DNA of 63,667 nt, counting the filler. It is 8 parts of 8 records of this genome, joined end to end, with 100 filler letters (N's around TTAATTAATTAA, not from the genome) between each part and the next. Parts side by side here need not be neighbours in the genome. Positions count along the whole stretch, not along the records: positions 5,382 to 11,665 come from DRR723986_7593; positions 11,766 to 17,322 come from DRR723986_7594; 6 more parts are not named here. One strand, given 5' to 3'. Under the pieces are notes generated by a model. The model did no database searches, was not told the origin of the DNA, and worked only from the letters and a program-made list of their open reading frames with translations. The number at the start of each line of letters is the position of its first letter. Position 1 is the stretch's first letter. A program made the translations under genes and the position numbers. Positions 1 to 63,667 of this stretch are shown piece after piece.

Positions 1-1
1 T

Positions 2-2167
2 CGCGATTTGCTGGCCTATCTGGTGCGGCGTTTGCTGGAAAACGGGGCCAATTCCTCGTTTGTCAATCAGATCGTCGATGCCTCGGTGCCCCCCAACGAG
101 GTGGCCGCCGACCCGTTTTCGGCGCTGCCCCTATCGCAGCGCAGCGCGGCCGTGCGCACCCCCGAGGCGCTTTATCACCCCGAGCGCCCAAATTCCAAAG
201 GTTGGGATCTGCACGCGCGCGAAGATCTGGCCGCCATCGAGGCCGCCCGCGCCCCCTATCGCCACAGCCAATGGCAGGCCGCACCGCGGTTGGCGGGGCC
301 TGTCGCCCCTGTGGGCACTGCGGCCGAGGTTGCGGTGATCAACCCCGCAAACCCGGGCGATCTGGTGGGGCATGTGCACTATGCCAGCGCCGCAGATGTG
401 GAAACCGCGCTCAACGCAGCCCAGCCATGGGATGCGCCCGCCACAGCGCGCGCCGCAGCGCTGAACCAGGTGGCCGATTTATACGAGGCCCATTTTGGCA
501 CATTCTTTGCGCTTTTGGCGCGCGAGGCGGGCAAAACCCCAAATGATTGCGTGGGCGAGCTGCGCGAGGCGGTCGATTTCCTGCGCTATTATGCAGCGCA
601 ATCCTTGCAGTTGAACGGTGCTGCGCGGGGTATTTTCACCTGTATCAGCCCGTGGAATTTCCCCTTGGCCATCTTCACAGGCCAAATCGCAGCAGCCCTT
701 GCAGCGGGCAATGCCGTGCTGGCCAAACCGGCCGAGGCCACCTGCCTGACCGCTGATTTTGCGGTTCAGCTGATGCATCAGGCCGGGGTGCCGGTGGCAG
801 CGTTACAGCTGTTGCCGGGGCTGGGTGCCGATGTGGGCGCCCGCCTGTCCAGCGACCCGCGCGTGGCGGGGGTGTGTTTTACCGGCTCAACCGCCACTGC
901 GCAGGCCATCAACCGCAGCATGGCGCAAACAATGGCGCCCGAGGCGCCCTTGATCGCCGAAACCGGCGGGCTGAATGCGATGATTGTTGACAGCACGGCC
1001 CTGCCGGAACAAGCGGTGCGCGATATTGTGGCCTCGGCCTTTCAATCGGCGGGCCAGCGCTGTTCGGCCTTGCGTTGCCTCTATCTGCAAGAAGATATCG
1101 CCAAGCCATTTCTGACAATGCTCTTTGGCGCGATGGATCAGCTGCATCTGGGCGATCCTTGGGATCATGCCACCGATGTGGGCCCCCTGATCGATGCCCG
1201 CGCCAAGGCCGATTTCACCGATTATATCACCAATGCCCGTGCCGAAGGCCGGGTGCTAAAGGCGCTATCCGTGCTCGAAGAGGGGCATTTCCTGGCCCCC
1301 ACCGTGATTGCGGTGACGGGCATTGCCGATCTGCAGCGCGAGATATTTGGCCCGGTGCTGCATGTGGCCACCTTTAAGGCAGACCAGATCGACCAGGTGG
1401 TCGATCACATCAACGCCACGGGCTATGGGCTGACATTTGGCCTGCACACCCGCATCGATGGCCGGGTCGAACAGGTGCTGAGCCGCCTGAAAGTGGGCAA
1501 TGCCTATGTGAACCGCAACCAGATTGGCGCCATCGTGGGCAGCCAGCCCTTTGGCGGCGAGGGGCTGTCTGGCACGGGGCCAAAGGCCGGCGGGCCCAAT
1601 TACCTGCCCCGTTTCCAGGCCGATCTGCTGCCCGCCTTGCCCGCACAGCCGGCCCCGCCCGTAGATGTAGACGAGGTGCAGCGCCGGTTGCGCCATCTGG
1701 CCCAACAGGATCTGCCCTGCATGGGCGTGGCCGATTTGCCCGGGCCTACGGGCGAATCAAACCGCCTGTCGGTCTATGGGCGCGGCACGGTGCTGTGCCT
1801 GGGCCCCAGCGCCGATGCCGCGCTGGAACAGGCGCGCATGGCCCGCGAGGCGGGCGCGCATGTGCTGGCCATTGCCCCCGGTGTGCCGCCGGCCTTGGGG
1901 CTGGATGGCTGGTTGCCGCGCGGCGCGCTTGAGCATTTGCAGGGCATTGCCGTGGTGGCCCATTGGGGCGAGGGCGCCGATCTGGCCGCGGTGCGCCGCG
2001 CCTTGGCGGCACGCGCAGGCGCTTTGGTGCCGCTGGCCGCCTGCCACGATCTGGGGCCGCGCGCGCGGATCGAGCGGCATGTGTGCATCGATACCACGGC
2101 CGCGGGTGGCAATGCGGCGCTGCTGGCGGCGGAAAGCGAGGCTGCTTTGCAGATGGCGGCCTCGTAA
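2..2167 (+). CDS. putA: Bifunctional proline dehydrogenase / P5C dehydrogenase PutA, 5'-truncated
   Basis: End of PRODH domain (LAYLVRRLLENGANSSFVN) followed by ALDH motifs ISPWNFP, FTGST, ETGG, SAGQRCSA, EIFGP, PFGGEGLSGTGPKAGG, and the PutA C-terminal domain (LPGPTGESN...DTTAAGGNAAL). Confidence 0.95.
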   Translation, partial: RDLLAYLVRRLLENGANSSFVNQIVDASVPPNEVAADPFSALPLSQRSAAVRTPEALYHPERPNSKGWDLHAREDLAAIEAARAPYRHSQWQAAPRLAGPVAPVGTAAEVAVINPANPGDLVGHVHYASAADVETALNAAQPWDAPATARAAALNQVADLYEAHFGTFFALLAREAGKTPNDCVGELREAVDFLRYYAAQSLQLNGAARGIFTCISPWNFPLAIFTGQIAAALAAGNAVLAKPAEATCLTADFAVQLMHQAGVPVAALQLLPGLGADVGARLSSDPRVAGVCFTGSTATAQAINRSMAQTMAPEAPLIAETGGLNAMIVDSTALPEQAVRDIVASAFQSAGQRCSALRCLYLQEDIAKPFLTMLFGAMDQLHLGDPWDHATDVGPLIDARAKADFTDYITNARAEGRVLKALSVLEEGHFLAPTVIAVTGIADLQREIFGPVLHVATFKADQIDQVVDHINATGYGLTFGLHTRIDGRVEQVLSRLKVGNAYVNRNQIGAIVGSQPFGGEGLSGTGPKAGGPNYLPRFQADLLPALPAQPAPPVDVDEVQRRLRHLAQQDLPCMGVADLPGPTGESNRLSVYGRGTVLCLGPSADAALEQARMAREAGAHVLAIAPGVPPALGLDGWLPRGALEHLQGIAVVAHWGEGADLAAVRRALAARAGALVPLAACHDLGPRARIERHVCIDTTAAGGNAALLAAESEAALQMAAS

Positions 2168-2410
2168 AACGCTTTGCCGGCCCTGGGCAATCGGGCCTTG
2201 AAATGCGCAAAAAATCGCGCCGGTCTGGCCATGGCTGGGCGGGCGCGATGGTTTTTCCCATGCAGTTCACACCCTGCCCGTTGCGCGGGCGGGGGGCTAA
2301 GTGGTCAAAAAGAGTAACCAAAGACTTGGCAGCGTGCCCCCTGTGGGCTAGCTTTTGCGCAGACGGCCCCGGGTGACGGGCCGCTAAGCCAACATGCAAG
2401 GGAGTGAGAC

Positions 2411-3427
2411 ATGAACAAGATTTTGTCGCGGGTTGCGATTGCAGCCTTGGCCACGGCATTCACCACAGAAGCCATGGCAACCGAATGGAACGTGTCTGTT
2501 TGGGGCAAGCGCCGCGCCTTTACCGAGCACATTGAAAAACTGGCCGAGCTGGTTTCGCAAAAAACCAACGGCGAATTCACCATGAATGTCAGCTACGGTG
2601 GCCTGTCGAAAAACCGTGAAAACCTGGATGGTATCTCTATCGGTGCCTTCGAGATGGCACAGTTCTGCGCAGGCTATCACCGCGATAAGAACCGCGCGAT
2701 CACCGTTTTGGAACTGCCTTTCCTGGGCGTGGAAAACCTGCAGCAAGAGGTTGCCGTATCGAACGCGGTCTACAACCACCCTGCCGCGGTGGAAGAAATG
2801 GCACAGTGGAACGCCAAGCTGCTGATGACCTCGCCGATGCCGCAATATAACCTTGTGGGCACGGGCGAGCCGCGCGACACGCTGGAGAAAATGGAAGGCA
2901 TGCGCGTGCGTGCCACCGGCGGTCTGGGCGATGCGTTCAAAGCTGTGGGCGCTGTGCCCACATCGGTGACATCCAGCGAGGCCTATCAGGCCATGGATTC
3001 GGGCGTTGTAGATACTGTGGCCTTTGCCCAGCACGCGCATCTGTCGTTTGGCACGATCAACCAGGCCGATTGGTGGACTGCCAACCTGAACCCCGGCACG
3101 GTGAACTGCCCCGTTGTGGTAAACATCGATGCCTACGAGGCCCTGACCGACGCCGAGCGCGCAGCGCTCGACAGCTCGGTGGGCGAGGCGATGGATCACT
3201 ACCTGCAAAACTACGGCAAGCTGCTGAAGCGCTGGGATGAAGTGCTGGCCGAGAAAAACGTGCAAAAGGTTGTCATCTCTGAGGGCGAGCTGGCCAAGTT
3301 CCGCGCCAAGGCCGCAGACCCCATTCGCGATGCCTGGGTCAAAGACATGGAGGCCCAGGGCATTCCGGGCCAAGAGCTGTATGACCTGGTTATGAAAACC
3401 TTGGCCGAGGCCAAAAAGGGCAGCTAA
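2411..3427 (+). CDS. dctP: TRAP transporter substrate-binding protein
   Basis: Signal peptide; GMRVRATGG and EAYQAMDSGVVD DctP motifs; SD-like AGGGAG upstream; followed by small and large permeases. Confidence 0.9.
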   Translation: MNKILSRVAIAALATAFTTEAMATEWNVSVWGKRRAFTEHIEKLAELVSQKTNGEFTMNVSYGGLSKNRENLDGISIGAFEMAQFCAGYHRDKNRAITVLELPFLGVENLQQEVAVSNAVYNHPAAVEEMAQWNAKLLMTSPMPQYNLVGTGEPRDTLEKMEGMRVRATGGLGDAFKAVGAVPTSVTSSEAYQAMDSGVVDTVAFAQHAHLSFGTINQADWWTANLNPGTVNCPVVVNIDAYEALTDAERAALDSSVGEAMDHYLQNYGKLLKRWDEVLAEKNVQKVVISEGELAKFRAKAADPIRDAWVKDMEAQGIPGQELYDLVMKTLAEAKKGS

Positions 3428-3467
3428 GCACCCGTGGGCGTGTGGGTGCGCCCAGATACAAAGATAG

Positions 3468-3492
3468 GCAGGGCGGGGGTTTCCCCGCCTTG
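3468..3492 (+). terminator. Intercistronic stem-loop after dctP (mRNA stabiliser or attenuator)
   Basis: GGCGGGG-GTTT-CCCCGCC hairpin between dctP and dctQ; no clear U-tract. Confidence 0.5.
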
Positions 3493-3516
3493 TCACTTAT
3501 CTGAAGGGGGCAAATC

Positions 3517-4188
3517 ATGGCCGGTTCTGCGGCAGTTCTGGAAGATTCCAGCTTGTTAAGTGCGCTTGATAAGCGGCTTGAAAAAATAGAAAAAATTACA
3601 GCACTGATGAGCGGCATCGCGATTTTCTCGCTGATGTTTCTCGCGGTTTATTCGGTGGCGGGGCGGCAGCTGGATAAAACATTCCTCGCGCCCATGCTGG
3701 ACCGTATCGGCGTGCTGGATGGCGCGCTGTTGGGCTATGTCGATTATATCGAGGCGATCATGCCCATTATCGCGATTATGGGCATCTCCTACGTGGCCCG
3801 CAGCGGCACGCATATTCGCATGGATATGCTGGTTAGCGCCTTGAATGGCCGGGTTTTGTGGCTGTTCGAGCTGATATCGGTGCTGCTGATGCTGGTGTTG
3901 ATGCTGGCGCTGACCTGGGGCGCGTGGGAGCATTTCGCGCGCTCGTTCGATTGCTCGGTGCCGATGTGCTCGCGCGACAGCTCGATCGATGTGGCGCTGC
4001 CCACATGGCCCTCGAAACTGGTGGTGCCCATTGCCTTTGCGGTTTTGGTGGCGCGTCTTATCTTGCAGGCCTGGGGCTATGGCCGGGCGCTGGTGCTGGG
4101 GCTGGAAAACCCTGTGGCGGTGCCCTTGAACCTGACAATCGCAGAACAGGCCCGCCTAGAGGCCGAAAGCCTTGAGGGGGGTAAATAA
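3517..4188 (+). CDS. dctQ: TRAP transporter small permease
   Basis: About 4 TM segments, HIRMDML motif, position between dctP and dctM. Confidence 0.88.
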   Translation: MAGSAAVLEDSSLLSALDKRLEKIEKITALMSGIAIFSLMFLAVYSVAGRQLDKTFLAPMLDRIGVLDGALLGYVDYIEAIMPIIAIMGISYVARSGTHIRMDMLVSALNGRVLWLFELISVLLMLVLMLALTWGAWEHFARSFDCSVPMCSRDSSIDVALPTWPSKLVVPIAFAVLVARLILQAWGYGRALVLGLENPVAVPLNLTIAEQARLEAESLEGGK

Positions 4189-5281
4189 TGGAACCCATTG
4201 ATATTGGGCTTTGGGTCTCGGGTGGCTTGCTGGTTGTGGTGCTTTTGGGCATGCGCGTGGCTTTTGCCGCCGGTCTGGCGGGGTTTGTGGGCCTTGTCTG
4301 GATTTTCTGGGACAAGATGAAATACGCGCCCGAAAAGTTTTTATACTTTAACGAGCGCCGCGACACATGGGATGGCGCGCTGGGCAAGGCCTTTCAGATT
4401 GCGGGCCAGGTGCCCCATTCGAAAGTGTCGGCGCAGGTGTTGTCGCTGATCCCTGTGTTTATCATGATCGGCTATATGGCCTATCACGCGCGGTTGACAT
4501 CGGCGCTGTTCGAGGCGGCCAAGCGCTGGCTGGCCTGGGTGCCGGGGGGGCTGGCGGTATCGACCGTTTTCGCCACCGCGGGGTTTGCGGCTGTGTCGGG
4601 CGCCTCTGTGGCGACGGCTGCGGTATTTGCCCGTATCGCAATTCCCGAGATGCTGAAAATTGGCTATAACAAGCAATTCGCGGCCGGTGTTGTGGCGGCA
4701 GGGGGAACGCTGGCCTCGCTGATTCCGCCCTCGGCGATCTTGGTGATCTATGCCATTATCGTGGAACAAGACGTGGGCCGCCTGCTGCTGGCAGGCTTTG
4801 TGCCCGGTGTGTTTTCGGCGGTGATCTATGCGATCATCATCATCGGTCTGGCCGTGACGCTGAAAACCGTGGGCCCGCCGGTGCGCGGCTTTACCTGGCG
4901 CCAGCGTTTTGAATCGCTGCCCCCCGCCTTGCCAATTGTGGCGGTGGTGGTGATCATCATCTTCTTTGTCTACAACCCCTTTGGCGATGCTTGGGGCACC
5001 CCCACCGAAGGCGGCGCAGTGGGCGCATTCATCATCTTCCTGATGGCGCTTTATCGCGGCATGCGCTGGGGGCAGCTGAAAGAAGCGCTGCTGGAAACCG
5101 CGAAACTGACGGTGATGATTTTCACGATCATCTGGGGCGTTCTGATCTATGTGCGGTTCTTGGGCTTTGCCGAATTGCCCGATGCCTTTGCCGATTGGAT
5201 CACTTCGCTGGAGATGTCACCACTGGTGATTTTGGTCTGCATCCTGTTGGCCTATGCGGTGCTGGGCATGTTCATGGATGC
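4188..5281 (+). CDS. dctM: TRAP transporter large permease, 3'-truncated by contig end
   Basis: SGASVATAA, GGTLASLIPPS, TPTEGGAVG, LGMFMD motifs; TAATG coupling with dctQ. Confidence 0.92.
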
Positions 5282-5381
5282 NNNNNNNNNNNNNNNNNNN
5301 NNNNNNNNNNNNNNNNNNNNNNNNNTTAATTAATTAANNNNNNNNNNNNNNNNNNNNNNNNNNNNNNNNNNNNNNNNNNNN
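5282..5381. other. Artificial contig spacer
   Basis: 44 N + TTAATTAATTAA (stops in all six frames) + 44 N. Confidence 0.99.
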
Positions 5382-6248
5382 CATCGCCTGGTATTTGGCG
5401 ATGTGGTTGCCCACAACCTCATTTGGCTTCTTGAAGGTCATGGTCAGCGTGGTGGATTTCGCCTTGGAGGCCGGGCTGAACCCGCGCACGGTGAAATCAT
5501 CCGCCTCAACCCGCCAGGCGGCGGATTTGAACCCTTCCAGGCGCCGCGCGGTCTGGGCACGCAGGGCAACCTTTTCCATCAGGCTTTCCGCAAAGGCCGC
5601 CACCGTGGCCACCAGCCGCGCATCATCCTGCGCATGGGCGGCGATATCCTGATCCAGCTCCCACAATGCACCATGCAGCGCGACCTGACCATTGTCGGTC
5701 AAGACCTCATCGACCTCGCCCACTTCCACAGTGGTCTCCGTCAGATGTGATGACATCAAATAAGCCGTGGCATTGCCCAGAACATAAAGCGTGACCAATG
5801 CCTCTGCCGCCAACAGCTCGCTGAATTCGCTCTTGCGGGCCGCAGGCAATGACCCTTCCAGATTGGCCCGTTTGAGATCACCCAGCCCCGATTGCTCCGC
5901 CACGTTCTCAGCGACCGCCAGCGCAATCGCTATCGCCCGTCGCAACACATGCAGCACCGTCGCCTGCATCGGGCTGATCAACGTATCGCCCTCATCCGCA
6001 CCTTCGATCCGCGCAATCAATTGCACAGCCCCGGTCGGCACCCTGCGCCGTGTCACAAGCCCCGGTGTGGTGGTGCGAAACCGCCGCCGCGTGCCAAGGC
6101 CCGCAGATTGCTCTGGCACGCTATCATCCCCGGTGGCCTTACCAATCCGCGGCGCATGGTCAAATCCGTCCAACATCGCCTGCGCCATGGGCACATGGCT
6201 TTGAATATCCTCCTCGCGGAGTTCCATCGCATCTGAAATCTGGCTCAT
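5382..6248 (-). CDS. AAA+ ATPase, N-terminal part (ortholog of 12170..14113), truncated by contig end
   Basis: Aligns by eye with the N-terminal ~290 aa of the full ATPase in contig 3 (GTRRRFRxTTPGLVTRR; STTLTMTFKKPNEVVGNHIAKYQAM). Confidence 0.9.
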
Positions 6249-6302
6249 CTTGTAAGGGCCTTCCCTTTTTGGCTCTAAATATTCCCGCCGGAGGCATAAA
6301 AA

Positions 6303-7424
6303 TTAATAACGCAGCACTTGCCCCGATCCGCTCACGACAAATTTTCGCACGGCGGCAAACCCCGGTGGATCCTGCTCTTCCAACACCTGATAGGGGCGTT
6401 GCGGCAGGATGATGCTGCGCTCTTGCCGGGTGGCACCCAGATCGGCGCCCTTGCCGCCAAACGGATCCAGCGCAAAGACCTCCCGTTCAACAGTGCTAAA
6501 CCAGCCCGATTTTTCTTCGATCACGCGGTCGCTGACCAATTCCTCTTCGGTCCAGACCAAAGCCCAATCCTGCCCCTCGGGCGCTTTGGCGCCAGCCAAC
6601 ACATCGCGCAGCGGGCCAGCCTGCCGGGTAAAGGCATGGCTGTACATCGGACCCACATGAAACCGCCGCAACCGCTTGGGGTGCAGGTCGTCAAAATCCT
6701 GATCAAAACCGCGCGCAATTGTCACCAGCTTCAGCCCGCCCAGCGCCTGCGCCGACAGATGCGCCTGCACCTCCGGCCAGCGCCGTTCATCCTTGGGCAG
6801 CCCAACCTTGCCGCTGTCCTCCAGCTCCATCAGATAGATCACCGGCAGGTTCACTTGGCTGTCATAGGTCGCCCAATGCAGCCGGAAGGTGCGCCGCCCT
6901 TCGCTCAGGTTTCCGGTCCAATCGGCCTGCGGATCATTCTGCACCCAGAACAGATCCCCCTTGATCAGCTCCTCATAATAAAGCCGCTGCGACAACGCGA
7001 ATTGCAGCTTGGTCGGCACCTTCCTGTCGCCCAGGATCATTTGGACCATTTCGTTCTTGAGCGTGGCAACCGAAGGCATGTTTTCCAGATGTTTGGCCGC
7101 CTGCTGAGCATCATTGGCCATCGTCATCAGCTCTTCGGCCACCGGAAAACCACTGTCGCGATTGTCGATACTGAGCGAGCCAAAGAACCGCCCCGTTTCG
7201 CGCCCCACCAACAGATACTTTAGGCTCAGCGCCTTGAAGGTGTGGGTCAACATCACCGCATAGCGGGTCAGGATTTCCACCTCATCGCGGTTCAGCTTGC
7301 TTTCCGCCTCCATCACACCGGCCACACGCAACATATGCTGCATGATGCCTTCGAATTTGCGGAAGTACCGGCGCGAGGCAAAGGTATCCATAAGGCCAAC
7401 ATGGTCGCGGGCGGGGTCAGTCAT
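6303..7424 (-). CDS. Conserved hypothetical protein, 373 aa (ortholog of 14167..15285)
   Basis: Full-length similarity to the contig-3 copy (MTDPAxDHVGL...GQVLRY); no recognisable motif. Confidence 0.88.
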   Translation of the reverse strand: MTDPARDHVGLMDTFASRRYFRKFEGIMQHMLRVAGVMEAESKLNRDEVEILTRYAVMLTHTFKALSLKYLLVGRETGRFFGSLSIDNRDSGFPVAEELMTMANDAQQAAKHLENMPSVATLKNEMVQMILGDRKVPTKLQFALSQRLYYEELIKGDLFWVQNDPQADWTGNLSEGRRTFRLHWATYDSQVNLPVIYLMELEDSGKVGLPKDERRWPEVQAHLSAQALGGLKLVTIARGFDQDFDDLHPKRLRRFHVGPMYSHAFTRQAGPLRDVLAGAKAPEGQDWALVWTEEELVSDRVIEEKSGWFSTVEREVFALDPFGGKGADLGATRQERSIILPQRPYQVLEEQDPPGFAAVRKFVVSGSGQVLRY

Positions 7425-7451
7425 CTTTGGGGTTCCGCAAGAACAAGCTGA

Positions 7452-8528
7452 TTATGCCCCATACTGATTGCTGTCATGTTTCTCGATGATCTTCTGGAAC
7501 CGGCGGGCAAAGCGTTCGTCGGCCTTGGCTTTGGCCTCCAGCACTTCGCGGGCAAAGACCATGTGATCTTCGTGCTTCTCCATCATCTCGGCCATCCGCG
7601 CATTGGTGGCAGCACCGATCCCGGCCATGGCAGATTGCGCCTCTTGGTCGGTTTTTACGCCGATCTCGTTGATCCGGTGGGCGACGTCCTGCTGCTGTGC
7701 TGTCTTGAGCGATTTGGTCAGCGCATCATAAAGTACGACCCGCTGCTTGGTGTCTGTCTGCAGCTTGTTGATCAACACCATCTGGGTCGCGGCCTGGTTC
7801 TGCAATGAATCGATCCAGGTTTTGCCCTTCTCAATGTACCGCTCCAGCGTTTGTGATTTCGCCAGCTTGACCTGCTCTTCCTGCACCAACGCATTGTAGC
7901 GGGTGTTCATCTCGGCCAGTTCGGTTTCCAGTTTGGTGCGTTTGGCGGCGTCCGTTTCGCTGGCAATGGCGTTTTCCAGCTTTATAATATCCGGGTCCAT
8001 CCCGCCGATGTCGCTGCGAATGTTCTCAAGCTCACCCACCGTCATCTCGCGTTCGTCCAGAGTCTCGGTCAGGTTGCTTTCAACCTTGACCTTTTGCTCT
8101 TCCAGCATCGCCAACTGCCCTTCGAGCAGCTGCACAATCACGTCGGACTTGCTGATCAAATCCTGCAATTTGTCGTCAATAGAGGCGGAGCGCACCCGTT
8201 CCTGCCGCATACTGTCCGACTTGGCACCGGAAAAGATCCCCACAAAGGTTTCCCAGCCGGTCTTGTTGCGCATTTCATCAAAATCACGGCTGAACCCCGC
8301 GGTCACATCATCCAGCCCCATAATCAGCTCGGCGATATTGGCGTTCATCACCTCGGTATGGGCATGCACGTCCTCAAGCGTGGCATTTTCGATGTCGATC
8401 ATCGCATCGTCGCCCGCTTTCAATTTGGCACGCGCGGTCTCAATCCGGCCGGTCAGTTCGGCGATCTTGCTTTGCGCCTCTGCTACCTGCGCTTGGGATT
8501 CTTTTACCTGTGCATCCAAATTGGCCAT
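7452..8528 (-). CDS. Conserved all-helical / coiled-coil protein (ortholog of 15879..16958)
   Basis: E/Q/K/L-rich heptad pattern, central amphipathic TGWETFVGIF segment; SD GAGGA upstream. Confidence 0.88.
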   Translation of the reverse strand: MANLDAQVKESQAQVAEAQSKIAELTGRIETARAKLKAGDDAMIDIENATLEDVHAHTEVMNANIAELIMGLDDVTAGFSRDFDEMRNKTGWETFVGIFSGAKSDSMRQERVRSASIDDKLQDLISKSDVIVQLLEGQLAMLEEQKVKVESNLTETLDEREMTVGELENIRSDIGGMDPDIIKLENAIASETDAAKRTKLETELAEMNTRYNALVQEEQVKLAKSQTLERYIEKGKTWIDSLQNQAATQMVLINKLQTDTKQRVVLYDALTKSLKTAQQQDVAHRINEIGVKTDQEAQSAMAGIGAATNARMAEMMEKHEDHMVFAREVLEAKAKADERFARRFQKIIEKHDSNQYGA

Positions 8529-8560
8529 CAAACGATCCTCTATTTCAATATCTTAGCCCA

Positions 8561-8590
8561 TATATAGGCAATGTTACGCCGATTTACATC
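8561..8590 (-). promoter_or_regulatory. Conserved operator/promoter of the coiled-coil-AAA operon, copy 1
   Basis: Minus strand GATGTAAATCGGCGTAACATTGCCTATAT; 22/26 identical to 16997..17022; near-palindrome ATGTAA-N7-TAACAT; CCTATAT resembles the alphaproteobacterial RpoH -10. Confidence 0.65.
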
Positions 8591-8648
8591 AGCCTGTTCA
8601 AAAGTTTTTCCGATTGTGCCAAATGCCCCTGATCTTGAAAAGGGCAGA

Positions 8649-9884
8649 TCAATTTGTCTGTTCCTCCGGCCGCACACCGGCCCGCCGAAGGGTCAGCAAC
8701 AACACCAGCAGGCACAAAACCCCCGCCGCCGCGTACCAGACCAAGGTCAGGCGGATATCATCATAAGCCATAGCCGTCCGATCCGAAACCTGCACCGAAG
8801 CGAGCAGCAAACTGCCCACAAACAGCAACCTGCCTGCGAAACTCTGCACGGAGAGGAACGTGGCACGCCCCGCATCGCTCAGCAAAGGTTGCATACGGGC
8901 AATGATAAAGGGCCGCGACAAGGAATTGGGCACCATACGCAAGAACAATATTGCGATGGCAAAGATACTGTTGGTGACGGCCAATGTCGCAATCAGCCCC
9001 ACCTGAATACCAAAGGCCAGCATCAAGAGCGCCGCCAGACCAAACCGCCTGCGCAGCCGCAGCGCAAACAACGTGGCGAGAGCGGACACCAACATCATAA
9101 TCGCAGAGACACCCCCACTGACCATCGGCGCATCCCCTTGCAATCCAATATTGCGCAGGGCTTCGGCGATGAAAGGCTGACCAAAAACAAAAGGAATATG
9201 GCTGAAGCCATACATCAGCACAGACAGCGCGAACAGCCAGACCAAAACCGGAACCCGCATCGCTGTTTGAAAGAGCCGTGCTTGAAACACCGGCCCGGCG
9301 GTCTCGGTTCGGTTCACCTCATGCGGCGGCTCACGGAACCGCAGCGCCACACCAAAACAGGCCGCCTGCGCCGCAGCACCCGCCGCAAAAGCCAGACCAA
9401 ACCCCCATTGCGCCATCAGCCCGCCTGTGAACGCCGACAGGGCAAGCCCGATCAACGAAAACTGCCAACTTCGGGTTTCCTGCGCCTCGGTTTCATCCTC
9501 CCGTCCATCTGCTGCCAGGGATTCATACAAAAACGCATTATCCGTCCCCGATGCAAAAGCCGCACCCGCGCCCAGCAACACTTGCGCCAAGGCAAAGGCG
9601 GCAAAGCTATCCCCAAAAGCGATCAACGCCGCGCCAGCACTGGCCGCAAGCCCCGACGCAATCAGCGTTCGCCTCCGTCCCAGCCGATCCGACATATAAC
9701 CCGACGGAACCTCCATCGCGGTCGTGCCAACATCATAGATCGCATAAAGCAGGATCGCCTCTGCGCCCGACAACTCTTGTTGAAAGAACAGGAACCAGAT
9801 TGCCTGCCAGAACACGAGGTTCTGGAAGAACTTAAACCATGGATACAGCGCAACATTGCGCGCCATAGGGTTGGCGGCGATCAC
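8649..9884 (-). CDS. MFS transporter
   Basis: About 12 TM segments; EVPSGYMSDRLGRRRTL motif A; GAAFASGTDNAFLYESL; GTGA overlap with upstream hydrolase. Confidence 0.9.
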   Translation of the reverse strand: MIAANPMARNVALYPWFKFFQNLVFWQAIWFLFFQQELSGAEAILLYAIYDVGTTAMEVPSGYMSDRLGRRRTLIASGLAASAGAALIAFGDSFAAFALAQVLLGAGAAFASGTDNAFLYESLAADGREDETEAQETRSWQFSLIGLALSAFTGGLMAQWGFGLAFAAGAAAQAACFGVALRFREPPHEVNRTETAGPVFQARLFQTAMRVPVLVWLFALSVLMYGFSHIPFVFGQPFIAEALRNIGLQGDAPMVSGGVSAIMMLVSALATLFALRLRRRFGLAALLMLAFGIQVGLIATLAVTNSIFAIAILFLRMVPNSLSRPFIIARMQPLLSDAGRATFLSVQSFAGRLLFVGSLLLASVQVSDRTAMAYDDIRLTLVWYAAAGVLCLLVLLLTLRRAGVRPEEQTN

Positions 9885-10669
9885 CCGCTGACCAGAGTAT
9901 TGGTCAACTCATGCTCAGGATCGGCCAGTGCATCGATCACATCAAAATGATGTTTGCCCGCATCCACCACCTGCCGTGCGCCCCAAGCCCGCGCCAAGGC
10001 TTCGGCCTGTTCCAAGAATGCCGGACGCTCATCCGCGCCCACCCAGACCGTCACATCCACCCCATGCGGCGGCGTCATGTTCACCGGGCTTTCGGCCATG
10101 GCCTCCGCCTCATCCAACCGCAGATCGGCGTTCATCGAGGTTTGCAACAGCGGCAGCAGATCCGCCACGGGGGAGATTGGCACAACCGTCTTGATCCGGC
10201 CCCGCACATCCCCCGGCAACACCAGCGGATCCATCATCCGCGCTACCAAATGCCCGCCCGCAGAGTGCCCCGCCAAGGCAATCGGCCCAAAGGTTCGGTT
10301 GGCAATGTGGCTTACCGCGGCGGCAATCTGGGTGGTGATTTCACTGATCCGCGCCTGCGGGCACAGCACATAACTTGGCATCGCAACCGCCCAGCCCCGC
10401 GCCAATGCCCCGGCGGCCAGATGCGACCACGCGCTTTTGTCAAAAGCCTTCCAATACCCGCCATGCACAAAGATCAACGTGCCACGCGACACGCCCTCGG
10501 GCTGGAAAAAATCATAGACTTCCCGCTCCGACGCCCCGTATGAGACATCAACCTGCGCCCGCGCCCCAAGTTCGGTGCGAAATGCCGCCGCCGCCGCCGC
10601 CCAACGCGGCGGGTATTCGTCTGCACCATCAATGTAGGCTCCATTGGCATAGGCATCATCAAGCTTCAT
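9881..10669 (-). CDS. Alpha/beta hydrolase (arylformamidase/HSL-like esterase)
   Basis: HGGYW oxyanion motif, GHSAGG nucleophile elbow, C-terminal HHFDV; start taken at MKLDDAYAN. Confidence 0.88.
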   Translation of the reverse strand: MKLDDAYANGAYIDGADEYPPRWAAAAAAFRTELGARAQVDVSYGASEREVYDFFQPEGVSRGTLIFVHGGYWKAFDKSAWSHLAAGALARGWAVAMPSYVLCPQARISEITTQIAAAVSHIANRTFGPIALAGHSAGGHLVARMMDPLVLPGDVRGRIKTVVPISPVADLLPLLQTSMNADLRLDEAEAMAESPVNMTPPHGVDVTVWVGADERPAFLEQAEALARAWGARQVVDAGKHHFDVIDALADPEHELTNTLVSG

Positions 10670-10765
10670 TTGGGTCTCCTGTAGGTATTCCGCCCATAAA
10701 CTGGACCTAGACAATCATAGACTTACTTGCTTTGGGTAGCACAACCAAAACGCGGAGACACCCAA

Positions 10766-11665
10766 ATGACCGACGCTACAACGAATCTCAAATCCCTGCT
10801 CAAAGATCCAAGCCTGCTGGAAACCCGCGCCTATATCGGCGGTAAATGGGTGGATGGCGAGGATGGCACCTTTGACGTGACAAACCCGTCCCGCGGCGAT
10901 GTAATCGCCAAGGTGGCCAACCTCAGCCGCGCTCAGGTGGCCGGCGCCATTTCCCAGGCCGAAGCGGCCCAGAAAGAATGGGCCAGCTGGACCGGCAAGG
11001 AACGTGCAGGCGTTCTGCGCAAATGGTTCGACCTGATGATGGCGAACCAGGACGACCTCGGCGCGATCCTGACCGCAGAGCAAGGCAAACCACTGGCCGA
11101 AGCCAAAGGCGAGGTGGCCTATGGTGCCTCTTTCATCGAGTTTTTCGGCGAAGAGGCCAAACGCATCTACGGTGAAACCATCCCCGGCCACCAGCGCGAC
11201 AAACGCATCACCGTGCTGAAGCAACCCATTGGCGTCGCGGCATCGATCACCCCCTGGAACTTCCCCAATGCAATGATCACCCGCAAAGCCGCACCCGCCT
11301 TGGCCGCCGGTTGTTCTTTCGTCGCCCGCCCCGCCGCCGAAACACCGCTGTCCGCCATCGTCATGGGCGTGCTGGCCGAACGCGCCGGCATCCCCGCAGG
11401 TGTGTTTAATGTGGTGCCGTCCTCCTCGTCCTCTGCAGTGGGCAAGGAGTTTTGTGAAAACCCGGCCGTGCGCAAACTGACCTTCACCGGTTCAACCGAA
11501 GTAGGCCGGATCCTGCTCAAGCAAGCCGCCGACAGCGTCATGAAATGCTCAATGGAACTGGGCGGCAACGCGCCCTTTATCGTGTTCGACGACGCCGATC
11601 TGGATGCCGCTGTCGAAGGCGCGATCATGTGCAAATTCCGCAACAACGGCCAAACCTGCGTCTGC
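10766..11665 (+). CDS. gabD: Succinate-semialdehyde dehydrogenase (NADP+), 3'-truncated
   Basis: EQGKPLAEA, ITPWNFPNAMITRK, FTGSTEVG, MELGGNAPF, KFRNNGQTCVC. Confidence 0.9.
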
Positions 11666-11765
11666 NNNNNNNNNNNNNNNNNNNNNNNNNNNNNNNNNNN
11701 NNNNNNNNNTTAATTAATTAANNNNNNNNNNNNNNNNNNNNNNNNNNNNNNNNNNNNNNNNNNNN
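11666..11765. other. Artificial contig spacer
   Basis: N44-TTAATTAATTAA-N44. Confidence 0.99.
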
Positions 11766-11836
11766 GGGGCTGCGCGGCAGGGCCGCGCTGGTTTGGGGTC
11801 GCGGGCGGTTTGGGTTACACGGGGCGATGCAGTGGG

Positions 11837-12169
11837 TCATGCTTTGCGCCGCCCCACCCAATATCCGCCGCCGAAACAAAGCAGGCCAAGTGGCACCAGA
11901 ACCACCGCCGACATGCTCAGCATCAAAGACCAAAGTGTCAGGAATTCACCAAGCCCGTTGATCTGCCCAGCCATCTCGACGCTCAGTCGATACGTCCCCC
12001 ACAACAGCACCACCGCAGGGGGCACGACGACCGCCAATCCCGTTTTAATCGACGCGGCTCGCCCAGAAATCTCTCCCTTACCGAACCTTGCGCCCAACAC
12101 CAGCGCGACGGGCACCGCGACCACGGCACACATCAGACAGGTGTAGAATGAGACCACCAACAGGACCAT
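11837..12169 (-). CDS. Small membrane protein (110 aa, about 3 TM)
   Basis: Three hydrophobic stretches; ATG directly follows the ATPase TAA. Confidence 0.65.
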   Translation of the reverse strand: MVLLVVSFYTCLMCAVVAVPVALVLGARFGKGEISGRAASIKTGLAVVVPPAVVLLWGTYRLSVEMAGQINGLGEFLTLWSLMLSMSAVVLVPLGLLCFGGGYWVGRRKA

Positions 12170-14113
12170 TTAGGCTTTGCCCTCCAGATACCGTTTCTTC
12201 GCGGCCTCTTGGCGGCCGAAATCACGGACCAGTGCGTCGATGGCGACCTCGTCGGATTTGTCGGCATAGCGGAATTCGCTGTCGGCGTAGCGGTTGATCT
12301 CTTGCACCACCATATCCACCGTGATCGGCACCCGCAGGTCGGCGATCATGGCGTGTTTGGTGTCGTAGTCCTGAAACAGGAACAGGTCAGGGTTTTCCAT
12401 CCATTCGTCCGGCAGCTCAAAATCCATCGCGCGGACTTTGACCGCGTCGGTGATGTTCTTGATGGCACGCCCGGTAAAGCGTTCATCTGCCTGTTGGATC
12501 GCCTTGAGATAGGTGCCCAGCTTGGCAATCGTATCGAGCGCGCCGATCTGGCCCTCGACCTGTTCATAGACGCGCAGCAGCCCGTCCTCGTGCGGGCGGG
12601 CGTGGCCCTCGAAACTGGCGGCGACGGCGCGTTTAATCTCCTGCGCGGCAAAGGCGGTGTGATCGCCCAGCGGGATGTCGTGGTTCTTGCCCATCAGCAG
12701 GTTCAGGATGTCGATGTAATCTTCGCGGGTTTGGGGACCATCGACCAGAAACCGGGCCCCGGCGCGTTGGCGCAGGGCGTCATCGACGTTTTCGGGATAG
12801 TTCGAGAACATGCCAAAGGTGCAGTTGCCGCGCACGACGGTGTTGGCGCCTGCAAAGCTTTCCATCAAGACAGCGGTGATTTCGAGTTGCCCGGCTGAGG
12901 ACTGACGATCCCCGCGTTTGCCCGCCAGTTGGTCGATGTCATCAATGGTGCCAAAGCCAATAACCGAGGGGTCCAGAATGGTGTTGATGAACGCCTTGGC
13001 GTTTTGGCCTGATTTGCCCTGATAGCTGTCGATATTGTCGGTGCTGAGGTTCTGATAGCGGAACGGATAGCCCGCGTTCAGGCAGTAATCATTCAACAGT
13101 CCGGCCATCATCTGGATCAACGTCGTCTTGCCGGTGCCCGGTTTGCCATCCCCCATAAAGGTAAAGATGAACCCGCCCAGATCGGCAAAGGGGTTCAACC
13201 GGCGGTCAAAGTCATAGGCCATCAGCATCTTGGCGAGCTTCATCGCCTGATATTTGGCGATGTGGTTGCCGACGACCTCGTTCGGTTTCTTGAACGTCAT
13301 CGTCAGGGTAGTGGATTTCGCTTTCGACGCGGGTTCGAACCCGCGCAGGGTCAGGTCGTCTGCCTCAACATGCCATGCGGACCCGGAAAATCCGGCCACC
13401 TGCGGCGCGCCCTGCGCCCGTTGGGCGGCCTTTTCCATCAACTGCTCGGCAAAGCCGCTGGCCGCTGCGATCAGATGCGCGTCATCGGGGGCTTTGGTGG
13501 CCAAGACCTGATCCAATTCCCACAGGGCCCCATGCAGGGCGAGTTGACCATTGTCGGTCAGCAGTTCGTCAACCTCGCCGACCTCGACCGTGACCTCGGA
13601 CAGGTGCGAAGACAGGAGATAGGCCAGCGCATTGCCCAGAGTGTGGGCGGTAATCAGCGCCTCGCCGGTCAACAGGTCTGAGAATTCGGACTTGCGCGCG
13701 GGGGGCAAATCCCCCGCCAGATTGGCGCGTTTCAAATCGCCCAGCGCGGTTTGATCGGCGTAGATCTCGCCCATCGCGAGGGCAATCGCCACGGCCCGGC
13801 GCAGGGCATGTTGCACCGTCGCCTGTAATGGTGAAGTCAGTGCATCGCCATCATCCGCCGCCTCGATCCGGTCAACCAGATGCACCCCATCGGTGCGCGC
13901 GGTGCGCCGTGTCACCAACCCCGGTGTGGTGGACCGAAACCGCCGCCGCGTGCCAACGCCCGGGCTGCGTTCTGCCGGGGCGTTTGCGGAGGGCGCGACC
14001 GCCGTTGCAATCCGGGGGGCATGTTCGAACCCTTCGAGCAACACGGTTGCGGCCGGGTAATGTTTGCGAATATCCGCCTCGGGCAATTCCATTTGGTCAG
14101 AATTCAAGCTCAT
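12170..14113 (-). CDS. Classic-clade AAA+ ATPase with a long helical N-terminal domain
   Basis: Walker A GKPGTGKT, pore-loop-like IDSYQGKS, Walker B FGTIDDID, SRH SNYPENVDDALRQR; start at MSLNSDQ (SD AGAGG; matches ortholog start). Confidence 0.92.
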   Translation of the reverse strand: MSLNSDQMELPEADIRKHYPAATVLLEGFEHAPRIATAVAPSANAPAERSPGVGTRRRFRSTTPGLVTRRTARTDGVHLVDRIEAADDGDALTSPLQATVQHALRRAVAIALAMGEIYADQTALGDLKRANLAGDLPPARKSEFSDLLTGEALITAHTLGNALAYLLSSHLSEVTVEVGEVDELLTDNGQLALHGALWELDQVLATKAPDDAHLIAAASGFAEQLMEKAAQRAQGAPQVAGFSGSAWHVEADDLTLRGFEPASKAKSTTLTMTFKKPNEVVGNHIAKYQAMKLAKMLMAYDFDRRLNPFADLGGFIFTFMGDGKPGTGKTTLIQMMAGLLNDYCLNAGYPFRYQNLSTDNIDSYQGKSGQNAKAFINTILDPSVIGFGTIDDIDQLAGKRGDRQSSAGQLEITAVLMESFAGANTVVRGNCTFGMFSNYPENVDDALRQRAGARFLVDGPQTREDYIDILNLLMGKNHDIPLGDHTAFAAQEIKRAVAASFEGHARPHEDGLLRVYEQVEGQIGALDTIAKLGTYLKAIQQADERFTGRAIKNITDAVKVRAMDFELPDEWMENPDLFLFQDYDTKHAMIADLRVPITVDMVVQEINRYADSEFRYADKSDEVAIDALVRDFGRQEAAKKRYLEGKA

Positions 14114-14166
14114 GTCACGCAACCTCTTTTAACAATCTTCAAATACGGCAATTCCGGACGCGGCAG

Positions 14167-15285
14167 TCAGTACCGCAAAACCTGCCCGGTGGCGCTGACC
14201 ACAAATTTGCGCACGTCGGCAAACCCCGGCGGGTTCTGTTCGGCCAGCACCTGAAACGGGCGCTGGGGCAGGATGATGGAGCGCTGCATCCGGGTGGTGC
14301 CCGTCTCGGCGCCCTGCCCGCCAAAGGGATCTAGGGCGAAGACCTCGCGCTCAACAGTCGAGAACCAACCGGCGCGCTCTTCGATCACCTGTTCGCTTTC
14401 CAGCTCTTCGGTGGTCCAGGCCAGCGCCCAATCTTGACCCTCGGGAGCTTCGGCCTCGGCCAGAACCCGGCGCAGGGGGCCGGACTGTTCGGTATAGGCC
14501 GACGAATACATCGGCCCCACGTGGATGCGTTTCAGCGACTTGGGGTGCAGATCGTCAAAGTCCTGATCAAACCCCTTGGCAATCGTCAGCAGTTTCAGCC
14601 CCGCCATCGACTGCGCCATCAGGTGGGCCTGTACCTCGGGCCAGCGGCGCTGATCCTTGGGCAGGGTGGTTTTGCCGCTGTCCTCAAGCTCCATCAGGTA
14701 GATGACCGGCAGATTGATCTGACTGTCATAGACGGCCCAATGCAGCATGAACCGCCGCCGGTCGCCATCCGTGCTGATCCAGAGACATTCCGGATCATTG
14801 CGCGCCCAGAACAACTCGCCCTTGAGCAGTTCCTCGTAATACTGCCGCTGGGACAGGGCGAATTGCAGCTTGGTCGGCACCTGTTGTTGGCCGATGATGG
14901 TGCGGACCATATCATCCTTGAGCTCGGCCTCGGACGGCATGTTGGCCAGATGCCGCTGCGCCTGTTGCGCGTCATTGGCCATGGTCAACAATTCTGCTGC
15001 CACCGGAAACCCGCTGTCGCGCTTGTCCATATTGAGGCTGCCAAAGAACCGACCCGTATCCCGCCCGACCAGCAGGTACTTCATGCTGAGCGCGCGAAAG
15101 GTATAGAGCAGCCCCGAGAGATAGCGCGAGATGATCTTGACCTCTTCTTTAGAGATCGCACCCTCTGCCTCCATATTCGCGGCGACACGCAACAGATGCA
15201 CGGTGATCCCCTCAAATTTGCGGAAATACCGTCGCGAGGCAAAGGTGTCGGTCAGGCCAACGTGGTCATGCGCGGGGTCAGTCAT
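14167..15285 (-). CDS. Conserved hypothetical protein, 372 aa
   Basis: Ortholog of 6303..7424; start overlaps the stop of the upstream micropeptide. Confidence 0.88.
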   Translation of the reverse strand: MTDPAHDHVGLTDTFASRRYFRKFEGITVHLLRVAANMEAEGAISKEEVKIISRYLSGLLYTFRALSMKYLLVGRDTGRFFGSLNMDKRDSGFPVAAELLTMANDAQQAQRHLANMPSEAELKDDMVRTIIGQQQVPTKLQFALSQRQYYEELLKGELFWARNDPECLWISTDGDRRRFMLHWAVYDSQINLPVIYLMELEDSGKTTLPKDQRRWPEVQAHLMAQSMAGLKLLTIAKGFDQDFDDLHPKSLKRIHVGPMYSSAYTEQSGPLRRVLAEAEAPEGQDWALAWTTEELESEQVIEERAGWFSTVEREVFALDPFGGQGAETGTTRMQRSIILPQRPFQVLAEQNPPGFADVRKFVVSATGQVLRY

Positions 15286-15460
15286 GGGTATCCTTTTTGT
15301 CCGATTGCAGGCGGTTCATCACGCCGACCGTTATTCCAGCGACACCGCCCGCAACGGCTGTGTGCACCCAAAACGCGACGTCCAAGGCCCATTGCATCAA
15401 AAGCCCTGTCGACACGCCCAGCAGAATGGCCACCGCATAAGATTTCAAAGTCGTTTTCAT
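15278..15460 (-). CDS. Two-TM micropeptide (60 aa)
   Basis: MKTTLKSYAVAILLGVSTGLLMQWALDVAFWVHTAVAGGVAGITVGVMNR...; SD GAGGTG; paralog of 15468..15632. Confidence 0.7.
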   Translation of the reverse strand: MKTTLKSYAVAILLGVSTGLLMQWALDVAFWVHTAVAGGVAGITVGVMNRLQSDKKDTHD

Positions 15461-15467
15461 GATCACC

Positions 15468-15632
15468 TCAGGCCCATCTGCGGATCAGCGCCCCCATGGT
15501 GATAAACCCTGCGGCCACGGCGGCGGCTGTTTGAACGACAACACCCGGATCAAAGGCCCAGTTTACCAGCAAAGCGACCAAAGCGCCGACACCAACGCCG
15601 ATGCTGATCGCTAAGTTCTTTTTCGTATTCAA
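15468..15632 (-). CDS. Two-TM micropeptide (54 aa; below ORF-track cutoff)
   Basis: Hand translation: strong SD GGAGGAGG, TTG start, MNTKKNLAISIGVGVGALVALLVNWAFDPGVVVQTAAAVAAGFITMGALIRRWA*. Confidence 0.7.
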   Translation of the reverse strand: MNTKKNLAISIGVGVGALVALLVNWAFDPGVVVQTAAAVAAGFITMGALIRRWA

Positions 15633-15675
15633 ACTCTGCCTCCTCCATACGGGTGACTACCTCTTGTCTCCGCAC

Positions 15676-15876
15676 TCATTCCTTTAACCTCATACGGCTT
15701 ACCAGCTTAACTGCGCCCACAATTGAAGTAATAAAAACCATTGATCCGACGCCCCATATCGCAGGGGAAGGCCACAGCTTGGCCCAAACTAAGAGAAGCA
15801 CACCAGCAAAACCCAACTGAGCCAACCAAACGGTCCACGAAGAAGGGGTGTTCGACCAAAAAGACCGATCTAGCAC
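15676..15876 (-). CDS. Trp-rich two-TM micropeptide (66 aa)
   Basis: GTG start 2 nt after the coiled-coil gene stop; two hydrophobic segments and a basic C-tail; visibly lower GC than flanks. Confidence 0.6.
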   Translation of the reverse strand: MLDRSFWSNTPSSWTVWLAQLGFAGVLLLVWAKLWPSPAIWGVGSMVFITSIVGAVKLVSRMRLKE

Positions 15877-15878
15877 CC

Positions 15879-16958
15879 TTAGCCCCCGTAAAGGTTCTTA
15901 TCGTGCTTCTCGACGATCGCCGCAAACCGGCGGGCAAAGCGTTCGTCGGCTTTGGCTTTCTTCTCTAGCACGTCGCGGGCGAACACCATGTGGTCCTCGT
16001 GGGCGTCCAGCATGTCGGCCATTTTCTGGTTCGTCGCGGTGCCGATGGCGGCCATGGCGGTTTGCGCCTCTTGGTCGGTTTTGACGCCGATTTCGTTGAT
16101 GCGGTGGGCGACGTCCTGCTGTTGGGCCGTTTTCAGCGAGCTGGTCAGCGCGTCATAGAGCACCACGCGCTGCGCGGTGTCTGTCTGCAGCTTGTTGATC
16201 AGCACCATCTGCGTCGCCGCTTGGTTCTGCAGGGAATCGACCCAGGTTTTGCCCTTTTCGATGTAACGCTCCAGCGTCTGACTTTTGGCCAGCTTGACCT
16301 GTTCGTCCTGCACCAGAGCATTATAGCTCTTGTTCATTTCGGCCAGTTCGGTTTCCAGCTTGGTGCGCGCCGCCGCATCCTGTTCCACCGCGATTTTGTT
16401 TTCCAAGGCGATGATCGCCGGGTCCATACCCAGAATGTCGGCGCGGACATTTTCCAGCTCTTGCACCGTGAATTCCCGGTCATCCAGCGTCGAGGTCAGA
16501 TTTACCTCGACCTTTTCGCGCTGTTCCTCGAGCACCGCCAACTGTCCTTCGAGCAGCTGAACGATCACATCCGACTTGGCGATCAGATCCTGCAGCTTGT
16601 CGTCAATGTTTGCAGAGCGGATTCGCTCCTGACGCATGGAATCCGACTTGGCCCCGGCAAAAATGCCAACAAAGCTCTCCCATCCGGTTTTCGAGCGCAT
16701 CTCGTCAAAATCTTTGGAAAACGCGCTGGTCACATCATCCAAGCCCATGATCAGCTCGGCAATATTGGCGTTCATCACGTCCGTATGGGCGTGCACATCC
16801 TCGAGCGTGGCGTTTTCGATATCAATATCGGCCTCGCCCGCATCAATTTTGGACCGTGCAGATTCAATGCGCCCGGTCAGACCTTGGATCTTGGCCTGAC
16901 TTTCTTTTACCTTCTGCTGCGTTTCCCGAATGATTGCATCAAATTCTGAGTCAGACAC
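15879..16958 (-). CDS. Conserved all-helical / coiled-coil protein, 359 aa
   Basis: Ortholog of 7452..8528; GTG start with AAGGGGA SD. Confidence 0.88.
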   Translation of the reverse strand: MSDSEFDAIIRETQQKVKESQAKIQGLTGRIESARSKIDAGEADIDIENATLEDVHAHTDVMNANIAELIMGLDDVTSAFSKDFDEMRSKTGWESFVGIFAGAKSDSMRQERIRSANIDDKLQDLIAKSDVIVQLLEGQLAVLEEQREKVEVNLTSTLDDREFTVQELENVRADILGMDPAIIALENKIAVEQDAAARTKLETELAEMNKSYNALVQDEQVKLAKSQTLERYIEKGKTWVDSLQNQAATQMVLINKLQTDTAQRVVLYDALTSSLKTAQQQDVAHRINEIGVKTDQEAQTAMAAIGTATNQKMADMLDAHEDHMVFARDVLEKKAKADERFARRFAAIVEKHDKNLYGG

Positions 16959-16990
16959 GGCTCAAATCCCCTTTTGTTACTGTAATACTC

Positions 16991-17022
16991 ATTAGTTAGG
17001 TAATGTAACGGTGATTTACATC
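16991..17022 (-). promoter_or_regulatory. Conserved operator/promoter of the coiled-coil-AAA operon, copy 2
   Basis: Perfect inverted repeat ATGTAA-N7-TTACAT (17003..17021) followed on the minus strand by CCTAACT; nearly the same distance to start codon as copy 1. Confidence 0.65.
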
Positions 17023-17307
17023 CCCCCAACACACTCTTTCCGCGAAAGTTTTGCAAACCTGCCTCAGAAAGAAAACACATATCTTTACCGCACAAACATG
17101 TGACATGCAGGTACACAGATCCGCCGATCATGCACTTTTTTCAAATTGCCCCTTGAACGAATCCCGATCCCGTTCCATATCAGATGCGCTTACGTTATTC
17201 CTATTCGACCACTGTCTCCCGTTTACCGGCACTCAGTCTTTCGATCCAGGCCGACTACGCAGGGCTACCGCACTCAAGCAGGTAGCAACATTATGGAGAC
17301 TACGGAT

Positions 17308-17322
17308 ATGGCCACTGGCACC
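17308..17322 (+). CDS. Probable start of a cold-shock (CspA-family) protein, truncated
   Basis: SD GGAGA then MATGT, the usual alphaproteobacterial Csp N-terminus (MATGTVKWFN); only 5 codons visible. Confidence 0.45.
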
Positions 17323-17422
17323 NNNNNNNNNNNNNNNNNNNNNNNNNNNNNNNNNNNNNNNNNNNNTTAATTAATTAANNNNNNNNNNNNNNNNNNNNNN
17401 NNNNNNNNNNNNNNNNNNNNNN
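17323..17422. other. Artificial contig spacer
   Basis: N44-TTAATTAATTAA-N44. Confidence 0.99.
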
Positions 17423-17426
17423 CCAG

Positions 17427-20400
17427 GTGGACTCTGGGGGCTGCAGCACGTCGGGCGTGGAGGTGACGGCACTGAGCACCACGTCGTACCGGGCGGTGGT
17501 GACGTGCGCGGCGTCCGGGCCCTGGGCGATCTACGAGACGTTCGGAGGCGGTTGGCAGCTGGTGCGGCGCGTGGCGAGCGGGACGGCGTGGCACCAGGCG
17601 ACGGACAACCTCGCCGGCACGGCGGTGTACGGGACGTTCTCGGCAGACCCAACAGTCGACGCGTCGTTCTCCGTGGCGTTCGACGGCGCCTCGTTCGACC
17701 AGTTCCTGTTCGCCTCCGGGGACGGGGCGCTGTGGCTGGTGGTGTCCAAGGCCGACGTGGCGCAGACCGGCGCCGCCGTCGCCGCCACGGTGCTGGCGTC
17801 CTCCACGTCGCCGAGCGCGGGGTACAGCGCCACGTGGCAGAACCAGGCCGGGGTCGCCGAGGAGCCGTGGATCTCGCTGGGCAACTACGCCGACGCGGCG
17901 GCCAGCGGCGAGTTCCTCTACGCCGAGGCGTCCACGGCGTCGTTCACGAGCGTGCTGGGCGCGCACGGGGGCGCCAACGTGTTCGTCCGCAGCTCCACCG
18001 CGGGGCCCAACGCGCACACGCTGGCGGGGCGGTTCTCGCTGGGGCTCGCGGCGTCGCCCGCGGCCACGGACAACGTGGGCAACGTGGTCACCGCGGCCAA
18101 CGGCCCGCTCACGCTGGACATCGACGACGCCAGTCCCGTGCCCGTGGTCACGTCGGCGCGGGCCACGCCCACCAACCAGAACACGAACACGTTCACGATC
18201 ACGTTCAACGAGGACGTGGTGGGGTTCGGGTCGTCGGACCTGACGTTCGCCGCGGGCACCACGGGGGCGGCGATGGGCACGCCCTCGGCCGTCAGCGCGT
18301 ACCAGTACAAGGTGCTCGTCAACTCGGCCACGCTGGAGGGCACGTACACGCTCTCGGTGAACACTGCGGGCGGCGGCCGGGACCGCGCGGGCAACGTCCT
18401 CTCCACGGCGTCGTTCGCGGTGGTGGTGGACCGCACCGCGCCCGTGGCCACCGTGTCGTCGGTGCAGCCGCTGCGCACCAACCAGCCCACCAACACGTTC
18501 AGCGTGGTGTTCGACACGGACGTGTACGACTTTGGCGTGGACGACCTCTCGTTCCTGCCGGTGACGACGGGCGCCAGCGTGGCCGCGGTCGCGGGCGTCA
18601 GCGGGCCGCGCGAGTTTGCGTTCCTGGTCAGCGGCGCCGCGTCCGAGGGCACGTACTCGCTCGCGGTGGACGCGTCCAAGGGGGACGCGCACGACCTGGC
18701 CGGCAACGCGCCGGCCACCTCCAGCGCGGTGTCGGTGACGATCGACCGCACCTCCCCCGTGGCCACGCTGTCGCTCGCGGTGGCGGGCCCGACCAACGTG
18801 GCCGCCAACACGCTCACCGTGGTGTTCAGCGAGCAGACGTACGACTTTGGCGCGGACGACGTGGTGCTGGGCGCCGGCGCCACCAACGCCCAGATCGCCA
18901 GCGTCGCCGCGGCGGCGGGCAACACGGACGGCACGCGGTACGTGGTGGTGGTGTCGGGGATCGACACGGACGGGACCTACACGCTGTCCGTCAGCGCCAA
19001 CGACGCGCACGACTACGCGGGCAACCTGGTGGCGAGCGCCGGGCCAAAGTCCGTGCTGTTCGACCACACCCCGCCCGTGCCCACCATCTCGGGCCCCAAG
19101 GCGTCGGGCCTGACCGTCAACGACGCGCCCATCGACTTTGCCATCGTCCTCAGCGAGGCGTCCACCAACCTGGTGCTGGCCGACCTGGCGCTGGCCAACT
19201 GCAACAGCCCGGTGTGGAGCGTCGTGTCGTCGTCGCAGTACGGGCTGGCGTGCGCGGCGAACGACGGCCAGGCCGTGACGGTGACCGTGCCGGCGGGCTG
19301 CTTCACCGACGCCGCGGGCAACGCCAACACGGCGGCCGCCACCATCACGCTCAACTCGGACACCACGCCGCCCACGGCCACCGTGTCGTCGGCGCTGTAC
19401 ACGACGGGGGCGTACACCAACGCGGCCACGGCGACGTTCGCGATCGCGCTGTCGGAGCCGGCCACCGACTTTGCGCAGGGCGACCTGGGCCTGATCGGGT
19501 GCGCCAGCCCGTCGTTCAGCGCGTCGTCGGCGCAGTCGTACTCGGTCACGTGCTCGCTCACCAACAACGTCAAGACCGAGGTGTGGGTCAAGGCGGGCAG
19601 CTTCTCGGACGCGGGCGACAACTTCAACGCGGGCGACTCCAACATCTTCGTGGTCAACTCGGACAAGACGGCGCCCACCGTGACCGTGTCCGCGGCCACG
19701 GCGGGCCCCACCAAGTCCACCGCGATGACGTGGACGGTGCAGTTCAGCGAGGCGGTGTACAACTTTGGGGCGCAGCACGCCACGCTCGCGGCCTCGGGCG
19801 GCGGGGCGGTGGCGAGCGGGCCCACGCTGGCGACCACCAGCACGGACCGCACCAAGTACACGCTCCAGGCCGTCTCGGGCGCGGACGGCACGTTCACGCT
19901 GTCCGTGCCGGCCACCACCGGGGTCGTGGACCGCGCGGGCAACACGCTGCAGGCGGCGTCCAACACCAACGCCGCCACGCTGGTGGACACCACCCCGCCG
20001 GTGGGCACGGTCACGCTGCAGAGCCACGCGGGCCCCACCAACGTCGCGTACATGGTGTGGCGGTTCTCGTTCGACGAGCCCGTGTACGGCTTCGCCGCGG
20101 CGTCGGACGTGCGCGTGACGCTCAACGGCGCCACGGCGTCCAGCGGCTTCGACGCGCCCGTGCTCCGCACCACCGTGACCGCCAACCAGGCGTTCGACGT
20201 GTCCGTGCTGGCGGCCACGAGCGGCACGTTCGGCGCGTCGCTGGCGGCCAGCGCGGTCACCGACCTCGCCGGGAACGCCAACGTGGCGGCGTCGGCCGAC
20301 AGTGCCGTGGTGGTGGACCTGGCGCGCCCCACCGTCGCCGTGTCGCTGGTGTCCGCGCAGGGGCCGACCTACAACGCGTCCATGACGTGGCGGGCCGTGG

Positions 20401-23400
20401 TCGCGGACGCCCAGGCGCACGGCGTGCGGTGGGTGGCGGGCGCCCCCGAGGGCCTGCTGTGCGCCGCGGACGCGGTCCTGTCCGGCGACGTGTTCCTCTC
20501 CGCCGAGGGGTTCGTCTCGGCGTCGACCGCGCACGCCGCCGCCAGCGCGGGCCACCACGCGCAGTTCACGTTCCGGGACCTGAGCGGGGGCAACCTGTGG
20601 GTCAAGGCGCGGTGCCCCGACGCGTCGTCCAACGCCTGGTACGTCAACGGCGCGCTGTGGACGCTCGCCACGTCGTCCACGTTCACGTGGCAGCAGTACG
20701 GCACGGTCAGCTCGGCCACCGTGCGGCTGGACGCCAGCGAGCCGGGGTGCGACATTGCCCTCGCGTTCGTGGGGTCCGTCACCCCGCAGTCCGCGTGGAC
20801 CAAGCACTGTCCCCTGCGCGATCCCACCACCACCACGGCTACCACGACGACCACCACCACCACCGTGGGTGAGTGGCGGTTCTCGGAGGGCGCTGGGAGC
20901 GCCGCGGCGGACGGTTCCGGGCTCGGGCACGCGCTCGCGGGCGTCGGCGCTGCCAACTCGGCGTGGCTGGCGCGCGGCGTGTTCGGGCCGGGCCTGCGGC
21001 TGAGCGGCGCCGCCGCCATCACCGTGCCCTCGGCGGTGTTCGACAGCGTGGGGAGCGACGTGACGGTGGCGCTGTGGGTGCGCGGGACGTCCGGGTCGCT
21101 GCCGGCGGCCAACAGCCTCCTCACCGCGCGCGACGCGTCGTCGCAGACCAGCCTGGCCATCCAGATCGCCACGGCGGCGGAGGAGGTGGTGTGGACGGCC
21201 GGGTTCGCGTCCGGGTCGGCCGACTCGGTGTCGGCGTCGCTGGCGGGCACCGACTACGCCGGCACGTGGACGCACTGGGTGTTCACGAAGGACGGCACGG
21301 TCGGCGGCACGATGGAGGTGTACCGCAACGGCGCGCTGCTCGCGTCGGCGTCCGGCAAGACCAAGGCCGTGTCCGTGGCCACCGCCTCCATCGACACGTT
21401 CTACGGCGACGTGGACGAGGTCGTGGTGCTGAGCGCGCACGTGGACGCGCACGCGGCGCACCGGCTGTTCGCGCGCGTGCCGGCGGCCGCCGTGGGAGGC
21501 GCCGGCACCGGCACCAGCGCCACGGCCACCTCGGACGCGGGCGCCACGGCCGCCAACGCGGTGGACGGCGACGACGCCACGGCGTGGACGTCTGCGGCCG
21601 GCGCGGCCACCGCCACGGTCGTCGTGGACTTTGGCGCGAGCGCGATGGTGCGCCTGGCCCGCCTGCGCGTGGTGTGGCCCGAGGGCGGGCTGGCGGCGGC
21701 GTACGTGGTGTCGGTGTCCGCGGACGCGACGACGTGGCTGGAGTCGGCGCGGGTGAGCGGGGCGTCGTGCTCGACGGGCGGCGCGGGCGCGCGCGTGGAC
21801 GTGGTCAGCGTGGGCGATCGCGGAATGCTGGACGTGCGCTACGCGCGCGTGGTCATGTCGCAGCCCTGCGGCTCGCAGTTCTCCATCGCCGAAGTGCGGG
21901 GCGTGGGGCCCGAGTTCGCGCTGCTCGCCAGCAACGACGGTACGGTGGTGGCCGACGCCGCGTACTGGCAGTCGCGCTGCTCGTCCGTGCAGCTCGCGGG
22001 CAGCGGGTGGGAGGTGCTGGTGCTGATGGGCGAGTACTCGGACCTGTACTACCCCGCCACGGGCGAGTCGCTGTGCTCGGTGCTGGCGGGCGCCGTCGGG
22101 AGCTACTCGTGGGCGATGGGCGGCAGCGTGGACGGCGGCGTGGTGGGCCCCACGGGCGCGCAGGCGTACGTGGACGCGGACGACATGGCGGGCGGCACCG
22201 ACGCGCTGGGCGGCAAGGCGGCGCCGGGCGACGGCCGCGACTCGACGAGCGCGTGGGGCGCGACGGCGGCCAGCGGGCTGGCCGGGGGGTGCTGTCACGC
22301 AGACGACGGCGACACCGCGGCGTGGGGGCGGGCGTTCCGCGTGTACGTGCGGCCCGGCGTCCCGGCCTCCTTGGTCGCCACCAACGGCGGCGCGTTCGTC
22401 AACCTCACGGCCACGGCGGTGGCCGCCAACGCCAACATGTACTTGAGCGCGGTGGCGGTGCGCAGCGGGTCGTTCGTGCTGTCGTACGCCGGCGGCGGCG
22501 TGGCGGACCAAGCGGGCAACCGCGCCACAGCGCTCGCCTCGTCGGGCACCACCACGGTGCAGACCGACCTGGTCGCGCCCACGGTCGTGCTCGCGCTGGG
22601 CGTGCCCGAAGTGTACGGGTACCTCGCGGTCACCGTGTACGCCACGTTCTCCGAGGCGGTCACTGGGTTCTTCCTCAGCGACGACTACACCGAGTACCTG
22701 GACATTGCCGCGGAGGGCGGCGGGGTGGTGGGCACGGTCGCCCTGGTGGACACGGAGCTGTCCGCCGCCACGGGCGAGCAAGTGTACACGATCCTGGTGA
22801 CGGTGCTCTCCAGCGGCACGTACACGCTCACGGTGGCGGCCGGGTCGGCGGTGGACGTGGGCGGCAGCACGAACCCGGCGTCCAACAGCGTCACCGTGCT
22901 GGTGGACAACGAGCTGCCCACGGCCACCGTGGCGCTCGCGTCGTCGTCCGTGGGGCAGGCCACCAACAACCCCGCCATGCGCTGGACCGTGAGCTTTTCG
23001 GAGGAGGTGGTGGGCGGCTCGGACCTCAAGTGCGCTCGCGACGGCGTGCTGACGCCGAGCTTTGTGATGGACGACGAGGGCCACGTGGTCGTGCAGAACG
23101 ACGGGCTGACCGCGGGCCAGGCCGTGTACTCTTTCCGGCAGCGCGGTGCCCTGTGGATGAAGACGCAGTGCCCTTCCACCGCCGAGAACGCGTTCTACGT
23201 GGACCGGAACAACGACGTGCGCGCCATGTGGAACGTCACCGTGTCGTCCGTGTTCGCGTGGAGCAAGTACAGCGGCGACATTGCAAGCTCCACCGTGACG
23301 TTGTACGACGTGGTGCCCAACTGCCGCATCGCCATGCTGTACCTTGGGCTGGAGACCCCAAGTGACACGTGGCAAAAGGACTGCCACGTGCTGCCCGTGC

Positions 23401-23415
23401 ACCAGGCAAACGGCT
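17427..23415 (+). CDS. Fragment (probable single exon) of a giant surface protein: tandem bacterial-type Ig-like repeats, LamG-like, F5/8C discoidin-like and Cys-rich modules
   Basis: Repeating DxTxPxxT...FSE/FNE...D.AGN units; VGEWRFSEG...WTHWVFT...EVYRNG...FYGDVDEV (LamG); ANAVDGDDATAW...VVDFG...VRYARV (F5/8C); extreme GC3; GTGAGT donor at 23416. Confidence 0.8.
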
Positions 23416-23440
23416 GTGAGTCTTCCGTCCGTGCACAGCA

Positions 23441-23470
23441 AGAGAAGAGAGAAGAGAGAAGAGAGAGAGA
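23441..23470 (+). repeat. GA-rich microsatellite at contig end
   Basis: agagaagagagaagagagaagagagagaga. Confidence 0.85.
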
Positions 23471-23570
23471 NNNNNNNNNNNNNNNNNNNNNNNNNNNNNN
23501 NNNNNNNNNNNNNNTTAATTAATTAANNNNNNNNNNNNNNNNNNNNNNNNNNNNNNNNNNNNNNNNNNNN
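23471..23570. other. Artificial contig spacer
   Basis: N44-TTAATTAATTAA-N44. Confidence 0.99.
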
Positions 23571-24009
23571 TGGCGACGCGCTGCTGCTGGCCGCCCGACA
23601 GCTGGTCGGGATAGTGGTGCATCCGGTCCTTCAGGCCGAAGCGGGCGAAGAGCGCCTCGACCCCCGGCAAAAGGGCCGCGCGCGACAGCCCCTTGACCCG
23701 GCGCGGCGCCAGAAGCGCGTTGTCCAGCGCGGTCATGTGCGGGAAGAGGTTGTAGCTTTGAAAGACCATGCCGATCTGCCGGCGCACCGGCTGCGGGTCC
23801 AGTCCCGGCTCGGAGATATCCTTGCCGTCCAGCAGGATCTGCCCGTCGTCGATGGGCTCCAGCAGGTTCATGCAGCGCAGAAGCGTCGACTTGCCCGATC
23901 CCGAGGCGCCGATCAGGCAGACCATCTGCCCGGCCTCCACGGTCAGGTCGATGCCTTGCAGCACGGGCGTGCCGCCAAAGCTCTTGCGGATGTCGCGCAG
24001 CGCCAGCAT
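23571..24009 (-). CDS. Polar amino-acid ABC transporter ATPase, 3'-truncated
   Basis: Start MLALRDIRKSFG (TGATG overlap), GASGSGKST, LSGGQQQRVA. Confidence 0.9.
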
Positions 24010-24821
24010 CAGCTTGTCCGCCGGTTCTGCCGGGCCATCAGGTGGTCGGCGTAGCGCGTCGCGGGGATGGTCAGGGCAAGGAAGATCAGCGCGGCGCCGA
24101 CGTAGGGCGTGAAGTTCGCCATCAGCGACTTGTAGACGCCCGCCTGCCGGAAGATCTCGACCGGGCCGATGAAGGACAAGAGCGCCACGTCCTTCTGCAG
24201 GGCGATGAAGAGGTTCATGTTCGCGGGCACGACGCGCCGGATCGCCTGCGGCAGGATGACGAAGCGCATGGCGTCCGAGGAGGACAGCCCCAGCGACAGC
24301 GCGGCAGAGCGTTGCGAGGCGTGGATCGACTCGATGCCCGAGCGCAGGACCTCGGCCACATAGGCGGAATAGACGAGGATCAGCGCGAGCGAGCCCCAGA
24401 GGTAGGGCGAATTCCACGGGCGCGGCAGGCCGAGGCCGGGGATGCCGAAGCCGATCAGGTAGATCACGAGGATCACCGGCAGGCCCCGGAAGATGTCGGT
24501 GAAGGCCACCGCCGCCAGCCTCAGCGGGGTCAGCGCCGGGTTGCGCAGGTCGCGCGCGATGGCGACCGCCAGCCCCAGCGCGGCGATCAGCGGCGCGCAC
24601 CAGAGGAAGATCGCGATGTCCAGCAGGAAGGCGTTGAGCAGGCCGGGGAAGGTCTTGGCGAAGACCTCTGCGTTGAAGAAGACGCGCTTGACCGAGGCCC
24701 AGCCGGGCGCCAGCGGGATCAGCAGGTAAAGCGCAAGGAGGACCGCCGCCGTCGATCCGGCGGCGATCAGGTTGGACCGGCGGCGCTGCCGGGCCTCGAA
24801 GACTTCTCTGCGGGTGGGCAT
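24009..24821 (-). CDS. Polar amino-acid ABC transporter permease
   Basis: FRGLP, SAYVAEVLRSGI, ILPQA, LQKDVAL (HisM/GlnP family). Confidence 0.92.
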   Translation of the reverse strand: MPTRREVFEARQRRRSNLIAAGSTAAVLLALYLLIPLAPGWASVKRVFFNAEVFAKTFPGLLNAFLLDIAIFLWCAPLIAALGLAVAIARDLRNPALTPLRLAAVAFTDIFRGLPVILVIYLIGFGIPGLGLPRPWNSPYLWGSLALILVYSAYVAEVLRSGIESIHASQRSAALSLGLSSSDAMRFVILPQAIRRVVPANMNLFIALQKDVALLSFIGPVEIFRQAGVYKSLMANFTPYVGAALIFLALTIPATRYADHLMARQNRRTS

Positions 24822-24831
24822 GAAGGGCGCG

Positions 24832-25647
24832 TTATTCGATCACCGGGACGCCGGTCGTCTCTTGCAGCCACTGCGCCTCTATCTCGGCCAGCTTGCCGCT
24901 GTCCTTCAGCGTGGCGAGCGCGGCGTCCACGCACTCCTTCAGGGGGCTGCCGTCCTCCATCAGGATGCCGAACTGGTCCGGGTTCTCTGTCCGCTCGGGC
25001 GGGAACTGGCCCAGCAGGACGCCGTTGGGCACCACGACCGCCGAAAGGTAGAGCGCCGTGGGCAGGTCGAAGAGCGCGGCGTCGATCTGCCCCGCCTGCA
25101 TCGCCGCCGTCACGTCGACGTTGTCGTTATACAGCATCGGCTGCGTCTCGGGCCCGATCAGGTCGGTCAGCATCGGCACGGCGGTGGTGTTGGCATCCGC
25201 GCCCCAGACGAGGCCCTTGAGGCTGTCGAGCGCGGGCGTCGCGCCTGCATCCACCACGGCCTGCGTGGTCAGCACCGCCATGGCCGAGGTGTAGTAGGGC
25301 GCCGAGAAATCCACGATCTGCTCGCGCTCGGGCGTGATCGAGAACTGCTGCATGTTGAGGTCGAAATCCTTGGCGCCGGGCTGGATCGCCTGATCGAAGG
25401 AGGAGCGGATCCATGTCACCGCGTCGGCGTCGAAGCCCATCTCGGCGGCGAGCGCATAGGCCACGGCGGCCTCGAACCCCTCGCCCGATTCCGGGTTGTC
25501 GTCGATCACCCACGGGAAATAGGCGGGGTTGCCGGTGGCGATGGTCAGGGTGCCCTCTGTCAGGGTCTTCCCGGCGGCACAGTCCTGCGCGGCGGCGGCG
25601 GAGGCAAGGGCCAGCAGGCTGGCGGCGGCGGTGGCGAGGCGAAGCAT
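24832..25647 (-). CDS. Amino-acid ABC transporter substrate-binding protein
   Basis: Signal peptide MLRLATAAASLLALASAAAAQ; SITPERxxxVDFSAPYY (SBP family 3). Confidence 0.9.
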   Translation of the reverse strand: MLRLATAAASLLALASAAAAQDCAAGKTLTEGTLTIATGNPAYFPWVIDDNPESGEGFEAAVAYALAAEMGFDADAVTWIRSSFDQAIQPGAKDFDLNMQQFSITPEREQIVDFSAPYYTSAMAVLTTQAVVDAGATPALDSLKGLVWGADANTTAVPMLTDLIGPETQPMLYNDNVDVTAAMQAGQIDAALFDLPTALYLSAVVVPNGVLLGQFPPERTENPDQFGILMEDGSPLKECVDAALATLKDSGKLAEIEAQWLQETTGVPVIE

Positions 25648-25809
25648 GTCGGGGCCTTTCGGAAGGAACGCGCCGCCAGAGTTGCCGCGCGCGCGCGGGC
25701 TTGTCAATTTGTCGCCTGCCCGCAGGGGCGGTTTGCAGCTCGCCCCGCGCCGCGTCAGGCCCGGCAGGGGCCCTGTGCCCTTGCCGCGTGGGGCGATCCG
25801 AGGCATCGG

Positions 25810-26760
25810 TCAGCCGACGCTGGCCTGCGGGTCCAGCGGCATCACGCGCCGCAGCAGGTCGAGCGACCGCTCCAACGCCTCGACCTGCCCGAGCACGGTG
25901 TCCGTGTGATCGACCGAAAGCCAGCCGTCGTAGCCCGCCACCCGCAGGTGATAGCAGAACTGGCGCCACCAGCCCGCATCATGGCCGATGCCCGGGGTCA
26001 CGGCGGTCCACGCCCGCGCCGGGATGTCGTTGCAGCATTGGGTGTCGAGGTTCGTCGACACCGCCTGCACGGCGGCATTCGTCATGGTGTCGCGGGCGTG
26101 GACATGAAACAGCGCCTCGCGCAGCTGCGCCACCATGGCGATCGGGTCGCCGCCCATCCAGAACTGCTGCGACGGGTTGAGCGTCGCGCCCAGCATCGGC
26201 CCCACCTCGTCGCGCAGGCGCATCAGGCCGGGCACGTTGTGGACGCTTTGGTGGCCATGAAGCTCGAGCGCGATGCGCCGCACGCCGTTTTCGCGCGCAA
26301 GGGCCGCCATGCCGGTCCAATAGGGCAGCAACACGTCCTCCCACTGATATTGCAGGACGTCCTGCACCTCCGGCGGCCATGGGGTGACGATCCAGCAGGG
26401 GGTCTGATCGGTGGCGGATCCGGCGGGCAGACCGGACATGGTGCAGACCGTCTCGACCCCCAGCGCGCCGGCAAGCCGGATGGTGTCCGCAAGGCAATCG
26501 CCCTGCGCGCGGTCCACCGGGTGCAGCGGATTTCCGGGCATGGTCAGCGCGACGAGGTCCAGCCCCCGCGCGTCGAATTCCGCGCGAAAGGCGGCGCGCG
26601 CGGCGGCGCTGGCGATCAGCGTGGCAAGATCGCAATGCGGCGCAGCGGACCAGCCGCCGGTCGAGATCTCGACACCATCCGCGCCCAGCCGCAGGGCCTG
26701 ATCCAGCGCCCCCGGCAACGGCCGGTCGGCCAGCCCGTCGGTGACAAACCCAAGTTTCAT
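25810..26760 (-). CDS. Xylose-isomerase-like TIM barrel (sugar-phosphate isomerase/epimerase family) with altered metal ligands
   Basis: GGWSAAPH, GNPLHP, MSGLP, IALELH, HVHARD, GYDGWLSVDH. Confidence 0.85.
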   Translation of the reverse strand: MKLGFVTDGLADRPLPGALDQALRLGADGVEISTGGWSAAPHCDLATLIASAAARAAFRAEFDARGLDLVALTMPGNPLHPVDRAQGDCLADTIRLAGALGVETVCTMSGLPAGSATDQTPCWIVTPWPPEVQDVLQYQWEDVLLPYWTGMAALARENGVRRIALELHGHQSVHNVPGLMRLRDEVGPMLGATLNPSQQFWMGGDPIAMVAQLREALFHVHARDTMTNAAVQAVSTNLDTQCCNDIPARAWTAVTPGIGHDAGWWRQFCYHLRVAGYDGWLSVDHTDTVLGQVEALERSLDLLRRVMPLDPQASVG

Positions 26761-26962
26761 GTGGAGCATCCTTCGTTCCCGGCCCCAGACTTAGCGCCAA
26801 GAGGTAAACCGCAGGTTTCCCCCATCCCGCGCCGAGGGGGATCAATGGCAGATCAATTTCGCCGCCCGGATGTCTTGGGTGGTTGACCCCCGGCCAAAGC
26901 TTTTCCACACTCTCCCCGAGTCCGGCCGCATCGACGGCATGACCAACCGGGAGGAGATACCA

Positions 26963-28240
26963 ATGACTTTCATGCGCGCGGGCGTTGCCGCGTCGGTTTC
27001 GACGCTTGCCCTGCTGTCCGCTTCGGCCGGTTGGGCCGTGGACATCGACCTGATGATCTCGGACGTGGACGGCAAGGCCGCGATCGTTCAGGAGTTCGTC
27101 GACCGCTATCAGGAGCAGAACCCCGACGTCGCGATCACGCTGAACGCGGTCGGCTACAACGTCATCCGCGAGCAGCTGCCGATCCAGCTGGAGGCCGGAA
27201 GCGGCCCCGACCTGTCCTTCGTCACCAACCTCGGGGGCCTGCAGCCCTATTACGTCGACCTCACGCCCCACGTCGATGCCGCCGCATGGGAAGAGGCCTA
27301 TGGCGCCGTCCTGCCGTGGTATCGCGCCGGGACCGAGGGCGGGATCTACGGCTTTCACACCGAGATGACGGTCACGGGGCCCTACGTGAACCTTACGATG
27401 TTCGAAGAGGCGGGCGTCGACCTGCCGGAGCCGGGCGCGACCTGGGAGGACTGGGCCGAAGCGACGCAGGCGGTGATGGACGCGACCGGCAGCTATGCCG
27501 GGATGGTCATGGACCGCTCGGGCCACCGCATGGCCGGCCCCGCCATGTCCTACGGCGCGGCCTATTACGACGATCAGGGCCACCTCGTGGTCGACGAAGG
27601 GTTCCGCACCTTCTCGCAGATGATGCTCGACTGGCACGAAAGCGGGCTGATGCCGCCCGACATCTGGCCCGCCGCCTCGGGCGCCAAGTACACCAACGGC
27701 AACGAGCTGTTCTTCAACCAAGAGGTGCCCTTCTACATGTCCGGCTCGTGGAACACCGCGAACGTGCATGACAACGTGGGCGACGCCTTCGACTGGGCCG
27801 TGGTGCCGGTGCCCTGCGGTCCCGAGGGCTGCGGCGTGATGCCGGGCGGGCAGGGCTTCGTCGCCTTCAAGTCGGGCGATCCCGCGCAGGAAGAGGCGGC
27901 GGCGAAGTTCGTCGCATGGATGGCCGAAGAGGAACAGGCGCGCGAGTGGTACACCCGCACCTTCGCCATTCCCGCCCACGCGGGCCTTCAGGCCGAGGGG
28001 CTGGATTACCAGTCGGCAGGCGCCTCCGAGGCCGTGGCCGAGGCGCTGGCGACCTTCACCGACATGGCCGCCGCCGCCGCCGAACAGACCCCGCAGGCCT
28101 ATGACCTGCAGGGCGACAAGTTCGGCTTCGTCATGTACAACGCCACGGTCCAGTACCTCTCTGCCGCGATGAACGGAGAGCTGACGCTGGACGAGGCGAT
28201 GGACAAGATCGGCGAAGAGCTGGAAACCAACGCGCGCTAA
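26963..28240 (+). CDS. Carbohydrate ABC transporter substrate-binding protein
   Basis: SD GGAGGAG, signal peptide, GSGPDL, TWEDW, SGSW (SBP family 1). Confidence 0.9.
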   Translation: MTFMRAGVAASVSTLALLSASAGWAVDIDLMISDVDGKAAIVQEFVDRYQEQNPDVAITLNAVGYNVIREQLPIQLEAGSGPDLSFVTNLGGLQPYYVDLTPHVDAAAWEEAYGAVLPWYRAGTEGGIYGFHTEMTVTGPYVNLTMFEEAGVDLPEPGATWEDWAEATQAVMDATGSYAGMVMDRSGHRMAGPAMSYGAAYYDDQGHLVVDEGFRTFSQMMLDWHESGLMPPDIWPAASGAKYTNGNELFFNQEVPFYMSGSWNTANVHDNVGDAFDWAVVPVPCGPEGCGVMPGGQGFVAFKSGDPAQEEAAAKFVAWMAEEEQAREWYTRTFAIPAHAGLQAEGLDYQSAGASEAVAEALATFTDMAAAAAEQTPQAYDLQGDKFGFVMYNATVQYLSAAMNGELTLDEAMDKIGEELETNAR

Positions 28241-28297
28241 GGCGCGTGACGCGGCGGGCCGGTCGTTCCGGCCCGTCCCTGAACGGGGAGAGACAGC

Positions 28298-29713
28298 TTG
28301 GCCGGTCTTCTGATGGCGGTGATCGGGGCGGCCTGGCTGCTGGGCGGGTCGCTCTGGCTTTTGTCGCGGCGCCGCTACGCGCTGCGGCAGGCGCCGCAAT
28401 TCGCGATGGATCTGCTGGGCGTCCCGGTGGACCTCGCGCAGCGTCTCTTCGGGCGCGGCGGCGTGCCCTACGCGCTGCTTCTGCCGAACCTGCTGATCTT
28501 CGGCTTCTTCACCTTCCTGCCGATGTTGCTGAACCTCTACGTCTCGATGACCGGAGGCACGTCGATCGCGCTTTTCGACCGGCCCTTCGTCGGCCTGCAG
28601 AAATTCGCGGAGCTCTTCGACTGCGAAAGCCTGCTGATCCCCAAGACCTGTACGAACGCGGGCTACAACTTCTGGACGGGCATGTGGAACACGCTGCTGT
28701 TCGTCGTGGTGCAGGTGCCGGTGATGGTCGCGGCGGCCATGGTCACGGCGCTGGTGGTGAACCGCGACATCAAGGGGCGGGGCTTCTGGCGGGCGATGTT
28801 CTTCTACCCGGTGATGCTGTCGCCGGTGGTGATCGCCAACATCTGGAACTGGGTTCTGCACCGCAAGGGCGCGCTGAACGCCGCGCTGGAAGAGGCGCAG
28901 GGCGGGATGACGGCGCTGGCGGGGCTCGCGGGCTTCGACATCGTGATGACGGTGCTTTTCGGCATCGCGCTGATGGTGGTCACGGAACGCGCCCTGCGGG
29001 CGGGCGAGGGGCCGTCGCTGTCCTGGACGGCGGTCTTCGCGGGGCTCTTCGTGCTGCTGGCGGCTTGGGCGCAACCGCTCAGCCTGCTGGACCTGCCGGG
29101 ATCGACCGTGGTCGGCGCGGCCTTGGCGGCAGGGCTGGTCTGGTCCGTGGCCACCGACCGCGCCGCGCGCGCGGCGCTGACGCTGGCGGCGGTGCTGGCG
29201 GCGGCCATGCTGCTGGCGATCCAGTTCGACGCGGTCTTCGACTTCGGCCACTACCGCCCGACCAACTGGCTGGTGACACCCAACACCGGCTGGCCGTTCT
29301 TCTGGCTGGTCTTCGTCTTCTGCTGGTCGCACATGGGGTTCTACATGCTGATCCTGCTGGCCGGGCTGCAGGCCATCCCCCGCGACCTCTACGAAGCCGC
29401 CCGCATGGATGCCACGAAACCGTGGCGGGCCTTCTGGCGGATCACCCTGCCGCTGGTCATGCCGACGCTGACCGTGGTGATCGTGCTCAGCCTGATCCGC
29501 AGCTTCCAGATCTTCGACGAGGTCTACCTGTTGACCGGCGGGGGCCCGGGGCGCGAGACCTTCATGGTGGTGCAGAACATCTACGAGGTGGCCTTCACCA
29601 GCAACATGCCCGACTACGGACAGGCGGCGGCGGGCTCGATCCTCATGGCTCTGGTGATCGCCGTCTTCACCTTCGTCCAGTTGTGGGTCACGAGAAGGCA
29701 ATCGGAACTATGA
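28298..29713 (+). CDS. Carbohydrate ABC permease 1 with extra TM insertion
   Basis: LLLPNL, FFYPVMLSPVV, GLQAIPRDLYEAARMDA, FQIFDEVYLLTGGGP. Confidence 0.9.
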   Translation: MAGLLMAVIGAAWLLGGSLWLLSRRRYALRQAPQFAMDLLGVPVDLAQRLFGRGGVPYALLLPNLLIFGFFTFLPMLLNLYVSMTGGTSIALFDRPFVGLQKFAELFDCESLLIPKTCTNAGYNFWTGMWNTLLFVVVQVPVMVAAAMVTALVVNRDIKGRGFWRAMFFYPVMLSPVVIANIWNWVLHRKGALNAALEEAQGGMTALAGLAGFDIVMTVLFGIALMVVTERALRAGEGPSLSWTAVFAGLFVLLAAWAQPLSLLDLPGSTVVGAALAAGLVWSVATDRAARAALTLAAVLAAAMLLAIQFDAVFDFGHYRPTNWLVTPNTGWPFFWLVFVFCWSHMGFYMLILLAGLQAIPRDLYEAARMDATKPWRAFWRITLPLVMPTLTVVIVLSLIRSFQIFDEVYLLTGGGPGRETFMVVQNIYEVAFTSNMPDYGQAAAGSILMALVIAVFTFVQLWVTRRQSEL

Positions 29714-29765
29714 TCGCAGGACGCGCAAAAGGCGCTTCGAAGCGCCTTTCACCGGAGCACAAGGC

Positions 29766-30842
29766 ATGAGCGTCGCGCGCTTCCTCACCCGGACGGCGGG
29801 CAACCGCGAGACCGCGCAGCGTTTCGGCCTGCAGGATGTGCTGGCCTACGGATACCTCGCCCTTGGCGTGCTGATGATCCTCGTCCCCGTCCTCTGGACG
29901 CTCTTCTCCTCGATCAAGTCGGAAACCGCCGTCGACAGCTTCGACACCCGCCTCTTGCCGCTGGCACAGGTCACGGCCGAGGTCGCGGGAGAGGGCGAGA
30001 AACCGCTCTGGGTGCTGACCGAAGAGGGGGAGGAGCGTCTGGTCTTCAAGGCCGGGCCCACGCGCAAGATCACCGAGGTCTCGCCGCTCGATGACCCCGA
30101 CACGGTGCTGGAGGTCCCGCGCGAGCAGCTTCGCCCGCACGAAGAGCTGCGCATCGCGACGGAGAACTACCTCGACCCGATCCTGAAGCGGAACGGCCAG
30201 ACCACCTTCGACTTCTTCACCTACCTTCGGAACTCTGTCTTCGTCACCGTCGCGGCCACTCTGATCACCCTGCTCATCAACGCCATGGCGGCCTTTGCCC
30301 TGTCGAAATACCGCTTTCGCGGCAGGCTGACCTTCACCATCCTCATCGTCGCGACCCTGCTGATCCCGCCCTCGATCATCCTCGTCTCGCTGTTCTTCGT
30401 GGTCTGGTCCTTCGGCATCTTCGGCTCGCTCTGGGGCGTCATCATCCCCGCCGCCGCCACGCCCACGGGCGTCTTTCTGCTGCGCCAGTACATGCTGACG
30501 ATCCCCGACGAACTGCTCGAGGCCGCGCGCATGGACGCCGCCAGCGAATGGCTGATCTTCTGGCGCATCATCATGCCGCTCTCGCTGCCCGCGCTTTCGG
30601 TGCTGGCCATCCTCAGCGTGATCTGGCGCTGGAACGACTTCCTCTGGCCGCTGATCGTGCTGATCTCGGACCCGTCGAAACACACGCTGCAACTGGGGCT
30701 CACCCAGTTCGCCGGAGAGTTCAACTCCGACTTCCACTACATCCTCGCGATGACCGTTGTGACGCTGATCCCGATCACCCTCGTCTTCGTCTGGCTCCAG
30801 CGCTTCATCACCACCGGGATCGCGACGACTGGACTGAAATGA
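29766..30842 (+). CDS. Carbohydrate ABC permease 2
   Basis: [30 protein letters not shown]. Confidence 0.92.
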
Positions 30843-30972
30843 CCCACGCGCTGGAACTGAAGGACATCCGCAAGAGCTTTGGCGAGGTCGACGTGATCCA
30901 CGGCATCGACCTGCACATGGAGGACGGCGAATTCGTCGTCTTCGTCGGCCCGTCCGGCTGCGGCAAGTCCAC
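30839..30972 (+). CDS. Carbohydrate ABC ATPase (MalK/UgpC-like), 3'-truncated
   Basis: [15 protein letters not shown]...[19 protein letters not shown] overlap. Confidence 0.88.
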
Positions 30973-31072
30973 NNNNNNNNNNNNNNNNNNNNNNNNNNNN
31001 NNNNNNNNNNNNNNNNTTAATTAATTAANNNNNNNNNNNNNNNNNNNNNNNNNNNNNNNNNNNNNNNNNNNN
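30973..31072. other. Artificial contig spacer
   Basis: N44-TTAATTAATTAA-N44. Confidence 0.99.
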
Positions 31073-31095
31073 GGTCGAGCCCTAAGGGCTCGACC
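31073..31095. repeat. Perfect hairpin, REP-like
   Basis: GGTCGAGCCC-TAA-GGGCTCGACC at the contig start; core recurs at 63655..63667. Confidence 0.6.
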
Positions 31096-31635
31096 CTGTT
31101 GTCAAAAATTCGATCTGCAAGTTTTGAAGCTATTTTCCAGAAATTTCGCCCGGTGAATAAAAACCACGTCCCACTGAGCGCTTTTGCCTTGGTTCTTTGA
31201 GTCCGCCCACAGCTCTCAGCCCTTAGCGCCGAAGTCGAGACAAAAGACCAAAAACCACATAACATTCAGTTCGCCTACTCCAACTATCTGCGTCTAAAAT
31301 CTCGCCAATATTCGTCTGAATTCGGCGCGGATCCAGAATCCTCGAATTTCCTGCGACGAAAAACTCCATGATTCCACAACGGCAAACAATTCCTCGAACC
31401 CGAAACGGATCCAGAATCCATGAAGCCGGAGCCTTGACGCCTGCGGCTTCATGACCGCCGCAACCCCAGCCTCCAAGCCTCCAAACAAGCCCAAACACTC
31501 CAGCCTTCAAACCCAGTGCAAAACAGAAAAAATCAGCAAGCCATGCAGAGCAGGGCGAAGCGCGCAAGCCTCAAGTCAAAAACCACTTAACAGCCGAGTC
31601 AGTTAACACCTGAGGCAAAACTCAAAACCACAAGA

Positions 31636-32874
31636 CTAAAACTGCAGATCCGCAGACTCAAAACAGCGTGTTAAATCCTCAAAAGTCTCGCGCCGACGAA
31701 TCAAATGCGGCGCGCCGTCATGCAGCAGAACTTCCGCAGGACGCAAACGTGAATTGTAATTGCTTGCCATCGAAATGCCATAAGCGCCGGCATTGTGGAA
31801 CGCCAGGATATCACCTTCGCGCACTTCATTAACATTGCGGTCCAGACCAAATGTATCCGTCTCGCAGATATACCCCACAATAGTGTAGATGCGCGGCGCA
31901 CCTTCCGGGTTGGAGACATTTACAATGTGATGATATGAATCGTAAAACATCGGACGCAGCAAATGATTCATGCCCGAGTTAACACCGGCAAACACGGCGG
32001 CCGTCGTCTGTTTAACAACGTTGGCTTCCACCAGAAAAGTCCCGGCTTCACTTACCAGGTACTTGCCCGGCTCAAACCACAACTCAACATCGCGACCGTA
32101 GCGCTCGCAAAACTCATTAAACAAAGGTGTTAAGCGCTCGCCCAGCTCCGCCACGTTGGTCGTGACGTCACCCTCGCGATACGCAACCTTAAAGCCGCTG
32201 CCAAAGTCCACAAAATCGAGCTTGGGGAAACTTTCAGCGTATTCAAACAGTACTTCGGCAGCACTCACAAAGGAGTCGATCGAGAGAATGTCCGAGCCCG
32301 TGTGCATGTGAATGCCGTTAACGTGAATGCCATGGCTATCGACAATCCGGTGCACATGCCGCATCTGGTGAATCGAAATTCCAAACTTGGAGTCGATGTG
32401 TCCCACGGAAATATTGGGGTTGGCGCCCGCCATAATGTGCGGATTGATCCGAATACAAACCGGCACCTTGCCACCATACTCGTCGCCAAATCGCTCCAAC
32501 GCTGGGATATTGTCCACGTTAACATGTACACCCAGCTCCACGGCCTGGCGTATCTCCTCAAATGCCACACAATTGGGCGTGAACAGAATCGCCTGCGGCT
32601 CAAATCCGGCTTCGAGTGCCAAATGCACTTCCTGGATGGAAACCGTGTCAACACCCGCGCCCAACGAACGCAGAAAACGTAGTACCGCGGGATTTGTCAG
32701 CGCCTTACAGGCGTACTTGACCGAAAGACGTGTACCGCTGAAGGCCTTGGTGAGCGTTTCATAACGCTCGCGCATCTTGGCTGTGTCATAGACATATAAA
32801 GGTGTCGAAAACCTGGCGCATAAGTCGAGTACATCACATCCGCCAATCTGGTAGCGGCCATCGATCAATTCCAT
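31636..32874 (-). CDS. lysA: Diaminopimelate decarboxylase
   Basis: TPLYVYD, YACKAL (PLP Lys), SKFGI, HMHTGS, EPGKYLV, GYICETD, GAYG.SMASNYNSR; alternative TTG start at 32895. Confidence 0.93.
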   Translation of the reverse strand: MELIDGRYQIGGCDVLDLCARFSTPLYVYDTAKMRERYETLTKAFSGTRLSVKYACKALTNPAVLRFLRSLGAGVDTVSIQEVHLALEAGFEPQAILFTPNCVAFEEIRQAVELGVHVNVDNIPALERFGDEYGGKVPVCIRINPHIMAGANPNISVGHIDSKFGISIHQMRHVHRIVDSHGIHVNGIHMHTGSDILSIDSFVSAAEVLFEYAESFPKLDFVDFGSGFKVAYREGDVTTNVAELGERLTPLFNEFCERYGRDVELWFEPGKYLVSEAGTFLVEANVVKQTTAAVFAGVNSGMNHLLRPMFYDSYHHIVNVSNPEGAPRIYTIVGYICETDTFGLDRNVNEVREGDILAFHNAGAYGISMASNYNSRLRPAEVLLHDGAPHLIRRRETFEDLTRCFESADLQF

Positions 32875-33262
32875 TACCAATCCCTGTTCAATCAAACGTG
32901 CAACAAAATCAGACTACAAATGTACAAAAAGCGCCCGCCTTGCGCGCTACGAACTCGTCAAAGGTCACCAACATAGATGCGCGACCGCCAAATTCAGGGC
33001 ACAAAACCGTCCCCATTTTGTGGCCATCAATCAAGGGTGGAGGCGCTGCAATCCTGACTTGAAGTCTCCGCGGCACAGTGCCCAGGCAGGCCCCTTAGCA
33101 CAAAAACAGCGGCGCAGTACATTTGCCTGAAACATTGACAGCACTTTGCCATAAATATGCCGAAACACAATCCATGTAATAGACTGTGTATTTTATCGTA
33201 TGAATCTGTAATTTTGCAGGCTGAAGAACATTATCCGTCCGTCTCCCGTGGAGTGATCAGGT

Positions 33263-34246
<984 letters not shown>

Positions 34247-34249
34247 TCA

Positions 34250-35125
34250 ATGCAAACCGCCGACCTCATAAAAAAAGTCCGCAAGATTGAAATCAAGACC
34301 CGCGGACTTACCAGTCAGGTGTTTTCCGGTGAATACCATAGTGCGTTTAAAGGACGCGGTATGGCATTTAGCGAGGTGCGCGAATACCAACATGGCGACG
34401 ACATCCGTACGATCGACTGGAACGTAACGGCGCGCTTCGGCACACCATATGTTAAAATCTTTGAAGAAGAGCGTGAGTTAACCGTCATGCTCCTGGTGGA
34501 CGTCAGCCACTCCGAACGTTTTGGCACACGCAAACAACTCAAGAGTGACCTGGTCACGGAGTTAAGTGCCGTGCTCGCGTTTGCCGCGATTCAGAATAAC
34601 GACAAGATTGGCGTTATTTTCTTTTCCGACCGCGTAGAACAGTTTATTCCGCCTAAAAAAGGGCGTACACATATCTTGCGCATTATTCGTGAGATGCTGG
34701 AGATTAAACCCGAAGGTCGCGGGACGGACATCGCTGCGGCGCTGCAGTTTTTCAGCAATGTTGTTAAAAAGCGCAGCATTGCCTTTTTGCTTTCCGACTT
34801 TATGGATAAGCAATACGAGAGCGCCATGCGTATCGCTTCAAAAAAACACGACCTGGTAGCTCTGCGCGTGTACGATCCCGGCGAAGCTGGATTGCCGTCG
34901 CTGGGCCTGGTGCGATTTTACGATCAGGAACTGGAGCGCGAAGTCTGGTTGGACACATCTAACAAAAAGGCGCTGGCGCATTACCGTGCCTGGTGGCTCA
35001 AGCGCGACGCACATATTAAACAAACATTCCGCAGCTCGGGCGTGGACAACGTTACGATCCGCACCGACCAGTCATATGTTAAACCCCTGATGAACTTTTT
35101 CCGCAGTCGCGAGCGTGCCCGTTAA
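34250..35125 (+). CDS. DUF58 / vWA-like MoxR partner
   Basis: FKGRGMAFSEVREYQHGDDIRTIDWNVTAR, FEEEREL, DVSHS. Confidence 0.92.
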   Translation: MQTADLIKKVRKIEIKTRGLTSQVFSGEYHSAFKGRGMAFSEVREYQHGDDIRTIDWNVTARFGTPYVKIFEEERELTVMLLVDVSHSERFGTRKQLKSDLVTELSAVLAFAAIQNNDKIGVIFFSDRVEQFIPPKKGRTHILRIIREMLEIKPEGRGTDIAAALQFFSNVVKKRSIAFLLSDFMDKQYESAMRIASKKHDLVALRVYDPGEAGLPSLGLVRFYDQELEREVWLDTSNKKALAHYRAWWLKRDAHIKQTFRSSGVDNVTIRTDQSYVKPLMNFFRSRERAR

Positions 35126-36565
35126 ATGAAAACTTTCGGCAAAACATATCGTTCCGGCTTAACAAAAGCAATTACAACTGCCACCTTGGGCTTGATTTTT
35201 TTGTTTGTGACGCTTGCCGCCGCACCAGAGGTGCACGCGCAAGCTGCGGTCAAAATTTCAACGTCGCTGGGTGAAGACGCCAAGAGCGACAGCCTCTATA
35301 TCGGTGATCCATTTACCGTCACAGTCGAAGTTTACCACAGCGCCGGCGATGTTGTTAAGTGGCCGAGCGTCACACCTACAATGCCCTTGCGCGAAGGTGA
35401 ACGCCGAGCGGATGCCGTGCTTGAAATTCTGGACCGCTCGGAAACTGACAGTATTTTTACCGACGACGGCACGGTTATAGTTCTGCGCACCTTTGCCGCA
35501 ACCGTTTTTGACGCCGGCGAATTTACGATTCCGACCTGGAAATTCAGCCTGTTAACTGCAGGCGCGGATGAAGCGCAGGAACTGCGCAGCCAGCCGGTGC
35601 GCCTCACAATTTATGCACCACAGCTTGACGCAGCCGATAAACCGCGTGAAATCAAGGACCCACTGGACATTCCTTTTGACTGGTGGCCGCTACTGATTGC
35701 AGCTGTGCTCGGCAGCGTTCTGATCCTGGCCGCAATTTTTGTCTGGCTACGATTGCGCAAACGTCAGGCCGCCCCCGTTGAAGAACCTGAAGTTCCGCGA
35801 CTGATAGCGCCGGCCGATAAGACCGCACTTAACGCTCTCCGCGCACTTGAAAAAGAAGAACTGTGGCAGAACGGACATGTTAAACAATATTATACACGCA
35901 TCAGTGAAATCCTGCGCGTCTACCTGGAAGAACAGTTCGGCATGACGGCGCTGGAGTCTACCAGCGATGAAATCCTGGAACAGCTCAGCCATATCCTGAT
36001 GCGCTCCAGCGAACCGTTTAAGAGCCTGCGCAACACGATTCAGATGGCGGACCTGGTGAAGTTCGCGCGCACAATTCCGACGGCGCAAGACAACGAAAAC
36101 TATCTGCGCGCCGCTTATCTCTTTGTGGAAAACACGCGCACGGTTCAGCCGCCAGGCGACAGCGCCGCCCAGGCGACAAGTCCAAATCCGGCAGACGCCG
36201 TGGCACAAGTAACGAGCGGCTCCACAGACTCTGGAGCCGCGCAGCCGGCAGCGCCAGGCCACGCAGCTTTTGTGCCGCCCAATATGCGCGCCGACCTGAT
36301 CTCAAGCCAGAGTTCATCAGCCGCAATTCAAGAGCCAAAAAATCTCGCAGACTCAGGCCAACAAGCCGAGACGGAAACCAATCAGCCCAGTCAGCAGCAG
36401 CCAAGCCCCAAACCGCCGAATCTGAAGTGGAGCCGCGCAGACGCTGAGACTTCAGCATATGCGCCGGCCGCCAAGCCGCAATCCGCAAAAGACGAGGAAC
36501 CTGCAGCTGACCCTGAAGCCGACCCTGAAGCTGATGACGCCAACAGACCGGGAGACAAACAATGA
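35126..36565 (+). CDS. bat-locus membrane-anchored hypothetical protein with a low-complexity C-tail
   Basis: Signal peptide, EIKDP + TM helix, YYTRISEILRVYLE...ALESTSDE...ADLVKFA; typical position between DUF58 and batA. Confidence 0.8.
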   Translation: MKTFGKTYRSGLTKAITTATLGLIFLFVTLAAAPEVHAQAAVKISTSLGEDAKSDSLYIGDPFTVTVEVYHSAGDVVKWPSVTPTMPLREGERRADAVLEILDRSETDSIFTDDGTVIVLRTFAATVFDAGEFTIPTWKFSLLTAGADEAQELRSQPVRLTIYAPQLDAADKPREIKDPLDIPFDWWPLLIAAVLGSVLILAAIFVWLRLRKRQAAPVEEPEVPRLIAPADKTALNALRALEKEELWQNGHVKQYYTRISEILRVYLEEQFGMTALESTSDEILEQLSHILMRSSEPFKSLRNTIQMADLVKFARTIPTAQDNENYLRAAYLFVENTRTVQPPGDSAAQATSPNPADAVAQVTSGSTDSGAAQPAAPGHAAFVPPNMRADLISSQSSSAAIQEPKNLADSGQQAETETNQPSQQQPSPKPPNLKWSRADAETSAYAPAAKPQSAKDEEPAADPEADPEADDANRPGDKQ

Positions 36566-37605
36566 TTGAACAGTTACTGTTGCTGTTTGATTCGACCTGG
36601 TATGCGCGGCTCGAATTTATCACCCCCGAAGCTTTTGCGCTCCTGGCGCTCCTGCCAACCCTGGCACTGTGGTGGTGGTTTCGGCGTGCACGGCGCAATC
36701 CAGCGCTGAGCCTCTCAACCCTGGACGGCATCGAGGGCGCGCCACGCAGCCTGCGGCAGCGCCTGATCTGGCTGCCGGGAGCATTGCGGCTTTTGGCGCT
36801 GGGCCTGATCATTGTGGCCCTGGCGCGTCCGCAGAGTTCAGTCAGCTCAGAAAACATTGACACCGAAGGGATTGACATTGTAATTGCGATCGACGTCTCT
36901 CAGAGTATGGAGGCGATGGACTTTACGCCGAACCGTCTGGAAGCCGCTAAGGAAACAGCGGCGGAGTTTGTGGATGAACGGCCCAACGACCGCATTGGCG
37001 TTGTAGCATTTGGCGCGCAGGCTTACACTCAATGTCCAATCACCACAGATCACAGCGTGGTGCAATCGAACTTAAAAGCTGTGCGCCTGGGGCGTGACGC
37101 AATCGGCACACGCACGGCGATCGGCATGGGACTGGCGACTTCGGTTAGCAGGCTCAAGGACTCCGAGGCTGAAAGCCGCATCGTGATTCTGATGACTGAC
37201 GGCGTTAACACCGCCGGCTCAATTGCACCGATCACGGCGGCGGAGCTGGCAAACACATTTGGCGTGCGCGTGTATACAATTGGCGTGGGCACGCAGGGAC
37301 AAGCCCGAATCCCACTGCGCTCAAACACTGGCCAGATCATCCGCTACCAGATGACAGAAGTTGAGATCGACGAAGATGTACTGCGCGAAATCGCGGAGAT
37401 GACAGACGGGCGCTACTTCCGCGCAACCGACAATACGAGCCTGGAAAAAATTTATACCGAGATTGATAATCTGGAAAAAACGCGGATAGAAATCACCCAG
37501 TTCCGCAATATCAGCGAAGAGTTTTTTCCGTTTATTTTACTGGCCGGCCTCCTGTTATTCACTGAAGTATTCCTGCGTTTAAGTGTCCTGCGGCCGGCGA
37601 TTTAG
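36562..37605 (+). CDS. batA: vWA domain protein BatA
   Basis: N-terminal TMs, ALARPQ, MIDAS DVSQSM, TAIGMGL, MTDG, GRYFRATD. Confidence 0.92.
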   Translation: MIEQLLLLFDSTWYARLEFITPEAFALLALLPTLALWWWFRRARRNPALSLSTLDGIEGAPRSLRQRLIWLPGALRLLALGLIIVALARPQSSVSSENIDTEGIDIVIAIDVSQSMEAMDFTPNRLEAAKETAAEFVDERPNDRIGVVAFGAQAYTQCPITTDHSVVQSNLKAVRLGRDAIGTRTAIGMGLATSVSRLKDSEAESRIVILMTDGVNTAGSIAPITAAELANTFGVRVYTIGVGTQGQARIPLRSNTGQIIRYQMTEVEIDEDVLREIAEMTDGRYFRATDNTSLEKIYTEIDNLEKTRIEITQFRNISEEFFPFILLAGLLLFTEVFLRLSVLRPAI

Positions 37606-38160
37606 GGTTTGGCATATGCGCCGCAGCGGCGCGCCCCTGCATCTTTGTTGACTTGGGTTCTGAGTGTCGTTCCTGTGGTTAAGAGGCTGGGGGCTAAGAC
37701 TGTACGGTTTAATGTTTGGAGAATCATTGACAAAATAGACTCGATGATTCAGTGACTTCTGGATTTTGATACAGAGACTAACAAAAGCAAAAAGCCAGCC
37801 GCCCCACCTCAAATAACCGAAGCTCAGCCATCCGCGCCTCCACTGCGGCGCAGTGCTCAGACCACCCCTGACGGCGATTTCACCATTAAAATGCTGCCTC
37901 TCCAGCCCTGATCCCGTTGCGTAATTTTATAGTAATAGTTGCGCAATGATCCGACGGCCCATGTTCCGTAGCTTGGCTTTTGTCCAGTCTATCCATGATT
38001 TGTGCCATCTGGTGAGGACCGTTTTCCGCCGATTTTTTTTCGCGAAGCTATCACAATGTTGCGGCACAGGCATGAGACCTGAGGTGGGCATGGCACACAA
38101 ACTTTGGTCCTGGAAGTCGATTCTCAGGCAATCACACTTTAATCAATTTGGATCCGCAAA

Positions 38161-41100
38161 ATGGCACGACAATCCTTCCGGAAATTACTGCTGGCTCTGT
38201 TATTTGGAGTCTTTAACGTTGCGAGCATGCTTGGCGCGAATGTGTTCTGGGATAACGCCGTGAGTGGCGATTGGGACGACGCGACCAAATGGACCGGCGG
38301 AGTAGTTCCGCAAGCCGGTGATGACGTTTTTATCAATGTGGCGGGGACTTATACCGTTACACTTGACGATGCAAACCGCGAGGTTAACAGCCTGACGGTC
38401 GGTGGAGCAAGCGGCACACAGACTTTGTCGATTGTAAGCCGCACTTTAACTTTAAACGCAGCCAGTGAAATTGGCGCAAATGGCATTTTACAGCTGCGTA
38501 ACTCGACGATAACAGGCACTGGAACGCTGGACCTTAAGGGCCGCACACGCATATTACAAACCTGCACGATTGGCCTGGACGCGACCAATTTTGTGGGCGC
38601 GGATATTAAAGTTGAGGGCTCCTTAAATGGCGATGCCAATTTGCGGGTGGATGGTGAATTTAACAATCGCGGCTCCATCCTGCTCATAAATTCACACCCT
38701 TCAATTGGACGTGCCGCGCGCCTGACTGTCCGCAACGGCGAGTCACTGGAAAATGCAACCGGTGCAACTATCTCAATCGCCCAAGGCACAGTCATCGGTA
38801 CGCGCCAGCTAACAATTGAAAACAATGCAACGTTTCGCAATTTTGGAACAGTTAACGTTGCACAATTCTTAACGTGCGAACCGGCTGACAACAGCATCTT
38901 TGAAAACCGCGGAACGGTAAATGTAACCGGCGCGAGCTTGGTCTGCAATCAGAATGCAACATCGGAAATCATTAACCGTGGCACATGTAATATCGGCGCG
39001 GGATTTAGGCTGCAGATTACCGGTGGACGTTTAGAGCAGCAAGGTGGAACATATGGCGGCGACGGCTTGCTTACACTGATTTCACTTACGATCAACGGTA
39101 ATTCCAGCTTTGAACCAGACACAGACTGCAGCCTGCGCAGCTGCACGGTGAATGTTGCCGCGGAAGTCACGCAGTTAATGAACGTGATTAACACGAATAA
39201 TTTCCATCAGCCGCTGCAGGTTGCGACCGCGGCCACATTGCAAATACTAGGCGGGCTAAGTGGTGGTGCCGAATTACGGCTTCACAATCGTTGTGATAAT
39301 TTTGGCACACTCAAGCTAAGCAATGAACACCCAACTATTGCGCGCACAGCCGGCGTAAGACTGAATAATGCAAGTGCATTTTTTAACAATGCAACGGGTG
39401 CAAACATTCAGATTCTGAGCGGAACAACAGGTGGAAGCCGCAATATCATCACAAACACCGGCTCTAGATTCGAAAATCACGCGACGATAAATGCCAACAT
39501 CTTCTATCTAATTGACAACAATGGCACAGGCGAATTTGTTAATGCGGGTACAATCGATGCAACTTTGGCGAACGTTTCAGTTCAAAACGACGCCGGCGCT
39601 GATTTTGTCAATCGCGGCACACTCAATGTAACTCCGGCCGGACAATTCTTTGCAAGCAACGGCCAGTTCATTCAGGAAAATGGAGTATTCACCGGAACTG
39701 GATTACTTATTTTTGAATTCATGACGTTCAATGGTAGTAGCGAATTAGTTAACAACCAGGATATTCGGGTGCGCTCAAGCACATTTAACATCGATTTCAA
39801 CAATCGAGGCCTGGCGCTGCTTCGCGGTACTACCATATTTAATGGGCTTTTCCTGAATGACAACAATGCGCGCGCATTAATCCAGGCGAGTACGACAGGT
39901 GACAGCGACCTTCGTATCGAAGATCGCGGAATCAACCGCGGGCAGTTGATCGCCGAAAACAATCACCCAACCCTGGCACGGACCGCGCGCCTGCGTCTGC
40001 AGTCCGGACATCGCTTCACAAATGCCACTAATGCAACACTTGCATTTCAAATTGGTACAAACGGCGGCAATCGCGAACTCATCGTCCAGAACAACGCCCA
40101 ATTCCGCAATTTTGGCAACATCATTAACAATCAGAACTACACGATCGATTTAGCCTCTGGTGAGTTTCAGAACCATGCAAACCTGACATTAACAAGTGCG
40201 ACGGTAACGATCGTGCAGGCCGGAACTTCGGAGTTTACCAATGCAGGCGTGATTGCCGTAGCCACGGGACTGACCTTAACTGTCAACAACGGTTCGCTGG
40301 GAAGCAGCGGCGGACGCATTGAAGGCGGGGGCCTACTTTCACTGAGTTTTGCGGATCTTGAAGGTGACAAGTTCATTACAAATATCAGGACCAACCTGCG
40401 CTCCAGTGATATTAACGTTGACTACGAGAACAGGTTAACAACCAACCTGCACGGCACGAACGAATTCAACAAGGAATTAATTAACGGCACCGGCGCCACA
40501 CTGAATTTAGAAGGCAACCTGCTTGCCGGCTTGTCGACTCTGCGCATCAACCGCCGGCTTACAAACTTCGGTTTAATCAGATTTACGAACAGTCATCCAA
40601 CACTTGCACGCAATGCAACACTTTTGATGAATGCCAGTAGTGACGCACTAATTAACAGCAGCGGCGCAAGTATTGTCTTCTTGAATGGCAGCCAGGGTGG
40701 AGCGCGCGAAATCACATTGAGTCCGGGCACGCTTCTACGCAATTTTGGCTCATTCACTTCTGATGTGTTCGCCGGCATCAACAATAATGGCGGAATATTT
40801 GATAACCGCGGTCAGATAATACTAACGTCTGCAAATTTCACTGTCGACCAACCTGTGGTCGGGGCACGAACCATAAACTCTGGTCAGATAACGATTAGTC
40901 CGGGGCAGCGCTTTAACTGTGACGACCAGATATTTGAGCATGCCGGCGGCCTTGTTCAGGGTGGTGGTGAGTTCCATATGCTTTTTGGCACTCTGCAAGG
41001 TGCGGGCACCTTTACTATTGAAACGCCGACGGTACTCCGGTCCGCCGATTCGGAGTTGCCCATCAAGAACACCTCGACTTTACATGTACGTGGCACCGTA

Positions 41101-42972
41101 AACCTGCAGGAAAATTTCGAGAATGCGACTGCCGCGACTGTTAAGGTCGAGGCCAACGACATTCCTGGAACAAGCCGGATGGTGGTACATGCCACGTTAA
41201 CAAATTTTGGACTGCTCGACCTGTTTAACTCACATACCATTGCACGCGAGTCTTCGATCGACATCAAGGACGAATTGCGTTCAATGACGAATGCCACGAT
41301 TCAGTTTCGACGCGGCCAGTCCGGCGGCGCACGCAAAGTCGCAGTTGATGCCGCTGCTGAGTTTTTGAATTTTGGAGACATTAAAGCTGCGACTGCAGGG
41401 ACAATCGAGAATTCAGACGGGCTATTTATTAACCATGGCCAACTAGAGGTGACAGGCGCTTCGCTATCGATAGACCAATCTGCCACAGGCGAATACCGCT
41501 TTGGCGGCCAGGCTGACATCCATACCGGCAACTCGCTCACAGTAAACGATGGAATTTTAGAGTTAAACAACCAGCAGGTAACCGGTGGCGGCTTGCTTAA
41601 TCTCCACGATCTGGACCTGGAAGGCATCGGCGCTTTTGACGTCGTCACACACACACGCATCCGCGACTGTGATGTTAATGTAGCCATCAACAACTCCGCA
41701 CAACTTGAGTTACGCGGCGACACATTCCTGGGACTCTTTGTTGAGAATGCAACTGATGCGACAATTGCCGTCGAAAGCACAACGGAAGACCTCACGGCAA
41801 AAATCAGGATTGAGGCCGGAATGTTAAATCGTGGCCAGTTGATCATGGATAATCTTAATGCCGGCGTATTCTTCACAACGGAAATTATTGTTGAAGACGG
41901 CGAAACCTTTGAAAATGCAACTGGATCGTCGCTCGACATTTTAAGCACCTTCGGCTTGTTGCGGCAGATTGATTTAAGCCAATCGGGCTCCTTACACGTT
42001 TTTGGTGATTTGTTTGTGGCGACCGGTGCTCAACTGTCGGTGTTCGGCGGCGGCCAGGTTAACACATTGATTGGCACAACGGCTTCGGCCGGACCGCCGG
42101 CTACAATTAGCGGGCATGGAACCCTGGATCTTGATTTGGGCGGCACGCAATTTTTTGGCGCCGTGACTCCCGGCAACTCACCGGGTGCGCTCGACTGGGC
42201 AGGCGACTTCACACTGCGCAATCAACGCTCGGTGTTTGAAGTTGAAATCGGCGGCAGCACACCTGGTGTCGATCACGACCAGTTTAACATCAGCGGCGTG
42301 GCGCGTTTTGACAATCTTGGAATTTTGGACATTCGTTTAATTAACGACTTTGTGCCCCAAGTCGGTGAAGAGTTTGTGATTATGACCTATTCACAAGCAG
42401 TCGGCCGTTTCGCTGAAATCCGTGGCCTTGACCTCGGCAACGGCGATATCCTGACGGCCGATTACCGCTCGGACAAACTGGTCCTGTTTGTAGCGACTGA
42501 AACATTTATTGACGTCGATATTTACATGTACGGCCTGTGGAACGGCACAAGCCACAAACGCTCTGCCGCAATTGTTGAACTTCGCGAAGGCGCGGACCTG
42601 GCAAGCTCGGTATTAACAAGTCGCACGAGTGGACTGATCGGCACGGACGCCAGAGTGCGTGGCGGATTTGAGGATATCCAGACTGGTGACTATTGGGTGA
42701 TTGTGCGCCACGGTGGCAACTTCTCGGTCGCCTCAGCTACACGCATCTCAATTAACCAGGGTGAAATTAACCTCGTGGACTTCACGGATGCGGCCAATGT
42801 TGTTAACGGCGACACCGGAATGACGACGATTCTGTTAAACGGAACCAACTACGATGTTGTCCGTACCGGAGACTTCAACTCCGATCTTAGTGTCTCGGCC
42901 GACGACTTCATTCAGTTCTTCATTCCCAACTTTGGCACGGTTAATCCCGGGCAGGTGCCACCCTTGGATTGA
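38161..42972 (+). CDS. Secreted 1603-aa Asn/Gly/Thr-rich repeat protein (beta-helix/adhesin-like) with a C-terminal dockerin/EF-hand-like motif
   Basis: Signal peptide; W...GDW...W.GG.VP..GDDV.I start; six ~211-aa repeats; PGNSPG...EIGG.TPG..HDQ block; terminal GDFNSDLSVSADDF. Confidence 0.8.
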   Translation: MARQSFRKLLLALLFGVFNVASMLGANVFWDNAVSGDWDDATKWTGGVVPQAGDDVFINVAGTYTVTLDDANREVNSLTVGGASGTQTLSIVSRTLTLNAASEIGANGILQLRNSTITGTGTLDLKGRTRILQTCTIGLDATNFVGADIKVEGSLNGDANLRVDGEFNNRGSILLINSHPSIGRAARLTVRNGESLENATGATISIAQGTVIGTRQLTIENNATFRNFGTVNVAQFLTCEPADNSIFENRGTVNVTGASLVCNQNATSEIINRGTCNIGAGFRLQITGGRLEQQGGTYGGDGLLTLISLTINGNSSFEPDTDCSLRSCTVNVAAEVTQLMNVINTNNFHQPLQVATAATLQILGGLSGGAELRLHNRCDNFGTLKLSNEHPTIARTAGVRLNNASAFFNNATGANIQILSGTTGGSRNIITNTGSRFENHATINANIFYLIDNNGTGEFVNAGTIDATLANVSVQNDAGADFVNRGTLNVTPAGQFFASNGQFIQENGVFTGTGLLIFEFMTFNGSSELVNNQDIRVRSSTFNIDFNNRGLALLRGTTIFNGLFLNDNNARALIQASTTGDSDLRIEDRGINRGQLIAENNHPTLARTARLRLQSGHRFTNATNATLAFQIGTNGGNRELIVQNNAQFRNFGNIINNQNYTIDLASGEFQNHANLTLTSATVTIVQAGTSEFTNAGVIAVATGLTLTVNNGSLGSSGGRIEGGGLLSLSFADLEGDKFITNIRTNLRSSDINVDYENRLTTNLHGTNEFNKELINGTGATLNLEGNLLAGLSTLRINRRLTNFGLIRFTNSHPTLARNATLLMNASSDALINSSGASIVFLNGSQGGAREITLSPGTLLRNFGSFTSDVFAGINNNGGIFDNRGQIILTSANFTVDQPVVGARTINSGQITISPGQRFNCDDQIFEHAGGLVQGGGEFHMLFGTLQGAGTFTIETPTVLRSADSELPIKNTSTLHVRGTVNLQENFENATAATVKVEANDIPGTSRMVVHATLTNFGLLDLFNSHTIARESSIDIKDELRSMTNATIQFRRGQSGGARKVAVDAAAEFLNFGDIKAATAGTIENSDGLFINHGQLEVTGASLSIDQSATGEYRFGGQADIHTGNSLTVNDGILELNNQQVTGGGLLNLHDLDLEGIGAFDVVTHTRIRDCDVNVAINNSAQLELRGDTFLGLFVENATDATIAVESTTEDLTAKIRIEAGMLNRGQLIMDNLNAGVFFTTEIIVEDGETFENATGSSLDILSTFGLLRQIDLSQSGSLHVFGDLFVATGAQLSVFGGGQVNTLIGTTASAGPPATISGHGTLDLDLGGTQFFGAVTPGNSPGALDWAGDFTLRNQRSVFEVEIGGSTPGVDHDQFNISGVARFDNLGILDIRLINDFVPQVGEEFVIMTYSQAVGRFAEIRGLDLGNGDILTADYRSDKLVLFVATETFIDVDIYMYGLWNGTSHKRSAAIVELREGADLASSVLTSRTSGLIGTDARVRGGFEDIQTGDYWVIVRHGGNFSVASATRISINQGEINLVDFTDAANVVNGDTGMTTILLNGTNYDVVRTGDFNSDLSVSADDFIQFFIPNFGTVNPGQVPPLD

Positions 42973-43026
42973 CGCAGAACTACAACTGAATTTGCAATTG
43001 CATTTACAGGCGCATTCAAATATATT

Positions 43027-43060
43027 AACGGCGAGGCTCACGGTCTCGCCGTTTTTGTTT
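43027..43060 (+). terminator. Rho-independent terminator
   Basis: AACGGCGAG...CTCGCCGTT stem followed by a T-tract, ~55 nt after the stop. Confidence 0.75.
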
Positions 43061-43287
43061 GCGGTTCTTGGTTGGTCGTGATGTTGTTAACGAGTCCGGA
43101 GTGGCGCTTTGAGCTGCGGCGTTGCACTTGCATCTCAGGCTTGGTGTTTCTTCTTGTTAGTCACTGCCCCACAAGTTGGCAGCATCCAGACTCTAAAGAC
43201 TTTAAGGCTTTGGCGTTTAGGTAAGACACAAATGATTGAGACTTGGTATTTTTCTCCGGCCACACTAAACGCCTTAAACAAATAGTC

Positions 43288-44055
43288 TCAAATGACTTCC
43301 AGATCCAGACTGCGGCTCCAGCCAACCTGCCCATTGGCAATTCTAATGCGGCTCCAGCCTTCCAGTTCTTCCAGGATTTCAACGCGCGTGCCTTCGTGCA
43401 GAATAAAGACGTCCTTACCGGAATCCTGCGGCGCACTTTTGACGTAAATACTCGGTGCCAGAATTATCGCAGCATTCCTACCCGTTTCGGCATGGTGGCG
43501 TTCGTAACACAGGAAACCACTTGCCAGTGCACAGAAGGTTAAAACAAGCCCCAGCGTAAGTGCCAACCGGCGTGTGGAAGGCGACTTAACAAATGCGAGC
43601 ATTGCAAAAAACGCGACGGCAATCCAAAAAAGCAGCAGGAAAACAATCGCCCAGGTGTCGGCACGGAATAGATCACGTGCGGAATCAAGCCATTCCCAAA
43701 TAAACAGACGCGGCAACTCTTCTATGTCATCGACAGTCGCCGAGCGCGCCAGCACAAGGTTGTGTTTAATATCCAGGTCACCCGGTTCCAGCTTACGCGC
43801 ACGTTCGTAGTTCAGGATTGACAGCGGTATCTTGTTAAGCTTGTAGTAGGCGTTGCCAAGATTGAAGTACACATCGGCCGTGGCTGCACCGCGCTGCAAA
43901 AGGCTGTCGTACAATTCTGCCGAAGCCTCAAAGTCACCGGAGCTATAGAGCGAATTCGCACGCGTAAACATTGCATCAGGCGATTCTGCCCGGGCAGCAA
44001 GTGTGTGTGAAGTCAACAGCAAAACAATTGAGCAAAAAAGCGAGCAAAACCTCAT
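43288..44055 (-). CDS. batE: TPR + SH3 protein BatE
   Basis: YFNLGNAYYK...YERARKLEP, two TMs, FILHEGTRV...WSRIRIANGQVGW. Confidence 0.9.
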   Translation of the reverse strand: MRFCSLFCSIVLLLTSHTLAARAESPDAMFTRANSLYSSGDFEASAELYDSLLQRGAATADVYFNLGNAYYKLNKIPLSILNYERARKLEPGDLDIKHNLVLARSATVDDIEELPRLFIWEWLDSARDLFRADTWAIVFLLLFWIAVAFFAMLAFVKSPSTRRLALTLGLVLTFCALASGFLCYERHHAETGRNAAIILAPSIYVKSAPQDSGKDVFILHEGTRVEILEELEGWSRIRIANGQVGWSRSLDLEVI

Positions 44056-45884
44056 CGTAACGCACCTTCCAAACTCGTAATCAAATCAATTGCTTCCTGG
44101 TAAACCTGCTGGGCAGACGCGCCAACAGCACCGGGAGCAAAACGAGCAAGTTCACATTTTTCAATAACTCCCAGCACACCCGCACTGATTTCATCAGGAA
44201 CGCCACGCTCCTTCAAAGCGGCACGCGCGCTATCCTGCGAAAGATTAGCGGCGTCTAGCCCCAGTTTATCACCCAGGTAACCCCAGAGGGCTTTGGAAAT
44301 CTCTTCAAAAGCAATCTGTTCTTTGCCGGCGCCGAGCGCTTTTTTGGCCTGGGTAAAACGTTTGCGCGCCACCTTGTTCGCCGCCGAGCTGCGTTTAACA
44401 GCACTATCAGTCTCTTGAGAGTTACGGCGTCCCACCAGGACAAAAGTTAAGAGCAGGCCAACTAATGGCGCAGCCAGCAGAGCATAGAACAAGCCGGAGC
44501 CGGCCAGTGCACCGGAGGCATTGAGACTTGATGTTGATGTTTTGATAAATCGAATATCATCGGCCAGCAGCTCAACTTCTTCGCGGCGTACACCCGGGCT
44601 GACAGCGGCGGCACCATCGCCGGTACCGCGCGCCACGCTGATCTGATATTCCGGGCTCGACCGCGTCAGATAACGCTCAGTTTTGGGATCAAACCAGGCC
44701 AGTTCAACCGGCGCAATTTTATAGTCGCCCGGCGTGCGCGGAATAAGCAGATATTCATAAGTGCGGCGGCCACCGATTTTACCGGCGGAGACTTTAACAT
44801 CTTCAACGAGGCGTGGATCGTAGACCTCAAATACTTTCGGGAAGTTAACCGTTGGTTCTGAGAGCAAGTTTAGGTTGCCTTTACCTTCGATTGTAACCCG
44901 GTAGGTGATGGCTTCATTAACGGCCGTAGCTTCACTTGTGATACTGGTTTCCAGGTCAAAGTCGCCGACTGCACCCGCAAAGGCTGCGGGTTGACCGTTC
45001 GCAGGCAGGGCTTTAACCGTAATGTTAATTGGCGTGCTTGTCGATTTGTGCTGGACCGTTTCAAAGCCACCACCGCCAAAGAAGTCGCTAAGACTGCGGC
45101 GGCGCCTTCCATTATTCTGGCTACGGATCTGAACTTCCGCATCAAAAGTCATAGGATCGAGTTCTAAGGTACCGCTACGCTGTGGGACCAGAATAGCATC
45201 TTTAAGTGTGTATACGGTGTATTGCACGCCGTCAAGTACTTCGGGTGTGCCACCGCGATCCGCTTGTTCGATGTCCTGAACCCAGAATCCGCCCAAATTG
45301 GGCTGTCCAATCTGATGGTTGCCAAAGTTTCTGTGGCGCGAATAGAGTTTGTAGGTCACGCGAAATTGTTCGCCCTGGTAGACCTCGCGCTTGCTTGTAG
45401 TGACGCGCAGAAAAATCTCATTGGAAAGATCGCGCGCCTGATTCCCCTGCTCATTCGTTACCGTGATTTTTATGGGTTTTGACTTAACCGTCTGATTACC
45501 GACCTGCGCACTGGCGGCAGGAATAGTGTACGTCCCGGCTTTATCCGGCGAACGCAGCAGGTATTCAAGACCAACTGCCTGGCGCGTCACTCCGTTAACA
45601 TGTTCAACACGACTCGATTGCGACGGTCCACCGACGACAACAAAAGGACTGAGGTCGGGCGCGCGAAAGTTTTTGGGATTTTGCCCAACCACTTCAAATG
45701 TTAACTCGAATCGCTGGTTGCGTGCCACTCGATTGTTACTGACGGTTGCATTCAGTTCAGCCTGCTGCGCAAATGCAGCCGGAGCGGCACCGGGTATACC
45801 GGGTCCACTTAACAAAACTGCCATGCACAGTACTGCACTAAACAGCATTTGTACCTGGCGTAAATTTACTGGATGTATCTGCAT
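44052..45884 (-). CDS. batD: BatD family protein
   Basis: GPSQSS, YQGEQ, GFWVQ, FAGAVGDF, GKGNL, FDPKT, DIRFIK, CELARFAP; ATGA overlap with batE. Confidence 0.9.
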   Translation of the reverse strand: MQIHPVNLRQVQMLFSAVLCMAVLLSGPGIPGAAPAAFAQQAELNATVSNNRVARNQRFELTFEVVGQNPKNFRAPDLSPFVVVGGPSQSSRVEHVNGVTRQAVGLEYLLRSPDKAGTYTIPAASAQVGNQTVKSKPIKITVTNEQGNQARDLSNEIFLRVTTSKREVYQGEQFRVTYKLYSRHRNFGNHQIGQPNLGGFWVQDIEQADRGGTPEVLDGVQYTVYTLKDAILVPQRSGTLELDPMTFDAEVQIRSQNNGRRRRSLSDFFGGGGFETVQHKSTSTPINITVKALPANGQPAAFAGAVGDFDLETSITSEATAVNEAITYRVTIEGKGNLNLLSEPTVNFPKVFEVYDPRLVEDVKVSAGKIGGRRTYEYLLIPRTPGDYKIAPVELAWFDPKTERYLTRSSPEYQISVARGTGDGAAAVSPGVRREEVELLADDIRFIKTSTSSLNASGALAGSGLFYALLAAPLVGLLLTFVLVGRRNSQETDSAVKRSSAANKVARKRFTQAKKALGAGKEQIAFEEISKALWGYLGDKLGLDAANLSQDSARAALKERGVPDEISAGVLGVIEKCELARFAPGAVGASAQQVYQEAIDLITSLEGALR

Positions 45885-45905
45885 AATATTTATGTGTAAT
45901 CGTAA

Positions 45906-46009
45906 TTTGGTTCGGGGCTTTGGCTCAGTGCATTAGTTCCGGGCTTTAGTTCCGGGCTTTAGTTCAGGCCCTTAGTTCAGGCCCTTAGTTCCGGGCTTTG
46001 GTTCAGGGA
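45906..46009. repeat. Intergenic tandem repeat, 8 x 13 bp
   Basis: Degenerate units of TTTAGTTCCGGGC between the batC stop and batD start. Confidence 0.9.
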
Positions 46010-46024
46010 GACAGTTTTAAGCAT

Positions 46025-46531
46025 TTACCAGTCTTTCTCTGCTTTGCGCGACTTGCCTTTGCTGCGGCGCATTTTCTTCTGAAGATTTTTTTCCTGATTC
46101 TGCAGGGCCTGCAACATACGCAGGGCGTCCTCACGCGAAATTGTTATGACACGATCCTGAGACTGGCTGCCATCCTGCTCGGTTTGGTCATCACCGCCCT
46201 GGGCTCCAGACTGACCGTTTTGTTGGCCTTCCTGTCCGTTCTCACCATTCTCACCGTTTTGGGGTTGCTGCTGTTCACCATCTTCGCCGTCCTCACCATT
46301 TTCACCGCTCTGGGATTGCTGCTCGCCGTCTTCGCCATCTTCACCATTTTCGCCACTTTGGGACTGCTGCTCACCGTCTTCGCCGTCCTGATTCTGACCA
46401 TCCTGATTTTGACCGTCCTGATTCTGGCCGTCTTGGTTCTGACCATCCTGATTCTGGCCGTCTTGGTTCTGACCGTCTTGATTCTGACCATCCTGATTCT
46501 GTTGGTCTTCGCCGTTTTGGTCTTGATTCTC
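46025..46531 (-). CDS. batC: C-terminal part of BatC (not in ORF track; 5'-truncated)
   Basis: Hand translation: Q/N/D/E/G-rich tract then ISREDALRMLQALQNQEKNLQKKM...KAEKDW*; immediately upstream of batD. Confidence 0.85.
   Translation of the reverse strand, partial: ENQDQNGEDQQNQDGQNQDGQNQDGQNQDGQNQDGQNQDGQNQDGQNQDGEDGEQQSQSGENGEDGEDGEQQSQSGENGEDGEDGEQQQPQNGENGENGQEGQQNGQSGAQGGDDQTEQDGSQSQDRVITISREDALRMLQALQNQEKNLQKKMRRSKGKSRKAEKDW
46382..46501 (-). repeat. Coding tandem repeat, 8 x 15 bp (QNQDG)
   Basis: Units such as ACCATCCTGATTCTG that differ only at synonymous positions. Confidence 0.9.
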
Positions 46532-46532
46532 C

Positions 46533-46632
46533 NNNNNNNNNNNNNNNNNNNNNNNNNNNNNNNNNNNNNNNNNNNNTTAATTAATTAANNNNNNNNNNNN
46601 NNNNNNNNNNNNNNNNNNNNNNNNNNNNNNNN
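46533..46632. other. Artificial contig spacer
   Basis: N44-TTAATTAATTAA-N44. Confidence 0.99.
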
Positions 46633-46633
46633 G

Positions 46634-46878
<245 letters not shown>

Positions 46879-46879
<1 letters not shown>

Positions 46880-47673
46880 TGATCCGGGGGCTGGCATATG
46901 GGCTGGCCCTTGCGGTCTGGGCTGGTGGGGCGGGCGGGGCAGGGGCCTGCACGGTCGCCCCGGCCAGTGTCACCGCCTATCCCGGCAGCGTCACGGTCGA
47001 TCCCGACACGCGCGGGGCCATTGCGCAGGCATGGTTTGACGATCCCGTCACCCGTTACCGCCACTTCGTGCTGGGGCGCAATGACGAGCCCGAAACGCTC
47101 TGGGTCGATGCCCTTGGCAATCAGGGGCTCTGCGGCCATGCGCTGACACTCGACGACGATCATGTGTTCGAAGATGTGGCCCCGCGACTGGTTGACCTGG
47201 ACGGCGACGGCACCAACGAGGTGATCGTTGCCCGCAGCCATCACCGCCTCGGCGCGCAGCTCGCCGTCTACCGCTGGACCGGCTCCGACCTGACCCTTGC
47301 CGCCACCACCCCGTATATCGGCCGTAGCAATCGTTGGCTGGCGATCATCGGTGCAGCGGATCTCGACGGCGACGGGTCGATCGAGATCGCCTATATCGAC
47401 CGTCCCCATCTGGCCCGCACCCTGCGGATCTGGCGCTTTGCGGATGGCGGTCTTTCCCAGGTGTCGGCCGCGACCGGCCTCACCAATCACCGCATCGGCG
47501 AAGGCCATATCTCCTCGGGCATCCGCGATTGCGACGGCGGCACCGAGATCCTGACAGCAGACAGCACCTGGACCCGGCTCATCGCGACGCGACTGGCTGA
47601 CGGGGTGCTCACAGCCCGCGATCTCGGCCCATGGTCGCCCGGGGCACTCGCCGCGGCCCTGACCTGCACCTGA
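46879..47673 (+). CDS. Exported FG-GAP/VCBS repeat protein
   Basis: Signal peptide; two DLDGDG motifs; TGATG coupling to the ferredoxin. Confidence 0.8.
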
Positions 47674-47675
47674 TC

Positions 47676-47880
47676 CTTTCAGCTTGGCTCAAATACCTCG
47701 GGGGAGTCGCGCAAGCGACGGGGGCAGCGCCCCCATTCCGCAATCTGAATTCACTCCGCCCCTCCGGGCGGCCCGCTTGGGGGCTGCCCGGATCGACGCG
47801 CGCAAGGCGCGCGGCGAAACCGGCAATCCGTATGCACAGGGGGTGTACGGGGGGTGTACACGGGGTGTACGGGCGGCAAC
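47676..47880. repeat. Composite intergenic REP-like element
   Basis: TTGGCTCAAATACCTCGGGG, hairpins GTCGC-GCAA-GCGAC and GGGGC-AGC-GCCCC, then GGGGTGTAC x3. Confidence 0.5.
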
Positions 47881-48018
47881 GGGCGAAAATCGCAGCCATC
47901 GCGTCCGCGTCTGCGGACGCGCCGGTCGGCGGGGCGCAGCCACGGCGAAACCGATGCGGCCCCTTGCGGCCAGCGTCGATCCCCCCTAGTGCGGACCCGC
48001 ACGGGAAGGACGACCGCC

Positions 48019-48771
48019 ATGGGCGAGGCAGCGCAATTCTGGATCATCGCGGGACTGGCGGCCTACCTGATGGGGCTGTCAAAGGGTGGCGTTCCGATGA
48101 TCGCGATCCTCGCGGTGCCGCTTCTGTCGTTGTTCATGGATCCGGCGCTGGCGGCGGGCCTGTTGCTGCCGATCTACATCACCACGGACATGTATGCGGT
48201 CTATCTGTTCCGCAACGCGTTCTCTCTGCGTAACCTGAAAATCCTCATGCCCGCCGGGGCTTGCGGTGTGGGGCTCGGGTTTCTGGCGGTCTCCTACGTG
48301 CCCGGCGACGCGATCAAGCTGCTGGTTGCGCTCATTGCCGTGTCCTACCTGATCTATTCCCTGCGGCGGCGCTTTTCGAAGCGAGAGTTTCCCCCGAAAT
48401 CGGCCGACATACCGCGCGGCTTGATCTGGGGGGGCTTGTCGGGGCTGACCAGCTATATCAGCCATGCCGGCGGCCCGCCCTATCAGGCCTATGTGTTGCC
48501 GCAGAGGCTGGACAAGCTCACCTATCTGGGCACGACGACGATTTTCTTTTCTGCGGTCAACCTGTTGAAAGTTCCGCCATATATCGTTGCGGGGCAAATC
48601 ACCTGGGACAGTTTCGGTCAGGCGGTCTGGCTTATCCCCTGCGCGCTGGCCGGGGCCTGGAGCGGTGCAAGGATCGCCCGAGTTCTGCCCGAACGGGTGT
48701 TCTTCCTGCTGGTCGAGATCGCGCTGGCCGTCGTATCGGTCAAGCTCTTCTGGGAAGTTCTCGCGGGTTGA
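48019..48771 (+). CDS. TauE/SafE (TSUP) family membrane protein
   Basis: GLSKGG, AAGLLLPI, HAGGPP, NLLKVPPY; start at MGEAAQF (SD AAGGA). Confidence 0.88.
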   Translation: MGEAAQFWIIAGLAAYLMGLSKGGVPMIAILAVPLLSLFMDPALAAGLLLPIYITTDMYAVYLFRNAFSLRNLKILMPAGACGVGLGFLAVSYVPGDAIKLLVALIAVSYLIYSLRRRFSKREFPPKSADIPRGLIWGGLSGLTSYISHAGGPPYQAYVLPQRLDKLTYLGTTTIFFSAVNLLKVPPYIVAGQITWDSFGQAVWLIPCALAGAWSGARIARVLPERVFFLLVEIALAVVSVKLFWEVLAG

Positions 48772-48774
48772 GCC

Positions 48775-49797
48775 TCAAGGACTCTGAAACCCGCTGAGAA
48801 CGCTGGTCAGGTTCGCCCCCAACCCGTCGCAGATATAGCCGCCTTCCTGCACGAAAAGCGTCGGCAGCCCCATTGCCGCAATCGCCGCGCCGATGCGGGC
48901 GAACCCCGGCGTGCTGACGCCAAGCCCTTGAAACGGATCGCCTTCATAGGCATCCAGCCCAAGCGCCACCACGATCACATCCGCCCCGAAAGAGGTGACC
49001 CGATCCAGCGCCCGGTCGAGCGTTTTCAGATAGGCCTCATCCGTTGTCCCGCGCGGCAGCGGCAGGTTCAGGTTCGCGCCCAGACCCTCGCCCTCTCCCC
49101 GTTCCTGTGCGTGGCCCCAGAAGAACGGATAGAACCTTTCCGGATCGGCATGGATCGACACGGTCAGCACATCGCCGCGATGGTAGAACAAGCCTTGGGT
49201 GCCATTGCCGTGATGCACGTCGATGTCGAGGATCGCGGGGCGAAGCTCCGCCGCCCTCAACCGCTCTGCCGCGATGCCTGAATTGTTGAGAAAGCAGAAT
49301 CCACCCGCGAGATCGGCAAAGGCGTGATGCCCCGGAGGGCGCGACAGCGCGTAGGCGGACCGCTCGCCGTTTGCCACCAGAGCAGCCCCGGTGATGGCCG
49401 ATTGTGCCGACCAATAGGCGGCCTCCCATGTGCCCTCGGCAATCGGACAGGCAGTGTCGGCCTGATGGTAACCGGCCTGACCCACGGCGGATCTCGGGTA
49501 GCCGTCGCTGCGATTCGCCGGGTGGATATTGGGGATCACCTCCGCGCCGGCGCCGTCGATATTCTGCCAGCGGCGATGGATGTGGCGCAGGAAACTGAGG
49601 TATTCGGCGCTGTGAACGGCGGCGATAGGGCCAAGCCCGGCATCCGTTGGTTCTTGAAAAACGCAGCCCGCGGCCAGCGCCCCGGCGGTCAGGATGTCGA
49701 TGCGGGCGGGCTGTTCGGGGTTCGGCAGAATGGCCCCGTTGGCCATGAAGTGTTTCGGATCGTGATTTGCCTGCCGTGGGTCGAGTATCGCTTTCAT
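48775..49797 (-). CDS. Histone-deacetylase-family (acetylpolyamine amidohydrolase-like) Zn deacetylase
   Basis: PEQPAR, RPPGHHA, GGFCFLNN, DIDVHHGNGTQ, QEGGY intact. Confidence 0.92.
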   Translation of the reverse strand: MKAILDPRQANHDPKHFMANGAILPNPEQPARIDILTAGALAAGCVFQEPTDAGLGPIAAVHSAEYLSFLRHIHRRWQNIDGAGAEVIPNIHPANRSDGYPRSAVGQAGYHQADTACPIAEGTWEAAYWSAQSAITGAALVANGERSAYALSRPPGHHAFADLAGGFCFLNNSGIAAERLRAAELRPAILDIDVHHGNGTQGLFYHRGDVLTVSIHADPERFYPFFWGHAQERGEGEGLGANLNLPLPRGTTDEAYLKTLDRALDRVTSFGADVIVVALGLDAYEGDPFQGLGVSTPGFARIGAAIAAMGLPTLFVQEGGYICDGLGANLTSVLSGFQSP

Positions 49798-50276
49798 GCG
49801 TCACCTGTCAGTTTGTCAAAGCCCGCGCCGGACAGCGCCAGCGTGCGCTGGCCTGTGACCTCTGCAAGGCCCAATCTTGCGTAGAAAGCATGCGCGCGGG
49901 GGCTGCTGTCATAGACGTCGAGCCGCAGAAACCCGGCGCCCCATAGCAGCCTCCCCCGCGCCCCCGCTGCCGCCAACAGCCGCTGTCCAAGCCCCGCACC
50001 CCGCGCGTCGCCCGAGACCCACAAATCGGACACATGCATTCCCGGCATGCCCCGCGACGTGGAAAAGACCGGCGAAAACATCGCCGCGCCAACAACCTGT
50101 TCACCGCGTAGCGCCAACAAGGCATGAAAGGCAGGGCAGGGGCCAAAGCCCGCCATGTGCAGGGTGTCCAGCGCAGCGCGATGTGTATCGCCCAGATCGG
50201 TCGACAGGGTGCGCAACGCCGTATCGAGCAGCGGTAGGTCGGCTTGCGTTACGGGGCGGATCGTCAGGTCATCCAT
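49794..50276 (-). CDS. GNAT N-acetyltransferase (SSAT-like)
   Basis: FSTSRG..GMHVSDLWV...ARGAGLG, AFYARLG; ATGA overlap with the deacetylase. Confidence 0.88.
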   Translation of the reverse strand: MDDLTIRPVTQADLPLLDTALRTLSTDLGDTHRAALDTLHMAGFGPCPAFHALLALRGEQVVGAAMFSPVFSTSRGMPGMHVSDLWVSGDARGAGLGQRLLAAAGARGRLLWGAGFLRLDVYDSSPRAHAFYARLGLAEVTGQRTLALSGAGFDKLTGDA

Positions 50277-50279
50277 GGT

Positions 50280-51206
50280 TCAGATCGCTGTCCGATCCGC
50301 ACCCTTCAGGCCCAGCATCGCGCGGGCCTCTTCGGGCGTGGCGATATCGCGGCCCAGATCCTCGACGATGCGGCGGATCTTGACCACCTGCTCGGCGTTG
50401 GTTTTTGCCAGCGCGCCGCGCGATATCATCAGGCTGTCCTCCAGCCCGACCCGCACATGGCCGCCCATGGCCGCGCCCATGGTGATCAGCGGCATCTGGT
50501 GACGCCCGGCGGCCAGCACCGAAAAGGCATAATCCCCGCCAAACAGCTTGTCCGCGATCAGCTTCATATGGGTCAGGTTTTCCGGGTCGGGGCCAATGCC
50601 GCCCAGAACCCCAAAGACGAACTGGATAAAGATCGGCGCCTTGACCAACCCGCGATCGACGAAATGGCGCAGCATGTAGAGATGGCTGACATCATAGCAT
50701 TCGAACTCGAACCGGGCGCCGCGATCTTCGCCCATTTCGGTCAGGATGCGGGCGATATCTCGGGGGGTGTTCTTGAACACGAGGTCGTCAGAGCCGCGCA
50801 GAAATGGCTCCTCCCAATCATGCTTCCAGTTGCTGATCCGGTCGGCGGCGGGGTAGAGTGCGAAATTCATCGTGCCCATGTTCAGGCTGCACATCTCGGG
50901 CTCTGCCCGTTTTGGCGCGGCCAATCGCTGATCCAGTGTCATCACCGCGCTGCCGCCGGTCGAGATGTTCAGCACCGCGTCCGTCGCCTGCTTGATGCGC
51001 GGCAGGAAGCCCATGAAATGATCGACCGAGGCCGATGGCTGGCCGGTCACGGGATCGCGGGCGTGCAGATGCAGGATCGCCGCCCCGGCTTCGGCCGCGC
51101 CAAGCGCATGTTCGGTGATCTGCTCTGCCGTCACTGGCAGATAGGGTGACATCGTGGGCGTATGGATCGAGCCGGTCAGCGCGCAGGTGATGATGATCTT
51201 GGACAT
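50280..51206 (-). CDS. Beta-keto acid cleavage enzyme (BKACE, DUF849/Kce family)
   Basis: IITCALTG, HLHARD, STGG, SLNMG, ECYD, RVGLED. Confidence 0.93.
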   Translation of the reverse strand: MSKIIITCALTGSIHTPTMSPYLPVTAEQITEHALGAAEAGAAILHLHARDPVTGQPSASVDHFMGFLPRIKQATDAVLNISTGGSAVMTLDQRLAAPKRAEPEMCSLNMGTMNFALYPAADRISNWKHDWEEPFLRGSDDLVFKNTPRDIARILTEMGEDRGARFEFECYDVSHLYMLRHFVDRGLVKAPIFIQFVFGVLGGIGPDPENLTHMKLIADKLFGGDYAFSVLAAGRHQMPLITMGAAMGGHVRVGLEDSLMISRGALAKTNAEQVVKIRRIVEDLGRDIATPEEARAMLGLKGADRTAI

Positions 51207-51212
51207 GGGGCC

Positions 51213-52568
51213 TCAGGCGCTGCGGGGCTGGTTTTGGCGGATTTCGTCGGTGAACTGCGCCAATGAGCGGTCCAGCATATGGGTGATTTCGTCGAGATGG
51301 GTTTCCGTCACGATCATCGGCGGGCAGACAAGGATATGGTCTCCCTCGGTGCCGTCGCGGGTGCGGCGGGAATAGACGATCAGGCCGTTATCATAGGCGA
51401 TCTGAACGAAGCGATCAAAAGCGCGCAGTTCCCGCGCCAGCGGCGCCTTGGTCTTGCGGTCGGCCATGAATTCGAACGCCAGCAACAGCCCCTTGCCGCG
51501 CACGTCCCCGATGATCGGATACCGGTCCATCAGGCTTTTCAACCGCGCCTTCAGGGCCGCCCCCATGACCTCGGCATTGTGGCAGAGGTTCAGCCGCTCA
51601 ATCTCCGACAGCACGGCGACGCCAGCCGCGCAGGACAGCGGATTGCCCGCATAGGTAAAGCCATGTTGAAAGCCGCCATCGTCCAGCACCGGTTCCACCA
51701 GCCGCTCGTGCGCGACCATCGCGCCAAGCGGCACATAGCCCGCCGCGTATCCCTTTGACATGACGATAATATCAGGGGTGATGCCCCAATGGTCCCCGGC
51801 CAGAAACTTGCCCGTTCGACCCGCGCCGGTCATCACCTCATCGAGGATCAGCAACACGCCATGGCGCGTGCAGATCTCGCGCACCCGTTCCATGTAGCCC
51901 GCGGGCGGCACCAGTGCCCCGGTGGAGGCCCCGCCGACCGGTTCCACGATGAAGGCCAGCACGCTTTCCGGGCCTTCCTCTAGGATTTTCGCCTCCAGCA
52001 TGTCGGCATAGTGGTGGCCGGTGGCGGTGTCGTCGGGGTCGAGCCCGTCGAGATAGGCGCGCGGCGCGGGGATCTTGGGCATCGCCTGCATCATCGGCTC
52101 AAACGGCTTGGTCAGCGGCGTGTAGCTGGTGATGGCGAGCGCACCCAATGTACAACCATGGTAACAGGGCGCGCGGCTGATCACCTTCCAGCGACTCGCC
52201 GCGCCGGTGGCAACCGCGTATTGCCGCGCCAGTTTCATTGCGCTTTCCACCGCCTCGGACCCGCCCGAGACGAAAAACACCCGGTCCAATCCCTCGGGCG
52301 TCAGGGCCGCCGTCTTGCGCGCCAACGCCTCGGACGCTTCGGTCTCAAAGTGCAGCCGGTAGCCAAAGGTCGAACGGGCCATTTGCGCGCGCATGGCCTC
52401 AAGCACCACCTCGTTCGAATGGCCGATATTGCAGACCATTGCGCCGGACGATCCGTCCAGATAGCGCCGCCCCTCAGTGTCCCACATGTAGACCCCGCGC
52501 GCCTGATCCAGCACTGGTTTGCGGCCGCGCCCCTGATAGAACAAGTGGCTTTTGCCTTGGTTCGTCAT
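51213..52568 (-). CDS. Class III PLP aminotransferase
   Basis: SGGSEAVE, YHG, EPVGG, DEVMTGAGRTG, SKG, HGFTYAGNP; start at MTNQGKSHL. Confidence 0.92.
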   Translation of the reverse strand: MTNQGKSHLFYQGRGRKPVLDQARGVYMWDTEGRRYLDGSSGAMVCNIGHSNEVVLEAMRAQMARSTFGYRLHFETEASEALARKTAALTPEGLDRVFFVSGGSEAVESAMKLARQYAVATGAASRWKVISRAPCYHGCTLGALAITSYTPLTKPFEPMMQAMPKIPAPRAYLDGLDPDDTATGHHYADMLEAKILEEGPESVLAFIVEPVGGASTGALVPPAGYMERVREICTRHGVLLILDEVMTGAGRTGKFLAGDHWGITPDIIVMSKGYAAGYVPLGAMVAHERLVEPVLDDGGFQHGFTYAGNPLSCAAGVAVLSEIERLNLCHNAEVMGAALKARLKSLMDRYPIIGDVRGKGLLLAFEFMADRKTKAPLARELRAFDRFVQIAYDNGLIVYSRRTRDGTEGDHILVCPPMIVTETHLDEITHMLDRSLAQFTDEIRQNQPRSA

Positions 52569-52572
52569 GCCC

Positions 52573-53652
52573 TTATGCTCCTGGCAAGGCGGCGCAATCG
52601 CGCGGTTTGAACTGGATGTCGACTGTGTCGCCCTCGGCAAAGGGGCGGGTGTCGATCATGTTGATGGCTTGCAACTGCGTGTCGCCAGCGCGCACGAAGT
52701 AACGCACAGCCTGCCCCTGATAGTCCACGGTTTCCACCACGGCCTCTGTGCTGATCAATGACGGATCGGCCTGTCCCTTCGCCACAAGCCGCAACTTCTC
52801 GGCCCGCAGCACCAGTTTGGCGGGGCCTGTGCCCGCAAAGTTCGGGGCTTTTTCAGCCGGAACCGGAACCGTGCCAAAGAGCGGGGTGTCCACCGCAACC
52901 TGTCCGCCCTCGCGGCCGGTGCAGGACCCCGGCAGGATGTTCGATGCGCCAAGGAAATTGGCTACGAATTCACTGGCGGGGGCGTTGTAGACGGCTTCGG
53001 GCGCGCCGACCTGTTCGACGCGGCCATCCGACATCACCAAGATCTGATCGGACATCGCCAACGCTTCGGCCTGATCGTGGGTGACGAAGATCGACGTGAC
53101 ACCGATCCGCGCCTGAATGCGTTTAAGTTCCACCCGCATATCTTCGCGCAGGTTGGCGTCAAGCGCCGACAGGGGTTCATCGAGCAGCAGAACGTCGGGT
53201 TCAATCACGATGGCACGGGCCAGCGCGATGCGCTGTTGCTGGCCGCCCGACAGGGCGGATGGATAGCGGTCGGCGACATGCGGCAATTGCACGAGCTCCA
53301 GCGCCTCGGCCACGCGGCGGGCGGCATCGGTCTTTGAGACCTTGCGATACCGCAGCCCGAAACCGACGTTTTCCGCGATGGTCTTGTGCGGGAACAGAGC
53401 ATAATTCTGAAAGACGATGCCGAGATTGCGCTTATGGATGGGCAAATCGTTTACCCGGCGGCCCTTGATGGTGATCTCGCCGCCTGTCGGATCAAGCAAA
53501 CCGGCGATCATCCGCAACGTCGTGGTCTTGCCGCAGCCTGACGGCCCCAGAAGCGTGACGAACTGGCCCTCGGGGATGTCCAGAGACATTGGTTCGACGG
53601 CGGTGAAATCGCCGAATTTCTTCTCGATATTGGTCAGGGTGACGGCGCTCAC
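52573..53652 (-). CDS. PotA-like ABC transporter ATPase
   Basis: GPSGCGKT, LSGGQQQR, DEPLSALD, TOBE-like tail; GTG start. Confidence 0.92.
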   Translation of the reverse strand: MSAVTLTNIEKKFGDFTAVEPMSLDIPEGQFVTLLGPSGCGKTTTLRMIAGLLDPTGGEITIKGRRVNDLPIHKRNLGIVFQNYALFPHKTIAENVGFGLRYRKVSKTDAARRVAEALELVQLPHVADRYPSALSGGQQQRIALARAIVIEPDVLLLDEPLSALDANLREDMRVELKRIQARIGVTSIFVTHDQAEALAMSDQILVMSDGRVEQVGAPEAVYNAPASEFVANFLGASNILPGSCTGREGGQVAVDTPLFGTVPVPAEKAPNFAGTGPAKLVLRAEKLRLVAKGQADPSLISTEAVVETVDYQGQAVRYFVRAGDTQLQAINMIDTRPFAEGDTVDIQFKPRDCAALPGA

Positions 53653-53714
53653 GGGCGGGGATCCTTTCGGCAAAAGGGGGCGGCGCGAAGGAACGCCGCC
53701 CCTGTCAGTCAGTC

Positions 53715-54857
53715 TCAGTATCCGCGTTGCACGCGGCTGAAGGTTTCCGACCAGTCCTGTTCGTTGCCGTTCCAGTAATCCGGGACCGCAAAGGTCAGGC
53801 CCGCCAGGGTGCCGGTCGGATCGAAGGCAGGCAGGGTTGGGATCTTGTCGCCCAGATCGACCTGCGTCGGGTCGAGCGCGGGCGGATAGTTCTGCCCTTC
53901 TGCCACCGCGATGGATGTCGCCGGATCCAGCATGAAGTTCAGCAATTCCTCGCAGGCCTCCAGCGGAGATCCGGCGATCACGAACAGGCATTCCTGCCAG
54001 CCAAAGCCATTGGGCGGGTCGATATAACCGATGTCATGTCCCTGTTCCTGCAACGCGAAGATGCGACCGGACCAGGCTTCGGTGACGTGGATTTCGCCCT
54101 CGGCCAGCAGGCTCATCAGCTCGGCGCCCGAGGTCCAATAGCGCAGGGCCAGGTCGCGGTGCTGGCGCACAGCGTCCCAGACGGCTTCCATGTCTTCGAT
54201 GGCGTTCGGATCCTGACCGGTTTGCAGCGCGCCATACCAGATCCGGGTGCGCCAGTCGTTCCAGCCGCCGATCTTGCCCTCGTAGGCTGCGTTGATCAGC
54301 AGGCCCGCGCCTTGCGCCTGCGCCTCTTCGTCCGAGATATAGGCGCGGTTATAGGCGATGCCGGTGGTGCCGTAGTCGTAGGGCACTGCCGAGAGCGACC
54401 CACCGCTGATCGCGCGCAGCGGATCGGACAGGGCCTGGATGCACAGGCCCAGATTGGGGATGTTGGCCTCGTTCAGTTCCACCGACAGGCCAAGGTTGTG
54501 ATAGCGCGCATAGTCGAAAACGCCGGACAGGTGAGCGATATTGTATTCGCCGGGCTGGCTGGTGCGCACGCGGGCCAGATATTCGTCGCCGCCACCGAAA
54601 GTACCATCGACCACGTTGATGCCGCTGGCCGCCGTATAGGGGTCGAAGGCATGTTCGCGGAAGGCCTCGGACACGATGCCGCCCCAGCCGTCGAACCGTA
54701 CTTGTGTGACATCCTGCGCAGCGGCGTAGCGCGCGAAAGGCGTCTGCACGCCATAGGCGAGGCCCGCGGCACCGATCAGCCCGAGGAAATTGCGCCGCTC
54801 GATGTCGCCATTCTGGAAACGTTCCAGAAGCCGTTGATAACGTGTGGTATTGTCCAT
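53715..54857 (-). CDS. PotD-like substrate-binding protein with Tat-type signal
   Basis: ERRNFLG twin-arginine motif; VPYDYGTTGIAYN, AWSG. Confidence 0.88.
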   Translation of the reverse strand: MDNTTRYQRLLERFQNGDIERRNFLGLIGAAGLAYGVQTPFARYAAAQDVTQVRFDGWGGIVSEAFREHAFDPYTAASGINVVDGTFGGGDEYLARVRTSQPGEYNIAHLSGVFDYARYHNLGLSVELNEANIPNLGLCIQALSDPLRAISGGSLSAVPYDYGTTGIAYNRAYISDEEAQAQGAGLLINAAYEGKIGGWNDWRTRIWYGALQTGQDPNAIEDMEAVWDAVRQHRDLALRYWTSGAELMSLLAEGEIHVTEAWSGRIFALQEQGHDIGYIDPPNGFGWQECLFVIAGSPLEACEELLNFMLDPATSIAVAEGQNYPPALDPTQVDLGDKIPTLPAFDPTGTLAGLTFAVPDYWNGNEQDWSETFSRVQRGY

Positions 54858-54912
54858 CTTGTGATCTCCCTGTTGGTGAGGTCTGAGGTGAAAGGGTGGG
54901 TTTGGTTTGCGC

Positions 54913-55704
54913 TCAGTCGGCCCGATCGCGCCGCATTGCCAGTTTTCGCGAAATCGCCAGCCCAAGCAGCGGCAGCCCGGCGGTGATCAGGATCATCAAG
55001 GTGCCAAGCGCGTTGATCTCGGGGCTGATGGAATTGCGCAGCATTGCGAAGATCTGTGTCGGCACGGTTTCCACGCCGCCGGGTTTCCAGAACAGTGTGC
55101 CGGTGATGTCGTCAAAGCTGATGGTGAAGGCGAAAAGCCCGCCCGCCGCGACCGCCGGCATCAGTAGCGGCAGGGTGATGGTCAGAAAGGTCTGAATGGG
55201 CGAGGCACCAAGGCTCATCGCGGCCTCCTCGACATCGCGCCGGATACCGACAAGCCGCGCCTGCACCACAAGGATCACGAAGGGCAGGGTGAAGATGACA
55301 TGGCCAAAGAGCAGCAGGGTAAAGCTTTTGTGGATGCCAAGGAATTGCAGGAACAGCAGCAGCGCGACGGCCAGCACCACCTCGGGCACCAGAATGGGGG
55401 CAATCAGGATGGTGGAAATCGTGTTGCGAAAGGGGATGTTGTAGCGCACCAGCGCGAGGCTGGCCAAGACGCCCAGGGTGGTGGAGATCAGCGCCGTCAA
55501 TGCCCCGAGCGTCAGCGAGGTGCGCAGCGCCCGCAGGATCGCGTCATTGTCGAACAGCTCGCCGAACCAGCGCAGCGACAGGCCGGTCATCGGGAAGGAT
55601 CCGAACTGGTTGGCGTTGAACGACAACAGCACCACGACCGCAATGGGCAGGAACATGAACAGATAGACCAGAACGGTCCAGACCCTGATCAGACGCCATC
55701 CCAT
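54913..55704 (-). CDS. PotC-like ABC permease
   Basis: FMFLPI, EEAAMSLGA, FTISFDD, SPEINALGT. Confidence 0.9.
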   Translation of the reverse strand: MGWRLIRVWTVLVYLFMFLPIAVVVLLSFNANQFGSFPMTGLSLRWFGELFDNDAILRALRTSLTLGALTALISTTLGVLASLALVRYNIPFRNTISTILIAPILVPEVVLAVALLLFLQFLGIHKSFTLLLFGHVIFTLPFVILVVQARLVGIRRDVEEAAMSLGASPIQTFLTITLPLLMPAVAAGGLFAFTISFDDITGTLFWKPGGVETVPTQIFAMLRNSISPEINALGTLMILITAGLPLLGLAISRKLAMRRDRAD

Positions 55705-56591
55705 CAGCCCAGTCCCTTCATCAATTGGCCCATGCCAAGGAAGTGGTTGTAGAGCATCACCAAAGCGCCAAGCACGCCAAGCAACAGCAGCGACAGCGCC
55801 GCGCCGAGCGGCCAGTTCAACTGGGTGATGATCGCCTCATAGACGAGGTTCGCGAACATCGCGTCGCGCGGCCCGCCAAGCACGGCGGGGGTAATGTAAG
55901 TGCCCGCGCCAAGCACGAAACACAGCAGGCCTCCGGCAGCCAGACCCGGCAACGACAGGGGCAGGGTGACTTGCAGGAAACTTTGCCATTTGGTGGCCCC
56001 GAGCGAGCCTGCCGCATCTTCCAGCGTTTCATCTACGCCATCGAGGCTGACATAGACATTGAGAACCATGAACGGCAGCAGGAAATGCACAAGGCCCAGG
56101 ATCACCGTCGTTTCATTATACAGCATCTGTATGGGTTCGCTGATGATCCCCAGCCATTGCAGCGCGGTGTTCAGTGCGCCGGATGTGCCGAGGATGTAAA
56201 TCCAGCTCATGGTGCGGATGATGTAGCTGATCCAGAACGGTAGCATCAAAAGCAGCAACAGCAGCGCCTTGTTGCCCTTGGCCCGTGCGATGAAATAGGC
56301 GGCGGGATAGCCCATCAGCGCGCAGATCACCGTGGTGATCGCAGCAATGCGCAGCGTGGTCAGCAGGATATCTCGAAAGAACCTGTCGGTCAGAACGTCG
56401 GCCCAGTTGTCGGTGTGGAACCCCGGCTGCACATCGCCCACGGATGTCCGCAGCCAGAAGGAATAGACCACGATGAAAAGGACCGGCACGATCAGCAGCA
56501 GCGTGATCACCAGCAGCGACGGTGACAGCAGAATCCAGGGCTGGCGGGCCTCGCGGGCTTCGATGGACATGCGCTTCCTCGGTTGCGGCAT
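55704..56591 (-). CDS. PotB-like ABC permease
   Basis: GYPAAY, PFWISYIIR, LPFMVL, LPLSLPG, NWPLGAA; start may be 56570. Confidence 0.9.
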   Translation of the reverse strand: MPQPRKRMSIEAREARQPWILLSPSLLVITLLLIVPVLFIVVYSFWLRTSVGDVQPGFHTDNWADVLTDRFFRDILLTTLRIAAITTVICALMGYPAAYFIARAKGNKALLLLLLMLPFWISYIIRTMSWIYILGTSGALNTALQWLGIISEPIQMLYNETTVILGLVHFLLPFMVLNVYVSLDGVDETLEDAAGSLGATKWQSFLQVTLPLSLPGLAAGGLLCFVLGAGTYITPAVLGGPRDAMFANLVYEAIITQLNWPLGAALSLLLLGVLGALVMLYNHFLGMGQLMKGLG

Positions 56592-56649
56592 TGGCGCGAG
56601 GATGCGAATGCGTTAAGCATAGATCAAATAGATAATAGGTATTCTAATA

Positions 56650-56664
56650 ATAGGCTAAACCTAT
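56650..56664. promoter_or_regulatory. LysR-type T-N11-A operator
   Basis: ATAG-N7-CTAT inverted repeat in the AT-rich divergent gap, overlapping the lysR ATG. Confidence 0.6.
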
Positions 56665-57631
56665 GGCTGTGGAAGACTCGCGCCTATCCCCCGACCGCAT
56701 CCTGCGGGAACTGGACTGGAACCTGTTGCGCACCTTTGTGATTCTGGCGCAATCGCAGTCGATCACCGATGCAGCACGCAAGATGAACCTGGCTCAGCCC
56801 TCGGTCTCGGCGGCGTTGCAACGGCTGGAGGACCGGATCGGCCGCCGCCTGATCGACCGAAAACCGGGGCATTTCCAGCTGACAGAGGCCGGCGAGAGGC
56901 TGTTTGCCGAGGCATTGGAGATTCAAGGCTCGATCCTGCGGCTGACAACGCTGATGCGGGACATGACGGATGAGGTGCGCGGCCATGTGCAGGTCGCGCT
57001 GGCCAGCCATGTCGTGTGCCCGCTGCTCGATCAGGCTCTGGCGGAGTTTCATGCCGCCCATCCCAAAGCCACGCTGTCTTTCGATGTCAGCACCAGCGCC
57101 CAGACTGTTGCCGCCGTCAGCGCCCGAAGCGCAAGCTTTGCCATCTGTCTTGTGCGCGACCGTGACCCCAAGCTGGAATATCGCAGGCTTTACCGGGAAT
57201 TCTTTGGCCTGTTCTGCGGTCCGCCACATCCGCTGTTCGGCAAGGAAGGGCTGTCGCGCAGTGATCTGGCGGGGCACAACACGGTCAGCTTTCAGACCGA
57301 CCGATTGCAGGATGTTCTGAAACCGGTGGCCCTGCTGCGCGCCGAATCCGATATCGGTGAACAGGTCGTGGGCACGTCGAGCCATCTGGAGGAGGTCCGG
57401 CGGATGATCGTCGCCGGTCTGGGGATCGGGCCGCTGCCGGTCCATGTGGCGGCGCGCGATGTGCGGGACGGGCTTTTGTGGCGGCTGCCGCCCTACGACA
57501 ACCCGCCCGCCGTGGATGTGCATGTTGTCTGGAACCCCCGGACCCGGATGAACCGGGCCGAGGAGTCATTGCTTGAAAGGATCCTCGAAAAGATTGATGC
57601 GACCCCGATCGAGGATCGCACCTATCGCTGA
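56663..57631 (+). CDS. LysR-type transcriptional regulator
   Basis: LDWNLLRTF...SITDAA...QPSVSAALQRLE...LTEAG; divergent from the ABC/catabolic operon. Confidence 0.93.
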   Translation: MAVEDSRLSPDRILRELDWNLLRTFVILAQSQSITDAARKMNLAQPSVSAALQRLEDRIGRRLIDRKPGHFQLTEAGERLFAEALEIQGSILRLTTLMRDMTDEVRGHVQVALASHVVCPLLDQALAEFHAAHPKATLSFDVSTSAQTVAAVSARSASFAICLVRDRDPKLEYRRLYREFFGLFCGPPHPLFGKEGLSRSDLAGHNTVSFQTDRLQDVLKPVALLRAESDIGEQVVGTSSHLEEVRRMIVAGLGIGPLPVHVAARDVRDGLLWRLPPYDNPPAVDVHVVWNPRTRMNRAEESLLERILEKIDATPIEDRTYR

Positions 57632-57637
57632 GCTGCC

Positions 57638-57977
57638 TTAGCCGACAACCGCCTGAATGCCGAAGAACAGCACCGCAGACATGATCGCCGCCGCAGGCAC
57701 GGTGATGATCCACGCCGCGATGATGGTCATGAAATGCGACCGTCGCACCAGTTTGCGGCGGCGGCGTTCCTCTGGCGCGATGCGGTTTTCATCCGGCATG
57801 TTCACGCGGGCCAGCCGCAACCGGCGTTCCGCGTCCCATTCCCGGAAGAAGCCGACGCCAAAGACGCCACCCACGGCGATATGGGTGGAACTGACCGGCA
57901 GTCCAAGCCAGCTGGCCACGATGACCGTGATCGCCGCCGACAAGGCGACGCAATAGGCGCGCATCGGGTTCAGCTTG
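57638..57977 (-). CDS. PiT-family inorganic phosphate transporter, C-terminal fragment
   Basis: ASWLGLPVSSTHIAVGGVFGVG, AAWIITVP. Confidence 0.88.
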
Positions 57978-58077
57978 NNNNNNNNNNNNNNNNNNNNNNN
58001 NNNNNNNNNNNNNNNNNNNNNTTAATTAATTAANNNNNNNNNNNNNNNNNNNNNNNNNNNNNNNNNNNNNNNNNNNN
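57978..58077. other. Artificial contig spacer
   Basis: N44-TTAATTAATTAA-N44. Confidence 0.99.
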
Positions 58078-58686
58078 TCAGAGGGCCCACCCTCCCAAGG
58101 AAAATCCGCCGCCGCCTTCGCCAACAATTCCCAACACCCATGCACCACCACGCCGTCCGCTATTCAGCAGATTGTCAGCCTAATTCTTAGGTTGCAGACC
58201 CAAAAAATCGAATCTTCAACCCAGGTGCTTCGTGCTTCTCTCTCCCGGGATCTGCGCCGCATGGCGCGATACACACAAGTATAGACATTAGAAATTATGT
58301 TGTTATCTGGCATCGGGCTGACCGTCACAGAATCGTGAGTTAAGTGCCTGTAATCCCACTTAAGCGTCAGGTAATTTCAAGGTATTTGTCTGGATGATCC
58401 TGATCCTTGCACAAATTACGTGGCCCGCGCAGGCTGGTTCCACAACTAAAACTGGGAACGAGACAGTGCCGACTATCTCCACTCCAAATCTACTGAGGAA
58501 GAGTGCGGTAGTAAGGTTCCTCAGGAACGCAGCCTCAAAGACAAACAATAGATCAAAAAAGCCTGAGGCCAAAACGAAGCTGCAAGCTGAGATGCAGGAC
58601 TCAAAGCGATCTGTAGACGTTCCAAAATTCTGCCATGCGGCCTACCAAGCACAGCCCGGAGCCATCTCCCGGAAATCCGTAAATAC

Positions 58687-58719
58687 AATGCAGTAGTAAT
58701 GCAGTAATAATGCAGTAGT
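58687..58719. repeat. 3 x 11-bp direct repeat
   Basis: AATGCAGTAGT AATGCAGTAAT AATGCAGTAGT. Confidence 0.85.
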
Positions 58720-58848
58720 TGCCTTGTGCGCCAATCGATGCTAATTGAACTTGCGGAGAGGGGCTGAGCAATCTAAACGGACACTTTGTCCTTACCGCCA
58801 AAAACAACTAATTATAGGCCTGCAACACTCGTCAAAAGAAGGCGCAAT

Positions 58849-59868
58849 ATGCCCAAAATCTACCTCCTACTGTTAACCTGCTTGTGTTTAACTGGCGCTG
58901 AGTTGGCAGCACAGCAAAACCTGATAGTGCCCCTGCACGACGGAAATGTCTGGATCTATGCCGTAGATGTGCATTCTGAAGGCCGAGACATGGCCGGCAA
59001 ACCGCTGGAGACCAACAGTTGGGGCACGGAAACCTGGACTGTGGCCGGAGATACGATTGTAAATGGTCTCAATGTTAAGCGAATCTACATCGAAACAGAT
59101 ATCCGCGGAGAATCACACAAACGCCGCGAAGAATTGGTCTACGTAGATTCAATGAAGATGAGCCGAATAGAATTGAATAGTGAATGTGTTGGAAAAACCA
59201 CAATCCAGTTCGATTACATCAACAATTCTGACAGTATTACATTTACAGACTCATTGCTGTGCGCATATACGGATCCATATGAGGCCGCGTTTGCCACACA
59301 CTACAATTTTAAACGCGTCACAGATGTTAAACGCGGAAATATTTTTGACGTCTCATTAGATGCCGATCTGCGCCTGGTTAACAACATCGTGTTTGAGACT
59401 GCTTCGAATGAAAGTACCACCTGTGCTGCCGGATTTGGTTTGTTGCAAATGCGCACAAACTTCTGGCATGGCGGCGGCACCCAGGGTGGCTACAGCAGCA
59501 GCCGTGTTTTGCGCGGCGCAATTATCGACGGCAAACACTATGGCGATACAGATGTGACAACTGATGTTCCGCAGAACGCGGTAAACGATGGCCAGTCGTA
59601 TGATGGAGCACATGAAATTCGCGTCTTTCCCAACCCGGTTAATGGTCCTGTCAGCTTCAAAGTCCGCAGTACTGGAACTGATGTTAACATTCGCCTCATA
59701 GACATGCTCGGACGCGACCTGGGGGTAATTGCCAATGGTAGATTGGAAGAAAATCAAAATGTCATGTTCCTGAATACCATTCTGCGCAACACACAAAGCG
59801 GTTCATACTTTGCCGTGCTCCAGGTTGATGGTATTGCACGGACGCATAGTTTAATCCTGGTAGAGTGA
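58849..59868 (+). CDS. T9SS-secreted protein, paralog 1
   Basis: Signal peptide, PLHDGNVWIY, GFG, LRGAIIDGKHYGDT, CTD (VFPNP...IDMLGR...SGSYF). Confidence 0.85.
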   Translation: MPKIYLLLLTCLCLTGAELAAQQNLIVPLHDGNVWIYAVDVHSEGRDMAGKPLETNSWGTETWTVAGDTIVNGLNVKRIYIETDIRGESHKRREELVYVDSMKMSRIELNSECVGKTTIQFDYINNSDSITFTDSLLCAYTDPYEAAFATHYNFKRVTDVKRGNIFDVSLDADLRLVNNIVFETASNESTTCAAGFGLLQMRTNFWHGGGTQGGYSSSRVLRGAIIDGKHYGDTDVTTDVPQNAVNDGQSYDGAHEIRVFPNPVNGPVSFKVRSTGTDVNIRLIDMLGRDLGVIANGRLEENQNVMFLNTILRNTQSGSYFAVLQVDGIARTHSLILVE

Positions 59869-59898
59869 TCGGATTTGAAGCAAATAGGAGAGCAAAAC

Positions 59899-60960
59899 AT
59901 GATTGCATCAAATATGGACCAACTTTTTGGCACTATGCGAATTGCCATGCTAATGGCTTGCTGCTTATTCCTGACTGCGCAGGTCGGCAGCATCCAGGCA
60001 CAGGTCGACTTAATTGTTCCATTTGAAATCGGCGACAAATGGGTCTACAGCGGCTCCCGCTCTGAGCAAAGCAATTGGCCGCTGGACGAAGACGGCAATA
60101 AAATGAAATCGTCGAGTTATAGAATGGTTTGGGTTGTAGTTGGCGATTCATTTTTGAACGGACGTTCGGTAAAAGTTATCCGCAAGGATTTTTATACCTT
60201 CAATGGTGAGCTAAGCGGCACAAGCAAGGACTTGTTTACGGTAGACTCAAGCAAGATGCAGTTCCTGGACAGTGACTGCGAACACAGTGGTGTAGAATGG
60301 CGCGACTACCTAAATACGGATTTACAACAGGATTTTACTGAAAAACTCGTTTGCCCGCTTGATCCGGATCCTGATCGTGAATTCCACCCAGACTCGCTAC
60401 TCCTCTCATTTAAACGCCTTCCCGGCAGCGCTCCAAGCCAAGTTTTTGGCAATGTGGCAAACCGCGAAGAGCACACTACACGCCGAACTGATATGGAGGG
60501 TTTTGGTTTTGACACGCGGATCAGTGCTCCCGGAGTGGGACTACTGAGCTTTAGCAGTCAGTATACGGTGCCATTCATTGGCAACCATCAATACTATCAC
60601 AGTTACAATCTTGTCGGCGCTGTGATTGCCGGCGAACACTATGGTGACACGCGCCTGACGACTTCGGTAGAAAACTCGGATCAGCATGCGGCGGCGGACG
60701 GGGCGGAATTAACAATCTACCCGAATCCGTTAAACAATCAGGCGACAATGCTTTTAAACAGCTCAGGTTCGCAGTATAAAGTCTCCCTCAGGGATATGTT
60801 GGGTCGTGATATTGGAATCCTGGCCGAAGGACGTATAGATAACCCCGGCCAACAAACGCTGAATGTTAACACAAGCAATCTGGCGGCCGGCAACTACATG
60901 GCGATTCTGGAAGTTGATGGCCGCATGCAGGCTACAACACTTTTGCTTAAACTACCCTAA
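59899..60960 (+). CDS. T9SS-secreted protein, paralog 2
   Basis: PFEIGDKWVY, GVG, LVGAVIAGEHYGDT, CTD (IYPNP...DMLGR...LAAGNY). Confidence 0.85.
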   Translation: MIASNMDQLFGTMRIAMLMACCLFLTAQVGSIQAQVDLIVPFEIGDKWVYSGSRSEQSNWPLDEDGNKMKSSSYRMVWVVVGDSFLNGRSVKVIRKDFYTFNGELSGTSKDLFTVDSSKMQFLDSDCEHSGVEWRDYLNTDLQQDFTEKLVCPLDPDPDREFHPDSLLLSFKRLPGSAPSQVFGNVANREEHTTRRTDMEGFGFDTRISAPGVGLLSFSSQYTVPFIGNHQYYHSYNLVGAVIAGEHYGDTRLTTSVENSDQHAAADGAELTIYPNPLNNQATMLLNSSGSQYKVSLRDMLGRDIGILAEGRIDNPGQQTLNVNTSNLAAGNYMAILEVDGRMQATTLLLKLP

Positions 60961-60998
60961 ATCAAAAAAACGCCCGCTTAACATTAATTGTGACGCTT

Positions 60999-62033
60999 AT
61001 GAAAATTTTCATAACATCGAGTGCACTCATAATTGCAATTTTTCACTGTTGTTTAAGTAGTCCGTCGCTGCAGGCCCAGCCAGATGCGGTTGTTCCACTC
61101 GAAATTGGAAATATGTGGATCTATGGCTGGGAGTATGAGTATGTTGAATCGCGCCTGGGAGGTGGCAACAGGTCACTTTGGGGCACACAAGTTTGGGAAG
61201 TTGTGGCAGACACGATTGTTGATGATCACGAGGCGTTCATCATTTCGGTCTATGGCATCGGTGAGCACTCCTCAACTAAAAGTATTACCGTGGCCAGAGC
61301 GGATTCGAGTCTCTTTGCTATGACTACCGAGGACTATTGCACTCTGGATACACTTTCGAGCACAAATATTCCCAGAAGGCTGCGCACATTGTACGATGCA
61401 GAACTACCTGTTAAGGCCCAAAAAATTGATTCTGTGATTTGCCAGTCGGACGAAAGTTTAACTTCACTGAGTCTCAGCCTGGAACGTGGGCAGGCAGAGG
61501 CCGGTTCCAGCATTTTTGGTGTTGCTGCCGTCAGCGAATCCCGCCACTATTACATGAATACCTTTGAACACAGCCTCACCGTCGAAACTTCCTGCCTCCA
61601 TGGCTTCGGAATCACCAGGCGCAAAGAAGTCAGTAATAACCGTGGTTCACAGTCCTCCAGTACCTTCGACTTCAGCTTACGCGGCGCTATCATTGGTGGA
61701 GTTCGCTATGGCGACACAGATCTAACGACTTCAGTTAACGACCAATTACAACGCCCCACTGCTGGTGAAGCTCGCATAGTTAGTATTCCCAACCCAATTG
61801 TCCAAACAGTTAACTTTACTCTGTGGGGCGTCCCCAAGGATCCAAACTTCAAAGTTGAGATTTTTGACATGATGGGCCGCAAAGCCGATCTCGACATTCA
61901 GGGTCAGTTTGATAAGCTTGGTTATCAGGAAATCAATTTTGATGCTTCAGGCTTGGCGCCGGGCAGCTATTTTGCGGCACTAAAATATGATGGCAAGATT
62001 CAGGCGAATGTTTTAGTACTTAAACAACCGTAG
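60999..62033 (+). CDS. T9SS-secreted protein, paralog 3
   Basis: PLEIGNMWIY, GFG, LRGAIIGGVRYGDT, CTD (IPNP...IFDMMGR...LAPGSYF). Confidence 0.85.
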   Translation: MKIFITSSALIIAIFHCCLSSPSLQAQPDAVVPLEIGNMWIYGWEYEYVESRLGGGNRSLWGTQVWEVVADTIVDDHEAFIISVYGIGEHSSTKSITVARADSSLFAMTTEDYCTLDTLSSTNIPRRLRTLYDAELPVKAQKIDSVICQSDESLTSLSLSLERGQAEAGSSIFGVAAVSESRHYYMNTFEHSLTVETSCLHGFGITRRKEVSNNRGSQSSSTFDFSLRGAIIGGVRYGDTDLTTSVNDQLQRPTAGEARIVSIPNPIVQTVNFTLWGVPKDPNFKVEIFDMMGRKADLDIQGQFDKLGYQEINFDASGLAPGSYFAALKYDGKIQANVLVLKQP

Positions 62034-62379
62034 CCGACCGACACGTTTGTACCAGGACTCTCCACTGGGAGCCTGCAGGCCGATTACTTCGGCTTGGACT
62101 CTTTCTGCATTCATTGATTCTATCTACCTCACTTCACTCCGCGACTTCTCGCTATGACAGATGGACACCTTAAATTGCTCTCCTGACCAGAGTTTAAGCA
62201 AAACCATCTTGTTTGTCGCTCGGTCAAAAGCCGGAAGTTGTTAAGTTGCCGAAATTCGATAAGATGACCTAATGTTAAACCTACAAAACGGCGCAATGTT
62301 GCGCAAAGAATCGGGCCCTCAAGCTACCGGCCCCGCAGTCTTCATTCGGAGCCGGCAGCTAAACCACAGCATCTGGTAG

Positions 62380-62925
62380 TTAACGCTCTACCACAAAACT
62401 TTGACTGGCTGTGTGACTTCCCTGCGCAAACATGAGCACATACACGCCGGTGGCATACTTGCCAATATTCAACTCAATGGATTGGCGCGCGTGGCCGGCT
62501 ACAAAACGCATCCGCTCCACTTCTACGCCCAGCAGATTGTAGATCCTGATATCACAGGGTGCACTCAGCGCCAGATCTTCAAGGGTGACCCGCAAGGCGC
62601 TGGACGCCGGCTGTGGATTGAGTTGAATGTTAACGCGCCGGCTGCCTTCAGCCTGCAGCTCCGCCGAAGAAACAGTACCCGTAAGGAAGTAAAACGGCTC
62701 ATCGTCACCAGAATACCACTCACTGACGCTGCGTGCAGTACGCGCGCGAACGCGAACATAATATACGGCCTCCGGCAGCAGAGTCTCTATGATAATTGAG
62801 GGATCTGTCAGTCCGCTCACATCCACAACAATCTGATCCAACAGTGCAAACACCCAAGTATCGCGCGCAATTTGAATGTCGTATGTGACGGCGTCCGCCA
62901 CAGTCTCCCAAGAAATGCTTGACAC
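62380..62925 (-). pseudogene. FN3 + T9SS CTD fragment lacking a signal peptide
   Basis: ISW...YDIQIA...YYVRVRA (FN3) and NPQPA...IYNLLG...ATGVY (CTD); in-frame TAA directly precedes the GTG. Confidence 0.55.
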
Positions 62926-63667
62926 TTAACAGGACTTTGAACATGACTTAAGATACGACCAGTGTGTTTGCACATGATTTGTCTCCCATTGGAGCAGCCT
63001 GGAGCCTTGATGTGTATGCAGAGTGTCCAGCTGCTTTCCAGCGCAATAAATGATTAACATCCGTAGTTTGCAGAGGCTGTGATGATATAGCTCTGGAATC
63101 GTTTACGCTGACTTGTGGTGCTACTTTTTTTGCCGCCGGACAGCGGCCAGACCGTGACCGCGGCAAGGAACCGCAAAAAAAACGAATCGTTACAGCTTGC
63201 GTGAGAATTTCTGAGAAATGTCTAATCCGGTCAATAAGACAACTGCATGGTTCACGGTTCAACAGCTGCAGTTCCGCTGTTGTAAAATTTCACTTCAGGA
63301 GGCGTTCCAAAACACTACGCGACACATGCACTAAAAGTTAACTCTATTTCAAGCAAGGCCGTTTTGTTTGTCATTGAGATACAAGATTCAGGACTTTTAG
63401 CAGTCACGGAGCCGCAAGAGACAAGGATTTCGAGGGGCCGGCATTTGGGCCTCGGGTGTGCCTCAATCGGCGGGTTTTGCCGCTTGTGCCTCAATTCTTA
63501 TGTACGCGGCTCTGCGGTTGCGAAATGCATGCGCAAGCCAAAAATCATTGAATTTTGTCACTTAAGATTAATTGCCTTGATTTTGAGCGAGAATGTTGGC
63601 AGCTTGGAGGATTAATTGAAATTCTATTTTAAGAGGGGTGTCCTACACGCTGTTAGCCCTTAGGGCT

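Follow-up and report, generated by a model that had tools for sequence, protein, structure and literature searches.

Four described systems offer the closest comparisons for the operon analysed here. In the Vps4/ESCRT-III system, represented by CdvC/CdvB in archaea, the gene of a classic-clade AAA+ ATPase adjoins that of a helical protein. The operon shares this arrangement and has Vps4 among the nearest solved relatives of its ATPase, a helical partner with a conserved C-terminal helix and, presumably, a membrane-proximal action. Unlike Vps4, however, its ATPase shows no MIT or Vps4_C domain detectable with Pfam and carries Asp-Asp in Walker B, while its helical protein is 359 aa long and lacks Snf7/PspA similarity, and its two extra soluble partners have no ESCRT counterparts. 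The FtsH/YME1 i-AAA group provides the best-scoring relative of the ATPase (5ubv), with Walker A, pore loop and sensor-1 aligning, yet the operon's enzyme lacks a protease domain and a transmembrane segment and possesses its own N-domain (about 290 aa) and C-terminal region (about 190 aa). TelA (PF05816) resembles the helical protein in being all-helical and similar in length, in two short local likenesses and through a weak Atlas lead, but shows no profile similarity to it, and the same genomes encode a true TelA elsewhere. PspA/Vipp1 offers a further parallel in concept, a membrane-stress protein of helical build working with a AAA+ chaperone. For it, the available part of PMC11237479 describes a two-domain AAA+, an ATPase like Vps4 partnered by a TPR+6TM protein, and a AAA+-beta-propeller fusion; none of the associations described there has the operon's gene set. 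The view of an initial sequence-only reading, which could not assign the locus to any characterised system, is supported, none having matched.

Gene order and origin of the two copies

The window, i.e., the whole stretch of DNA analysed (63,667 nucleotides), consists of eight contigs separated by 100-nt spacers of N/TTAATTAATTAA, of which the first three occupy 5282-5381, 11666-11765 and 17323-17422. Copy 1 of the gene set is found on the contig at 5382-11665 and copy 2 on the contig at 11766-17322:

5382..6248, minus strand: copy 1, gene 3, ORF for the N-terminal fragment of the AAA+ ATPase (first 289 codons), truncated at the contig end
6303..7424, minus strand: copy 1, gene 2, ORF for a 373-aa protein
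7452..8531, minus strand: copy 1, gene 1, ORF for a 359-aa helical protein
12170..14122, minus strand: copy 2, gene 3, ORF for the full 650-aa classic-clade AAA+ ATPase
14167..15285, minus strand: copy 2, gene 2, ORF for a 372-aa protein of an unnamed family
15879..16958, minus strand: copy 2, gene 1, ORF for a 359-aa helical protein

ORFs and alignments bear out the sequence-only reading in finding the order helical protein, 372/373-aa protein and classic-clade AAA+ ATPase on both contigs, with different flanks: ORFs lie beside copy 1, whereas copy 2 terminates in an AT-rich leader followed by the contig end. The three ORFs beyond copy 1 show a by-eye likeness to a transporter, an esterase and an aldehyde dehydrogenase, all putative. 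The peptides KLAKSQTLERYIEKGKTW and NQAATQMVLINKLQTDT, which that reading had quoted, are present in both copies, as is its TGWExFVGIF segment (TGWETFVGIF/TGWESFVGIF). Ungapped DNA segments of the two copies are 72-81% identical, and protein identity reaches 80.6% for the helical protein, 73.5% for the 372/373-aa protein and 67.7% for the N-terminal part of the ATPase. With dS at about 1.0-1.2, the corresponding dN/dS values are 0.14, 0.20 and 0.25, which identifies the three ORFs as real genes under purifying selection rather than chance ORFs.

The gene set was initially considered to have been captured twice. Most likely, the copies are instead orthologues from two Rhodobacteraceae in a mixed assembly, and the window carries the operon's first three genes from two different marine members of this family. 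Paralogy through a true duplication inside one genome is scarcely credible: both copies do fall in one assembly window, but their nearest relatives differ (locus L001 for copy 2, 98-99% identity; locus L097 for copy 1, 81-93%), the operon is single-copy in 3/3 reference genomes, 86 of the 88 positive genomes of a family sample have one match (the other two hold fragments split over contigs), and the window mixes contigs of 47-64% G+C with others of 71-75%.

Extent and distribution of the operon

Complete loci carry an operon of five genes, encoding the helical 359-aa protein, the 372-aa protein, the classic-clade AAA+ ATPase, a DUF6638 protein and a membrane-anchored protein. The three-gene machine first proposed is only partly upheld: the trio is a conserved unit, complete in 78/80 related Rhodobacteraceae loci (the two misses are truncated at contig ends), but the true size is four to five genes, with DUF6638 and DUF1523 or DUF2333. 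DUF6638 follows the ATPase in all 20 loci clustered, and the four-gene core keeps its order in 10/10 further divergent loci, on a Vibrio vulnificus megaplasmid and in Sinorhizobium meliloti; it is also found in Mesorhizobium. Neighbouring genes abut or overlap in divergent loci, by 1-4 nt in the case of the ATPase and DUF6638 (L133, L134). The fifth gene encodes DUF1523 in Rhodobacteraceae (75/80 loci plus 3 others, the five misses being truncated at contig ends) and the unrelated DUF2333 in Rhizobiales-type loci (13/13), while neither adjoins the core at the Vibrio locus. DUF1523 has two hydrophobic spans, DUF2333 one and the four core proteins none, and it is from this fifth gene alone that a membrane association of the machine is suggested. 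DUF6638 and DUF1523 are absent from the whole window, the copy 2 contig stopping before DUF6638.

The distribution of the operon is patchy. Among 201 genomes of the family sample, 88 carry the 372-aa gene and 91 DUF6638; the two occur together in 87 of the 92 genomes having either, and one stands alone in five. Gene order and flanks are kept across Rhodobacteraceae loci, and the surrounding genes are of a metabolic housekeeping type, not defence islands.

Variable slots are found within this conserved order:

15278..15876, minus strand: slot between genes 1 and 2 of copy 2 (590-nt gap), with three small hydrophobic ORFs
15278..15466, minus strand: 62-aa small hydrophobic ORF
15468..15632, minus strand: 54-aa small hydrophobic ORF
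15676..15876, minus strand: 66-aa small hydrophobic ORF
11837..12169, minus strand: hydrophobic ORF of 110 aa, immediately next to the stop codon of the ATPase

The three small ORFs are missing from copy 1 and common to loci L001 and L002 only. Over 17 loci, the gap between genes 1 and 2 measures 5-48 nt and holds no ORF of at least 30 aa in four, and several of the remaining 13 contain unrelated small hydrophobic ORFs. A tblastn search of the collected loci with the 110-aa ORF matched only L001 (85%) and L002 (39%), which marks this ORF as lineage-specific, inserted in the slot preceding DUF6638. Foreign genes are also found inside the operon: 4/4 Mesorhizobium-type loci have a Fic gene there, and S. 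meliloti Ak57 has an IS and an endonuclease gene.

A conserved dyad precedes gene 1 in both copies:

17003..17022, minus strand: GATGTAA-N7-TNACAT upstream of copy 2 gene 1, followed by CCTAAC
8571..8590, minus strand (coordinates hand-counted): same dyad upstream of copy 1 gene 1, GATGTAAATCGGCGTAACAT, followed by CCTATAT

Where copy 2 has CCTAAC, its relatives carry CCTATNT. The motif is present at the module in 5/5 genomes, with three other sites across those genomes and no control matches, and the dyad and its downstream box are candidates for operator and promoter.

The ATPase and its soluble partners

The classic-clade assignment of the ATPase made at first reading is supported by Pfam AAA (45.7 bits, cut-off 21.2; residues 326-459), by its closest PDB relatives (YME1 i-AAA, fidgetin-like 1, Vps4 and a 26S subunit, Rpt), with 5ubv scoring best on the core (E 7.9e-6), and by motif alignment. 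Walker A reads GDGKPGTGKT, the pore loop Y367-Q-G aligns as YQG with YVG, the sensor-1 residue is N441, and SNYPE aligns with TNFPE. Over 19 sequences, down to 47% identity with the window's ATPase, these motif residues as well as R451, R453 and R457 are invariant, and Walker B is IDDID, i.e., Asp-Asp instead of the canonical Asp-Glu, in all 19 as well as in Vibrio; this may indicate a slow or switch-like enzyme. The N-domain is variable and the region following the AAA core conserved. Orthologues start at an ATG three codons inside the 12170..14122 ORF.

The helical protein has no match in Pfam, NCBIfam or PDB and none specific in PADLOC. Its sole proline is P180, its TGWESFVGIF loop is conserved, and F341, R343, R344, F345 and Y357 of its C-terminal F-x-R-R-F ... 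Y motif are invariant in a 23-sequence alignment reaching down to 33% identity with the window's protein. The motif is not fully fixed, since the Vibrio protein reads F-Y-E-R-F; it may resemble a Vps4-binding MIM helix. The protein is 84-89% identical across genera, similar to the flanking housekeeping enzymes (75-94%). Membership in PspA/ESCRT-III, suggested at first reading, finds no support at the sequence level (hhalign probability 3.1%).

None of 72 diverse members of the 372-aa family was matched by Pfam, and the 372-aa protein has no NCBIfam, PADLOC or PDB match. Its AlphaFold2 model (pLDDT 95.2, pTM 0.93) predicts an N-terminal helical bundle followed by an alpha/beta domain. Foldseek of this model against PDB returned nothing at E<=0.001 and the top VIA-align Z was 5.1; the predicted fold is confident, and no solved structure matches it clearly.

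Proposed mechanism and alternatives

Altogether, our tentative reading, which we hold as plausible rather than probable, is that the operon encodes a AAA+ machine that works close to the membrane and remodels the helical protein. The ATPase would assemble as a hexamer whose invariant Tyr-Gln-Gly pore loop would pull on substrate protein on the cytoplasmic side of the inner membrane, where the fifth protein would tether the machine. The most likely client would be the helical protein itself; to judge by its conservation, it may form a defined bundle or polymer, and its invariant C-terminal helix would offer a handle recognised by an adaptor or by the N-domain of the ATPase. Adaptor or regulator roles would fall to the 372-aa protein and DUF6638. 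Such a cycle would be akin in logic to ESCRT-III/Vps4, SNARE/NSF or PspA-type assembly and disassembly, although no homology to the partner proteins of these cycles was detected.

A rather unlikely alternative is general quality control or extraction, in which the ATPase would act on other clients, such as misfolded or mislocalised membrane proteins, in the manner of Msp1/ATAD1 or FtsH, the helical, 372-aa and DUF6638 proteins being adaptors or regulators instead of substrate. The YME1 i-AAA relationship, the membrane-anchored partner, the recurrent small hydrophobic ORFs and the housekeeping flanks are consistent with such a role. However, the operon includes no protease domain or partner protease, its three dedicated, always co-occurring soluble partners suggest a specific client, and no heat-shock promoter is evident ahead of gene 1, the candidate -35 lacking the TTG that RpoH promoters require according to the available part of PMC3441632.

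A cytoskeleton-like or cell-cycle filament built from the helical protein and severed by an ATPase of katanin/spastin type, shaping growth or division, is improbable. The long, nearly proline-free and strongly conserved helical protein, the fidgetin/Vps4 proximity of the ATPase, the single copy per genome and the conserved order and flanks would fit, but a gene present in only 88/201 genomes cannot be a core cell-cycle component. Equally improbable is a very remote likeness of the helical protein to TelA or ClyA, which would make it membrane-active and the operon an envelope-stress or toxic-anion module. Beyond comparable length and helical character, this idea draws on a neighbouring Atlas cluster (TelA in 10% of members) and on short likenesses (TGWESFVG with TelA SWWERLFG; LERYIEKGK with LALYIAAGE). 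Against it, hhalign gave probabilities of 0.26%, 0.68% and, with 24 TelA sequences, 0.24%, the Pfam TelA profile matched none of 31 members even at E<=1, and the hydrophobic stretch spans only some 10 residues. TelA/KlaA membership as first proposed is not supported, a genuine TelA lying at a separate locus in 5/5 genomes. Anti-phage defence or conflict, also raised initially, is most unlikely, since the genes around the operon are of a housekeeping type and PADLOC gave no specific match. The ATPase weakly matches TRIP13 and IetA (E 2e-4 to 0.03), and the helical protein NsnC (E 0.006), but these matches extend over no more than the generic ATPase core or fall close to noise; for the 372-aa, DUF6638, DUF1523 and Mesorhizobium proteins there was none. 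The foreign genes within the operon and its patchy distribution are set against one copy per genome, conservation about equal to that of neighbouring enzymes, absence from phage records and plasmid carriers every one of which is a non-mobilizable replicon (0.88-4.6 Mb).

As a remodelling machine acting on its helical protein, the operon could serve envelope maintenance, membrane remodelling or the turnover of a membrane-proximal assembly. In the complete form of this widespread, conserved operon, four uncharacterised proteins accompany a Vps4/FtsH-type ATPase.

Two copies of the gene set in a mixed assembly

The five-gene operon described here, which is centred on an AAA+ ATPase, is real, conserved and uncharacterised, and the window holds parts of two copies of it. 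Rather than one piece of a genome, the window is a chain of eight contigs, each set off from the next by a 100-nt spacer of N surrounding TTAATTAATTAA; spacers one to three are at 5282-5381, 11666-11765 and 17323-17422. Two of the contigs carry the following features.

Copy 1
7452..8531, minus strand: 359-aa helical ORF
6303..7424, minus strand: 373-aa ORF
5382..6248, minus strand: first 289 codons of the AAA+ gene, truncated at the contig end

Copy 2
15879..16958, minus strand: 359-aa helical ORF
15278-15876, minus strand: three short hydrophobic ORFs (66, 54 and 62 aa) within the 590-nt gap
14167..15285, minus strand: 372-aa ORF
12170..14122, minus strand: complete 650-aa AAA+ ORF
11837..12169, minus strand: 110-aa hydrophobic ORF

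The sequence-only reading had seen the same gene set on both contigs, and the ORFs, the protein identities between the copies (80.6% for the helical protein, 73.5% for the 372-aa protein, 67.7% for the N-terminal part of the ATPase) and the dN/dS ratios of 0.14-0.25 bear this out; the peptides that it quoted are found in copy 1 and copy 2. With dS at 1.0-1.2, synonymous sites are near saturation. Copy 2 is 98-99% identical to two related loci from other genomes (L001 and L002), while the nearest locus to copy 1 is another one (L097, 81-93%), followed by loci at 70-83%. The 372-aa gene is single-copy in all three reference genomes reached via related loci, and 86 of the 88 positive genomes in a 201-genome family sample have one match, the remaining two having fragments split across contigs. 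The G+C content of the two module contigs (47-64%) differs from that of the contig that follows (71-75%), which indicates that the assembly mixes organisms. On these comparisons, the simplest reading is that the copies would be orthologues from two different Rhodobacteraceae in a mixed assembly. Two copies are indeed present, but a duplication is a very improbable reading of the idea that the module was captured twice, given one copy per reference genome and different nearest relatives. The contig at 17423-23470 carries frames that stay open for about 2000 codons on either strand, and contains direct repeats at intervals of 303-315 nt; its probable product is a large repeat protein of another organism.

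Composition of the operon

A scan of species-representative genomes gave 80 loci, 78 of which have the helical, 372-aa and ATPase genes in one and the same order, and both exceptions are cut by contig ends; the synteny survey thus finds the three genes co-occurring. The unit is nevertheless larger than the three-gene machine first proposed. When flanking ORFs were clustered, a fourth gene was found downstream of the ATPase in 20/20 diverse loci, and it encodes DUF6638 (PF20343, cut-off 27 bits; the L001 protein scores 781 bits and that of the Mesorhizobium-type locus L118 scores 234). Ten of ten further divergent loci have the four genes arranged as helical, 372-aa, ATPase, DUF6638, one of these loci being cut inside DUF6638; a 0.9-Mb replicon of Vibrio vulnificus and Sinorhizobium meliloti Ak57 also have the four core genes grouped. 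The fifth gene is DUF1523 in 75 of 80 Rhodobacteraceae loci and in three others, all five misses being cut by contig ends, and DUF2333 in 13/13 Rhizobiales-type loci. Neighbouring genes abut or overlap by 1-4 nt in divergent loci. A hydropathy scan finds two hydrophobic spans in DUF1523, one in DUF2333 and none in the four core proteins. Altogether, these data show an operon that is tightly packed and strictly co-inherited, with genes for an AAA+ ATPase of the pore-loop type, for three soluble partner proteins and for a membrane anchor. The copy-2 contig ends 400 nt past the ATPase, which explains why only three genes were initially seen; a search of the whole window located neither DUF6638 nor DUF1523 elsewhere in it.

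Distribution and genomic context

The counts that follow come from samples, so that a miss does not prove absence. In the 201-genome sample of the Rhodobacteraceae-level family, the 372-aa gene is present in 88 genomes and DUF6638 in 91; both occur in 87, the 372-aa gene alone in 1, DUF6638 alone in 4 and neither in 109. A sample of the order that includes the Mesorhizobium-type locus gave 33/201 positive genomes, a phylum sample searched with a profile of divergent members gave 23/401, and a class sample searched with the full profile gave 5/401. Carriers include Ruegeria, Phaeobacter, Leisingera, Sulfitobacter and Paracoccus, as well as Mesorhizobium, Nitratireductor, Aquibium, Sinorhizobium, Rhizobium, Shinella, Vibrio, Psychromonas and Neptuniibacter. 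The 372-aa family alone has 462 representatives (50% clustering, E<=0.001). A search of sequencing runs listed no RNA data set that contains the module, and no run matched half of the sequence words. Nearly all homologues are annotated in their sources as 'hypothetical protein'; a few helical homologues carry automatic labels such as chromosome segregation protein SMC or ATPase, coiled-coil/GumC domain-containing protein, CwlO-like hydrolase and phage-related protein.

The operon is flanked by ordinary metabolic genes that vary by lineage, phage records gave no match to the module, and the ten matches in a plasmid collection are all non-mobilizable replicons of 0.88-4.6 Mb. This context does not suggest a mobile element. 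At one divergent locus (L142), the helical gene directly follows the heat-shock repressor gene hrcA (6141-7250; Pfam HrcA, E 3e-60) on the same strand, and hrcA is itself preceded by rph, a Ham1-family gene and a HemN-like gene.

Two operon junctions appear as insertion slots, one between the helical and 372-aa genes and the other between the ATPase and DUF6638 (window 15278-15876 and 11837-12169; L001-L080). Depending on the genome, the first measures between 5 nt and 685 nt, and several of the longer gaps contain unrelated small hydrophobic ORFs. A 276-aa Fic-domain gene (Pfam Fic, E 4.9e-20; L118 9803-10633, also L119-L121) sits between the 372-aa gene and the ATPase in all four Mesorhizobium-type loci; the Sinorhizobium locus and L139-L141 lack it. 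In S. meliloti Ak57 (L170 9069-10814), an endonuclease-domain gene and an ISRm16 transposase lie between the ATPase and DUF6638; the 3.7-Mb record concerned is labelled 'plasmid pSymB', a label made doubtful by its size. The cho genes flank the module in this strain, and the SMc02733 tag lies near cho genes; a ChvI-bound DNA fragment has been reported inside SMc02733 of S. meliloti 1021, at chromosome position 2,587,012 (PMC3687685, table entry F9).

A putative operator

Roseobacter-type loci (L001-L080) share a conserved dyad, GATGTAA-N7-TNACAT, with CCTATNT after it, some 45-70 nt ahead of the helical gene. Its positions in the window are:

8571-8590, minus strand: dyad, copy 1
17003-17022, minus strand: dyad, copy 2

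Across five whole genomes, the dyad is found at the module in all five and at three other sites, and the reversed control gave 0; judged from this placement, it looks like a dedicated operator. The single additional copy in genome G001 (L168 1501-1520; G001:C6:2513845-2513864) has the same extended form, GATGTAAATTGTGTTTACATTTCCTAGAT. A 141-aa membrane ORF lies on one side of it, and on the other a 142-aa ORF begins 70 nt downstream. This 142-aa ORF could be a second member of the regulon. The CCTATNT element resembles a -10 sequence and would fit RpoH. A heat-shock (RpoH) promoter upstream of the module was considered and dropped: the candidate -35 reads ATG, and PMC3441632 gives TTG as required at the -35 of RpoH promoters.

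The ATPase

The 650-aa protein was first read as a classic-clade AAA protein with a Walker A motif and an aromatic pore loop, and comparisons with Pfam and with solved relatives agree. It matches Pfam AAA (PF00004) over residues 326-459 at 45.7 bits (gathering cut-off 21.2), and among proteins of solved structure it is closest to the YME1 i-AAA domain, fidgetin-like 1, Vps4 and a 26S subunit. In an alignment of 19 ATPases as little as 47% identical to that of the window, G326 and P328 to T334 of the Walker A motif GDGKPGTGKT are invariant, as is pore loop 1 (Y367-Q368-G369); these pair with GPPGTGKT and YVG of YME1, and SNYPE in the sensor-1 region, invariant as well, pairs with TNFPE. The Walker B sequence IDDID pairs with IDELD of YME1, keeping the acidic pair with Asp in place of the catalytic glutamate, and D394-D395 are invariant in the 19 proteins and also present in Vibrio. 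Because of this Asp-Asp pair, the ATPase may be slow or switch-like. R451, R453 and R457 are likewise invariant; by their position they are candidate arginine fingers, and the YME1 alignment ends at the first of them. The N-terminal 290 residues are variable, while the AAA core and the 190-residue C-terminal region are highly conserved. The ATPase is a new subfamily of a known kind, and the partner proteins are new families.

The helical protein and its partners

Neither single-sequence nor profile searches gave a family or PDB match for the helical protein, which contains one proline. Among 23 sequences as little as 33% identical to that of the window, 62 columns are invariant, including E94 and F100 in the TGWExFVGIF loop and F341, R343, R344, F345 and Y357 at the C-terminus; the Vibrio protein retains F, R, F and Y and has Glu at R343. 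Cross-genus identity is 84-89%, against 75-94% for neighbouring housekeeping enzymes. Its degree of conservation is therefore that of an enzyme, notable in a coiled-coil-like protein, as first remarked, but not extreme. The C-terminal pattern acidic-x-x-Phe-x-x-Arg-Phe-x-x-Ile/Val may resemble the MIM1 helix, which is bound by Vps4. The loop EMRSKTGWESFVGI (residues 82-99 of the helical family alignment) aligns locally with ELDPNRKRSWWERLFGG of TelA (107-124 of the TelA alignment); this statistically insignificant alignment is the second local match in the same order along the two proteins.

The 372-aa family has a Pfam match in none of 72 diverse members, and the protein has no NCBIfam, PADLOC or PDB sequence match. 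Its AlphaFold2 model (pLDDT 95.2, pTM 0.93) predicts a helical bundle at about residues 14-155 followed by an alpha/beta domain. The Foldseek comparison proposed for recognising a known fold returned nothing from the PDB at E<=0.001, with no listed row above a query TM-score of 0.16, and the best hit in a full VIA-align scan had a Z of 5.1, on helical hairpins only. Residues 175-328 compare with the T-fold enzymes QueD2, PTPS and DHNA at Z 4.2-4.4, and weak Foldseek rows for the C-terminal domain name urate oxidase and a QueF-like protein (E 0.4-0.7), all of these being below the level of a shared fold; the tunnelling-fold (T-fold) resemblance of the modelled domain is a lead, not a match.

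PDB sequence and profile searches gave nothing credible for the helical, 372-aa, DUF6638 and DUF2333 proteins, and a Protein Atlas search with DUF6638, skipping its own family, gave no usable match. A near-invariant I-D-(x)-S-G-(F/Y) motif follows an N-terminal helical stretch in both the 372-aa protein (residues 56-93 of its alignment) and DUF6638 (23-50). Paralogy of the two was dropped, with hhalign at 0.7% and this motif as the sole commonality. Literature searches returned no mention of DUF6638 and nothing on the function of the module families; PMC5256989 names DUF2333 as a neighbour in a T6SS locus.

Possible mechanism and alternatives

Classic-clade AAA+ ATPases that work with dedicated partners power central processes, among them ESCRT disassembly, SNARE recycling, microtubule severing and proteasomal unfolding; few such sets are known from bacteria. 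Our tentative preference, somewhat short of an even chance, is for a model in which a hexamer of the ATPase would remodel a protein assembly at the inner membrane. Its favoured client would be the helical protein, recognised via the invariant C-terminal helix, and the 372-aa and DUF6638 proteins would act as adaptors. A general extraction or quality-control role, which the likeness of the AAA core to YME1 favours and the three co-occurring dedicated partners speak against, is unlikely.

Rather less likely is an ESCRT-III/Vps4-like system for membrane remodelling or repair made from unrelated parts, in which the helical protein would self-assemble into a polymer at the inner membrane on a DUF1523 or DUF2333 anchor and be disassembled by the ATPase via the F-x-R-R-F helix, with two new-fold cofactors setting place and time. 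In a Pfam search of the ATPase (E<=0.1), AAA was the sole match, and MIT and Vps4 C-terminal domains were not found. The proposal that the helical protein is itself PspA- or ESCRT-III-like finds no backing at profile level: none of 31 members matches Snf7 or PspA (E<=1), and hhalign against three PspA sequences gives 3.1%. Membership of PspA/IM30 (PF04012) is not supported by these profile results; PspA genes lie at other loci in three of five genomes. The AAA+ associations considered here from PMC11237479, which surveys the partners of PspA, are different ones, and none of them has the gene set of the module.

A cytoskeletal role is improbable, and so, to the same degree, is a remote TelA-like envelope module. 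For the latter, the residual resemblance of the helical protein consists of two short local likenesses and a weak Atlas lead; against the suggested TelA/KlaA-like identity, 31 members gave no match to Pfam TelA (PF05816) at E<=1, and hhalign comparisons with 5 or 24 aligned TelA sequences gave probabilities of 0.26%, 0.68% and 0.24%. True TelA is encoded elsewhere in all five carrier genomes (Pfam model, E 1e-95 to 1e-109), and TelA membership is not supported. Defence is very improbable: PADLOC-DB 2.0 gave weak matches only (the ATPase core to TRIP13 and IetA, the helical protein to NsnC at E 0.006), none of them specific to system proteins, and the 372-aa, DUF6638 and DUF1523 proteins had no match in it.

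Two of the five proteins belong to families without any name, and one is predicted to fold with confidence and has no clear PDB match. The module is present in 88 of the 201 sampled genomes of the family, to which the ecologically important Roseobacter group belongs, and extends beyond the family to Mesorhizobium, Sinorhizobium and Vibrio megaplasmids. Its presence in Sinorhizobium meliloti and Phaeobacter inhibens makes its function directly testable by genetics and biochemistry. If the helical protein does form a polymer that the ATPase disassembles, bacteria would have a new machine at their inner membrane that works by assembly and disassembly.

Follow-up and report, generated by a model that had tools for sequence, protein, structure and literature searches.

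The DNA analysed here, hereafter the window, is a stretch of 63,667 nucleotides joined from eight contigs, of which contig 3 (window positions 11766..17322) derives from the marine Roseobacter group and carries an operon whose genes all lie on the minus strand. In the order of the operon, its features are as follows:

15879..16958, minus strand: coiled-coil gene (359 aa, all-helical), the conserved upstream flank of the slot
15676..15876, minus strand: 66-aa ORF (cassette 1), GTG start, two hydrophobic stretches, an orphan
15468..15632, minus strand: 54-aa ORF (cassette 2), TTG start, predicted two-helix membrane protein, paralog of cassette 3
15278..15460, minus strand: 60-aa ORF (cassette 3), ATG start, predicted two-helix membrane protein
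14167..15285, minus strand: 372-aa gene without known family, the conserved downstream flank of the slot
12170..14122, minus strand: gene for a 650-aa AAA+ ATPase, probably of the classical clade, the third conserved operon gene
11837..12169, minus strand: ORF of 110 aa (multi-pass membrane protein) beginning directly at the ATPase stop; it leads a second variable slot as its first cargo

The spacer between the coiled-coil gene and the 372-aa gene, i.e., the slot, measures 593 nt on this contig and 27 nt on contig 2, in agreement with the 27 and ca. 590 nt given in the preliminary description of this DNA, and it holds the three packed, two-helix hydrophobic ORFs (66, 54, and 60 aa) that had been described there. 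The GTG start of the 66-aa ORF lies 2 nt past the stop of the coiled-coil gene, the following gaps are 43 and 7 nt, and the end of cassette 3 finally shares 8 nt with the beginning of the 372-aa gene. The TTG of the 54-aa ORF is preceded by GGAGGAGG at -14..-7, while cassette 3 would encode 62 aa if begun at an upstream GTG (15466). Membrane topology was called from Kyte-Doolittle hydropathy windows, which give two hydrophobic stretches for each of the three slot ORFs. The 54-aa ORF is listed when the minimum ORF length is set to 40 aa and omitted at 60 aa. On the gene strand of the window slot, we found no terminator-like or promoter-like site and no Rfam family. The slot ORFs would therefore be expected to share one transcript with the surrounding conserved genes and to be translationally coupled to them.

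The corresponding part of contig 2 is organized as follows:

7452..8531, minus strand: ortholog of the coiled-coil gene
7425..7451, minus strand: slot spacer of 27 nt, 19 nt of which are left over from a membrane gene of 73 aa
6303..7424, minus strand: ortholog of the 372-aa gene (373 aa)

The cassettes of contig 3 had initially been taken for an insertion into one operon copy, i.e., one of two paralogous copies in the window, and this idea has to be corrected. Contigs 2 and 3 share 73% nucleotide identity with each other, while an EL53-type locus shares 92.5–92.9% with contig 3, and a locus of Sulfitobacter mediterraneus 94.5% with contig 2; moreover, the core gene is single-copy. Judged from these identities, the two contigs are orthologous loci of two genera and not two copies in one genome, and the wording of “one operon copy” is misleading because they come from different organisms. 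The S. mediterraneus locus contains the 73-aa membrane gene and differs from contig 2 by the presence or absence of 206 nt, so that the short spacer of contig 2 looks like a deletion that left the 19-nt remnant behind.

The coiled-coil gene, the 372-aa gene, and the ATPase gene form a core that is carried by 88 of 201 sampled genomes of the family, is syntenic, and tracks taxonomy, with the core gene being single-copy in 85 of the 88 positive genomes (fragments were found in the other three). As a whole, this core operon has no known family. The coiled-coil protein shows 88% mean column identity across 16 sequences, C-terminus included, and matches no Pfam, NCBIfam, or PADLOC family above cut-off. 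The 372-aa protein belongs to no Pfam family (0/58 distant homologs with a Pfam match) yet has relatives in 508 representative clusters (E ≤ 0.001), and this breadth together with that of the core makes the three-gene cluster worth experiments. The ATPase matches Pfam AAA (E 1.1e-11), and its nearest solved sequences are an i-AAA protease (8e-6), fidgetin-like 1 (3e-5), and Vps4 (8e-4); these sequence matches, which together span E 8e-6 to 9e-4, support a placement in the classical clade only. Structure prediction added little, given that the AlphaFold2 models of the 372-aa and coiled-coil proteins were poor (pLDDT 55.7 and 58.2, respectively). Searching structures with these models turned up helical hairpins or coiled coils of a generic kind (best Z 6.2 across 65 residues). 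In Foldseek, neither model had a match at or below E 0.001; for the poor coiled-coil model, Vipp1/PspA entries appear at E 0.05–0.13 among other generic coiled coils. A PspA/ESCRT-III type of system with a Vps4-type ATPase was also considered; Pfam gave no PspA/Snf7 match for the coiled-coil protein, and the ATPase is closer to the i-AAA protease and fidgetin-like 1 than to Vps4 in the E values above. Profile searches of PDB sequences found nothing for these two proteins, and the ESM Atlas held no usable match for the 372-aa protein. For the coiled-coil protein, the latter returned its own kind as well as a neighbor cluster with 10% TelA members. An assignment to TelA (PF05816) was nevertheless rejected: none of 16 coiled-coil members matches at E up to 10, and in two genomes (G001 and G003) the TelA profile picks a gene other than the coiled-coil gene, with hhalign against those two sequences giving a probability of 0.2. 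Around the core, a Pfam scan of 10 neighboring ORFs in one 15-kb locus (L001) identified a peptidase, a BCCT transporter, a cold-shock domain, and three DUFs, and no recombinase or mobile-element gene. In the literature searched (supplements being outside the search), no paper mentions DUF6638 or DUF5928, the four papers that mention DUF1523 are unrelated, and nothing on this locus was found in work on small membrane proteins, cassettes, or hotspots of the Roseobacter/Rhodobacteraceae group.

Among the three small ORFs of the window, the paralogy of the 54-aa protein and its 60/62-aa neighbor is borne out by BLASTP (19/50 identical residues or 38%, E 2e-6) and by DNA repeats at 169-nt spacing, which fit the suggested collection of genes by tandem duplication. 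The 66-aa ORF is unrelated to both and indeed more AT-rich, with a GC content of 0.498 and a GC3 of 0.507 while the two paralogs have 0.570/0.655 and 0.546/0.656. These paralogs show coding-type conservation: compared to the nearest genome (L001), dN/dS is 0.09 for the 60-aa ORF (20 synonymous and 8 nonsynonymous changes; 0.07 versus locus L002) and 0.16 for the 54-aa ORF (21 synonymous and 15 nonsynonymous changes), with values of 0.02–0.05 for the flanking genes. Both ORFs are, from these substitution patterns, under purifying selection. The TTG of the 54-aa ORF is aligned with the ATG of its 52-aa ortholog in L001, which NCBI annotates as a hypothetical protein, and such annotation likewise exists for an ortholog of the 60-aa ORF. 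We regard the 54- and 60-aa ORFs as very probably real genes. Their range is narrow: the 60-aa protein has two clusters in a set of 5.8 billion proteins (98% and 88% identical, one of them under the name hypothetical protein DS909_11830), and a profile of the 54/60 family finds strong matches in only 2 of 401 family genomes. Twelve weak profile matches among the same 401 genomes (E 2.4e-4 to 8.8e-3) were dismissed as chance, with 11 of them lying within frames of 215–2107 aa. None of the three window peptides matches a Pfam, NCBIfam, or PADLOC family above cut-off, an exact-match look-up of five window proteins returned none, and the slot DNA gave no plasmid or phage match. Regarding transcripts, the only contig from an RNA library spans just 15007..15354 with 17 differences and could be DNA, one RNA run yielded no contig, and no sequencing run contained half of the sampled window words (0.04–0.06 for RNA runs).

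The coding status of the 66-aa ORF is the weakest of the three, and it is this ORF above all that raises the question of whether the slot, in part or entirely, might hold frames without a function of their own, be they young, decaying, or spurious, within a growing intergenic stretch. Its GC3 equals overall GC and lacks the excess of the flanking genes (0.507 versus 0.73–0.78), it has no homolog in a search limited to near-length proteins, it was encountered solely in the window, L002, and a single metagenome contig, and its dN/dS of 0.38 is based on 11 changes (5 synonymous and 6 nonsynonymous). The six variants listed, out of a larger number, for a metagenome contig (3 synonymous and 3 nonsynonymous), however, introduce no stop, and on balance we lean towards a real gene. 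The homolog of the 54-aa gene in L002 is disrupted by a 59-nt deletion, which would also fit decaying frames, as would the presence of canonical Shine-Dalgarno cores before only 10 of 71 slot ORFs taken from their longest start (versus a background of 8.6%), though this latter comparison is uninformative. Against such a reading stand the purifying selection on the 54- and 60-aa ORFs and on further slot families, i.e., dN/dS values of 0.18–0.39 in seven other multi-member families (unsaturated pairs; a single pair of family F17 gave 0.65).

We surveyed the slot across related genomes using the best 80 of 432 genome loci and found that its content varies widely. The slot measures between -4 and 682 nt; 57 loci contain membrane ORFs encoded on the strand of the operon, 19 loci are empty, and 4 have at least 100 nt without any membrane ORF, a state that spurious frames in a growing spacer could produce. 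The 71 slot membrane ORFs fall into about 42 unrelated BLAST families. On a tree of the core (76 rows), the 35 slot states require 50 changes compared to a mean of 56.4 (minimum 53) with shuffled labels, i.e., slot content is nearly random on the core-gene tree, and even among the three closest genomes it differs in each. The slot is thus almost certainly hypervariable, as had been proposed, and neither an invariant slot content nor a lack of coding-type conservation, both named beforehand as contrary outcomes, was observed (the latter with regard to the 54- and 60-aa ORFs). Among slot ORFs of at least 40 aa at the 80 loci, a membrane-like segment is found in 72/131 on the operon strand versus 1/86 on the opposite strand; such an extreme bias, as well as replacement boundaries that are exact at the gene level among the closest genomes, speaks against spurious frames, an explanation that we consider very unlikely for the slot ORFs. 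The packing seen in the window is common, with a membrane ORF starting -4..+12 nt from the upstream stop at no fewer than 36 of the 57 filled loci and one ending -12..+8 nt from the downstream start at 41 of them.

As for the turnover itself, cassette 1 differs between the window and the nearest genome while cassettes 2 and 3 are retained, and in metagenome contigs from two studies an alternative first cassette joins at an identical breakpoint, which along with the low GC3 of the 66-aa ORF agrees with the acquisition or replacement of cargo that had been suggested. The filled slots of two loci (L055 and L014) include copied sequence from the 5′ end of the 372-aa gene. We propose that the slot changes by whole-gene replacement, deletion, and tandem duplication, and that the highly conserved flanks most likely act as recombination anchors. 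Members of cassette families from different genera are very diverged with saturated dS, compatible with old polymorphism as well as with transfer.

Variable content between close relatives and between conserved flanks is a hallmark of genomic hotspots and is what we observe at this slot. Defense hotspots between conserved marker genes have been described for Pseudomonas aeruginosa (PMC10250203) and for P2/P4 elements (PMC9122126). They appear to resemble the slot in their fixed chromosomal position between conserved genes with cargo that differs in close relatives; defense-type genes are recognized here in the sister slot. Unlike these hotspots, our slot sits inside an operon, holds 1–3 promoterless-looking genes of 50–170 aa that are coupled to both flanks, carries cargo almost entirely made up of small membrane proteins without known family, and has no mobile-element genes in the neighborhood scanned (L001). 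No such hotspot for the Roseobacter/Rhodobacteraceae group was found in the literature on defense hotspots, with supplements outside the search. The short, promoterless same-strand ORFs of variable number and order, read from an upstream promoter, are also reminiscent of integron cassette arrays. Unlike in these, however, conserved operon genes delimit the slot at both ends, no integrase gene (intI) is found among the 10 neighbors scanned at one locus (L001), and no attC-type inverted repeats occur at the cassette borders, with 15200..15950 containing only short repeats of chance size and those of the 54/60 paralogs. The slot shows that a hotspot for cargo can be located within an operon that is strongly conserved and translationally coupled, with neither integrase nor repeats. 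For many marine Roseobacter-group genomes, the slot offers a fixed and easily found address at which dozens of unannotated families of small membrane proteins accumulate and turn over, the majority being missed by standard family libraries, and therefore a ready source of candidate micropeptides for immunity, phage exclusion, or membrane modulation.

A second variable slot follows the ATPase gene, and in the window it contains the 110-aa ORF, for which tblastn finds matches in only 3/82 rows. At 36 of 62 filled loci, an ORF of at least 75 aa starts -10..+15 nt from the ATPase stop. Pfam recognizes putAbiC (4), Mrr (2), AbiJ_NTD4 (1), and HNH (1) among 74 proteins from this slot, and PADLOC, run on 94 proteins, reports mREase_IV, PDC-S31, and AbiP in 5 of them. 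The filled states of both slots are associated (51/1/9/5; Fisher p 0.0012, not corrected for relatedness), and no fixed pairing exists between their families. Cargo of the first slot is far more anonymous, with 54 of 56 proteins matching no Pfam family above cut-off and none of 45 first-slot and window proteins matching PADLOC. The other two of these 56 proteins (at L010 and L053) are DUF4279 proteins, a family described as immunity family FdL-Imm5 in two papers (PMC9424270 and PMC13304343).

We favor the interpretation, with a probability of roughly 0.5, that the window ORFs are genuine accessory genes with translational coupling, residing in a probably conflict-related cargo hotspot within the operon. 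The three ORFs would then encode small two-pass inner-membrane proteins, and the slot would lie within a conserved, single-copy chromosomal three-gene cluster of many Rhodobacteraceae and collect fast-evolving, lineage-restricted membrane proteins as cargo. The most probable role of this cargo may be immunity to membrane-acting toxins, for which small membrane proteins are a common form, or else phage exclusion or abortive infection, though we assign a conflict role only tentatively, at slightly below even odds. It derives from the neighboring slot and from two loci, given that the window peptides match nothing in PADLOC and 54 of 56 slot proteins nothing in Pfam. The comparison to immunity arrays in the preliminary description finds indirect support: DUF4279 in 2 of 56 proteins and the defense-type genes of the sister slot agree with it, but the window peptides match no immunity family or any other. 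As a second candidate role, that description had named interchangeable sensor or substrate modules. Like orphan immunity-gene arrays, the slot has tandem, fast-evolving, strain-specific small genes of which some are paralogous, including DUF4279 at two loci. Arrays of immunity genes at polymorphic toxin loci, in contrast, follow a toxin whose C-terminal domain is variable, while conservation of the coiled-coil gene upstream of the slot extends to its very last residues, so that no variable-end toxin gene adjoins the slot. Type I toxin-antitoxin toxins, i.e., single helices with their own promoter and an antisense RNA, are a less likely match given the anatomy of the slot ORFs, which appear to be two-helix, in-operon, and coupled.

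The defense-type genes downstream could alternatively mean that the conserved cluster is itself an undescribed modular defense system with the genes of both slots (small membrane proteins, AbiC-like proteins, and Mrr and HNH nucleases) as its swappable effectors. An ATPase-containing conserved core combined with variable membrane and nuclease genes, the close spacing of second-slot ORFs to the ATPase stop, and the correlated filling of both slots are compatible with such a system, as are similarities of the ATPase to TRIP13 (E 2.4e-4) and IetA (E 0.0095) and of the coiled-coil protein to NsnC (E 0.0063) in PADLOC, though these are weak and generic. However, a single-copy, syntenic core that tracks taxonomy with dN/dS of 0.02–0.05 is unlike typical mobile defense systems, the core was not found in the viral contigs searched, the families of the two slots show no fixed pairing, and stand-alone genes of the Mrr, AbiC, and AbiJ types are known. 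A dedicated defense system of this kind is consequently quite improbable. Also unlikely is the notion that the three-gene cluster might be an undescribed, vertically inherited modular system of the Rhodobacteraceae with two exchange slots, whose interchangeable output modules (small membrane proteins in the first slot, AbiC-like, nuclease, and multi-pass membrane proteins in the second) would be driven by the conserved ATPase core. If this were true, the window peptides would be working parts of a new membrane-acting defense or stress machine and not passengers.

Beyond conflict, small membrane proteins are well known for tethering or tuning protein complexes, e.g., Prli42 at the stressosome, LiaI with LiaH, PspB and PspC with PspA, KdpF, or CydX. 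Slot proteins share with these a size of 30–100 aa, one or two predicted helices, and a position in or beside the operon of their putative partner, and they could analogously serve as membrane tethers or adaptor subunits of a soluble machine composed of the coiled-coil protein, the 372-aa protein, and the AAA+ ATPase. The conserved proteins (including DUF6638) have no membrane-like segment, unlike the variable ones, start/stop overlaps join slot genes to both neighbors, the slot is filled at 57 of 80 loci, and ATPases of the classical clade remodel or extract proteins. If any small hairpin sufficed as a tether, low sequence constraint and frequent replacement would follow. Yet Prli42-type proteins are co-conserved with their partners, whereas slot proteins are unrelated between species and missing from a quarter of the loci, and about 42 unrelated families would all need to act on the same highly conserved partner. 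Furthermore, two slots instead carry a soluble protein of an immunity family (DUF4279), and the 19 of 80 loci as well as two distant versions of the operon without a slot gene indicate that the core works without one. Overall, we judge a tethering role rather unlikely and favor cargo that would consist of conflict genes rather than fixed subunits of the core machine. As a counterpoint, the tight coupling and the frequent occupancy of the slot would also fit a needed accessory subunit. Against such a subunit, though in a single case, a family-7 cassette persists in the same neighborhood of one genome in which the core was not found.

The eight contigs of the window, joined by runs of N, span a GC content of 0.486 to 0.725, so the stretch is a mixed assembly. 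Two of them, contig 2 (5382..11665) and contig 3 (11766..17322), share a minus-strand gene order in which a 359-aa coiled-coil gene is followed by a 372/373-aa gene (here the 372-aa gene) and an AAA+ ATPase gene, and the preliminary description had regarded them as copies of one operon, one of which carried an insertion. This view did not hold. Over 6262 nt, contig 2 shares 94.5% identity with a locus of Sulfitobacter mediterraneus (L078), and contig 3 matches two loci from an unclassified Rhodobacteraceae lineage (L001 and L002) at 92.5-92.9%; identity between the two contigs is 73.4%. The 372-aa gene is carried by 88 of 201 sampled genomes of the family, with one match in 85 of these 88 and fragments or a 43-residue partial copy in the other three; in genome G140, the partial copy precedes the gene by about 530 nt. 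Given these contig identities and the near-universal single match, the comparison is one between orthologs from two genera and two organisms. Contig 4 (17423..23470; GC 0.725), where each strand contains open frames of some 2000 aa and the plus-strand product is full of repeated surface-protein-like segments, clearly comes from an organism other than those of contigs 2 and 3.

The slot between the coiled-coil gene and the 372-aa gene measures only 27 nt in contig 2, whereas that of contig 3 spans 593 nt from the coiled-coil stop to the 372-aa gene start and holds, as described before, three small ORFs, all on the gene strand and each with two hydrophobic stretches in its product:

15676..15876, minus strand: 66-aa ORF, GTG start 2 nt past the coiled-coil stop
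15468..15632, minus strand: 54-aa ORF, TTG start with GGAGGAGG upstream of the start
15278..15460, minus strand: 60-aa ORF, ATG at 15460, stop overlapping the 372-aa gene start by 8 nt

The 54-aa ORF, which is shorter than the 60-aa default minimum of the ORF lister used and has an ortholog already present in NCBI as an annotated hypothetical protein, is indeed a paralog of its 60-aa neighbor (38% identity across 50 residues, E 2e-6), and slot DNA repeats at 169-nt spacing fit a tandem duplication of this pair. The 66-aa product is unrelated to the other two by sequence comparison, and its ORF is, as noted earlier, the most AT-rich of the three (GC3 0.507 versus 0.655 and 0.656, with 0.73-0.78 in the flanking genes). 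The factual points of the preliminary description are thus confirmed. No terminator-like or promoter-like site was found on the gene strand within the slot, and scanning it against Rfam returned no family.

Coding-type conservation is present for two of the ORFs. Compared to L001, the 60-aa ORF shows 20 synonymous and 8 nonsynonymous changes (dN/dS 0.09) and the 54-aa ORF 21 and 15 (dN/dS 0.16), with its TTG start aligned to an ATG, while the flanking genes lie at 0.02-0.05. On sequence grounds, the 54- and 60-aa ORFs are genuine genes that form a tandem duplicate pair. The 66-aa ORF is a recent or foreign addition, and its standing as a candidate gene is uncertain because the sole comparison possible was with L002 (5 synonymous and 6 nonsynonymous changes, dN/dS 0.38) and no homolog was found among proteins of near length. 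The region is overlapped by a single contig from RNA libraries (15007..15354), which may derive from DNA.

Slot content changes even over short evolutionary distances. The 66 + 54 + 60 series of the window corresponds to 66 + broken 54 + 60 in L002 and to an unrelated 59-aa gene + 52 + 60 in L001, and the breakpoints between the window and L001 sit at gene borders. The broken copy in L002 (about 6670-6830), a metagenome-assembled genome, has a 59-nt deletion and is either a pseudogene or an assembly error. Immediately upstream of the 54-aa start, metagenome contigs from two studies switch from the window sequence to one that resembles L001, and contig 2 lacks a 73-aa membrane gene of L078 of which it retains a 19-nt remnant. 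Both modes of growth proposed for the slot are supported, duplication by the 54/60 pair and acquisition or replacement by the first cassette, which differs between the window and L001 while the other two are kept. Two filled slots of other loci contain a copy of the beginning of the 372-aa gene (first 44-50 nt, 84-86% identical), namely L055 (about 6540-6600), where the copy provides the N-terminus of the cassette protein, and L014, where it sits between the two cassettes; flank-anchored recombination would leave such copies. At synonymous sites, the two shared cassettes differ from their L001 counterparts by 0.68-0.89, two to four times the 0.21-0.34 of the flanks, which could reflect older alleles, a recombination history unlike that of the flanks, or weaker codon constraint. 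A profile of the 54/60 pair matched strongly in only 2 of 401 family genomes, in each case at the slot, and the 60-aa protein is represented by two clusters in a set of 5.8 billion proteins; slot DNA had no match in plasmid and phage collections.

For a broader comparison, a one-genome-per-species scan returned 432 relatives of the 372-aa gene; the best 80 loci were kept, and the 78 of them that contain both flanks were analyzed together with the two window contigs. Across these 80 loci, slot length ranges from -4 to 682 nt (median 277). Counting ORFs of at least 40 aa with a membrane-like segment and treating slots below 100 nt as empty, 57 loci carry at least one membrane-like ORF on the operon strand, 19 are empty, and 4 are 100 nt or longer with no such ORF. 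Membrane-like ORFs account for 72 of 131 on the operon strand versus 1 of 86 on the opposite strand. Among the 57 filled loci, they start within -4..+12 nt of the upstream stop in at least 36 and end within -12..+8 nt of the downstream start in 41. This tight coupling to the core genes keeps two rival readings alive, namely that the slot proteins would be subunits of the core machine or that the slot genes would be swappable effectors of the core.

The 71 slot ORFs fall into about 42 BLAST families (12 multi-member, 30 singletons), which is an upper bound since some singletons are probably overlapping frames. Seven other multi-member families show a dN/dS of 0.18-0.39 in unsaturated pairs, and one further family reaches 0.65 in a single pair. 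A FastTree phylogeny built from the two flanking proteins (76 rows) requires 50 changes for the 35 slot states, compared to 56.4 on average and no fewer than 53 in 200 label shuffles, and sister rows whose cores are nearly identical carry different slot content. More than one genus is represented in families 2, 4, and 7, whose cross-genus members are very diverged, which may indicate either transfer or old polymorphism. Rather than being invariant, slot content therefore varies across the 80 loci in length, family, and state, as the preliminary description had anticipated. Taken together, the slot's anatomy, the pattern of selection, and the comparison across loci show a real hypervariable cargo slot within a conserved operon.

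A conserved GC-rich element, which reads as a false ORF family, fills the 3' portion of the slot in loci of Leisingera and Cribrihabitans:

locus about 6880-7000, about 100-130 nt immediately before the start of the 372-aa gene: GC-rich element of L045, L050-L052, L054, L056, L057, L063, and L069

This element folds into a long hairpin with 28 predicted base pairs, two of which show compensatory changes; it has an extra inserted stem in three loci and matched no Rfam family.

Further along the operon, the 372-aa and ATPase genes mostly lie close together (median gap 58 nt), and of 82 rows, 69 have a DUF6638 gene and 68 a DUF1523 gene after the ATPase gene. The space between the ATPase and DUF6638 genes is a second variable slot (52-1566 nt, median 758) that also carries multi-pass membrane ORFs across loci L001-L080; in the window it opens with a 110-aa ORF of this kind (11837..12169) that is present in only 3 rows. 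A Pfam scan of 74 proteins from these two gaps (E up to 1e-4) matched eight (putAbiC 4, Mrr 2, AbiJ_NTD4 1, HNH 1), and PADLOC reported mREase_IV/PDC-S02, PDC-S31, and AbiP-type matches in 5 of 94 proteins scanned; the two Mrr-type genes, the HNH and AbiJ_NTD4 genes, and a PDC-S31 candidate belong to the second slot. A 17-protein BLAST family of the second slot shares an N-terminal two-helix module, with the putAbiC domain in only 4 of its members. At the first slot, 2 of 56 scanned proteins exceeded the Pfam cut-off, both with DUF4279, which two papers place among the immunity families of polymorphic toxin systems (PMC9424270, PMC13304343); PADLOC matched none of 45 first-slot and window proteins. 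The filled states of the two slots are associated (51/1/9/5, Fisher p 0.0012 with relatedness ignored), and no pairing of particular families was seen. The defense-type cargo of the second slot favors a role of the cargo in conflict, i.e., immunity or phage exclusion, as do the two DUF4279 loci and the nearly random placement of slot states on the core tree; we infer that such a role is more probable than subunits or swappable effectors. No report on this locus turned up in the paper collection searched.

Four genomes have a family-7 cassette. Three of them carry it within the slot, and the fourth, in which no 372-aa gene was found, carries it next to DUF1523 in the same neighborhood. In this last locus (L104 of genome G103), a 113-aa family-7 gene lies between a MarR-type regulator and DUF1523, in the surroundings normally occupied by the core.

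The coiled-coil and 372-aa proteins matched no Pfam, NCBIfam, or PADLOC family above cut-off, nor did any of 58 distant homologs of the latter match Pfam; structure prediction gave poor models for both, and neither the fold searches nor those against PDB sequences were specific. A TelA identity for the coiled-coil protein, a lead from the ESM Atlas, failed direct tests. The 372-aa protein family comprises 508 representative clusters, its gene is rare outside the Rhodobacteraceae (5 of 401 class genomes), and it was not found in the viral contigs searched. Two distant versions of the operon have an empty slot of 59-71 nt, and none of the conserved soluble proteins of the cluster has a membrane-like segment. 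By Pfam and sequence matches, the ATPase (12170..14122) is a classical-clade AAA protein; inspected by eye, its translation shows a standard Walker A motif but D-D in the Walker B region instead of the D-E usual in classical AAA proteins. Two loci, L045 (14448..14645) and L063 (13813..14010), have a cobalamin riboswitch (Rfam RF00174, 108-110 bits) several kb beyond the downstream end of the cluster.

Follow-up and report, generated by a model that had tools for sequence, protein, structure and literature searches.

A conserved BKACE-containing gene cluster as a candidate operon for catabolism of a basic beta-amino acid, possibly beta-lysine

Introduction

Aerobic degradation of L-beta-lysine in Pseudomonas B4 reportedly proceeds by N6-acetylation, transamination (EC 2.6.1.65), cleavage of 3-keto-6-acetamidohexanoate and deacetylation (EC 3.5.1.51). 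The operon reported here is proposed to run through four matching classes of reaction, likewise in that order, including the acetyl-CoA-dependent cleavage to acetoacetate. However, the Pseudomonas B4 route is known as enzyme activities only, with no sequence to compare, and a literature search found no gene assignment for it in print; it also includes an acetyltransferase, whereas many of the orthologous operons are without one. Beta-lysine is likewise N6-acetylated by a GNAT in the AblA/AblB system, which synthesizes the osmolyte N-epsilon-acetyl-beta-lysine. This system differs in being biosynthetic; the GNAT of the operon matched no AblB-type model in an NCBIfam model search and is thus not an AblB-type beta-lysine acetyltransferase, and a KamA-family lysine 2,3-aminomutase was found in only one of five genomes that hold the cluster.

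Like the BKACE of the operon as proposed, Kce cleaves a beta-keto acid derived from lysine, giving acetoacetate plus an aminoacyl-CoA, and its cluster may include a class III aminotransferase. The Kce substrate, however, is a free amine, its keto acid is formed by a dehydrogenase with no acetylation/deacetylation pair, its hosts are anaerobes with aminomutases, and Kce scores only 156 bits against the operon's BKACE. A closer relative is P. denitrificans BKACE15 (NF053538; 385 bits to the operon's BKACE), with which the catalytic E171, R254 and the Zn-site motifs are shared and which is described as acting on uncharged substrates in the available part of PMC11961710. BKACE15 has no aminotransferase, GNAT or HDAC context, and it has T and W where the clade linked to these genes has F196 and F228. 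The carnitine and 2-deoxyribonate operons, as far as the accessible portions of their accounts go (bioRxiv 10.1101/205583; NetSyn preprint), resemble the present one in combining a dedicated maker of the beta-keto acid, a BKACE yielding acetoacetate and an acyl-CoA, a transporter and a regulator; they use a dehydrogenase on a hydroxy acid, whereas a transaminase on an amine, together with a protecting and deprotecting acetylation pair, is proposed here.

The deacetylase resembles the APAH 'cluster 4' enzymes (M. ramosa ApaH, Pseudomonas ApaH, PA1409 and PA0321; PMC11532494, available in part) in sequence (5e-76 to 1.2e-96), in the RPPGHH and EGGY motifs and in its length of ~340 aa. It differs from them in the changes of Glu106 to Val and PIS to PFQ, consistent over 46 orthologs, and in being encoded beside a BKACE, outside a polyamine regulon.

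Results

The window, i.e. the whole 63,667-nucleotide stretch of DNA analysed, is a concatenation of eight unrelated contigs, with N...TTAATTAATTAA...N spacers at the joins. The operon lies on an 11.3 kb, Rhodobacterales-like contig (46633-57977, GC 0.633). The GC shift at the contig edges is therefore an assembly join and no sign of a genomic island. Within 48775-57631, eight minus-strand genes are closely packed and a LysR gene is divergent from them:

56663..57631, plus strand: LysR-family regulator (HTH_1 9.4e-20, LysR_substrate 2e-32)
56592..56662, no strand: divergent control region, 71 bp, with a conserved operator-like box
55704..56591, minus strand: PotB-like ABC permease, PermB (BPD_transp_1)
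54913..55704, minus strand: PotC-like ABC permease, PermC (BPD_transp_1)
53715..54857, minus strand: periplasmic substrate-binding protein (SBP) of PotD/PotF fold, very divergent (SBP_bac_8 3.6e-17)
52573..53655, minus strand: ABC ATPase with TOBE domain (ABC_tran 1.3e-38, TOBE_2 1e-11; GTG start inferred)
51213..52568, minus strand: class III aminotransferase, omega-amine:pyruvate type (PF00202 1.8e-100)
50280..51206, minus strand: BKACE (PF05853 4.8e-107)
49794..50276, minus strand: GNAT acetyltransferase, SSAT / thialysine N-epsilon-acetyltransferase type (PF00583 8.5e-12)
48775..49797, minus strand: HDAC-fold deacetylase, APAH type, with altered specificity residues (PF00850 1.7e-69)

The sequence-only reading had described this operon as an ABC system, a class III aminotransferase, a BKACE, a GNAT and an HDAC with a divergent LysR gene; the open reading frames were found where it had placed them, and Pfam bears out the families. 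PermB and PermC overlap by 1 nt and GNAT and HDAC by 4 nt, the gaps between the ATPase, aminotransferase, BKACE and GNAT genes are 3-6 nt, and the SBP gene is flanked by gaps of 55-59 nt. Starts were shifted inward from the longest ORFs for the aminotransferase (451 aa), SBP (380 aa) and ATPase (361 aa), so that the lengths agree with those of homologs.

The transporter had been called PotBCDA-like, which holds only in a distant sense, since every subunit falls under its NCBIfam equivalog cut-off: PermB scores 201.6 bits against the PotB model (cut-off 348), PermC 207.4 bits against PotC (326) and SBP 33.8 bits against PotD (582), and the ATPase scores 367 bits for PhnT2 and 352 bits for PotA, each under its cut-off. 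The SBP carries a twin-arginine-type leader (RRNFLG) that is kept across 22 orthologs, and its top PDB sequence match is 7xjm (2.7e-12). With its AlphaFold model (pLDDT 77.7), the best Foldseek matches, at 16-20% identity, were PotF, PotD and SpuD/E, and MotA (mannopine) and Atu4243 (GABA) ranked lower; with identity to PotF/PotD at this level, the ligand is not readable from the modelled fold. Orthologous clusters have importers either of the polyamine-fold type, as here, or, in 14 loci, of an SBP_bac_3 family with Lys/Arg/Orn-type specificity, which suggests a cationic amino compound.

The LysR protein reached no NCBIfam equivalog in the model search. The divergent placement of its ortholog is repeated in related loci, and the operator-like box, TATCTATTTGAT on the operon strand, has no mismatch in 19 of 22 orthologous intergenic regions between LysR and PermB, this one included. 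A sigma-70 consensus scan of the control region gave 2 sites against a shuffle mean of 2.0, i.e. no excess.

Homologs of the aminotransferase bear generic names in public records. Its best NCBIfam model is PRK07483 (443.6 bits, under the cut-off of 485) and its closest PDB match is 3i4j (1.1e-91), followed at ~1e-71 to 1e-76 by omega-transaminases and by putrescine and polyamine:pyruvate transaminases, among them the putrescine aminotransferase 6gwi (3.2e-75) and the polyamine:pyruvate transaminase 9j4z (2.5e-71).

The BKACE scores 508.1 bits against NF053538 (NCBIfam cut-off 430), an equivalog named '3,5-dioxohexanoate:acetyl-CoA acetone transferase', and matches 3e02 (2.8e-127) and BKACE15 (8rio, 2.3e-114) in the PDB, with Kce (2y7d) at only 1.5e-44. 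Where BKACE15 has E171 and R254, the aligned residues are conserved, as are the HLH and GLED stretches, which we take to be Zn ligands; as judged from the alignment, the catalytic residues are intact. F196 and F228 are particular to the BKACE clade linked to aminotransferase and HDAC, with T and W in BKACE15 and in the context-free clade. BKACE group G1 is designated 'hydrophobic and non-charged polar' (PMC4922564), and the closest characterised relative is an uncharged-substrate enzyme. Proximity to BKACE15 and G1, and distance from the free-amine enzyme Kce, favour a keto acid that is N-acetylated over one with a free amine.

A profile built from 26 GNAT orthologs matched the thialysine acetyltransferase 12jc (1.2e-29), 2fe7 (1.6e-29) and SSAT2 (2e-25), followed by SSAT1 and the ornithine N5-acetyltransferase NATA1. 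Judging by these matches, the relatives of the GNAT are terminal-amine acetylators of lysine analogues or diamines.

The HDAC matches 3men (1.2e-96), 9gkz (5.9e-92), 6phr (7.1e-82) and 3q9b (5e-76), is ~340 aa long and retains RPPGHH and EGGY, which the available part of PMC11532494 ties to acetyl-specific polyamine deacetylases. The same partial source describes a salt bridge from Glu106 of APAH to the distal ammonium of the substrate, and a narrow tunnel in APAH-type enzymes that suits a linear acetamidoalkyl chain. In the alignment, E106 of the M. ramosa enzyme corresponds to V105 of the HDAC and the PIS motif to PFQ; of 46 HDAC orthologs, 43 carry V or I at the E106 position and 45 carry F or L as the middle PIS residue. 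An HDAC lacking the distal-amine Glu fits an acetamidoalkyl substrate without a distal cation, e.g. an acetamido-acyl product.

Eighty related BKACE loci were collected and one was dropped, leaving 79. Roseibium aggregatum IAM 12614 is among the isolates that carry the cluster. BKACE has an HDAC ortholog as neighbour in 51 loci, an aminotransferase in 49 and a GNAT in 47, and either or both of aminotransferase and HDAC in 57. On the BKACE tree, the label 'aminotransferase and/or HDAC next door' takes 3 changes, against 19.5 when shuffled (0 of 500 shuffles as low), and one subclade unites the 20 BKACEs whose context is unknown or lacks these neighbours. The gene grouping is not due to chance.

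The GNAT is missing, with no space for one, from seven loci (L004, L017, L019, L046, L061, L064 and L069) and from two gammaproteobacterial operons (L114 and L118). L018 and L020 have aminotransferase and BKACE without GNAT or HDAC. The aminotransferase is absent from L037, L038, L043, L047, L061 and L064, and the sole one in L063 is 38%-identical and lies downstream. An M20 deacylase occupies the HDAC slot of L074, and L037, which has no space for an aminotransferase, has an FAD amine oxidoreductase and RidA; these two loci support non-orthologous replacement at the deacetylase and deaminase slots. In three Rhizobiaceae loci an extra hotdog-fold thioesterase adjoins the LysR gene, as would suit an acyl-CoA product. 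Recurring accessory genes are DAO (16 loci), RidA (14), DMFA2_C-like (10), creatininase-family (5) and M20 (2, plus L118). The scheme proposed below assigns no function to the creatininase-family and DMFA2_C-like proteins.

Discussion

We tentatively propose, with a probability of about 0.45, that this operon is induced by its substrate and serves the catabolism of a basic beta-amino acid, the best-supported candidate being beta-lysine (3,6-diaminohexanoate) and/or N-epsilon-acetyl-beta-lysine. The compound would be imported by the PotD/F-fold ABC system and acetylated at its distal primary amine by the SSAT-like GNAT, which would block cyclisation of the later 3-keto acid and render it uncharged. 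The class III aminotransferase would convert the 3-amino to a 3-keto group, and BKACE would turn the beta-keto acid and acetyl-CoA into acetoacetate and an omega-acetamidoacyl-CoA, which for beta-lysine would be 4-acetamidobutyryl-CoA. The APAH-type deacetylase may then remove the acetyl group as acetate, leaving GABA or its CoA ester, and the divergent LysR protein would turn the operon on via the conserved operator. Gene content, family assignments, intact catalytic motifs and the conservation of core and operator come from the data; from these we infer every substrate, the order of the steps and the direction of flux. In the case of Kat, a class III aminotransferase acts after the BKACE, on the aminoacyl-CoA (PMC3149608), so the step order given here is provisional.

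The logic of protection, transamination, cleavage and deprotection put forward by the sequence-only reading gains from the co-conservation of the core, the SSAT-type GNAT, the loss of the APAH Glu, the uncharged-substrate kin of the BKACE, the importers and the slot replacements; the identity of the substrate does not. The four enzyme classes that it mapped one-to-one onto this logic are all present, but the mapping is weakened by the lack of the GNAT in at least nine otherwise intact loci and of the aminotransferase in a few. The 'protect' step is therefore not universal, and GNAT-less clusters need a substrate acetylated from the start or a GNAT encoded elsewhere. Only biochemical precedent points to beta-lysine in particular.

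The same chemistry might serve another diamino beta-amino acid, which we regard as unlikely: for instance 3,5-diaminohexanoate, which would yield 3-acetamidobutyryl-CoA, a 3,omega-diamino acid of shorter chain, or a precursor (cyclic, amide or peptide) that the variable creatininase-like, DMFA2-like, M20 or FAD-oxidase/RidA gene products would first open. The sequences leave the chain length unfixed, C6 acids bearing a polar group at C5 give the BKACE family its name and serve its relatives as substrates, and amidohydrolases and oxidases (DAO, RidA, DMFA2_C-like, creatininase-family and M20) recur beside the core. However, beta-lysine is, to our knowledge, the sole such compound with both a described aerobic pathway of matching shape and a natural acetylated form. 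A branched 3-acetamidobutyryl group would probably also suit the narrow APAH tunnel, as the available part of PMC11532494 describes it, less well. Less likely again is utilisation of polyamines or acetylpolyamines, in which the PotABCD-like system would import putrescine, cadaverine, spermidine or N-acetyl forms, GNAT and APAH would interconvert acetylated and free forms, a SpuC-like aminotransferase would deaminate the terminal amine, and BKACE would catalyse a side reaction or act on an unrelated substrate. Polyamine metabolism is where the families of all partners save BKACE are best known (the transporter, the nearer PDB kin of the aminotransferase, GNAT and HDAC), and polyamine labels attach to four of the five enzyme and transport families: in fold, the SBP comes nearest to PotF, PotD and SpuD/E, the aminotransferase matches 6gwi and 9j4z, the GNAT matches diamine acetyltransferases, and the HDAC matches APAHs with E-values down to 1.2e-96. 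Polyamine transamination, however, yields an aldehyde and no beta-keto acid, and the operon is without an aldehyde dehydrogenase; BKACE is the most constant member and is clustered on its tree with the presence of aminotransferase and HDAC. Moreover, the Glu that binds the distal ammonium of polyamine substrates is missing from the HDAC, the transporter subunits lie far under the PotABCD equivalog cut-offs (PotD, 33.8 vs 582), and many orthologous clusters have a Lys/Arg/Orn-type importer instead.

More doubtful still is a salvage of N-acetylated monoamino beta-amino acids in which the HDAC acts first to free the beta-amino acid, which aminotransferase and BKACE would then break down, with the GNAT in a side role, detoxifying or regulatory. 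The occurrence of aminotransferase and BKACE alone in L018 and L020 and the dispensability of the GNAT in at least nine loci speak for it, as does the acceptance of plain aliphatic beta-keto acids by G1-type BKACEs (PMC4922564 and the available part of PMC11961710), but the kin of the GNAT acetylate diamines or lysine analogues at the distal amine, the importer types point to cationic substrates, and HDAC-fold enzymes would be expected to target acetamides ending a linear chain and are not known to act on one beside a carboxymethyl branch. That the BKACE genuinely acts on 3,5-dioxohexanoate (triacetate) and has functionally unrelated neighbours, as its NCBIfam name and its score above the NF053538 cut-off would have it, is hardly credible: no triacetate-making gene was found on the contig or among the recurrent neighbours of related loci, and the conserved, translationally coupled neighbours handle amines. 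In the available part of PMC11961710, the activity that gave the family its name is an in vitro one, and the authors term the physiological role of BKACE15 unknown and suggest aromatic-compound degradation from its genetic context.

Our preferred reading is thus an inducible operon for a basic beta-amino acid, with beta-lysine and/or its acetylated form as the best candidate. Since a KamA-family enzyme was found in only one of the five cluster-holding genomes, beta-lysine would have to come from outside.

Organization of the operon and its contig

The sequence-only reading had described a tightly coupled operon encoding an importer, a class III aminotransferase, a BKACE, a GNAT and an HDAC-family deacetylase, divergent from a LysR gene, and this layout was borne out by the ORF list and by Pfam and NCBIfam scans.

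Genes of the operon in order of transcription, and the divergent regulator (ORF list, Pfam and NCBIfam; for the LysR gene, ORF list and Pfam)
55704-56591, minus strand, PotB-like permease (PermB), first transcribed
54913-55704, minus strand, PotC-like permease (PermC)
53715-54857, minus strand, substrate-binding protein (SBP)
52573-53655, minus strand, ABC ATPase with TOBE domain
51213-52568, minus strand, class III aminotransferase
50280-51206, minus strand, BKACE
49794-50276, minus strand, GNAT
48775-49797, minus strand, HDAC-family deacetylase (HDAC), last transcribed
56663-57631, divergent from PermB across 71 bp, LysR gene

Three start codons were shifted inward from those of the longest ORFs, and the new lengths agree with those of homologues. 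Neighbouring genes overlap by 1 nt or 4 nt or are separated by 3-6 nt, except for the 55-59 nt flanking the SBP gene. The operon proteins have their closest relatives in Rhodobacterales, with Phaeobacter and Pseudophaeobacter BKACEs at 88% identity and a Nioella nitratireducens aminotransferase at 90%. Downstream of the HDAC gene lie genes for a protein with FG-GAP repeats and for a membrane protein of the TauE/SafE family (46879-48771), the latter convergent with HDAC; neither was seen adjoining the operon in the related loci.

The operon takes up most of its contig (46633-57977, GC 0.633), both ends of which fall inside truncated genes, among them a phosphate-transporter fragment (57638-57964). 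The window as a whole consists of eight contigs, each 5-15 kb long and with a GC content between 0.49 and 0.73, separated by spacers of N...TTAATTAATTAA...N (5282-5381, 11666-11765, 17323-17422, 23471-23570, 30973-31072, 46533-46632 and 57978-58077). A genomic island or horizontal transfer was considered and rejected: since the spacers separate unrelated contigs, the abrupt GC changes at 46.5 kb and 58.0 kb mark assembly joins. A known plasmid was likewise rejected. The 20 PLSDB records that matched did so through short BKACE or phosphate-transporter segments that made up no more than 8% of the query, none covering at least 80% of the query region, and the two annotated PLSDB regions inspected had a different context or none annotated.

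The gene content of the window is mixed, alphaproteobacterial and Bacteroidota-like, and it is therefore taken to be a metagenome bin or pooled record and not one replicon. A MoxR/DUF58/BatA/BatD aerotolerance-type operon (33263-45884) and, on a separate contig of lower GC, a protein bearing a Por_Secre_tail sorting domain (59875-60960) both have a Bacteroidota-like look and are unrelated to the operon studied here. The region 17427-23522, on a contig of 72.5% GC, contains a 2031-aa ORF with Big_12 and F5/8 type C domains, opposite an antisense ORF of equal length, as is usual at such GC.

Sequence analysis of the BKACE

The BKACE matches Pfam PF05853 over model positions 1-274 of 274 (4.8e-107), and its His-x-His and Glu stretches are presumably the Zn ligands. 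It scores 427 bits to PDB 3e02, 385 bits to BKACE15 of P. denitrificans, and only 156 bits to Kce, the BKACE of lysine fermentation. The stretches FEFECYD, GGHVRVGLED and HLHAR align identically with BKACE15 (PDB 8rio), including the equivalents of E171 and R254, which the BKACE15 paper gives as its catalytic Glu and Arg; the same paper describes the physiological role of BKACE15 as unknown (PMC11961710). In a classification of the family, BKACE group G1 is termed 'hydrophobic and non-charged polar', and group G2 is associated with the free-amine substrate KAH (PMC4922564).

The protein also exceeds the cut-off of an NCBIfam equivalog model, NF053538 (3,5-dioxohexanoate:acetyl-CoA acetone transferase; 508.1 bits vs a cut-off of 430). 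No source of 3,5-dioxohexanoate was found nearby, the contig and the conserved neighbours encoding only amine-handling enzymes and importers. Because the conserved neighbours are amine-handling enzymes, the model name is probably over-specific for this BKACE clade, and in this context it probably reflects the in vitro activity of relatives.

Acetyltransferase, aminotransferase and deacetylase

As a single sequence, the GNAT gave only weak matches. A profile built from 26 orthologues matched the thialysine acetyltransferase 12jc (1.2e-29) and P. aeruginosa 2fe7 (1.6e-29) over positions 2-157, followed by SSAT2 (2e-25) and then by SSAT1 and plant ornithine N5-acetyltransferase. By this full-length profile similarity, the GNAT is predicted to be of the SSAT/thialysine N-epsilon-acetyltransferase type. 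For SSAT, thialysine and ornithine N5-acetyltransferases, the acetyl acceptor is the terminal amine of a diamine or lysine analogue. No AblB-type match to the GNAT of the window was found in the NCBIfam library, which we take to include the AblB model as TIGR03827; the only matches there were HaaN, RimI and PRK10514, with E-values up to 0.01.

The aminotransferase matches PF00202 (1.8e-100) and groups with omega-amine:pyruvate enzymes. It reached no equivalog cut-off, the best being PRK07483 (443.6 vs 485), and its homologues go by public names that are generic or at odds with one another ('aspartate aminotransferase family', 'BioA', 'taurine--pyruvate').

The HDAC is closest to solved acetylpolyamine amidohydrolases (APAHs), from 3men (1.2e-96) through 3q9b (5e-76). 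The motifs RPPGHH and EGGY, which Graf et al. (PMC11532494) associate with acetyl-specific polyamine deacetylases, occur in it and in 44-46 of 46 orthologues. According to the same source, Glu106 of the M. ramosa enzyme forms a salt bridge with the substrate's distal amine, and a PIS motif stands in place of the HDAC10 gatekeeper motif. The residue aligned with Glu106 is V105 in the window's HDAC, and V or I in 43/46 orthologues; PIS is replaced by PFQ, with F or L at the middle position in 45/46. Thus, while sharing RPPGHH and EGGY with the cluster 4 APAHs, the HDAC differs from them in having neither an acidic or His residue at position 106 nor PIS. On account of these changes, it appears to be an APAH adapted to an acetamidoalkyl substrate that lacks a distal cation.

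Conservation of the gene grouping

With each species represented by one genome, a scan identified 585 BKACE relatives, and the best 80 loci of these were kept and searched by tblastn with the proteins of the window. In one locus (L057) the BKACE match extended over less than 90% of the query; it was set aside, leaving 79. Within this set, drawn from the best 80 of 585, the BKACE gene is adjoined by an HDAC orthologue in 51 loci, by the aminotransferase in 49 and by the GNAT in 47. All three adjoin it in 38/79 and none in 16/79; in the others, contig ends intervene or partial sets are present.

A maximum-likelihood tree was constructed for 80 BKACEs, namely those of the 79 loci (from the best 80 of 585) and of the window. 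Of the 80, 58 carry the label 'aminotransferase and/or HDAC next door', which needs 3 changes on this tree vs a mean of 19.5 after shuffling, with 0/500 shuffles as low. As close kin share labels, the test demonstrates that the label is clustered, not that it was gained independently. The BKACEs with no or unknown context form a single subclade of 20 in this best-80-of-585 tree, from Azospirillum and relatives, where the neighbours are 3-hydroxyacyl-CoA dehydrogenase and 3-hydroxybutyrate dehydrogenase. Two residues also separate the clade linked to aminotransferase or HDAC among the best 80 of 585: position 196 is F in 98% of its members vs T elsewhere, and position 228 is F in 97% vs W elsewhere.

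In a sample of 400 Gammaproteobacteria, the HDAC was found at 55% identity or more in 6 genomes, with 31 weaker matches, one of them in the genome G301, on which nothing concluded here depends. Wider regions were obtained from five of the six; BKACE adjoins HDAC in three, two of which are full operons. Two HDAC orthologues without a BKACE (loci L115 and L117) had no informative neighbours.

Importer and regulator

The sequence-only reading had also described the importer as PotBCDA-like. The fold of the SBP is indeed that of PotF/PotD, at 16-20% identity, but every subunit falls below its PotABCD equivalog cut-off (PotA 352 vs 482, PotB 201.6 vs 348, PotC 207.4 vs 326 and PotD 33.8 vs 582). 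Assignment of the SBP ligand from this fold was attempted and set aside as not informative at such identity. The N-terminus of the SBP (54740-54857) is a long leader with a twin-arginine motif, DRRxFLGL, also present in all 22 orthologues listed, which hints at Tat-dependent export.

The LysR protein consists of an N-terminal HTH_1 domain and a LysR substrate domain. A box, TATCTATTTGAT, occurs exactly in 19 of 22 orthologous LysR/PermB intergenic regions (loci within L001-L057), including the AT-rich one of the window (56592-56662). Its conservation speaks for regulation by the divergent LysR protein as a shared trait of these loci, and the box is probably a LysR operator. Scans for sigma-70 consensus promoters and for terminators gave no more sites than in shuffled sequences.

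Variant loci

For comparison of the related loci in other genomes (L numbers), ORFs were called by a GC3 heuristic and grouped at 35% identity or more over at least 70% of the length. Among the best 80 of 585, the orthologous cores are accompanied by two types of importer, a PotD/F-type system in 22 loci and a Lys/Arg/Orn-type SBP_bac_3 system in 14, both of which would suit cationic amino compounds.

The HDAC gene is followed by that of an FAD-dependent amine oxidoreductase in 16 loci (L001-L003, L005, L021, L026-L032, L037, L039, L057 and L069) and of a RidA-family protein in 14 (again among the best 80 of 585); both are absent from the operon contig of the window. L037 leaves no room for an aminotransferase between ATPase and BKACE and has the FAD oxidase/RidA pair, which would be a second way from amine to ketone. 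An M20 deacylase occupies the HDAC slot in L074, and HDAC and M20 are both present in L069 and L118. In three Rhizobiaceae loci, a hotdog-fold thioesterase gene adjoins the LysR gene, which fits an acyl-CoA product.

The GNAT is absent, with a BKACE-HDAC spacing of only 25-251 bp, from L004, L017, L019, L046, L061, L064 and L069, and is absent also from L114 and L118. L018 and L020 contain only aminotransferase and BKACE, and L061 and L064 contain a DMFA2_C-like protein, BKACE and HDAC, with neither aminotransferase nor GNAT.

A creatininase-family gene is found in five loci (L004, L007, L013, L018 and L019), within operons that have the Lys/Arg/Orn-type importer. The DMFA2_C-like gene is found in ten (L047, L049, L060, L061, L063-L066, L078 and L079), immediately preceding the aminotransferase or BKACE gene except in L047, where it is downstream on the other strand. 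One gammaproteobacterial MAG (L072, 3234-5300; genome G001, contig 210) carries two tandem HDAC paralogues after the GNAT, 65% and 46% identical to the HDAC of the window. Rarer neighbours (RecQ helicase, TRAP and peptide permeases, regulators) were judged incidental.

Proposed pathway and alternatives

The sequence-only reading had mapped the four enzyme classes onto a protect, transaminate, cleave and deprotect sequence modelled on β-lysine degradation in Pseudomonas B4. The conservation of the four classes together agrees with this map, but the GNAT is absent in at least nine loci and the aminotransferase in some, and the amidohydrolase-like creatininase-family and DMFA2_C-like genes have no role in it. 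We propose that the importer would take up the substrate from outside, that the acetyltransferase/deacetylase pair would mask and later unmask a distal primary amine, and that the aminotransferase-BKACE module would convert a β-amino acid to acetoacetate and an acyl-CoA. On chemical grounds, masking would keep a 6-amino-3-keto acid from cyclising, and it would also give the BKACE its preferred uncharged type of substrate. GNAT-less operons could use N-ε-acetyl-β-lysine, described as a known osmolyte, directly. KamA-family genes were found in only one of five cluster-bearing genomes, so the substrate would come from outside by uptake; for the catabolic reading itself this count is uninformative. 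The class III aminotransferase Kat acts after BKACE, on the aminoacyl-CoA (PMC3149608), so that here too the steps may run in another order.

Among natural compounds, β-lysine fits such a scheme best, and we infer the substrate, the steps and their order alike. We assign a mechanism of the β-lysine type a rough probability of 0.45, slightly short of even odds; that β-lysine itself is the substrate is more doubtful. A role in polyamine metabolism is attractive, as four of the families carry polyamine labels, yet it would leave the BKACE, the most constant gene, without a substrate, and neither the altered APAH residues nor the very weak PotD score agree with it. For a monoamino β-amino acid, a route that begins with deacetylation fits in part: it agrees with the GNAT-less loci but disagrees with the GNAT type and with the importers. 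The substrate may also be another diamino β-amino acid, or a cyclic or amide precursor that the variable hydrolases would open. As for a true triacetate role of the BKACE, the NF053538 family name is the one argument in its favour.

Novelty and implications

We know of no sequences for the Pseudomonas B4 pathway enzymes (EC 2.6.1.65, EC 3.5.1.51 and the cleavage enzyme) with which to compare the operon proteins. A check for prior assignment of genes to these activities, called for by the sequence-only reading for the two EC numbers, found none in open-access full texts. Nor did these texts assign genes to β-lysine catabolism at all, or contain '6-acetamido-3-oxohexanoate', 'N6-acetyl-beta-lysine' or '4-acetamidobutyryl-CoA' in that sense; the BKACE screen of Bastard et al. 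2014 and the papers on Pseudomonas B4 may differ. BKACE catabolic operons are known as such, but one in which a transaminase supplies the substrate and acetyl protection and deprotection frame the route is probably new, an earlier mention being possible.

It is a tentative and rather unlikely further proposal that these genes are the missing genetic basis of the aerobic L-β-lysine pathway in marine and soil Alphaproteobacteria, the GNAT-less versions being specialised for imported N-ε-acetyl-β-lysine. It would cover the N6-acetyl-β-lysine transaminase, the 3-keto-6-acetamidohexanoate cleavage enzyme and the 4-acetamidobutyryl(-CoA) deacetylase, and would add a β-lysine N6-acetyltransferase that is not AblB. 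On this reading, a compatible solute of archaea and anaerobes would be a regular food of aerobic heterotrophs.

If the assignment holds, it would provide sequences for three orphan enzyme activities, a physiological role for a BKACE subfamily otherwise named by pipelines (NF053538) after an in vitro substrate, and an explanation for an APAH subfamily with altered specificity residues. Rhodobacterales, Stappiaceae and Rhizobiaceae would then contain a sink for β-lysine-type osmolytes. Cultured strains with this compact and conserved operon, for example Roseibium aggregatum IAM 12614 (L030), Sedimentitalea nanhaiensis DSM 24252 (L021) and Ensifer oleiphilus (L066), make the hypothesis directly testable by standard assays.
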